The notes under the pieces were generated by a model. That model worked only from the letters and a program-made list of their open reading frames with translations, did not search any database and was not told where the DNA came from. From Mucisphaera calidilacus (GTDB lineage: Bacteria; Planctomycetota; Phycisphaerae; Phycisphaerales; Phycisphaeraceae), in the NCBI RefSeq assembly GCF_007748075.1, contig NZ_CP036280.1, positions 2,700,001 through 2,732,000 of the forward strand: a stretch of DNA of 32,000 nt, in the 5' to 3' direction. The translations under genes were made by a program, and so were the position numbers. The stretch's first letter is position 1. The number at the start of each line of letters is the position of its first letter. This document shows, one piece after another, positions 1 through 32,000 of the stretch.

Positions 1-890
1 AGAATCGTCCGGTCGATCGGATCACCACTCCCCGCAAACACATAAGCCAGATCACGCGCATGACACGCACTGCGCACCGACGCACGAAACGCCTCCAGCC
101 GGTCCCGATACCGCCGCAGCAACCCAGGCGTCACCGAAACCTCCGCGGTCGAGCCATCCTCCGCATCACGCAGACGCAGATCACCCGTGATCCCGTTCGC
201 CGACGGATCCAGCTCCTCCGGGCTCAGCACGTGCACCGCCAACGCATCCCAACGCGGATGATTCACATACCGAAGCGCCGCCCCCACGTCATCCTTCTGC
301 AGAAAATCGGAGATCACCACCAGAATGCCAGGCGTCGCGTGCGTCGACGCCAGCAGCCGAAGCGATTCGCCCAGGTCGCCCGCCACCGGGTCCCTGTTCG
401 GATCGGGCACCACCGCCAGCAACGGCTCGAGAAAGTCAACCATCCGCGTCAGCTGACGACGACCACGCAGCGAAGGCAGACGCTCAATCCCACCCGGACC
501 GCCAAACGTCAGCAGCGACAAGCGGTTCTGGTGCGCCAGGCTGATGTACCCCAGAGCCGCCGCCACCCGCGCCCCGTAACCCAGCTTCGACGGATCACCA
601 AACGCCATCGACGCCGAGCAATCAAGCGCCACCGTCACCGCGAGATCCTCCTCCTCCATGAAGACCCGCAGGAACAACCGATCCAGCCGCGCGTACAGGT
701 TCCAGTCAATAAAACGCAGGTCGTCACCCACCACGTAAGGCCGATAGTCCGCAAACTCCACCGACTGCCCGCGACGCTTCGACCGACGCTCGCCAGGCAT
801 ACCGCCACGCAGAATCTTGCGCGACATCACGTCCAGACGCTCGAGCCTCGCCAGCAACGCGCTCGGCAGCAGTTCACTCTTCACCGCCAT
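1..890 (-). CDS. DUF58 family protein (MoxR/VWA-associated); C-terminus runs off the window
   Basis: Absent from the ORF track because there is no stop inside the window. The reverse-strand ATG at 888-890 lies 4 nt after the MoxR stop. My translation is MAVKSELLPSALLARLERLDVMSRKILRGGMPGERRSKRRGQSVEFADYRPYVVGDDLRFIDWNLYARLDRLFLRVFMEEEDLAVTVALDCSASM... It carries the DUF58 hallmark (G.S.EF..YR.Y..GDD.R.IDW) and a VWA-like D.S.S. The listed +strand ORF 60..1265 is an Arg-rich phantom of this gene. Confidence 0.85.
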   Translation of the reverse strand, partial: MAVKSELLPSALLARLERLDVMSRKILRGGMPGERRSKRRGQSVEFADYRPYVVGDDLRFIDWNLYARLDRLFLRVFMEEEDLAVTVALDCSASMAFGDPSKLGYGARVAAALGYISLAHQNRLSLLTFGGPGGIERLPSLRGRRQLTRMVDFLEPLLAVVPDPNRDPVAGDLGESLRLLASTHATPGILVVISDFLQKDDVGAALRYVNHPRWDALAVHVLSPEELDPSANGITGDLRLRDAEDGSTAEVSVTPGLLRRYRDRLEAFRASVRSACHARDLAYVFAGSGDPIDRTI

Positions 891-894
891 TCGC

Positions 895-1947
895 TCACGC
901 TCCGCCCGGCACGCCGGCCGCCTCGGCCGGCAGACTCTCGGTCAGGTCGCCGATCACCATGTCAGGCGTCACGCCCTCCGCCTGACCCTCGAAATTCAGC
1001 AGCACACGATGCCGCAGCGATTCCGCCAGCACCCCGCGAATATCCTCGATCGCCAGGTGCACGCGGCCGTCCAGCAACGCTCGCGCCTTGCCCGCAAGTA
1101 TCAACGCCTGCGCCGCGCGAGGCGAGGCACCAAACCGAACAAACTGACGCACCATCTTCGTCGTGTACTCGCTCTCCGGGTGCGTCGCCAGCACCGCACG
1201 CACCGCGTAGTCACGCACGTTCGGCGCCGCGATCACCGAACGCACCAACTGCTGGTGCCCGATGATCGTCTCGGCGTCCAGCACCGACTCGACCGTTGCC
1301 TCCACCGAACCCGTTGTCCGGTCAATGATCTCGTGCAGCTCACCACGACTCACAAAACCCACCTCCAGCTTGAACAGGAAACGATCCAGCTGCGCCTCCG
1401 GCAGCGGATACGTCCCCTCCTGCTCGATCGGGTTCTGCGTCGCCATCACCAGGAACGGCCGGTCCATCGTGTACGTCCCCCCCGCGCCGCCCGAGACCGT
1501 CACACTCCGCTCCTGCATCGCCTCGAGCATCGCCGACTGCGTCTTGGGCGTCGCGCGGTTGATCTCGTCCGCCAGCACGATCTGGCTGAAGATCGGACCC
1601 TTGCGGAACTGAAAATCACGCACCGTCCGGCCCGCCTCGTCCTGACCCTCCACCACGATCGTTGTCCCCGTGATGTCCGCGGGCATCAGGTCCGGCGTGA
1701 ACTGGATCCTTGAGAACGACAGCGACATCGCCTCCGCCAGCGTGCGCACCAGCAGGGTCTTGCCCAACCCCGGCACGCCCTCAAGCAGCACGTGACCGCC
1801 CACGAACAACGCCGTCAACGCGCCGTCCACCACCGTGTTCTGACCCACGATCACACGCGTCACCTGCTCGCGGATCCGCCGGTAGTCGTCTCGAAAACGC
1901 TCGGCCTGCTCAAGGGTCGCCTCAGGGGGAGTTGGCATCGACATCAC
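895..1947 (-). CDS. MoxR-family AAA+ ATPase
   Basis: 350 aa. Walker A is GVPGLGKT and Walker B/MoxR signature is IVLADEINRATPKTQSAMLEAMQE. Length and neighbours (DUF58, VWA) are typical of MoxR. Confidence 0.92.
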   Translation of the reverse strand: MMSMPTPPEATLEQAERFRDDYRRIREQVTRVIVGQNTVVDGALTALFVGGHVLLEGVPGLGKTLLVRTLAEAMSLSFSRIQFTPDLMPADITGTTIVVEGQDEAGRTVRDFQFRKGPIFSQIVLADEINRATPKTQSAMLEAMQERSVTVSGGAGGTYTMDRPFLVMATQNPIEQEGTYPLPEAQLDRFLFKLEVGFVSRGELHEIIDRTTGSVEATVESVLDAETIIGHQQLVRSVIAAPNVRDYAVRAVLATHPESEYTTKMVRQFVRFGASPRAAQALILAGKARALLDGRVHLAIEDIRGVLAESLRHRVLLNFEGQAEGVTPDMVIGDLTESLPAEAAGVPGGA

Positions 1948-1972
1948 ACATCCTCACAAAAGAAGGTCACGC

Positions 1973-4900
1973 TCATCCGTTCCGGCCACGCTTCCGCGCC
2001 GCCAGCAATCGCCCGGTCATACTCTTGCTCTCACCCTCAGCCCCCGCCGCCTGATCCTCCGCCGGCCTGGGCCTGGGCTCCTCACGCTCCGCCGCCGCAC
2101 CCCGCGGCTTCTCGCGCTTCACTGCAGGCTCGACCTCGATACGCGACGGCGCCTCAGCCTGCGCCGCAGGCTCCGAAACCGACTCGGCCTGCTCAACCCG
2201 CTCACCGCTTGCCGCCCGCACACGCTTGAGGCTCGCGAGCGTCTGCTTGCTGCGAACCTCACGACGACGACCCGGCGATAACGCCCGACGCACCAGCAAC
2301 ACCAACTCCGAACCGTCCCACGCGATCCGCCGACACGCGATATCCATCAGCAGCACGGGCAACAACGCCAGCAGCAGGTAAGGCCACAACGGCCGCGACC
2401 ACACCACCGAGAACGGCCGGTCACGATCAAACAGCATCGCCTCCGCACGCTCCGGCTCGATCCAACGCCCACCCGTGATCTCCGCCACCTGTCGCAGCAG
2501 GTCCTCGTTCGACGAAAAACTCGACAACTCCGCCCCCGCCGGACGCGTTGCCCCGCCCACCACCAGCCGCGACCCGCCCGCCGGGTCGTCCACGCGAAGC
2601 GACACGATGTAACTGCCCTGCTGCTCGGCACGCGCCTCCGCCTCGTACAAACCCGGCCCGACCTGACGAAGCTCCACCGCCTGAGGCTCCTGATCCGGAC
2701 CGATCACCGCGCCATACACACTCAGGAAGTTCGTGAACGCCCCCGACGACAACGCTCCGGAGTCCGCAGCGTCCAGCCGCATCACCAACCGATCACCCCG
2801 ACGCTCCGTCGTCAGCTCCAGCTCACGCGACGCCGACGGACGCGCCACCGTGCGCACCAGACGCGACCAGAAGTCCGCGTAACCCGACCAGCTCAGCCAC
2901 GCCGTCGCCCAGCGGTTGTGCGCATCCGACGTGAACGCCGCCGATCGCCCCAGACCCACCTGCCAGTGAGACAGCAACGGCTCGCCCTCGCTCCCCACCA
3001 ACGCATTCACCACCCGCGCATCCGGACGCGGCGCCGTCAGCACCAGGCCCTTGAGCTGCGGAAAACCCTGCATACCACGGATAATCGGCGACGAGGCCGA
3101 GACAATCCCGGGCGTAAACGGCTCCTCCTTCACCAGGTTCCGACGGATCGTCGTCGCCTCCTTGATGAAGATCTCCGGCAACCGGTTCGCATCCGTCACC
3201 GGGTAATACTGACCCCCGCCGGCGACCGCCAGCGTCTCCAGCAGATTGCCGTCGTGACCGTCACCCACACCGATCGTCGAGAGCGTGATCCCCGCCGCCG
3301 TCATCTTCCGAACCAACGCGCGATAACTCCCGCCCATCGGTGGCGTCGACTGACCGTCCGTCAGCAGGATGATGTGCTTCAGCGACGTGTCCGCCACCGT
3401 CAGCGGCGCAAGCTGTCGATGCGCCATCTTCAGCCCCGTGTAGATGTTCGTCCCGCCGCCCGACTGGATCGACCGAACCTTCTTCGCGATCACGTCGGCA
3501 TCACGGTTGACCTGCAGCGGAACCACCGACGTCGCGCCGCCGTCAAACGCCACCACGCCCACCATGTCCTGCGGATAAAGCGTCGACAACGCCAGCACCG
3601 CCGCCTCGTTCGCCAACTCCTGCTGCGTGTAACCCGTCCCCCCGACCTGCGAACTCATCGACCCCGAACGGTCGATCACCAGCACCAGCGCCCCCGTCGG
3701 CATCATCGTCTGCGACGGGATCTCACACCGCACCGGCAGAATGTTCCGATCCAGAATCGAGTGCGTCCAACCGCCCGCACCAAAACTGTTCGGCCCACCC
3801 ACCATCACCAGCCCGCCACCGACGTCGTGCACGTAACGCGCCAGCACCTGCTGCTGAGCCAGACTCACCTGATCCGCCGAAACGTCCTGCAGCACCACCG
3901 CGTCGTAACGCTGAAAACCATCCAGCCGCACCGGCATCGCGTCCGGACGCACCACGTCCGTGTCAATACCATGCTCCGCCAACGCCCGAGGCAGCACCAG
4001 GCCCGAGTTGCCCCCCACGTCATCCACGATCAGGATGCGACCCTGACCCTGCACCAGCGTGAAACCCTCCGCACGGTTGTTCGCCACCACCGTGTCACCC
4101 CGCGCCGCCGGCTCAAAGATCGCCTCGAACCGCGCCGCCCCCGCGTCCTCCAGAGGCACGTCCACCTGACGCACAAGCACGTAACGCGTCGCGTCGTTCT
4201 CGTTCTCCGACAGGTTCGTCTCCGCCGTCCAGTGACTCGACGCCACCCGAACCCCCACACCCTCCGCGATGCCGTTGAGGTCCAGGCTGCGACCACCCTG
4301 CCGCAGCACGATCGTCCCCGACGCCGGACGCGTCGCACGCAGCACCACACGCACCGGAACCGTCTGGCCCTGACGCGCCTCCGCAGGCGTTACCACGGCG
4401 TCAACACGCACCTCGTCACGAACCCGGTACGAAATCGGCAGCACGTCCACCGGAATCCCCAGACCACGCGCCTCACGCGCCGCAGCCAGCACCGACGCCG
4501 TCGTCTGCACCGTGTCCGCGCCCGCCTCCGCCGTGTGATTCCCGTCACTCACCAGCACGATCCGACGACCGCTGTCCGGCGGGAACATCGCCACCGCCGA
4601 CCGCAACGCCGCCGCAAGATCACTCCCCGTCTCCGGAACCCCGAAAACATCCGTGCTCACGCCCGTCACCGCCGACGGAATCCGACGCACCGTCGGCCTC
4701 CGGTCAAACGTCACCACCGCCAGCCGATCGTCCGCCCGCCGGTCTCCCGACAAACGCGACAACTCATCCGCAACCCAACCCTCGTACGTCACCGGCACCG
4801 CGCTCTCGCCCTGCGCAGGCGTCGCAAACGTCCGAACCGACTCCGACTGATCCACCACCGCCACCACCGTCAGCGTGTCCTGACCCCACACCGACCGCGC

Positions 4901-5062
4901 GCCCGCCAGCGAACCCACCAGCAACAGCAGCACGATCAGACGCAGACCGATCGCCACCCAACGACGAACCGGATCGAAACCCGTCATGCCGACCACGCCG
5001 AGCCAGACCATCGGCAACGCCAGCAGGAGCAACATCAACCGCTCGGGGTAATCAAAACTCAC
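1973..5062 (-). CDS. Large membrane protein with BatA-like N-terminus and two von Willebrand factor A domains
   Basis: 1029 aa. It has N-terminal TM helices (LMLLLLALPMVWLGVVG, WVAIGLRLIVLLLLVGSLAG). Two DxSxS MIDAS motifs are present (VVAVVDQSESV and LVLVIDRSGSMS). A central ILIVDDVGG... segment resembles the amidotransferase-like domain seen in such proteins (tentative). A late TM helix (LWPYLLLALLPVLLMDI) is followed by a K/R/E/A-rich tail. An ATGA overlap with the upstream CDS lies at 5059-5062. Confidence 0.85.
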   Translation of the reverse strand: MSFDYPERLMLLLLALPMVWLGVVGMTGFDPVRRWVAIGLRLIVLLLLVGSLAGARSVWGQDTLTVVAVVDQSESVRTFATPAQGESAVPVTYEGWVADELSRLSGDRRADDRLAVVTFDRRPTVRRIPSAVTGVSTDVFGVPETGSDLAAALRSAVAMFPPDSGRRIVLVSDGNHTAEAGADTVQTTASVLAAAREARGLGIPVDVLPISYRVRDEVRVDAVVTPAEARQGQTVPVRVVLRATRPASGTIVLRQGGRSLDLNGIAEGVGVRVASSHWTAETNLSENENDATRYVLVRQVDVPLEDAGAARFEAIFEPAARGDTVVANNRAEGFTLVQGQGRILIVDDVGGNSGLVLPRALAEHGIDTDVVRPDAMPVRLDGFQRYDAVVLQDVSADQVSLAQQQVLARYVHDVGGGLVMVGGPNSFGAGGWTHSILDRNILPVRCEIPSQTMMPTGALVLVIDRSGSMSSQVGGTGYTQQELANEAAVLALSTLYPQDMVGVVAFDGGATSVVPLQVNRDADVIAKKVRSIQSGGGTNIYTGLKMAHRQLAPLTVADTSLKHIILLTDGQSTPPMGGSYRALVRKMTAAGITLSTIGVGDGHDGNLLETLAVAGGGQYYPVTDANRLPEIFIKEATTIRRNLVKEEPFTPGIVSASSPIIRGMQGFPQLKGLVLTAPRPDARVVNALVGSEGEPLLSHWQVGLGRSAAFTSDAHNRWATAWLSWSGYADFWSRLVRTVARPSASRELELTTERRGDRLVMRLDAADSGALSSGAFTNFLSVYGAVIGPDQEPQAVELRQVGPGLYEAEARAEQQGSYIVSLRVDDPAGGSRLVVGGATRPAGAELSSFSSNEDLLRQVAEITGGRWIEPERAEAMLFDRDRPFSVVWSRPLWPYLLLALLPVLLMDIACRRIAWDGSELVLLVRRALSPGRRREVRSKQTLASLKRVRAASGERVEQAESVSEPAAQAEAPSRIEVEPAVKREKPRGAAAEREEPRPRPAEDQAAGAEGESKSMTGRLLAARKRGRNG

Positions 5063-6867
5063 GGATCAACGGTCTCGGCAGGAGCCTGCTGCGGGAGCTG
5101 CTCGAAGTAACGCTGGATCGACCGGTGGTAACGCCTCGGCACACGGTCCTCGGCCACCGCACGCTCCGCAGCGTCACGCGCCTCATCAACCGTCGCGTCA
5201 AAACGCAGCCGCGACGTCGCCTCCGTCGGACCCCCGCCCGGACCCCACGACGTGATCACACGACCCGGCTCCAGCGACTGCCGATCGTCCGTGACGTCCG
5301 TCTCATACCCCGCCACCTCCGTCTGATCCGGCCCCAATACCTCACCCCCCTCGCCATACCCCGCACCCGACCCCGTCCCGCTCGGACCGTCCTCACCCTC
5401 GTACTGGCCCAGACGGCTCAACGCATCCTGAACCTTCCGACGGTCCCGTGCCAACTGACCCGCACGCGACTGCGACCCGCCCATCTGCCGCGCCTGCTGC
5501 TGCGCACCCGCCGCAGCGCCGCTCTCGCCCCCCTCCGCCTGCTTGATCGCCTGGCTCAGCCGACGCATCGCGTCAGCCATCCCGTCCGTGCTGTTGCTGT
5601 TCTCGCTCTGCTGCTGCGCCTGATCCATCGCCTCCTTCGCCGCCTCCGCCATCTGCTGCGCCACCCGCTCGGCACGCTCACGCGCCTCCTCCATCGACTC
5701 GCCCTCGCGACGCATCTGCTCGGCGAGCTGCTCCACCGCCATCCGCTGCATCGTCTCCGCATCGAAGTTCTGCTCACGCATCTCCTCGATCTGCTCCGAA
5801 CTGAACCCCGCCTGCTCCAGCATCTCCTCGAACTCGCCCGCAGCCATCTCCGAACGCTCCTGCTGACGCTCCGCCATCGCCTCAAGCTGCTCCGCAAGAT
5901 CCTCCATCTGCTCAGCCAGCTGCGCACGCCGCTCCTCGCTCATCTCCTGATTCGCGAGCTTCTCCTCCATCTCACGAAGCGCCTCAACCGCCTGCTTGAA
6001 GTCCCCGCGACGCAACGCCTCCGCCAGCTCCACCGCCTCCCCAGCGTCAGGCAGCTCCAGCCGCGAGAGATCGTTCGCCAGCGACTCCGCCTGCCGCGAC
6101 TCGCGCTCCTCCGCCGCCGCCAGGTCCTGCTCCAGGTCCGAAACCACCGCCTCAGCCTCCTCACGCAACTCGGGATTGTTCAACCCCACCTCCGCCAGCT
6201 CCGCCACACGCGTGATCAACTCGTCACGACGCGCCGCATCCTCCGCCGCGTCTCCCTCCCGGATCTCGCTCAGCAGACGAGCCGTCTCGACATCCTCAGC
6301 CCGCTCCTCCTCCGTCGGCTCCTCGTTGGCATCCGCCGCGACAGGACCACCCTCCGGCTCCGCGATCACCGCCGCAGGCACCAGCCAGACACTCAGGCCC
6401 ACCGCGACCAGCACCACCGGCAGAACACGCCAGCCCACACCCAGACGCCAGGGAAACGCCCTGCCGATCGGCTGACCCGCCGCGACCCGATCCGCCTCGC
6501 CGATCACCTGCGCCGCAAACGGACGCTCCGACACACCCGCCGCCTGCAGATACATCGAGGTCGCAAGCCGGTCCTGAAGCGACAACCGATCGTCCAGCCG
6601 ACGAGCCAGTTCATCCGACGACGGCCGCATCACCCACGCCACAAAACCCGCAATCAGCAACGCACAAACCGGCCCGACCCCGTGAATCCAGGGCAGAACC
6701 ACCAGCGACGTCCGCCGATCCACCACGATCAGCACCAGCGAAATCACCCCCGCCACAACCAGCAGACCGCCCAGACGGGTGACAGCGTCTATCAGCCAGA
6801 CACGCCTGTGTGCACGATCGAGGATTCGTCGGACGCTGGTCATCCCGGACACTCCTGACACGATCAT
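5059..6867 (-). CDS. Membrane protein with long acidic coiled-coil region (function unknown; part of the MoxR/VWA operon)
   Basis: The track ORF runs to 7092, but its first 75 codons are R/C/W-rich, unlike the rest of the protein, and overlap kdsA. I start at ATG 6865-6867 (MIVSGVSGMTSVRRILDRAHRRVWLIDAV...); ATG 6841-6843 is an alternative. Three hydrophobic helices are followed by a Glu/Ala/Gln/Arg-rich heptad-like segment of about 300 aa. The C-terminus reads ...VPRRYHRSIQRYFEQL... Confidence 0.7.
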   Translation of the reverse strand: MIVSGVSGMTSVRRILDRAHRRVWLIDAVTRLGGLLVVAGVISLVLIVVDRRTSLVVLPWIHGVGPVCALLIAGFVAWVMRPSSDELARRLDDRLSLQDRLATSMYLQAAGVSERPFAAQVIGEADRVAAGQPIGRAFPWRLGVGWRVLPVVLVAVGLSVWLVPAAVIAEPEGGPVAADANEEPTEEERAEDVETARLLSEIREGDAAEDAARRDELITRVAELAEVGLNNPELREEAEAVVSDLEQDLAAAEERESRQAESLANDLSRLELPDAGEAVELAEALRRGDFKQAVEALREMEEKLANQEMSEERRAQLAEQMEDLAEQLEAMAERQQERSEMAAGEFEEMLEQAGFSSEQIEEMREQNFDAETMQRMAVEQLAEQMRREGESMEEARERAERVAQQMAEAAKEAMDQAQQQSENSNSTDGMADAMRRLSQAIKQAEGGESGAAAGAQQQARQMGGSQSRAGQLARDRRKVQDALSRLGQYEGEDGPSGTGSGAGYGEGGEVLGPDQTEVAGYETDVTDDRQSLEPGRVITSWGPGGGPTEATSRLRFDATVDEARDAAERAVAEDRVPRRYHRSIQRYFEQLPQQAPAETVDP

Positions 6868-6916
6868 ATGCTCCCGGCGATCCCTGAGTTCATGTTTTTC
6901 CCCGATCACCCACCAA

Positions 6917-7747
6917 TCAGCCCGAACGCACCGCCTCGTGAAGACGCGCCAGCCTCGGCAGCAGCGCCAACGCCTGATCCAGCGGCAGCATCGAGGCCCC
7001 GTCCGACAACGCCTTCTCCGGCTCCGGGTGCGTCTCGATGAACAACGCCGACACGCCCACCGACACCGCCGCGCACGCCAGCGCCGCCGCACGATCCGGA
7101 CGACCGCCCGACGCCTGGCCCTGACCGCCCGGCTGCTGCGTCGAGTGCGTCGCGTCGAAACAGACCGGCACGCCCAACTCCATCAGGTCCACCACACCGA
7201 TGAAGTCATTCACCAGCCGGTGATAACCGAAAAACGTCCCCCGCTCGGTCAGCATCACGCTCCGCTCGTCGGCACCCGACTCACGTAGCTTCGTCACCAC
7301 GTTGCTCATCTCCCCCGGCGACATGAACTGACCCTTCTTCGCGTTCACCGCCCTGCCCGTCGACGCCGCCGCCGCCAGCAGGTCCGTCTGACGACACAGG
7401 AACGCCGGGATCTGAAGCAGGTCCGCCACCTCCGCCACCGGCGCAGCCTGACCCGGATCATGAAGATCCGTGGTCACCGGCACCCCCAGACGCTCCTTGC
7501 AGCCCGCCAGAATCTCCACGCCACGCTCCAGACCCGGCCCGCGAGGCGTGTGGATCGACGAACGATTCGCCTTGTCGAACGACGCCTTGAAGATATACGT
7601 CAGCCCCAACTCATCGCACGCCGCCTTGATCGCCTCACCCACCTCAAGGCACAACGCAAGCGACTCCGCCATGCACGGCCCGCAGATCACCGCCAGAGGC
7701 CGACCCGCTCCCACCTCACAATCACCAACACGCATCGACCCGCTCAT
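6917..7747 (-). CDS. kdsA: 3-deoxy-8-phosphooctulonate (KDO8P) synthase
   Basis: Family-typical blocks are present: ICGPCMAES, IFKASFDKANRSS, LQIPAFLCRQTDLL, NAKKGQFMSP, FDATHS.Q.PGG. The start is set at ATG 7745-7747 (MSGSMRV...), which forms an ATGA overlap with the deoC stop. The track start at 7798 would overlap deoC by 55 nt. Confidence 0.9.
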   Translation of the reverse strand: MSGSMRVGDCEVGAGRPLAVICGPCMAESLALCLEVGEAIKAACDELGLTYIFKASFDKANRSSIHTPRGPGLERGVEILAGCKERLGVPVTTDLHDPGQAAPVAEVADLLQIPAFLCRQTDLLAAAASTGRAVNAKKGQFMSPGEMSNVVTKLRESGADERSVMLTERGTFFGYHRLVNDFIGVVDLMELGVPVCFDATHSTQQPGGQGQASGGRPDRAAALACAAVSVGVSALFIETHPEPEKALSDGASMLPLDQALALLPRLARLHEAVRSG

Positions 7748-8487
7748 GCCTGCTCCGCACTGTCGGCCTGACCGAGAATCGCGATCGACGACGAACAACC
7801 CAGCCGGTCCGCCCCCGCGTCCAGCATCCGCTTCGCGTCGTCATACGTCCGGATCCCGCCCGCCGCCTTGATCTTCAGCGTCTCGCCATACTTCTTCATC
7901 AACGCGATCGCCTCCATCGTCGCACCGCCCGCGGGATGCTTGCCCGTCGACGTCTTAATGAAGTCCGCACCCGACTCCCGGCAGGCCACGCACGCCGCCT
8001 CGATCCGCTTCTCCGCCGTCGCCGCGTCCGCCTCCTTCATCAGGTACGCCGACTCCACGATCACCTTCACCACCACCGACGAACGCACCGCACGCGCCCC
8101 CGCGATCACCTCCGACAACTCCGCTCGCGCCGACTCCGCGTCCGCGTTCATCAGGTGCGGGATGTACGCCACAATGTCAATCTCGTCCGCGCCGTCCTTG
8201 CACGCGATCGTCGCCTCGATCGACGCCACGTCCACCTTGCACAACCCGCTCGGGAAATTCACCACCGCGCACGTCAGAGGCGTCCGGCCGTCCAGACGCT
8301 CCGCCACCCGCGCCACGTAACGCCCCGACACGCACGCCGACGCAAAGTCGTGCTCGATCGTCTCGTTCACCAGCCGGTCAATCGCCGCCGGCTCCGCCTC
8401 GGGATTCAGATTCGTGTGGTCAATACAGCGTGCAAGGTCCAAAGTTCTATTCCTCAAGCGTCGCAAAAAAGTCCCGCAAAGACGCAT
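7744..8487 (-). CDS. deoC: Deoxyribose-phosphate aldolase
   Basis: Family-typical blocks are IDHTNLNPEA, VVNFPSG, DEIDIV and the Schiff-base lysine context FIKTSTGK, plus IKAAGGIRTYDDAKRMLDAGADRLGCSS. The start is uncertain. ATG 8487 overlaps the upstream gene by 41 nt. An in-frame TTG at 8440-8442, preceded by GAGGAA, is an alternative. Confidence 0.88.
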   Translation of the reverse strand: MRLCGTFLRRLRNRTLDLARCIDHTNLNPEAEPAAIDRLVNETIEHDFASACVSGRYVARVAERLDGRTPLTCAVVNFPSGLCKVDVASIEATIACKDGADEIDIVAYIPHLMNADAESARAELSEVIAGARAVRSSVVVKVIVESAYLMKEADAATAEKRIEAACVACRESGADFIKTSTGKHPAGGATMEAIALMKKYGETLKIKAAGGIRTYDDAKRMLDAGADRLGCSSSIAILGQADSAEQA

Positions 8488-9340
8488 CGTATCGGTCCGG
8501 ATCGATCGCGGCCAAGTCCAGGTGATGACCCTCCGCGAACGTCACGATCCGACCCCGCGGCGCAGCACCCGCGATCTGACGACCCGACGCCACCGGGCAC
8601 ACCGGGTCCAGCTCCCCATGAAGCACCATCAACGGCACCTCCACCCGCGCCGCGTCACGAACCGTCTCGATGTCATTCACCCCGGGCCAGATGATCGGCC
8701 GCAGCATCCGAACCGGGGCCATCAGCATCCCCGCCGGATAACCCGCCCAGCGAAGCAGCCCGTGAATCGGCTCCCACCACAGCCGGTAAGGACCGTCCAG
8801 CACCACGCCCCGCAGCCGCGCACGCACCCGAGGCAGCAACGCCGCACGCACGCTGATCACGCCCCCCATCGAACAGCCCGCCAGCACCACGCCCCGCGCC
8901 GTCATCGACTCGGGCAGCTGCTCAATAATCTCCGAAACATCAAACGGCTCACGCATCGCGAACGTCAACGCACGGTCCGTCGAGTCGCCGTGCGCCGCCA
9001 CGTCGTACACCACCACCGCCGACGCGTGCGGCACATAAAAAACCGCGAGGTTCAGCATGTGCACCCGGCAGTCACCAAAACCGTGCGTCATCAGCACCAG
9101 CGGCAGATCCGGCTTGTCGCCACGCAACACCCACCCCCGCGTCTCCGTCCCCCGACGAAAACGCAGCGTGATCGCCTCACCCTCCATCCCCAACGCCTCG
9201 GGGTCCGCAGGCACGTCATGCACCAACGCCCACCCCCGACCACGACGAACCGGGTGCCGCAGGCGGTAATACAAAAAGCCCGCGGAACCAAACCACAACA
9301 ACACCAGACCCGTAGCGAGAAGCGTCAGTATGCCCATCAA
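8447..9340 (-). CDS. Alpha/beta-fold hydrolase with N-terminal membrane anchor
   Basis: 297 aa. It has an N-terminal hydrophobic helix (ILTLLATGLVLLWFGSAGFLYY), the nucleophile elbow GCSMGG (GxSxG) and a C-terminal ...GHH... region consistent with a Ser-Asp-His hydrolase. The substrate is unknown. Confidence 0.75.
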   Translation of the reverse strand: MMGILTLLATGLVLLWFGSAGFLYYRLRHPVRRGRGWALVHDVPADPEALGMEGEAITLRFRRGTETRGWVLRGDKPDLPLVLMTHGFGDCRVHMLNLAVFYVPHASAVVVYDVAAHGDSTDRALTFAMREPFDVSEIIEQLPESMTARGVVLAGCSMGGVISVRAALLPRVRARLRGVVLDGPYRLWWEPIHGLLRWAGYPAGMLMAPVRMLRPIIWPGVNDIETVRDAARVEVPLMVLHGELDPVCPVASGRQIAGAAPRGRIVTFAEGHHLDLAAIDPDRYDASLRDFFATLEE

Positions 9341-9375
9341 CCCACTAGCATAATCTCCCGGCGCAGGAGCACACC

Positions 9376-9822
9376 ATGGAACCCAACCACCACGACTGGC
9401 TGCAAAACGCCATCGCCGAAGCCGAGAAGGGCCGAGACGAGGGCGGCATCCCCATCGGATCCGTCCTCATCAACCCCCAGGGCCACGTCGTCGCCCGCGG
9501 ACACAACCTCCGCGTCCAGACCGACGACCCCACCGCCCACGCCGAGGTCGTCTGCATCCGTAACGCCGGAAGACGACGCGACTGGCGATCCCTCACCCTC
9601 GTCTCCACACTCAGCCCATGCATCATGTGCTCCGGCACCGCCATGCTCTTCCGCATCCCGCACGTCGTCATCGGCGAAAACACCACCTTCGTCGGCGCCG
9701 AGGAGATCATGCGCTGGCGTGGCGTCCAACTCACCATCCTCCACGATCAACGCTGCATCGACCTCATGCGCACCTTCATCGCCGAAAAACCCGACCTCTG
9801 GAACGAGGACATCGGCGCCTGA
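9376..9822 (+). CDS. Cytosine deaminase of the small CDA-fold (yeast Fcy1-like) type
   Basis: 148 aa. Zinc/catalytic motifs are HAE (TAHAEVVCI) and PCxxC (LSPCIMCSG). From memory, it aligns along its length with yeast Fcy1, including GIPIGSVLIN, ARGHN, IPHVVIGEN and the C-terminal ...KPDLWNEDIGA versus Fcy1 ...RPQDWFEDIGE. AGGAG lies upstream of the ATG. Confidence 0.8.
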   Translation: MEPNHHDWLQNAIAEAEKGRDEGGIPIGSVLINPQGHVVARGHNLRVQTDDPTAHAEVVCIRNAGRRRDWRSLTLVSTLSPCIMCSGTAMLFRIPHVVIGENTTFVGAEEIMRWRGVQLTILHDQRCIDLMRTFIAEKPDLWNEDIGA

Positions 9823-9843
9823 ACCACCGCCCACACCCCAATT

Positions 9844-9879
9844 AAAAAAGACCCCGCGCCGCATCAGCAGCACGGGGTC
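9844..9879 (-). terminator. Intrinsic terminator for the 5'-nucleotidase gene (between convergent genes)
   Basis: On the minus strand, the stem GACCCCG (9873-9879) pairs with CGGGGTC (9850-9856) and is followed by TTTTTT (complement of the A6 run at 9844-9849). The loop is long (16 nt), which lowers confidence. Confidence 0.5.
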
Positions 9880-9921
9880 ACTTCGCTTCTCGGGCTTCTC
9901 CCGGGCCCGTCAGTCAATCAC

Positions 9922-11718
9922 TCAGGCGCCGCGGCGAACCAGCATCGCGCCACCCAGACCCAGCAGCACCAGCGACGCCGGCTCGGGAACCTCCTGGATA
10001 CGCTGGCTCGTGACCGCCGGATCATAAAGATCCGCGGGAACCACACCGCCAAGGTCTTCCTGGATGTACTTGATCACGGCACCGGCGTAACCGTTGATGC
10101 CGTCCATCGTCTCAAGAATCGTCGTGCGGGGCAGGTCGTTCAGCGGGTAACCGTCGCCGTTCTGCGAAGCGCTGAAGCTGTTGGTCACCAAGGCCATCTC
10201 GAAGCTCGGGTCGATCGCCACGCCGTTGTCGACCAGCTGCGTCCCGTCGTTCAGATAGACATCAACCACGCGGCTGTCCGGATCCGCCTCGGGATCGAAG
10301 GTGAACCAGAAACCGCCAACCTGAGCGAAACCACCGCTCGCGTTGGGAACACTGTCCACCGCCTCCTCGAGCAGGAGCAGCAGACGCTCGGCGGTGAACG
10401 ACTCAACAATCACCACCTCGTTGTCGAACGGCAGAATCTCGTTGATCGCCTGATCCGTGATCTGCTGCCCGTAGACAAACTCCGTCGTGCCGAAGTCGTC
10501 GCGGATGCCGCCACCATTCTGGATCGCGATCACCGGAACCGTGATGCCCAGATCGTCAACCTTCTCCGCAGCCAGAGCAAGGTAGGCATCAGTGATCAAC
10601 GCGCCGCCGTTGGTCGCCTCGCCACGAACACGCGGCCGAGCCACCTCGATCGTCACCTCCGTCGTGCCGATGATCTTGGCGTCACCCAGGAAGTCGATGA
10701 CCGGCTGCTGAACACTGTCGATCACGCCCTGATCCGGCTCGATGCCGTCAATCTCCGCAACCCGGATCAGACCCGAGTCCGCCTCGTTGACCGACAACAG
10801 GTTGCCCGCGTCATCAAAATCAACCACCAGCTTGCCGAGGTAGCCGTAGCCGCCAGGTGTCGTCACGATCGGAACGTTGCTCTCGACCAGGGGGTAATCA
10901 CCGAAAATGTCGCCCGGATCCGTCGTCGGCAGCAACGGCGTGCCGGGATCCGCCAACAACTCGTCGCCGCCACCCGCAACAATGACGTCAAGTCCCGTCA
11001 CCGTGTTGGCCAGCATCTGCTCCTCCAGAATGCTCTGAAGGTGGCTGATCAGAATGATCTTGTTCACGCCCATGCCGGTCAGCGTGTTCACCTGAGCCTG
11101 AACAGCGGGCTGAACCGCGTTGATGTTCGTCGCACCCGGGCTGGTGACACTCGCCAGACCCTCGGTCGTCGCGCCAATAATGCCCACCTGCTCGCCGTTC
11201 ACGTTCAGGATCGTGCTCGGAGCAATACGGCCCGCCGTCACCTGAGCCTGAAGCTCGGGAACGTTGGTGAAATCAAGGTTCGAACTCAGGAACGGGTAGC
11301 TGCCCGTCGTGTCATCAATGAAATCCGAAAACACCTGCGTGCCAAAATCAAACTCGTGGTTGCCGATCGCCAACGCGTCATAACCAATACGGTCCAGCAG
11401 GATCGCATCCAGATAAGTCCCGCCGCCGGCGACAATCGCCTGACTCGCGTTGAACGTCGGGCCCGCCAGATAGTTGTCGCCCGACGACAACATGATCGGG
11501 TTCACCGAAGTGGCCTTCTGCTGATCAACCAGCGTCACGAATCTCGCCGCATCCGAAAACTCACCGAAACCGGGATCGTTCAGGTCGGTCGTCGGCAGAA
11601 CACTCGACTCGCCGTCGTTGTTGTGAAGAATCGTCAGCGTGAAATCCGCCGAGGCGGGGGCAGCCAGACCGGCCATCAGACCGAGACCGGCAAGGGCAGT
11701 ACGAGTATCAAGACGCAT
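9922..11718 (-). CDS. Secreted 5'-nucleotidase/metallophosphoesterase (UshA-like) with C-terminal PEP-CTERM sorting signal
   Basis: 598 aa. It has a signal peptide (MRLDTRTALAGLGLMAGLAAPASA) and metallophosphatase motifs ILHNNDGES, GDNY and GNHEFD, plus a 5'-nucleotidase C-terminal half. The final 25 aa, VPEPASLVLLGLGGAMLVRRGA, match PEP-CTERM (PEP, TM helix, basic tail). AGGAGGAG precedes the ATG. Confidence 0.9.
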   Translation of the reverse strand: MRLDTRTALAGLGLMAGLAAPASADFTLTILHNNDGESSVLPTTDLNDPGFGEFSDAARFVTLVDQQKATSVNPIMLSSGDNYLAGPTFNASQAIVAGGGTYLDAILLDRIGYDALAIGNHEFDFGTQVFSDFIDDTTGSYPFLSSNLDFTNVPELQAQVTAGRIAPSTILNVNGEQVGIIGATTEGLASVTSPGATNINAVQPAVQAQVNTLTGMGVNKIILISHLQSILEEQMLANTVTGLDVIVAGGGDELLADPGTPLLPTTDPGDIFGDYPLVESNVPIVTTPGGYGYLGKLVVDFDDAGNLLSVNEADSGLIRVAEIDGIEPDQGVIDSVQQPVIDFLGDAKIIGTTEVTIEVARPRVRGEATNGGALITDAYLALAAEKVDDLGITVPVIAIQNGGGIRDDFGTTEFVYGQQITDQAINEILPFDNEVVIVESFTAERLLLLLEEAVDSVPNASGGFAQVGGFWFTFDPEADPDSRVVDVYLNDGTQLVDNGVAIDPSFEMALVTNSFSASQNGDGYPLNDLPRTTILETMDGINGYAGAVIKYIQEDLGGVVPADLYDPAVTSQRIQEVPEPASLVLLGLGGAMLVRRGA

Positions 11719-11790
11719 AGCAAACTCCTCCTGTATTAAGGGTCATTCAGTTGTCCGGCTTCCTGACCGGGTCGCGAATCATGCCCGTTC

Positions 11791-11888
11791 TGCGCTAATT
11801 TCCGGCGAGGAGAATGTTGAGATTGCGCAAGCTGAGGGGTCTGCGCGAGTTAGGCAATTTATTGCGCAATCTATTAGACACTAAGCGC
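11791..11888. promoter_or_regulatory. Phased array of TGCGC-core motifs including the perfect palindrome ATTGCGCAAT, in an AT-rich divergent intergenic region
   Basis: TGCGC cores lie at 11791, 11824, 11842 and 11863, with AGCGC at 11884. The last three are exactly 21 nt apart. ATTGCGCAA is at 11822-11830 and ATTGCGCAAT at 11861-11870. They sit in the 343-bp AT-rich gap between divergent genes. This is a candidate operator array; the binding protein is unknown. Confidence 0.35.
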
Positions 11889-12061
11889 ACACATGGCCCA
11901 ACTGATTGTTTGCCATAATTTACTCTTGAATCAGATTTTTCTGACTTATTAGCCAATATCTAATCATTACCCGTTGACCACGACCCCTCCATCAATCAAC
12001 ATTGAGATACTCTGCTCGCGCAGATTACCCACCTTCACAAACTCCCCGACGAGACAGAATC

Positions 12062-12994
12062 ATGGCACGACGCACGGGTTTCACCCTCATCGAACTCCTC
12101 GTGGTCATCAGCATCATCGCCCTGCTCATCGGCATCCTCCTCCCAGCCCTCGGCAGCGCACGCGCACTCACCCTCGACATGATCTGCACCAGCAACACGC
12201 GCAGCCTCATGCAGGCCTACGCCGCCTACACCACCGACAACGACGAAACACTCCCCCTCTACGGCCTCAACGTCGGCGGTCTCAATACCAACAGCAACCC
12301 CAACGCCGGACGCGTCACCAACCCCAGCGCCACGGGCTTCGAGTACGGCATCTTCCCCGGACAATGGGACCGAACCGACAGCAACGACGTCCTCGCCATG
12401 GAGAACAGCTGCCTCGCTCCCTACATCGGCGACCTCCAGTCCATGATCTGCCCCCTCTACGAAAAACTCGTCGACGGCGGATTCAACCCCGGCGAAACCG
12501 TCAGCACCGCCGCCCGCGAGGGTATGGCCTCCGACGAAATCCGCTTCACCTACAGCATCAACAACAACATGGACCGCCGTCTCTCCTACGAGGGCTTCTC
12601 ACGCGTCTCCCACGTCCGCGATCAGTCCGGCATGGCCGTCTTCCTCGAAGAAAACCCCTTCAAACACGAACGCTTCGGCTCCAACTGGAACATCGACGAC
12701 GGCCTCTTCAACATCGTCGGCGGCTCACTCAACTGGCCCAACCTCGCCAACACACTCGCCACCTTCCACGGCAACAAGAACCCCGGCCGATACGCCGACT
12801 CGCCCTACCCCGTCCAGGGCGACGCCTACCACGGCGACTACAACCATGGCGTCGGAACCGTCGGCTTCCTCGACGGCCACGCCGCCACCGAAGAATCCGA
12901 CAACACCCTCGAAATCTGCGTCGACGGCGAACCCCCCGCCAAAAGCGGTTCCGGGGGCTCCGGCGGCGGTGGCACCGGCCGCCCGCGCGGCTGA
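12062..12994 (+). CDS. Prepilin-type N-terminal cleavage/methylation domain protein (DUF1559-like pseudopilin paralogue)
   Basis: The start is set at ATG 12062 (MARRTGFTLIELLVVISIIALLIGILLPAL), giving the classic G/FTLIE prepilin signal. The C-terminal HGVGTVGFLDGH resembles the H-X9-DG processing-associated motif (H-X8-DG by my count). It ends in a Gly-rich tail, GSGGSGGGGTGRPRG. Confidence 0.85.
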   Translation: MARRTGFTLIELLVVISIIALLIGILLPALGSARALTLDMICTSNTRSLMQAYAAYTTDNDETLPLYGLNVGGLNTNSNPNAGRVTNPSATGFEYGIFPGQWDRTDSNDVLAMENSCLAPYIGDLQSMICPLYEKLVDGGFNPGETVSTAAREGMASDEIRFTYSINNNMDRRLSYEGFSRVSHVRDQSGMAVFLEENPFKHERFGSNWNIDDGLFNIVGGSLNWPNLANTLATFHGNKNPGRYADSPYPVQGDAYHGDYNHGVGTVGFLDGHAATEESDNTLEICVDGEPPAKSGSGGSGGGGTGRPRG

Positions 12995-14176
12995 TCAGCC
13001 GCCCAGCGTCGCGTCGAACGTCCGAACCGCCACGCCCGGCTCCGGGTTGAAGCTGTCCGACAACGCCGCCAACTCCGTCTCGATCGCGCCCAACGCCACC
13101 CGCGTGTCCTCCGCATCCACATAACCCATGTGCGAGATGCGGAAAATCCGACCCTTCCACTTGTCTCCGCGACCATCCTGCCCCCCCGCGATGTGCACGC
13201 CATGACCGTCACGCACCGCGGCACGCAGCTCGCTGTCCGACACACCCTCGGGGTAATAAGCACCGCTCACCGAGTCCGACGGGCTGTGGCTCACCAGATC
13301 CAGACCCAGCGCCTTGAACGCGGCACGACTCGCCTCCGCCAGCCCCCGCGTCCGCTTGTGAACCGCCTCCAGGCCGTCACTCAGAATCATCGCGCACGCC
13401 ACCTTCTGCGCCCGGATCAGCGAGACCGGAGGCGTAAAAGGCACATCGTTCTTCGCGTGCGACTTCACCCACTTACGCAGGTCGAGGTTGTAGTAAGGCC
13501 CCGGCTGGACCTCCTCCAGACGACGCAGCGCTCGCTCGCCCAGACCCACAAAGCCCAGGCCCGGCGGCAGCATCATCGCCTTCTGCGATCCCGTCACCAG
13601 AACATCAATCCCCCACGCATCCTGCTCAACAGGCATCGCGCCCACCGACGTGATCCCGTCCACGATCAGCAACGCATCCGTCTTCTGAACCAGCTCCGCG
13701 ATACGCCTCACGTCCGAACACGTCGCCGTCGACGTCTCGCTGTGCACCACCGTCACCACCGAAATCTCCGGATGCTCCTTCAACGCCTGCTCAATCTGGT
13801 CCACGTCCGCCGCGTGACCCCAGGGCGTGTTGATCCGTACCTGCTCGATCCCCAGCGACGGTGCATAAGCGTCATAAATGTCCTGCCAACGCTCGCCGAA
13901 CTTGCCCCCCGCGATCGTCAACGCCTTGCTCCCCGGACGGATCAGCGACACCTGCGCCGCCTCGTACGCCGTCGTCCCCGAACCCGCGATCGACAACACC
14001 GGCCCGCTCGTCACGAACAGCCGCTGCAGCAGCTCCGACAACTCCGCGAAGATCGCCTGAAACGCCTTCGTGCGGTGATGAATGATCGGCTTGGCCATCT
14101 CCTCCAGCACCTGAGGAGGAACAGCGGTCGGGCCGGGCGTCAGGAGACGTTGCTTGAATGCGACATCAGTGGTCAT
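12995..14176 (-). CDS. Class V pyridoxal-phosphate aminotransferase (serine-pyruvate/alanine-glyoxylate type)
   Basis: 393 aa. The N-terminal block LLTPGPTAVPPQVLEEM...HHR fits the family. The PLP-lysine context is TGSQKAMMLPPGLGF. Overall length and layout match AGXT-family enzymes. Confidence 0.85.
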   Translation of the reverse strand: MTTDVAFKQRLLTPGPTAVPPQVLEEMAKPIIHHRTKAFQAIFAELSELLQRLFVTSGPVLSIAGSGTTAYEAAQVSLIRPGSKALTIAGGKFGERWQDIYDAYAPSLGIEQVRINTPWGHAADVDQIEQALKEHPEISVVTVVHSETSTATCSDVRRIAELVQKTDALLIVDGITSVGAMPVEQDAWGIDVLVTGSQKAMMLPPGLGFVGLGERALRRLEEVQPGPYYNLDLRKWVKSHAKNDVPFTPPVSLIRAQKVACAMILSDGLEAVHKRTRGLAEASRAAFKALGLDLVSHSPSDSVSGAYYPEGVSDSELRAAVRDGHGVHIAGGQDGRGDKWKGRIFRISHMGYVDAEDTRVALGAIETELAALSDSFNPEPGVAVRTFDATLGG

Positions 14177-14255
14177 GGCAGGCTCACTCGGGAAAAGGGC
14201 TGGGCGTGCGGATCACCACACCCGGCGGGATCGCCCCGCCTGTCCGCACCATCCC

Positions 14256-14285
14256 ATTATATCAGGATGAACACGGCTCTCCCAA
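14256..14285 (-). promoter_or_regulatory. Sigma70-like promoter with extended -10 for the aminotransferase gene
   Basis: On the minus strand: TTGGGA (14280-14285), an 18-nt spacer, then TGATATAAT (TATAAT = 14256-14261 with an upstream TG). The site lies between the LOG stop (14293) and the aminotransferase start (14176). It is judged against the E. coli consensus; the applicability of that consensus to this phylum is assumed. Confidence 0.4.
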
Positions 14286-14292
14286 GAACCGA

Positions 14293-14862
14293 CTAACCCG
14301 CCACCTGACCCGCGATCGCACGCAACTCCTCCACCACCCCGTCCACCGTCTCCACCACCGTCAGGTTCGCCATCGCCTTGGGACGGGCAAACCGCGTCTC
14401 CAGCAGATGATCAAAAAACGACAGCAGCGGCGCGTAAAATCCATCCTGATTCAACAACAGCACCGGCTTGTCGTGATAACCCAGGTAACGCAGCACCAGG
14501 ATCTCCGACAACTCCTCCAGCGTCCCGATCCCCCCGGGCAGCGTCAGAAACACGTCCGACAGACGTTCCATCTCCGCCTTCCTCGGCCGCATGTGATCCG
14601 TCCAGATCAGCTCGTCCGCCTCCTCATACGCCACCTCCATCACACGCATCGACTCCGGAATCACCCCGATCACGTGCCCCCCACGGTCGTGCACACCCCG
14701 CGCCACCTCGCCCATCAGCCCCACGCCACCCCCGCCATAGATCAGCGTGTGACCCTCCTCCGCCAGACGCTGTCCCAGCAGCCGAGCCTGACCCAGAAAC
14801 GACCCATCCACTTCCTTCGACGAAGCGCAATACACGCAGACACTCAGGGATGACTTGCTCAT
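14293..14862 (-). CDS. LOG-family protein (TIGR00730-type; cytokinin riboside 5'-monophosphate phosphoribohydrolase-like)
   Basis: It carries VCVYCASS, YGGGGVGLMGEVA, GVIP and the diagnostic PGGIGTLEEL motif. The start is taken at ATG 14860-14862 (MSKSSLSV...). The track uses an upstream GTG at 14880. Confidence 0.85.
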   Translation of the reverse strand: MSKSSLSVCVYCASSKEVDGSFLGQARLLGQRLAEEGHTLIYGGGGVGLMGEVARGVHDRGGHVIGVIPESMRVMEVAYEEADELIWTDHMRPRKAEMERLSDVFLTLPGGIGTLEELSEILVLRYLGYHDKPVLLLNQDGFYAPLLSFFDHLLETRFARPKAMANLTVVETVDGVVEELRAIAGQVAG

Positions 14863-14972
14863 CGCGTCACCATACGACACGCAGAATCCGATGCAACCAC
14901 ACCGATTCTCAACACACGGCCCCCCTGCCCGCCCCCGATTTCGCTAAAGTCAGAATCAGGAGTGCAGCAGCC

Positions 14973-16844
14973 TTGTCGTCCACCACAACCCAACTCGCCG
15001 GGACCTCCAACCTCCGGCTCATCCTCCGCCTACTCGGCCTCGCCTGGCGCTACAAGACCGGCTCACTCTGCGTCGTCGGACTCCAGGTCCTGCTCCTCTC
15101 ACTCACCCTCAGCGGCCTCGGCTTCGTCGGACTCGGGCTCGACGTCCTCGGACACGACATAGGCGTCCTCGACCGCGCACCCGCCTGGCCCTTCGGATGG
15201 GAGCCCAGCGAAGACTGGACCACCCTCAGCCTCGCCCTCCTCCTCGCCGGTGCCGTCCTCGCCATCGCGCTCGTCCGATTCGTCCTCGAACACATCGCCA
15301 CCGTCCAGAAATCCATGCTCGTCCAGCGGATCATCGTCGACCTCCGATCCGAGGTCTACGACAAGGTCCAGCGGCTCTCCTTCCGGTTCTTCAGCGACAA
15401 CACCTCAGGGTCCATCATCAACCGCGTCACCGGCGACGTCCAGGCCGTCCGACGCTTCATCGATGGCGTCGTCATCGAGCTGCTCCTGATGGCCCTCACC
15501 CTCGTCTTCTTCCTCGTCTACATGCTCCAGATCCACGCCCTCCTCACCCTCGCCTGCCTCGCCACCACGCCCGCACTCTGGATCCTCACCGGTCTGTTCT
15601 CCAAACGTGTCAAGCCCGCCTACCGCACCAACCGCGAACTCTTCGACCACTCCATCGCCGTCCTCTCCGAGAACATCCAGGGCGTCCACGTCGTCAAAGG
15701 ATTCTGGACCCAGGACCAGGAAATCGAGAAGTACAAGGCCTCCAACACAAAAGTCCTCGACCAGAAAGAATGGATCTTCAAACAGGTCTGCCTCTTCGTC
15801 CCCCTCATCAGCTTCGTCCCCAACCTCAACCTCGTCGTCCTCCTCGGCTTCGGAGGGTACCTCTACGCCTCCGGCGAACTCGCCTTCGGAACCGGACTCA
15901 TCGTCTTCTCACGACTCCTCGAACAATTCTCCGCGCAGGTCGGCAACATCGCCCAGGTCGCCAACGCCATGCAGCAAAGCCTCACCGGAGCCCAACGCGT
16001 CTTCGAGGTCATCGACGAACCCGTCGAGATCAACGAGCCCGCCAACGCCCTGTCCCTCCAACGACCCCAGGGACGCGTCGTCTTCGAGAACGTCGGATTC
16101 GCCTACAACCCCGACACGCCCGACGTCCTCAACGACATCAGCCTCACCGCCGAACCCGGCAAGGCCATCGCCGTCGTCGGAGCCACCGGCGCCGGCAAGT
16201 CCACCCTCCTCAGCCTCATACCACGCTTCTACGACCCCACCCGCGGACGCGTCACCCTCGACGGTCACGACCTCCGCCAACTCGACCTCGACGACCTCCG
16301 GCGATCCATCGGCGTCGTCTTCCAGGAAAGCTTCCTCTTCAGCACCACCATCGCCGAGAACATCGCCTTCGGACACCCCGAGGCCACCCAGCAGCAGATC
16401 ACCCGCGCCGCCGAGATCGCCCAGGCACACCACTTCATCAACCAACTCGAAGACGGCTACAACATGATCCTCGCCGAGGGGGGCGGCAACCTCTCCGGCG
16501 GACAACGACAACGACTCGCCATCGCACGCGCCCTCCTCCTCGACCCCGCCATCCTCATCCTCGACGACCCCACCTCCGCCATCGACCCCGAAACCGAACA
16601 CGAAATCCTCGACGCCATGCACCACGCCATGGACGGACGCACCACCTTCATCGTCGCCCACCGGCTCAGCACCCTCAAACGTGCCGACCTCGTCGTCGTC
16701 CTCGAACGAGGCACCATCGTCCAGTGCGGCACCCACGAACAACTCATGGCCGAAGACGGGCACTACTACGAGGCCGCCAACCTCCAGCTCGTCGACGACG
16801 AGTCTAGACACCTCCTCGCCCTCCACGAGGAGAACACGCCATGA
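14973..16844 (+). CDS. ABC exporter, fused permease/ATPase subunit A of a heterodimer (degenerate catalytic site)
   Basis: Six-helix type I exporter TMD plus NBD. Walker A is GATGAGKST, the signature is LSGGQRQRLAIARAL, Walker B is ILILDDPTS (Asp where the catalytic Glu is expected) and the H-loop is VAHRLS. There is no in-frame ATG near the true N-terminus. I propose TTG 14973 (..SSTTTQLAGTSNLRLILRLLGLAWRYK) with AGGAG 10 nt upstream. The track ORF begins at 14850. Confidence 0.85.
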   Translation: MSSTTTQLAGTSNLRLILRLLGLAWRYKTGSLCVVGLQVLLLSLTLSGLGFVGLGLDVLGHDIGVLDRAPAWPFGWEPSEDWTTLSLALLLAGAVLAIALVRFVLEHIATVQKSMLVQRIIVDLRSEVYDKVQRLSFRFFSDNTSGSIINRVTGDVQAVRRFIDGVVIELLLMALTLVFFLVYMLQIHALLTLACLATTPALWILTGLFSKRVKPAYRTNRELFDHSIAVLSENIQGVHVVKGFWTQDQEIEKYKASNTKVLDQKEWIFKQVCLFVPLISFVPNLNLVVLLGFGGYLYASGELAFGTGLIVFSRLLEQFSAQVGNIAQVANAMQQSLTGAQRVFEVIDEPVEINEPANALSLQRPQGRVVFENVGFAYNPDTPDVLNDISLTAEPGKAIAVVGATGAGKSTLLSLIPRFYDPTRGRVTLDGHDLRQLDLDDLRRSIGVVFQESFLFSTTIAENIAFGHPEATQQQITRAAEIAQAHHFINQLEDGYNMILAEGGGNLSGGQRQRLAIARALLLDPAILILDDPTSAIDPETEHEILDAMHHAMDGRTTFIVAHRLSTLKRADLVVVLERGTIVQCGTHEQLMAEDGHYYEAANLQLVDDESRHLLALHEENTP

Positions 16845-18685
16845 GCGCCAGCCGACTCGACATCGAAACCGCCGACCGCGCCATCACACGACGCACCAGC
16901 CGCGAGCAGGAAGCCAAACACCGACCCCTCGACCTCGGCCTCATCCGACGACTCTGGACCTACACCGAGCCCTACGCCACGCTCCGCAACACCCTCATCG
17001 TCGTCGTCCTCACCCGCGCCCTCACCCTCCCCCTCGTCGCCTGGCTCCTCTCATCCATCCTCCTCGGACCCGTCCAGGCCAAGGACGTCCAGGGCATCAT
17101 CTGGGGCGCCGTCGAATTCGCCGCGCTCGCCGCTTTCACCGCCGTCGTCTTCCGATACCGAATGATGCTCTCGCTGCGCCTCGGCGAACGCGTCCTCCAC
17201 GACCTCCGCAACGAGATCTTCGTCCACCTCCAGAAGCTGCCCATGCGCTTCTACGACACCACCAAACTCGGACGCATCATCTCTCGCATGACCTCCGACG
17301 CCGAGTCCATGCGCCAAGGCGTCCAGGACGTCCTCTTCGTCACCCTCGTCCAGCTCGGACACATGTTCGTCGCCGCCGCCATCATGGCCTGGATCGACCT
17401 CGGACTCTTCCTCGCACTCGCTGTCATGGCGCCCATCCTCTGGTTCGTCGTCCAGTTCTTCCGCAGCCGGCTCACCAACGTCTACCGGCAGATCCAGGAA
17501 TCCTTCAGCCGCGTCACCGCCACCCTCGCCGAGTCCGTCTCAGGCGTCCGCGTCACCCAGAGCTTCGTCCGGCAGGACGTCAACGCCGAACTCTTCGCAC
17601 AACTCGTCGAAGACCACTCACGACACCACCACCGCGAAGCGCAGCTCCGAGGCGTCTTCCTCCCGCTCCTCGAACTCAACAACCAGTTCTTCATCGCACT
17701 CATCCTCGCGTTCGGCGCCCTCCAGATCCTCCGCGGAACCTTCCTCGCACCCGGATCACCCGAGGTCGCCTACGACGCCGTCGTCTACTTCTTCTTCCTC
17801 ACACCCCTCTTCTTCGGACCCGTCATCGCACTCGGACGCCAGTACAACATCGCCCTCGCCGCCATGGCCGGCGCCGAACGCGTCTTCAACCTCCTCGACA
17901 CCGAACCCCAGCAACTCGACGCCCCCAACGCCCGCGACATCGACCACCTCTCCGGCTCCGTCCAATTCGACGACGCCTGCTTCGAGTACGAGCCCGGACG
18001 CCCCGTCCTCCACAACATCAACTTCACCGTCGAACCCGGACAGATGATCGCGCTCGTCGGCGAAACCGGCTCCGGCAAGTCCACCATCATCAAACTCATC
18101 TCCAAGTTCTACCTCCCCACCTCCGGACAGATCCTCCTCGACGGCATCCCCACACACGACATCACCTCCGCCTCGCTCGCGCAACACCTCGGCATCGTCC
18201 TCCAGAACAACTTCCTCTTCACCGGCACCGTCATGGACAACATCCGCGTCGCGCGGCACGACGCCACCGACGAACAGGTCATCGACGCCGTCCGAAGACT
18301 CGACTGCCTCGACCTCCTCGAAGCACTCCCCCTCGGACTCCGAGCCGACGTCGGCGAACGAGGCGGAAACCTCTCCCTCGGACAACGACAGCTCGTCTGC
18401 TTCGCCCGTGCCATGCTCGCCGACCCCGCCATCCTCATCCTCGACGAGGCCACCTCCAGCGTCGACACCATCACCGAAGCACGCATCCAGCGAAGCCTCG
18501 CACGACTCCTCGCCGGACGAACCAGCTTCGTCGTCGCTCACCGACTCAGCACCATCCGGCACGCCGACCGCGTCATCGTCCTCCGCGACGGAAACCTCGC
18601 CGAGGCCGGCACCCACGCCCAACTCCTCACCCGAGGCGGCATCTACGCCGGTCTCTACCGGCAGTTCGTCAAATCCGGCATCTGA
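16841..18685 (+). CDS. ABC exporter, fused permease/ATPase subunit B of a heterodimer (canonical site)
   Basis: 614 aa. Walker A is GETGSGKST, the signature is LSLGQRQLVCFARAM, Walker B is ILILDEATS (canonical Glu) and the H-loop is VAHRLS. An ATGA overlap with subunit A lies at 16841-16844. Confidence 0.9.
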   Translation: MSASRLDIETADRAITRRTSREQEAKHRPLDLGLIRRLWTYTEPYATLRNTLIVVVLTRALTLPLVAWLLSSILLGPVQAKDVQGIIWGAVEFAALAAFTAVVFRYRMMLSLRLGERVLHDLRNEIFVHLQKLPMRFYDTTKLGRIISRMTSDAESMRQGVQDVLFVTLVQLGHMFVAAAIMAWIDLGLFLALAVMAPILWFVVQFFRSRLTNVYRQIQESFSRVTATLAESVSGVRVTQSFVRQDVNAELFAQLVEDHSRHHHREAQLRGVFLPLLELNNQFFIALILAFGALQILRGTFLAPGSPEVAYDAVVYFFFLTPLFFGPVIALGRQYNIALAAMAGAERVFNLLDTEPQQLDAPNARDIDHLSGSVQFDDACFEYEPGRPVLHNINFTVEPGQMIALVGETGSGKSTIIKLISKFYLPTSGQILLDGIPTHDITSASLAQHLGIVLQNNFLFTGTVMDNIRVARHDATDEQVIDAVRRLDCLDLLEALPLGLRADVGERGGNLSLGQRQLVCFARAMLADPAILILDEATSSVDTITEARIQRSLARLLAGRTSFVVAHRLSTIRHADRVIVLRDGNLAEAGTHAQLLTRGGIYAGLYRQFVKSGI

Positions 18686-18708
18686 CCCCGCGACGTACAA
18701 TCCACCCC

Positions 18709-19545
18709 ATGCCTGAACCCGACAACCAGCGTTACACCATCCGACACCTCCGACACTGGGCACGCGAAGGACAAACCTTCCCCATGCTCACCTGCTACAG
18801 CGCCCCCATGGCACAGTGGCTCTGGCGAGGCGGCATACGCACCCTGCTCGTCGGCGACACCGCCGCACAAACCGTCCTCGGGCACGACTCCACACTCCCC
18901 GCAAACATGCCCTTCATGCTCGAGATCACCCGCGCCGTCCGACGCGGCGCACCCAACGTCTGCCTCATGGCCGACATGCCCTTCGGCTCCTACCAGTGCG
19001 GCGACGACCTCGCGATCACCAACGCCGCCGCCTTCCTCAAGCAAGGCGACGCCGACCTCGTCAAACTCGAAGTCGACGACTCCTGCCCGCCACTCGTCGA
19101 ACGCATGACCCGCGCCGGCATCCCCGTCGTCGCACACATCGGTTCCAGACCCCAGACCTACCGCAGCTACGGCACGCCCATCGTCGCCGGGCGAACCGAA
19201 CGCGTCGCCAGAATCCTCCGCGACACCGCCACCGCCATGATCCAGGCCGGCGCCGTCGCCCTGCTCATCGAGGCCGTCCCCGACTCCGTCACCCGCGACA
19301 TCGTCGAAATCGCCGTCCAGCCCGACTCCGGACGACCCGTACCCGTCATCGGATGCGGCGCCGGACCCGGATGCCACGGCTACGTCGTCGTCATCAACGA
19401 CCTGCTCGGACTCAGCGATCAACAACCCTCCTTCGCAACACCCCTCGCCGACATCGGACAACAGATCCAGCACGCCGCCGGCAAGTGGCACGACCTCGTC
19501 ACCTCCGATCAGTACGTCAAAGAGGGCGGGCCCTACGGCGAATAA
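18709..19545 (+). CDS. panB: 3-methyl-2-oxobutanoate hydroxymethyltransferase (ketopantoate hydroxymethyltransferase)
   Basis: This gene is hidden in the C-terminal part of the phantom ORF 16681..19545. ATG 18709 gives 278 aa: MPEPDNQRYTIRHLRHWAREGQTFPMLTCYSAPMAQ...LLVGDTAAQTVLGHDSTLPANM...MADMPFGSYQ...VKLE...GIPVVAHIGSRPQ...IGCGAGPGCHGYVVVINDLLG. This is the PanB pattern. Confidence 0.85.
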   Translation: MPEPDNQRYTIRHLRHWAREGQTFPMLTCYSAPMAQWLWRGGIRTLLVGDTAAQTVLGHDSTLPANMPFMLEITRAVRRGAPNVCLMADMPFGSYQCGDDLAITNAAAFLKQGDADLVKLEVDDSCPPLVERMTRAGIPVVAHIGSRPQTYRSYGTPIVAGRTERVARILRDTATAMIQAGAVALLIEAVPDSVTRDIVEIAVQPDSGRPVPVIGCGAGPGCHGYVVVINDLLGLSDQQPSFATPLADIGQQIQHAAGKWHDLVTSDQYVKEGGPYGE

Positions 19546-19611
19546 ACCGAACCGCCCCCCGACGCCATGCGTATGATCTCCCCTGATCGCCTCACCCCGG
19601 AGACAAACACC

Positions 19612-21138
<1,527 letters not shown>

Positions 21139-21197
21139 CACCGACCCGCCAGGCGAACAACACTCAACCGCAGACCCGATCGGCTAAACTGACCGCC

Positions 21198-22235
21198 ATG
21201 ATCCGACCCGCCGACGAACAACCCGCACCCCTGCTTTCGGTCCGCGACCTCAAAACCCACTTCCCCGTCAAACGCGGCCTCCTCCGCAGGACCGTCGGAC
21301 ACGTCCGCGCCGTCGATGGCGTCTCCTTCGACCTCGGCCATGGCGAAACCCTCGGGCTCGTCGGCGAATCCGGCTGCGGCAAGTCCACCGTCGGACGATC
21401 CATCCTCCGACTCATCCCCGCCACCTCAGGACAGGTCCTCTACCAGGGCAACAACGTCTTCGACGCCTCCTCATCCACCATGCTCGCACTCCGCCGCGAG
21501 ATGCAGATCATCTTTCAGGACCCCGTCGGATCCCTCAACCCACGCATGCGCGTCGAATCCATCATCGGCGAACCCATCAAGGTCCACGGCCTCGCCCGAG
21601 GATCCGAACTCGACGACCACGTCGCAGACCTCCTCAAACACGTCGGACTCACCGCCGACCACGGACGACGATACCCCCACGAGTTCTCAGGCGGACAACG
21701 CCAACGCATCGGCATCGCACGCGCCCTCGCACTCAAACCCAAACTCATCATCTGCGACGAACCCGTCTCCGCACTCGACGTCTCCATCCAGGCACAGATC
21801 CTCAACCTCCTCAACGACCTCCAGCAGGAGTTCGGCCTCTCCTACCTCTTCATCGCACACAACCTCGCCGTCGTCGAACACTTCGCCGACCGCGTCGCCG
21901 TCATGTACCTCGGCCGAATCGTCGAGATCGCCGACCGCGACACCCTCTACCGAAACCCCATCCACCCCTACACCAAAGCACTCCTCTCCGCAGCACCCGT
22001 CCCCGACCCCTCAAGACCCCGCAACCGCATCATGCTCGAAGGCGACGTCCCCTCGCCCATCGTCATGATCGGCGACGACGAACAACGCAACCGCACCGGC
22101 GCAGCACACATGCGGACCGAAAACGGCGTCACCTTCCTCGACCGCGAAGCACTCCTCGACCGACCACCCCTCGAACCCGTCCCCAACGAACCCGGACACT
22201 ACGTCTCACTCCCCCAAGGCGTGACGGTCGACTGA
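21198..22235 (+). CDS. Oligopeptide/dipeptide-type ABC transporter ATP-binding protein (OppF/DppF-like), orphan
   Basis: This gene is hidden in the C-terminal part of the phantom ORF 19887..22235. ATG 21198 gives 345 aa. Walker A is GESGCGKST, the signature is [15 protein letters not shown] and Walker B is [12 protein letters not shown]. The Opp C-terminal block [16 protein letters not shown] is present. No permease, OppD or binding-protein gene lies nearby. Confidence 0.88.
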
Positions 22236-22267
22236 GCGGCAGCATACCCGCCTGAATCGCAACGCTA

Positions 22268-22616
22268 CGCCCGAACGCCGCCGCCAACTCAACGATCCAA
22301 CGCGTCAGCGGCCCCTCGTCGTCACACCTCCGCGGCGCGTAACGCTACGTGCTCCCATGGCTGATTCAAGACCTTGCACGCCCGACGCTCCGACACCGCA
22401 TAGCGATCACGCAGGTGCGTCACCGCTTCACGCGCCTGACGCGGGCTTAGTATTTGTGCTGTGCAGCGCTAAAGCGCCCCGCAGCCACCTCCGCCTCTCG
22501 AAGCTTGTTGACGATCTCCTTCGCTGAATGACGCTTGCGTCCCATGCCTGATCCTCCTTGATCCATGTCTCAGAACTAAGTCTAAGAAACGGATCCGATT
22601 GAGGGGGGGCAGGTCA
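22268..22616 (-). mobile_element. Decayed IS3-family insertion sequence remnant (left end, orfA start, internally deleted, orfB N-terminal fragment)
   Basis: The minus strand reads TGACCTGCCCCCCCTCAATCGG... (a TG-initiated terminus), then AAGGAGGA and ATG at 22545. The product MGRKRHSAKEIVNKLREAEV... (IS3 OrfA-like start) stops after 32 aa (22447). Other frames then give ..AVTHLRDRYAVSERRACKVLNQP.. and ..DDEGPLTRWIVELAAAFGR, which are IS3 OrfB N-terminal blocks. These are broken by a frameshift and an in-frame TAG, and truncated near 22268. Confidence 0.7.
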
Positions 22617-23033
22617 GGCAAGGCCATCACTGGTGAGCTGAACGCGGCCAACTACACGGTCTGCAACGTCGTCCATGAACATACGAGCGGCCAGCCCCGA
22701 ACGATCCGCGACGAGGTAGCTAATCACGAGCTTGGTATCGGAGTCGATAGCCACCCAGACCCAGGCATCGCCATGCCCCTTGCCACCCTTGGTTGCCTTG
22801 GTCCGCTCTTTACAGCCCACAAAGCTCCAAAGCTCATCCACCTGAATCGAGCTGGGTTCTATGTCGCGGACGTAGAGGTCGTGATATTGAGCCGCCAGCG
22901 TCCCCGCGTCGGCTAGGAGCCGCAGCACGGTGACCTTTGAAGCGCCTGTCATCCGAGCTGTAGCACTGACCGAGTTCCCCTCACAGAGAGCGGTGAGGAT
23001 CATGGCTCGTTTTTCAGTGCTTAGCTTTCGCAT
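22614..23033 (-). pseudogene. 5'-half of an IS1-family-like (single-ORF type) transposase gene, truncated by the IS3 insertion
   Basis: MRKLSTEKRAMILTALCEGNSVSATARMTGASKVTVLRLL (HTH) is followed by ...VDELWSFVGCKE...AWVWVAIDSDTKLVISYLVADRS...VQLTSDGLA and then a stop. Homologues as I recall them continue for about 100 or more further residues. The stop TGA (22614-22616) is the first three bases of the IS3 terminus. I prefer the start at ATG 23031-23033 over the track start at 23060. Confidence 0.65.
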
Positions 23034-23133
23034 CGGACGATAACTCGCGTATAATGTCAACGTCGGACGAGGCCGCTAAACCTCGCCCGAGCAAGGATTA
23101 AGTGTCGAGAACCCCTCGATCGGGACGCCTAGG

Positions 23134-23162
23134 CCCCTCGCTGCAACGAGGGGTTTTATTTT
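23134..23162 (+). terminator. Orphan rho-independent terminator hairpin on the plus strand
   Basis: The stem CCCCTCG (23134-23140) pairs with CGAGGGG (23147-23153) across the loop CTGCAA, and is followed by TTTTATTTT (23154-23162). No plus-strand CDS lies upstream of it. Confidence 0.6.
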
Positions 23163-23395
23163 GCGCTTCTTGGGGACCAACGGCTAGCGTTCTACCGCTG
23201 GCCCCTGTGGCCCTCCTAGCCATATTCACCTCCTTCCGTGGGGTGCTCTCTCTATTCATGTGTAGAAGAGTAACACCTTAAATGCGATAAGTCAACTTAG
23301 CAACGCGGAATTTTGCTAAAAATATAGGCTTGTCGCGCGAAGTGTGTTGCCATGTGCCACGCGAGACGATAAGCTTTTCCAAAAGGAGACTCCCT

Positions 23396-24391
23396 ATGGC
23401 AGAGCAGAATGATTTAGACAAGCGGGTTGGTGGTGGTGTACGAGGCCGCCGCGGTCCGAATTTCCCCTACATCGACCTGCCTACAGCAATTCAGCGTGTG
23501 CAGCAGGTGTACGACAAAGAGGATCGTAACGAAGCGCCTGTGAACTCGGTCGCCTCGCACTGGGGCTACAAAGTTACGAGTAGCTCAACAGATAAGGTCA
23601 TTGGGGCGTTGAAATCGTATGGCCTGATTGAGACAACGGGTAGCGGTGATGATCGGATGATTAAGCTGAGTGAGCAAGCGTTGGACATCCTTGAGGATGA
23701 GCGGCCCGACTCGAAAGAGCGAGCACAGGCACTGAAATCTGCCGCACTCGGACCTGCCATCCACCAAGATATTCGGGTTAAGTACGGTAAGAAGCTCGCT
23801 TCCGACGAAACGCTGCGCACTTTTTTAATACGCGAAAAAGGCTACAACCGTAAAAAAGTCGATGGAATTATTTCAAATTATCGCGCGTCAATTGAGCACG
23901 CCGGTCTTGACTCAGCAGAGAACGAAAGCGATAATCTTGATGATGAGACACAAGACCTCTCGCCGATTTCTGTTGGCACCATGGTCCAGTGGGTGTCGCA
24001 AGGCTCGACGCAATTCGATAGCCCACGACAAGTCATACGCGTCGACGATTTCGATGGTGAGCAGTTTGTAGTCGTAATGCAACCGAACGGGGTGGAAGGT
24101 GCTTTTCCCATGTCGCAAGCAGAAGTTGCAGAGGTAACCCCTCCTAAGGCAGATCCTGTCGCGCCACTACCGCTTTTAAAGCCCGGCGGTGCAGCTCAAG
24201 AGCCGCCCGCAACACAGAATACGGGTGATTTTAAAACCGAGACGATTGCCATAGGCGACTCGCAGGCAACTGTTACCTGGCCTAAACGCATTTCTAAGGA
24301 CGAGTTCGAAGACTTGGATTACTGGCTGAAGGGAGTGCTGCGAAAAGCCATGCGCGATGCTTCTCAAGCCGGGGAAGATCCCGACTCATAA
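23396..24391 (+). CDS. Hypothetical modular protein (331 aa), family not recognised
   Basis: The start is set at ATG 23396 (MAEQNDLDK...) with AAAAGGAGAC 5-6 nt upstream. The track start at 23330 is a TTG. GC is roughly 50-58% against about 65-70% in the flanks. The sequence looks protein-like: two helix-rich modules, a beta-rich segment, a Pro-rich linker and a short conserved-looking C-terminal module. Confidence 0.7.
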   Translation: MAEQNDLDKRVGGGVRGRRGPNFPYIDLPTAIQRVQQVYDKEDRNEAPVNSVASHWGYKVTSSSTDKVIGALKSYGLIETTGSGDDRMIKLSEQALDILEDERPDSKERAQALKSAALGPAIHQDIRVKYGKKLASDETLRTFLIREKGYNRKKVDGIISNYRASIEHAGLDSAENESDNLDDETQDLSPISVGTMVQWVSQGSTQFDSPRQVIRVDDFDGEQFVVVMQPNGVEGAFPMSQAEVAEVTPPKADPVAPLPLLKPGGAAQEPPATQNTGDFKTETIAIGDSQATVTWPKRISKDEFEDLDYWLKGVLRKAMRDASQAGEDPDS

Positions 24392-24558
24392 CCCGCCTCG
24401 AAAGCAGCTCGCAGTAGCTCCATCCCGCGCCGATCCACACCCTTGATGCCCTTCGACCAAGCCTCCTCAAGCTCGGCAGGGAGGCTTTCGTCTTGGCCAG
24501 TGGCCTTGCCGACTAGCTCGGCAGCTGCTTGGTTGGGGTTGTTGCTGGGGTCGTTCAT
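24364..24558 (-). CDS. Small hypothetical protein (64 aa), convergent with and overlapping the 331-aa gene
   Basis: MNDPSNNPNQAAAELVGKATGQDESLPAELEEAWSKGIKGVDRRGMELLRAAFEAGYESGSSPA is charged, helical and protein-like, unlike the antisense ORF 24443..24643. There is no obvious SD. TACAAT ends 6 nt before the ATG, so the mRNA may be leaderless. Its 3' end overlaps the 331-aa CDS by 28 nt. Confidence 0.4.
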   Translation of the reverse strand: MNDPSNNPNQAAAELVGKATGQDESLPAELEEAWSKGIKGVDRRGMELLRAAFEAGYESGSSPA

Positions 24559-24639
24559 GCACTTATTGTACGTCAGGGCCGCTCAGACCCCGAAAATTAA
24601 GTGCGGTCAAAGTGAACCACTACCCGCCCAACACCCGAA

Positions 24640-24667
24640 TTGACCCATTCTCATTTCGCGGTACACT
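24640..24667 (+). promoter_or_regulatory. Sigma70-like promoter of the rpsP operon
   Basis: TTGACC (24640-24645), a 16-nt spacer, then TACACT (24662-24667). It lies about 30 nt upstream of AAGGAG and the GTG start of rpsP. Confidence 0.5.
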
Positions 24668-24698
24668 ATGCGGCTAGACTTTCCCCAAGGAGACGACC

Positions 24699-24986
24699 GT
24701 GGTTCGACTTCGCCTTAAGCGCTTCGGCAGACGGCACCATCCGTTCTACCGCCTCAACGCAATGGATATCCGCACCCGCCGCGACGGTCGTGAGATCGAG
24801 CAACTCGGGTACTACGACCCCTGCAATAAAAACGAAGACCAACAATTTCACGTCAAGGAAGACCGCGTCCGATACTGGTTGAGCGTCGGCGCCCAGCCCA
24901 GCGAAACGGTCGCCAACCTGCTCAAAAAGGCCGGCATCGAGCCGACCCCAGGTGCCGAGGCACCCGCTCCCGCCGAGCAGGCCTGA
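24699..24986 (+). CDS. rpsP: 30S ribosomal protein S16
   Basis: MVRLRLKRFGRRHHPFYRLNAMDIRTRRDGREIEQLGYYDP...RVRYWLSVGAQPSETV is canonical S16. It has a GTG start with AAGGAG upstream. Confidence 0.95.
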   Translation: MVRLRLKRFGRRHHPFYRLNAMDIRTRRDGREIEQLGYYDPCNKNEDQQFHVKEDRVRYWLSVGAQPSETVANLLKKAGIEPTPGAEAPAPAEQA

Positions 24987-25031
24987 TCCCACGGCCGCAC
25001 CAGCGGCCCACCAACCCAGATCGCCCCCCTC

Positions 25032-25065
25032 AAGCCCCGGCCGTACGCGGGGCTTGTTTGTTTCT
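25032..25065 (+). terminator. Hairpin plus T-rich tract between rpsP and trmD (attenuator or partial terminator)
   Basis: The stem AAGCCCCG (25032-25039) pairs with CGGGGCTT (25048-25055) across an 8-nt loop, followed by GTTTGTTTCT. Confidence 0.5.
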
Positions 25066-25103
25066 AAAATCAGCTCGCAAAAAACCTTACGCAGGCACGC
25101 GTC

Positions 25104-26357
25104 ATGACGCGACGCATCGACATCCTCACCCTCTTCCCCGACATGTTCCCGGGCATCCTCGGGTCGAGCATCCTCAAACGCGCCGCCGAAACCGTTACCA
25201 GCCCCGCCGACCCCGCCCTCACCCGCGATCCGGTCGTCAGCTACCACCTCACCAACATCCGCGACTACACCGACGACAAACACCAGAAAGTCGATCAGCC
25301 GCCCTTCGGCGGGGGACCCGGCATGGTCATCCAGTGCCAGCCCGTCTACGACGCCGTCCGCGCCGCCGAGAACGCCGACCCGCGACCCGCACGCCGCATC
25401 CTCATGACACCCCAGGGACGCCCCCTCACCCAGAAACTCGCCACCGAACTCGCCGCCGAACCTCGCCTCATCATCCTCGCCGGCCACTACGAGGGCATCG
25501 ACGAACGCGTCATCGAAGAACTCGCCCCCGTCGACGAGATCTCCATAGGCGACTACGTCCTCTCAGGCGGCGAACTGCCCGCACTCGTCCTCATCGACGC
25601 CATCGTCCGACTCATCCCCGGCGCCCTCGGCCACGAAGATTCCGCCGCCCAGGACAGCTTCACCGGCAGCCACGCCAGCCGACTCGAAGGCCCCGCCTAC
25701 ACCCGACCCCGCCTCTGGCACAACCGCGAAGTCCCCGACGTCCTGCTCTCAGGCGACCACGCCAGAATCGCCGAATGGCGCGATCAACAAGCCCTCGTGC
25801 GCACAAGAGAACGCCGACCCGACCTCCTTCTGCCAACCCCGAGCGATCAATTAACGACCAGTTCTCAGATAATTACGATCAGGCATTTTCGACGAAAAGA
25901 GGCCAAAAACGTCGAGATTTGGACCAAAACGATCCAAAACGGGCTGTTTTCACCTTTCTTTAACACAAAATGGACCGACTTCTACGTCGACCTATTTATC
26001 GCAGATACCCCAGATACACTTTTTGGGGTCGCCGGACTCGTCAGCCTCGCCCTCAGCGACGAGCCCAGCCTCCGCGGACTCCTAGGCATCACACCCCTGA
26101 TCCTCGCCCCCGAGGCCCCCCAGCAGCCCCTCAAAACCGCCCTCATCCGCGAACTCACCGCCGCCGCCGACCAGGCCGGCGCCGCCGCCCTGCTCATCCC
26201 CGACGACCAACAGCCCGACGGATTCGAGCCAGCCAGCCAGCACAACCTCAGCATCAAGTCCAGCAACCACCAGCAGCTATGGCTCAAACCCCTCCGACCC
26301 GCCAAACTCGCCACCCTCACCGGCACCATCGACTGGCCCACCGCCTCTGGCCCCTGA
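25104..26357 (+). CDS. trmD: tRNA (guanine37-N1)-methyltransferase TrmD with an in-frame C-terminal extension of about 165 aa
   Basis: The N-terminal 250 aa or so are canonical TrmD: IDILTLFPDMF, GGGPGMV, ILAGHYEGIDERV, EISIGDYVLSGGELPALVLIDAIVRLIPGALG and LLSGDHARIAEWRDQQAL..T..RRPDLL. The reading frame then stays open for about 165 more codons, to 26357. Confidence 0.9.
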   Translation: MTRRIDILTLFPDMFPGILGSSILKRAAETVTSPADPALTRDPVVSYHLTNIRDYTDDKHQKVDQPPFGGGPGMVIQCQPVYDAVRAAENADPRPARRILMTPQGRPLTQKLATELAAEPRLIILAGHYEGIDERVIEELAPVDEISIGDYVLSGGELPALVLIDAIVRLIPGALGHEDSAAQDSFTGSHASRLEGPAYTRPRLWHNREVPDVLLSGDHARIAEWRDQQALVRTRERRPDLLLPTPSDQLTTSSQIITIRHFRRKEAKNVEIWTKTIQNGLFSPFFNTKWTDFYVDLFIADTPDTLFGVAGLVSLALSDEPSLRGLLGITPLILAPEAPQQPLKTALIRELTAAADQAGAAALLIPDDQQPDGFEPASQHNLSIKSSNHQQLWLKPLRPAKLATLTGTIDWPTASGP

Positions 26358-26425
26358 TCCCCCGGTTGTCCCAGCAACACCAAAACGCTATATTACGTGG
26401 CTCGATACACAACGAGGAAAACCTC

Positions 26426-26851
26426 ATGAGCGACGCCATTCTCAAAGCCGTTCAGGCTCAGCAACTCAAATCCGACCTTCCGAAGCTTTCGGTGGGTGAC
26501 ACGGTGAACGTGCATGTGCGCATCATCGAGGGTTCGAAGGAGCGTGTTCAGGTGTTCACGGGTGTGATCCTGAAGATGCAGGGTGGCGGTCTGGAGCAGA
26601 CGATCACGGTTCGCCGGATCGTGGCCAACGAGGGTGTGGAGCGTACTTTCCCGGTGCACTCGCCGCGTGTGGCTCAGATCGAGGTGGTCCGTCACGGGCA
26701 CACGCGTCGGTCGCGTCTGTATTTCCTGCGTGAGCGTGTGGGCAAGTCGCGTCGTCTTCGTGACCGCCGTCGTGGTCTGAAGAACATCGCGGGTGTGATC
26801 CCCACGGGTGTGTCGAAGAAGAAGGCCAAGGCCGAGGCGGCTGAGGACTGA
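26426..26851 (+). CDS. rplS: 50S ribosomal protein L19
   Basis: ATG 26426 gives 141 aa: MSDAILKAVQAQQLKSDLPKLSVGDTVNVHVRIIEGSKERVQVFTGVIL...NEGVERTFPVHSPRV..IEVVRHG..RRSRLYFLRERVGK. This aligns with E. coli L19. The upstream part of track ORF 25970..26851 is phantom. Confidence 0.95.
   Translation: MSDAILKAVQAQQLKSDLPKLSVGDTVNVHVRIIEGSKERVQVFTGVILKMQGGGLEQTITVRRIVANEGVERTFPVHSPRVAQIEVVRHGHTRRSRLYFLRERVGKSRRLRDRRRGLKNIAGVIPTGVSKKKAKAEAAED
26450..26500. other. Abrupt polarity switch of G/C and T/A strand skew (origin-type polarity)
   Basis: Hand counts on the + strand: 26358-26425 G12/C23; 26426-26473 G9/C16; 26474-26530 G19/C14; 27241-27300 G27/C14. Third-codon positions of rplS change from C/A-ending to G/T-ending at about codon 17. 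Confidence 0.6.
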
Positions 26852-26881
26852 TTCACCGGAACGATTGACCGTCATGATCAG

Positions 26882-26916
26882 CGGCCGTCTCCGAGTGAGA
26901 CGGCCGTTTTCTTTTT
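26882..26916 (+). terminator. Intrinsic terminator of the rpsP-trmD-rplS operon
   Basis: A perfect 10-bp stem, CGGCCGTCTC (26882-26891) pairing with GAGACGGCCG (26897-26906), has the loop CGAGT and is followed by TTTTCTTTTT. Confidence 0.85.
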
Positions 26917-26967
26917 GCGCCCGTGGCGTGGTGAAGCGTGCGGGACCACTCTGCTAGGATTGGTGTT

Positions 26968-28582
<1,615 letters not shown>

Positions 28583-28590
<8 letters not shown>

Positions 28591-30355
28591 CGCGATGCCT
28601 GACACATCGACCGGGGCGAAGCGCTCCGACAACGGCGGCGGCCTGATGGGGCTGGTGTTCAGCCTGATCGCTGACGTCGTGGTGACGGTGGTGAAGCTGG
28701 TGATCCTGTCGGCGGGGGTGCTGGTGCTGATCGGTCTGATCGCGGGCGCGTTTTTGGCGGCGGGGACGCAGCTGGATCCGACCTGGGGCCCGTGGGTGCT
28801 GTGGGGCGGTCCGGTGGGTCTGCTGGTGGTTTACCTGGTGCTGACGATGCGTGGGGGTGTGTATCAGCACCTGATGGTGCGTCGTTATCTGCGTCGTCGT
28901 CTGCCGCCTTTGTTTGCGGCGCTGACGGTGATGCTGTGCACGGCGATGGTGATCGTGGTGATCAGCGTGATGGGGGGTTTTCTCGATCTGTTGAGTGAGT
29001 CGGCGCAGCGTCTGACGGGTGACGTGGTGATCGACGCGCGTTCGCAGGAGGGCTTCGCGGACTACGAGGCGATCATCGAACGTCTGGAGTCGTTGCCTGA
29101 GGTTGAGTCGGCGGTGCCGGTGATCGAGGCGTACGGGCTGGTGCGTTATCGGGGCCAGACGCTGACGGTGCAGGTTCAGGGCGTGGACCCGGAGCGTCTG
29201 AACCGGGTGCTGGATTTCGAGCGGACGCTTTACTGGTCGACGGAGGATTACCTGGCGGCGTTTGATGAGCAGGTAGCGCGGATCATCGAGATGCGTGGCG
29301 GGTTGTCGGAGCAGGGTGAGCGGTTGGCGAAGATGCAGCGTCATCAGCTGGGGTCGCGTGACGTGACGGATGCTTCGATGGCGTTGACGCCTCCTGACGA
29401 CTGGCAGCCGGACGAGGCAACGCGTCTGCCTGGCATGATCATGGGTGTGGAGGTGAACCCGTTCAGCAGCCGTGACCCTCGGGGTCGGTACGAGTTTGAG
29501 TACCGGTCGCTGGAGGAGGAGGTGACGCTGACGGTGGTGCCGATCACGCGTTCGGGTGCGGTGCTGGACCCGGCGGTGCGTCGGATGGTGGTGGTGAACG
29601 AGTACAAGTCGGGTTTGTACGACGTGGACGCGAACCGGGTGTATGTGCCGTTCGCGATGCTGCAGGCGATGCTGCGGATGGACGCGTACGAGCGGTTTGA
29701 CGAGGCGACGGGCGAGCCTACGGGCGAGGTGGCGCCGGGTCGGACGCACCAGGTGCTGCTCAAGGCGGCGGAGGGCGTGTCGCCTGAGGATCTGCGGACG
29801 GTGGTTTATGACGAGACGGTGAAGGTGCAGGCGGAGCTGGGTCAGATGCAGCCGCTGTACATCATGACGTGGCAGCAGCGTCACGCTCGGATTCTGAATG
29901 CGGTGCAGAACGAGAAGGGGATGGTGACGTTTCTGTTCGTGATCATCTCGATCGTGGCGGTGGTGATGGTGGCGGTGACGTTTTACATGACGGTGCTGGC
30001 GAACATCCGTGACATCGGCGTGATCCGTGCGGTGGGCGGTTCGCGGACGGGTGTGCTGAATATTTTCCTGGGTTATGGGCTGGCGATCGGTGTGGTGGGT
30101 GGCGGTCTGGGGTTGACGCTTGGCGGGTCGATCGTGATCTATCTCAACGAGATCCAGGACGTGATTCACTACTTCAGCGGTTGGCGGATGTGGAATCCGC
30201 AGACGTATTTCTTTGACCGGATCCCGAACCAGGTGAACCCGATGGAGGCGTTGGCGATCGTGCTGGGGGCGGTGCTTTCGAGCGTGGTGGGAGCGGCGTT
30301 GCCGGCGATCATGGCGTCGCGGCTGGACCCGGTGGAGGCGTTGCGTCATGAGTAG
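28583..30355 (+). CDS. LolC/LolE-like ABC transporter permease (MacB-type periplasmic domain plus FtsX domain)
   Basis: TM1 is followed by a long periplasmic domain. The FtsX-type C-terminal four-helix region ends ...AALPAIMASRLDPVEALRHE, which is family-typical. The start is uncertain: ATG 28583 overlaps the lysS stop by 8 nt, ATG 28595 is an alternative, and the track gives 28523. Confidence 0.8.
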
Positions 30356-31034
30356 GCTGCGTGCCGAGGCGTTGACGCGTGTGTTCCGTAGCGGCCCGAA
30401 GCGGCTGGAGGTTCTGCGTGGGGTGTCGCTGACGATCGAGTCGGGGGAGTGGGTAGCGATCCTGGGGCGGTCGGGTTCGGGCAAGAGCACGCTTTTGCAC
30501 CTGCTGGGGGGGCTGGATCGTCCGAACGGCGGGTCGGTTCATTTTGACGAGCAGGACATCCGGCGGATCGGGATCAACCGGTATCGGAACCAGCACGTGG
30601 GGTTCGTGTTTCAGGCGTACCACCTGCTGGCGGAGCTGAGTGCGATCGAGAACGTGCTGCTGGCGGCGATGATCGGCCCGACGCCTGCGGGCTGGGGTCC
30701 GCGTCGTGGGGAAGCGCGTGCGGAGGCGGTTCGTCTGCTGGAGCTGATGGGTCTCGGGGACCGGATCGATCATCGTGTGGAGCGTCTGTCGGGTGGCGAG
30801 CGTCAGCGTGTGGCGATTGCGCGGGCGCTTATTAATCGTCCGGCGTTGCTGTTGGCCGATGAACCTACTGGCAACCTCGATGCCCAGACCAGCGGCGAGA
30901 TTCTGGATCTTCTGCGCAAGCTTCACGGAGAGGGTCAGACCATCGTCCTGGTGACGCACGACCTCGGGGTGGCGGAGGCAGCGGATCGGCGTTTGACGCT
31001 CGAAGCCGGTAATCTGGTAGGCAATCATGAATGA
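30348..31034 (+). CDS. lolD: Lipoprotein-releasing-system-type ABC ATP-binding protein
   Basis: 228 aa. Walker A is GRSGSGKST, the signature is LSGGERQRVAIARAL and Walker B is LLLADEPTGNLD. It overlaps the permease gene by 8 nt. The MacB/LolD family assignment is firm; the specific LolD call rests on the partner and context. Confidence 0.8.
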   Translation: MSRLRAEALTRVFRSGPKRLEVLRGVSLTIESGEWVAILGRSGSGKSTLLHLLGGLDRPNGGSVHFDEQDIRRIGINRYRNQHVGFVFQAYHLLAELSAIENVLLAAMIGPTPAGWGPRRGEARAEAVRLLELMGLGDRIDHRVERLSGGERQRVAIARALINRPALLLADEPTGNLDAQTSGEILDLLRKLHGEGQTIVLVTHDLGVAEAADRRLTLEAGNLVGNHE

Positions 31035-32000
31035 TCATCGCGATGACAAGCACGACGGCGATCTGACCCCCCAGCACCCACAAGACGCGACACCGGAGGA
31101 AGCGGCGATCCCTGCGGATCAGGCGGCTGATCGGCCGGAGTCGGGGCACCCGTTCGGGGAGCCGGATGCGCGGGCGTCGGAGGAGCGGCCTGAGCCGGCG
31201 TCGGTTCAGCGTGATCTGCCACAGGGGTATGCGTTGGTCCAGCCGGATACCGAGGCGCGGGTGGCGGAGCCTGAGGGGCGATTGGCGGAGGGAGAAGACG
31301 AGGCGGATCAGCCTGAGATGGTGTCGCCTGCGACGCCCCCTGCGCGTTCGTACGCGGTGGATGCGCTGCGTGGTCTGGCGATCCTGGGGATGTGTTTGTC
31401 GGGGATTATTGCGGGTGGTTTGTGGAACGGCATGTATCACGGGAACTTCCCGCGTTGGCTGCCCGGCGCTTTCGTGCAGCCTGCGGAGGCGGAGCCTGAG
31501 ACGGATCCTGCGCTGAGTGATGTGGAGGCGTTGGATGCGGCGCTGGACACACCGGCGTCGGCGGCGGGGGGCGATGGTTGGCAGGCGGTCGAGTCGGTGG
31601 TGTTCCGAGATGACTGGCCCTCGTTCACGTGGGTGGACTGGGTGTTCCCGATGTTTTTGTTCGCGATGGGCTTGGCGATCCCGCTGGCCTATGCGGGTCG
31701 ACGGTCGCGTGGTGGTTCATGGTGGGCGTACCCGTTCCATTCGGTGTGGCGGTTCGTGATTCTGGTGGGATTTGCGTTGTATGCGCGTCACGTGACGGCG
31801 CATTTCATTGACAGTTCGCCTGACGCGGCGACGTGGTGCGTGGTGCTGATCGGATTCCTGGTGCCGTTCGCGTTGTTCGTGCGGTTGCCGAGTGGCACGC
31901 GTGCGGGCGGGCGATTGGCTCTGCGTCTGCTGGGGCTGACGGCGGCGGTGTCGCTGCTGGCCTTCATCAATCTGCGTGAGGGTCATGAATTCACGTGGAA
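31027..32000 (+). CDS. Membrane protein of the heparan-alpha-glucosaminide N-acetyltransferase-like (DUF1624/DUF5009-like) type; 3' end runs off the window
   Basis: Absent from the ORF track because there is no stop in the window. ATG 31027 is followed by an acidic/Pro-rich N-terminal region of about 100 aa. Next comes RSYAVDALRGLAILGMCLSGII..., the family-typical R..S.D.LRG motif opening the first TM helix. Further hydrophobic helices follow (WVDWVFPMFLFAMGLAIPLA..). It overlaps the lolD stop by 8 nt. Confidence 0.65.
   Translation, partial: MNDHRDDKHDGDLTPQHPQDATPEEAAIPADQAADRPESGHPFGEPDARASEERPEPASVQRDLPQGYALVQPDTEARVAEPEGRLAEGEDEADQPEMVSPATPPARSYAVDALRGLAILGMCLSGIIAGGLWNGMYHGNFPRWLPGAFVQPAEAEPETDPALSDVEALDAALDTPASAAGGDGWQAVESVVFRDDWPSFTWVDWVFPMFLFAMGLAIPLAYAGRRSRGGSWWAYPFHSVWRFVILVGFALYARHVTAHFIDSSPDAATWCVVLIGFLVPFALFVRLPSGTRAGGRLALRLLGLTAAVSLLAFINLREGHEFTW

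Follow-up and report, generated by a model that had tools for sequence, protein, structure and literature searches.

The ribosomal protein gene rplS of Mucisphaera calidilacus contains a point at which the composition of the + strand reverses, and the question that it raises is whether replication forks diverge there and, if so, from what kind of site. The stretch of DNA analysed, referred to here as the window, is 32 kb long. Within it, the + strand passes from C/A-rich to G/T-rich in about 25 bases, inside an rplS reading frame that is intact.

The strand-composition switch in rplS

In 1-kb steps, GC skew ranges from -0.23 to -0.36 across most of positions 1-26000 and from +0.14 to +0.31 across 26500-32000, and AT skew reverses together with it at rplS. 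Over the 32 kb, cumulative G-C reaches its minimum at 26481 and cumulative T-A at 26470, and a maximum-likelihood comparison of G versus C places the change point at 26482 (2-lnL support interval 26473-26495). A four-letter model with a change point (Table 1) gains 79 lnL over a model without one, whereas the best change-point gain in 20 control stretches of 3.9 kb from the left arm is at most 24 lnL, with peaks at low-GC islands. These estimates bear out the original prediction of a skew flip near 26,475. The transition is step-like: a logistic fit has its best width at 1 nt, and widths of at least 40 and at least 80 nt are worse by at least 2.2 and at least 4.5 lnL, respectively. The strand-composition flip at rplS is a real and very strong feature. 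Per nucleotide, G minus C amounts to about 0.14-0.19 here, which is 6-8 times the typical size of around 2.5% (PMC8941118).

The flip was also claimed to be independent of gene orientation, and the third codon positions of genes on both strands agree with this. Left-arm genes on the + strand have GC3 skews of -0.66 to -0.79, and those on the minus strand have GC3 skews of +0.41 to +0.60 on their own strand, which again means a C-rich + strand. In the right arm (26495-32000), all genes lie on the + strand. Two low-GC, zero-skew islands interrupt the left arm; they are of the inversion or acquired-island kind.

Within rplS, codons 2-17 mostly end in C or A, with both lysines encoded by AAA, and from codon 18 onward the codons end in G or T and every lysine is AAG, so that the early C/A and later G/T third positions noted originally do change over, after codon 17. 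Codon usage is often atypical in the initial 15 or so codons of genes, and the first 17 codons of rplS in the sister genome are likewise less G-rich than the remainder; the true boundary may therefore lie anywhere in about 26420-26495. The spacer at 26358-26425 clearly belongs to the left (C/A) regime, as does trmD, in whose third positions C makes up about 85-90% of G+C (e.g., C47/G7 per 60 codons).

Table 1. Positions, in the 32-kb window, of the composition regimes and of the genes and elements around the switch
Feature	Position	Strand	Basis
Strand-composition change point, best 26482	26469..26494		four-letter likelihood model; corresponds to rplS codons 15-23
Left arm, + strand C/A-rich in either gene orientation, (G-C)/N -0.18 to -0.195	1..26468		skew windows, per-gene counts
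Right arm, + strand G/T-rich, (G-C)/N +0.143	26495..32000		skew windows, per-gene counts
rpsP (S16), upstream in rpsP-trmD-rplS cluster, C-rich side	24699..24986	+	orthologues PF00886 in L001, L085, L086
trmD	25104..26357	+	PF01746 on residues 45-239
trmD-rplS spacer, 68 bp, C/A-rich like left arm	26358..26425	+	sequence, promoter prediction
Predicted sigma-70 rplS promoter TTGTCC-17-TATATT	26366-26394	+	1 promoter-like site vs 0.0 expected
rplS leader motif GGCTCGA	26399-26405	+	conserved in L001, L002, L003
rplS (50S ribosomal protein L19), intact, 141 aa	26426..26851	+	Pfam PF01245 Ribosomal_L19 full-length, E 7e-44
Intrinsic terminator 3' of rplS	26880..26918	+	12-bp stem then T-run
lysS, first full gene of the G/T-rich regime	26938..28590	+	Pfam, third-position counts

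The product of rplS is 100% identical to the NCBI L19 protein of M. calidilacus (QDU72411.1), and the trmD-rplS spacer also contains a ribosome-binding site, GAGGAA. Alignment with relatives shows that TrmD carries a clade-specific C-terminal extension of about 170 aa. A 180-bp patch of trmD (25824-26003) has low GC3 and no skew, and the protein that it encodes is unrelated to that of three relatives. A search against Rfam at the gathering and E-value thresholds returned no RNA family at the switch, and only the terminator gave a sub-threshold chance match. Accession and locus-tag numbers in CP036280 provided relative order (QDU72313...QDU72411), with no anchor to gene 1 or to dnaA.

A step this abrupt resembles a junction, as would be left by an assembly misjoin or by the breakpoint of an inversion or translocation. 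This reading, to which almost no probability attaches, is effectively refuted. The switch falls inside a full-length, in-frame, conserved L19 gene, and gene order and orientation through it (DUF58-MoxR-...-rpsP-trmD-rplS-lysS-macB-ABC-DUF5009) are the same in three relatives (L001/L082, L085 and L086), so an inversion endpoint is not possible there. The window comes from the closed isolate genome of strain Pan265, which removes the concern of a metagenome chimera; its L19 agrees in every residue with the one encoded by the closed M. calidilacus genome of 3,486,541 bp. A flip of the same polarity, in the same block, is present in an independent long-read assembly of a sister species. Chromosomal inversions and acquired islands, which also produce abrupt local skew changes within an otherwise uniform arm, differ from the present case in that here gene order and frame are continuous and both flanks stay at full strength for many kb. 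Local skew inversions of that sort are listed as 'anomalies' in the SkewDB paper (PMC8941118).

Transcription-coupled asymmetry was likewise rejected as a cause, orthologous + strand genes being C-rich in L085 and G-rich in L001. The original description of rplS as uninterrupted by any rearrangement breakpoint is upheld by the full-length Pfam match and by synteny with relatives. Its further description of the flip as a long-standing change of regime in situ stands in part: the intact gene and the synteny agree with a change in situ, and two syntenic relatives (L085 and L086, below) mean that 'long-standing' has to be qualified.

The switch among relatives

Switches of the same polarity were found near rplS in four other genomes, all within 1.3-2.5 kb of the rplS position and with boundaries 35-390 nt into + strand genes. 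In the sister genome (L001), the switch lies 1.3 kb away, inside trmD, and is spread over about 1.4 kb (best logistic width about 320 nt). The other three are more distant Phycisphaeraceae genomes, of which L002 and L003 are closely related and nearly identical to each other and switch inside lysS, and L065 switches 2 kb downstream of rplS. The window and the sister genome share 85% amino-acid identity in LysS and 60% in TrmD, and their synonymous sites are saturated; both nevertheless carry full-strength switches 1.3 kb apart. Judged from this divergence, the regime boundary must be actively maintained across lineages, and a relic or a one-off import is excluded because either would have decayed by the time of synonymous saturation.

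Other syntenic relatives differ. L085, fully syntenic and with a LysS 81% identical, has a uniform skew of -0.35 over 20 kb and no switch. L086 is fully syntenic as well, with a LysS 78% identical, and its skew runs through the same block in a broad gradient of terminus type, from plus to minus, with a near-zero plateau of roughly 6 kb centred on rpsP-ABC. In L087, a weak-skew genome, the 6-kb rplS-lysS-macB-ABC segment is raised from -0.5 to about -0.1. Such disagreement suggests that replication landmarks are often relocated or else that initiation occurs at more than one site. Five distant loci recovered by a scan of JGI metagenomes with a MacB alignment were of no use.

Samples farther from the switch give a mixed picture. 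On the sister contig, the skew keeps its expected sign at a distance of 300 kb on the left (L084) and 23 kb farther along the C-rich arm, toward higher record coordinates (L082); by 1.1 Mb on the right, it has turned negative. In OY763327.1, a circular, closed chromosome, samples taken 0.5 Mb to either side of the switch have a weak skew (0.07), with a sign opposite to that of the immediate flanks. The last two results conflict with a single origin.

Origin landmarks and comparison with known systems

The polarity of the switch, from minus to plus in GC skew, is that of an origin; a terminus would require the change from plus to minus. Planctomycetes are listed among the phyla with a G+T-rich leading strand (PMC4070872), and the passage from C/A-rich to G/T-rich agrees with that rule, as the original prediction of origin polarity had it. 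Gene-strand bias is uninformative as an independent test of polarity, coding being divided roughly 50:50 between the strands here, and Planctomycetes are reported to have no such bias.

The usual landmarks of an origin were looked for at and around the switch. The DnaA box TTATCCACA, allowing at most one mismatch, has a single match in the 32 kb, at 3570 (23 kb off), against 2.1 expected. With at most two mismatches, there is no enrichment within 1.5 kb of the five switches, as far as TTATCCACA-like 9-mers represent a clade whose own box consensus may diverge. The DnaA-box check attached to the original prediction thus came out negative, scans based on TTATCCACA finding no cluster near the switch. 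No k-mer motif was common to the four independent switch regions beyond control levels (L003, nearly identical to L002, was left aside in this comparison). The box-like site CGATACACA at 26403-26411, originally put forward as a weak DnaA-box match, proved to be part of the conserved rplS leader: it overlaps the GGCTCGA motif, which precedes rplS also in relatives that switch at other positions, and its place downstream of a good sigma-70 promoter identifies it as promoter or 5'UTR sequence.

Origin-linked genes and sites were equally absent. There is no dnaA in the window or within 10 kb in relatives, and Pfam scans found no dnaN, parAB or other origin-proximal genes among the genes of the window; a tblastn search with E. 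coli DnaA matched only L060, a Planctomycetaceae contig. With up to three mismatches allowed, neither the window nor the Mucisphaera-clade loci (L001, L082-L086) contain a parS site, whereas seven matches with three mismatches occur in other loci, including L057, L094 and both L002 and L003 (about 5 kb from their switch). No non-coding region of at least about 200 bp lies at the switch, where the flanking spacers measure 68 bp, filled by the rplS promoter and leader so that there is no room for a separate oriC, and 86 bp, holding the terminator. Local GC dips modestly, to about 0.50-0.53 over 26360-26480 from a regional 0.64. For dif, reference sequences of E. coli, B. subtilis and Caulobacter type gave no match with up to nine mismatches in the window or in the loci of 10 relatives with a switch or sampled skew. 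The only match among the 12 sequences scanned, with nine mismatches, is in L087 (16354). The core ATAA-N6-TTAT matched once, in L003 (9866), about 1 kb to the left of the L003 boundary.

Compared with a DnaA-dependent oriC, the switch shares the minus-to-plus GC flip, the concordant TA flip, the divergence of G/T-rich strands, the independence of gene orientation and the step-like form. It differs in having no DnaA-box cluster, no dnaA, dnaN or parAB nearby, no parS, no free intergenic region and no marked AT-rich unwinding element; the boundary lies in the coding sequence of rplS, shifts by 1-3 kb between relatives and is missing from two syntenic ones. Linkage to dnaA/dnaN or parAB/parS is usual for oriC and not obligatory. 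Hendrickson and Lawrence are said to have described in 2007 a skew switch centred on the replication terminus and dif. Such a switch is likewise sharp, is confined to a short interval and can drift in position without a trap, but its polarity is opposite to that seen here, where no dif-like XerCD site was found; L086 provides a broad plus-to-minus example in the same block.

Transcript-primed (R-loop) origins are known from ColE1 RNA II, from oriK and constitutive stable DNA replication in E. coli and from the mitochondrial heavy strand. The boundary recalls them in lying about 65-95 nt past a predicted promoter, co-directional with transcription, and all four independent lineages place it within the first quarter of a + strand gene, directly after a promoter-bearing spacer. 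However, the resemblance is one of position, the statistic is post hoc, and there is no conserved structure; no bacterial chromosome is known to use an R-loop origin in the wild type. Some cyanobacteria and archaea replicate in a DnaA-independent or multi-origin manner, and the present case resembles them in the lack of DnaA boxes at its site and, possibly, in having several switches of origin and terminus type on one chromosome. In such cyanobacteria, however, skew is weak or irregular, whereas here it is among the strongest reported, with multiplicity hinted at by three distant samples only.

Proposed fork divergence and its alternatives

The best explanation, which we hold to be somewhat more probable than its denial, is that the switch is a non-canonical fork-divergence point. 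To the right of it, the + strand would long have been the leading strand (G/T-rich), and to the left, it would long have been the lagging strand (C/A-rich). Replication-linked mutational asymmetry reaches third-position GC skews of about 0.5-0.8 in this clade, strong enough to place the boundary with near-base precision. The M. calidilacus boundary falls some 45-70 nt into the rplS coding sequence and roughly 65-95 nt past the predicted transcription start. The change of regime occurred in situ, is independent of gene orientation and has origin polarity. We infer that replication starts at the switch and that no canonical DnaA-box oriC is involved; a cryptic or divergent oriC may instead overlap the promoter and 5' region of rplS. 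Homologous-recombination tracts, evident in this block in relatives, may have sharpened the intragenic position or shifted it by up to 1-2 kb. The origin reading first proposed for the locus draws on the flip, its in-situ nature, its polarity and the same-polarity relatives, and has lost its DnaA box. The switch is regarded here as a candidate origin, with no claim that the 3.49-Mb chromosome has its sole or principal origin there. Against fork divergence at rplS stand the absence of canonical origin hallmarks, the absence (L085) or reversal (L086) of the switch in syntenic relatives, the opposite-signed far flanks of OY763327.1 and the negative skew of the sister contig 1.1 Mb to the right. 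A fixed oriC would not be expected to have a boundary whose position varies from lineage to lineage and whose transition in the sister genome is broad.

Several of these observations would be accommodated if forks do diverge in the rplS block but at an auxiliary or alternative initiation site, a second, DnaA-box-less start in the rpsP-trmD-rplS-lysS block of Phycisphaeraceae, possibly in the terminus half of the chromosome. The size of the replicated domain would then differ between lineages, from about 10 kb in some to hundreds of kb in others. The far flanks of OY763327.1 are terminus-type (plus to the left, minus to the right), whereas close to the switch, over 10 kb in each direction, the sign is origin-type and the skew about three times as strong. 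L086 has the shape expected when a weak local domain of origin type is superimposed on a terminus step, the segment of L087 is raised, the strong skew of the sister contig is bounded at -300 kb and reversed in sign by +1.1 Mb, and canonical oriC features were not found at the switch. This account is nonetheless unlikely, though not negligible. It relies on two far-flank samples from one genome and on the assumption that coordinates are common to the ENA contig and the OY record; the synteny of L002 and L003 breaks off 5 kb to the right of the switch, and because those genomes are visibly rearranged, the far samples may sit in inverted segments. The uniform strong skew of L085 does not fit it, and no wild-type bacterium is known to use two origins on one chromosome. 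If the switch were instead a terminus under a reversed skew rule, with a C/A-rich leading strand, the mobility of the boundary between lineages and its breadth in some would be those of a point where forks meet, and the far-flank signs of OY763327.1 and the gradient of L086 would supply a terminus-type context. That interpretation is very improbable: a reversed rule cannot reconcile the opposed local and far-flank polarities of OY763327.1, no dif-like site was credited at any locus scanned, G+T-rich leading strands are reported for Planctomycetes, rplS lies on the G-rich strand in most other Phycisphaerae loci, and a step a few bases wide is not expected of stochastic fork meeting.

Recombination bears on the position of the boundary rather than on its existence. 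The block may hold a regime boundary whose base-level place and sharpness in rplS are those of a homologous-recombination tract endpoint, the DNA having been imported from a relative that replicates that stretch in the opposite direction, in which case the position would not be a leading-strand start. L002 and L003 are 98-99% identical over 9885-10783 and about 91% identical from 10784, a drop that falls exactly at their skew boundary (10778-11006). Their block is a recombination mosaic, as judged from these identity steps and from a macB that is only 60-75% identical. The odd patch in the trmD of the window, the occurrence of the boundaries in conserved housekeeping genes (trmD, rplS and lysS), where cross-lineage homology is best, and a transition that is broad in the sister genome and sharp in the window point the same way. 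Import cannot, however, yield flanks as long as those seen (here at least 26 kb on the C-rich side and 5.5 kb or more on the G-rich side; in the sister genome at least 23 kb and 11 kb), so the block must still contain a true change of regime. Alleles of opposite skew differ at most synonymous sites and so offer little homology, and the TrmD of the window is no closer to any one sampled relative (57.9-60.4% identity to all three). A tract endpoint at rplS is improbable as the source of the sharp step.

Fork divergence at rplS carries different consequences according to what the rest of the chromosome holds. Should the whole-genome curve have a single clean minimum here, with dnaA tens of kb away, the site would be an ordinary origin of unusual sharpness. 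Relocation of replication landmarks among relatives or the use of multiple initiation sites would in either case be worth knowing. A bolder proposal, which we think distinctly doubtful, is that Mucisphaera and related Phycisphaeraceae have a DnaA-box-less, promoter-adjacent start in rpsP-trmD-rplS-lysS, perhaps transcript-primed, which drifts, can be lost and in some genomes may coexist with another origin across the chromosome from it; such coexistence would make theirs a natural multi-origin bacterial chromosome. If forks diverge inside rplS, this organism would provide a natural map, at base resolution, of the points at which leading strands start. With skew of this strength, the clade is also a very sensitive record of replication direction, of genes acquired recently and of recombination tracts. 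The candidate site, which bears none of the textbook features of oriC, belongs to a phylum whose cell cycle is already unusual, and to a strain, Pan265, that is available in culture (DSM 100697).

Position and sharpness of the strand switch

GC skew on the + strand lies between -0.23 and -0.36 across most of the left 26 kb of the window and between +0.14 and +0.31 to the right, and AT skew flips alongside. The cumulative minima and two change-point likelihoods all place the boundary near the 5' end of rplS (see table), with a log-likelihood gain of 79 for the four-base model and a best value of ≤24 in 20 control stretches. A logistic fit favours a step, as widths of at least 40 nt cost at least 2.2 lnL units. 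Third-codon-position skews behave likewise: + strand genes on the left have GC3 skews of -0.66 to -0.79 and TA3 skews of -0.5 to -0.86, minus-strand genes there have the same + strand sign, and genes right of the switch reach +0.26 to +0.51 (GC3) and +0.7 to +0.84 (TA3). The asymmetry is independent of gene orientation. In rplS the left regime extends over codons 2-17, where both lysines are encoded by AAA, and the right regime over codons 18-141, where every lysine codon is AAG. Skew windows, cumulative minima, change-point likelihood and codon usage thus bear out the original observation of an orientation-independent flip inside this gene. A conservative boundary interval is also tabulated because atypical codons are frequent at gene 5' ends. 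A hairpin-capable sequence sits exactly at the best estimate; this 5-bp stem in the LPKLS coding sequence is probably a chance occurrence.

That the switch is an artefact or a breakpoint is highly improbable. The rplS that carries it is full length, gene order runs unchanged through it in three relatives, as the prediction of an intact, unrearranged gene had held, and in an independent long-read assembly of the sister genome (Mucisphaera sp., 3.25-Mb contig, L001) the skew likewise turns from minus to plus within this gene block.

Coordinates of features in the window and in the loci compared
Locus	Coordinates	Strand	Feature
Window	9922-11718	-	5'-nucleotidase-like gene; lower GC, GC3 skew 0.04 within a -0.6 background
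Window	22236-24650		zero-skew island of low GC (0.52-0.56), flanked by the oligopeptide-type ABC ATPase gene and rpsP
Window	22614-23060	-	transposase-like fragment in island
Window	23396-24391		331-aa hypothetical protein in island (QDU72408.1)
Window	25824-26003		180-bp patch in trmD; low GC3, without skew
Window	26366-26394		predicted sigma-70 promoter
Window	26426-26851	+	rplS
Window	26420-26495		conservative boundary interval
Window	26470		cumulative T-A minimum
Window	26481		cumulative G-C minimum
Window	26482 (support 26473-26495)		change point, G/C sites only
Window	26482 (support 26469-26494)		change point, four bases
Window	26480-26492		hairpin-capable CCGAA-GCT-TTCGG (includes AAGCTT)
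L001 (LysS 85% identical)	8847-9056		boundary in trmD, 1.3 kb left of window's position
L002 (closed chromosome OY771506.1, LysS 59%)	10809-11006		boundary in lysS
L003 (closed chromosome OY763327.1, LysS 59%)	10778-10970		boundary in lysS
L065 (Phycisphaeraceae MAG)	9628-9702		boundary at start of gene 2 kb downstream of rplS
L086 (LysS 78%, same gene order)	1-20441		smooth plus-to-minus gradient
L083 (Mucisphaera sp. contig, ~2.98 Mb)	8147-8692, 12575-14157, 20510-20996		IS3-type transposase genes and phage-type integrase
L060 (Planctomycetaceae contig, UBA11397)	6182-7180		332-aa DnaA-like protein, 5.5 kb downstream of rplS

Genomic setting

L19 of M. calidilacus (QDU72411.1) matches the rplS product with 100% identity. 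Strain Pan265 (class Phycisphaerae, phylum Planctomycetota) has a 3.49-Mb genome, CP036280, without plasmids (PMC8882080), here called closed, a word the paper itself does not use, because a single 3,486,541-bp contig accounts for the whole genome size reported. Pfam scans and synteny identify, from the left and all on the minus strand, DUF58, MoxR, VWA/BatA, an unknown gene, DAHP synthase, DeoC and a hydrolase; then a deaminase (+), the 5'-nucleotidase-like gene (-), a prepilin-like gene (+), an aminotransferase (-) and a LOG-like gene (-); then, all +, two ABC exporters, panB, htrA and the oligopeptide-type ABC ATPase; and, beyond the low-GC island, all +, rpsP, trmD, rplS, lysS, macB-like, ABC ATPase and DUF5009. 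Searches of the window for tRNA and Rfam families returned none. The island is missing from this position in L001 and in the syntenic relatives L085 and L086, and was therefore probably inserted recently and has yet to take on the skew of its surroundings. The 5'-nucleotidase-like gene is probably also a recent acquisition, since the deaminase directly adjoins the prepilin-like gene in L082, another stretch of the Mucisphaera sp. contig. The trmD patch encodes protein unrelated to that of three relatives, although flanking TrmD parts align well, and seems to be a short tract introduced by replacement or recombination. In this clade TrmD carries a C-terminal extension of ~170 aa.

Origin-type switches and competing readings

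Switches of the same polarity occur in four relatives (see table), so that third positions along the whole of rplS are C-rich in L002 and L003 and G/T-rich in L001, the window's gene being chimeric. In 4/4 independent lineages the boundary falls in the first quarter of a + strand gene, right after a spacer (P ~0.004, a post hoc hand calculation given little weight). Synonymous sites are saturated between the window and L001, yet full-strength opposite regimes flank the boundary in both; it is therefore neither a decaying relic nor a single ancient import, and the two regimes are actively maintained. The L001 transition is broad (best logistic width ~320 nt; a step is worse by 9 lnL units), third-position G:C counts per 60 codons over 8845-9565 in trmD being 18:37, 29:18, 25:30, 32:17, 39:14 and 48:3. 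This gradual change resembles a boundary that has moved to the left over time, or initiation across a zone.

The standard cause of opposite mutational regimes is fork direction, and a minus-to-plus change has origin polarity. We favour, with moderate confidence, a reading in which forks diverge from the switch and the site acts as a non-canonical origin, perhaps a cryptic oriC that overlaps the promoter and 5' region of rplS. The original hypothesis of an origin is sensible, though unproven. That the site is a terminus of reversed polarity is very unlikely: G+T-rich leading strands are reported for Planctomycetes, and gene-strand bias was absent in the same survey (PMC4070872), so gene orientation cannot serve here as a separate test of polarity. 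The G-rich strand carries rplS in most of the other Phycisphaerae loci.

Within the 32 kb, the consensus DnaA box (≤1 mismatch) has a single match, distant from the switch; relaxed matches are not enriched near any of five switches, and no motif is shared by four independent switch regions. No dnaA occurs in the window, nor in relatives within 10 kb, and neither parS near the switch nor a dif-like site was found, isolated weak matches to both lying in other loci. The DnaA-box-like match proposed earlier, CGATACACA, proved to belong to the rplS leader, whose motif GGCTCGA is kept upstream of rplS in L001, L002 and L003. The 68-bp spacer holding it contains a good predicted promoter and a ribosome-binding site, the spacer after rplS contains a terminator, and the boundary lies ~65-95 nt downstream of the predicted transcription start. 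L060 is the sole locus among 94 compared with a DnaA-like gene near rplS; its protein is 31% identical to E. coli DnaA residues 199-455.

Several loci conflict with one conserved origin. L085 (LysS 81% identical, same gene order over 20 kb) has a uniform skew of -0.35, and all its genes, rplS, lysS and macB among them, have GC3 skew ~-0.7. In L086, GC3 skew passes from +0.45 through ~0 (rpsP to ABC) to -0.5 and TA3 skew lags (+0.7 to 0), the pattern that a drifting or diffuse terminus or fork-meeting point would leave; in relatives, the block that this terminus-type gradient occupies is origin-type. In L087 a 6-kb rplS-to-ABC segment stands at ~-0.1 within a -0.5 background. On circular OY763327.1, skew is +0.07 at 3.31-3.33 Mb and -0.07 at 4.36-4.38 Mb, uniform over 20 kb, gene-strand independent and opposite to the -0.2 | +0.17 beside the 3.864-Mb switch; these samples were reached via prepilin-like paralogues, and their positions assume that the ENA contig and OY record share coordinates. 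On the Mucisphaera sp. contig skew is negative, as expected, from 1.568 to 1.868 Mb; below 1.568 Mb a sugar-utilisation gene cluster, possibly an acquired island, has skew close to zero. Only 1.1 Mb to the right, at 2.980-2.989 Mb, the replicative component is already ~-0.3. L083 has weak skew over at least 12 kb, changing from plus to minus beside the mobile-element genes, and could be a terminus zone or a genomic island.

Relatives' genomes are rearranged and recombined, so distant samples may reflect rearrangement. A real but auxiliary initiation site is a live alternative of low probability. Equally low is the chance that recombination set the base-level boundary position, as recombination tracts in relatives may do: L002 and L003 are 98-99% identical over 9885-10783 (rplS and the first 140 nt of lysS), and identity falls to ~91% at 10784 (the rest of lysS), exactly at their skew boundary, before a mosaic to 14900 (macB 55-79%, also given as 60-75%, then 88-94% again); synteny is lost 5 kb to the right of the switch. 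That account, too, calls for the regime to change at some point within the block.

Strength of the asymmetry across the clade

(G-C)/N is -0.18 to -0.195 left of the switch and +0.143 right, 6-8 times the effect described by SkewDB as 'typically around 2.5%' (worked example 0.046; PMC8941118). In trmD of the window, C makes up ~85-90% of third-position G+C. Extreme replication-type asymmetry, with GC3 skew up to 0.8, extends over window 1-32000, L001, L082 and L085, and is a clade-wide property of Mucisphaera-like genomes. Does the repair or polymerase repertoire cause it? In our view, this clade-wide asymmetry merits attention equal to that given to the switch.
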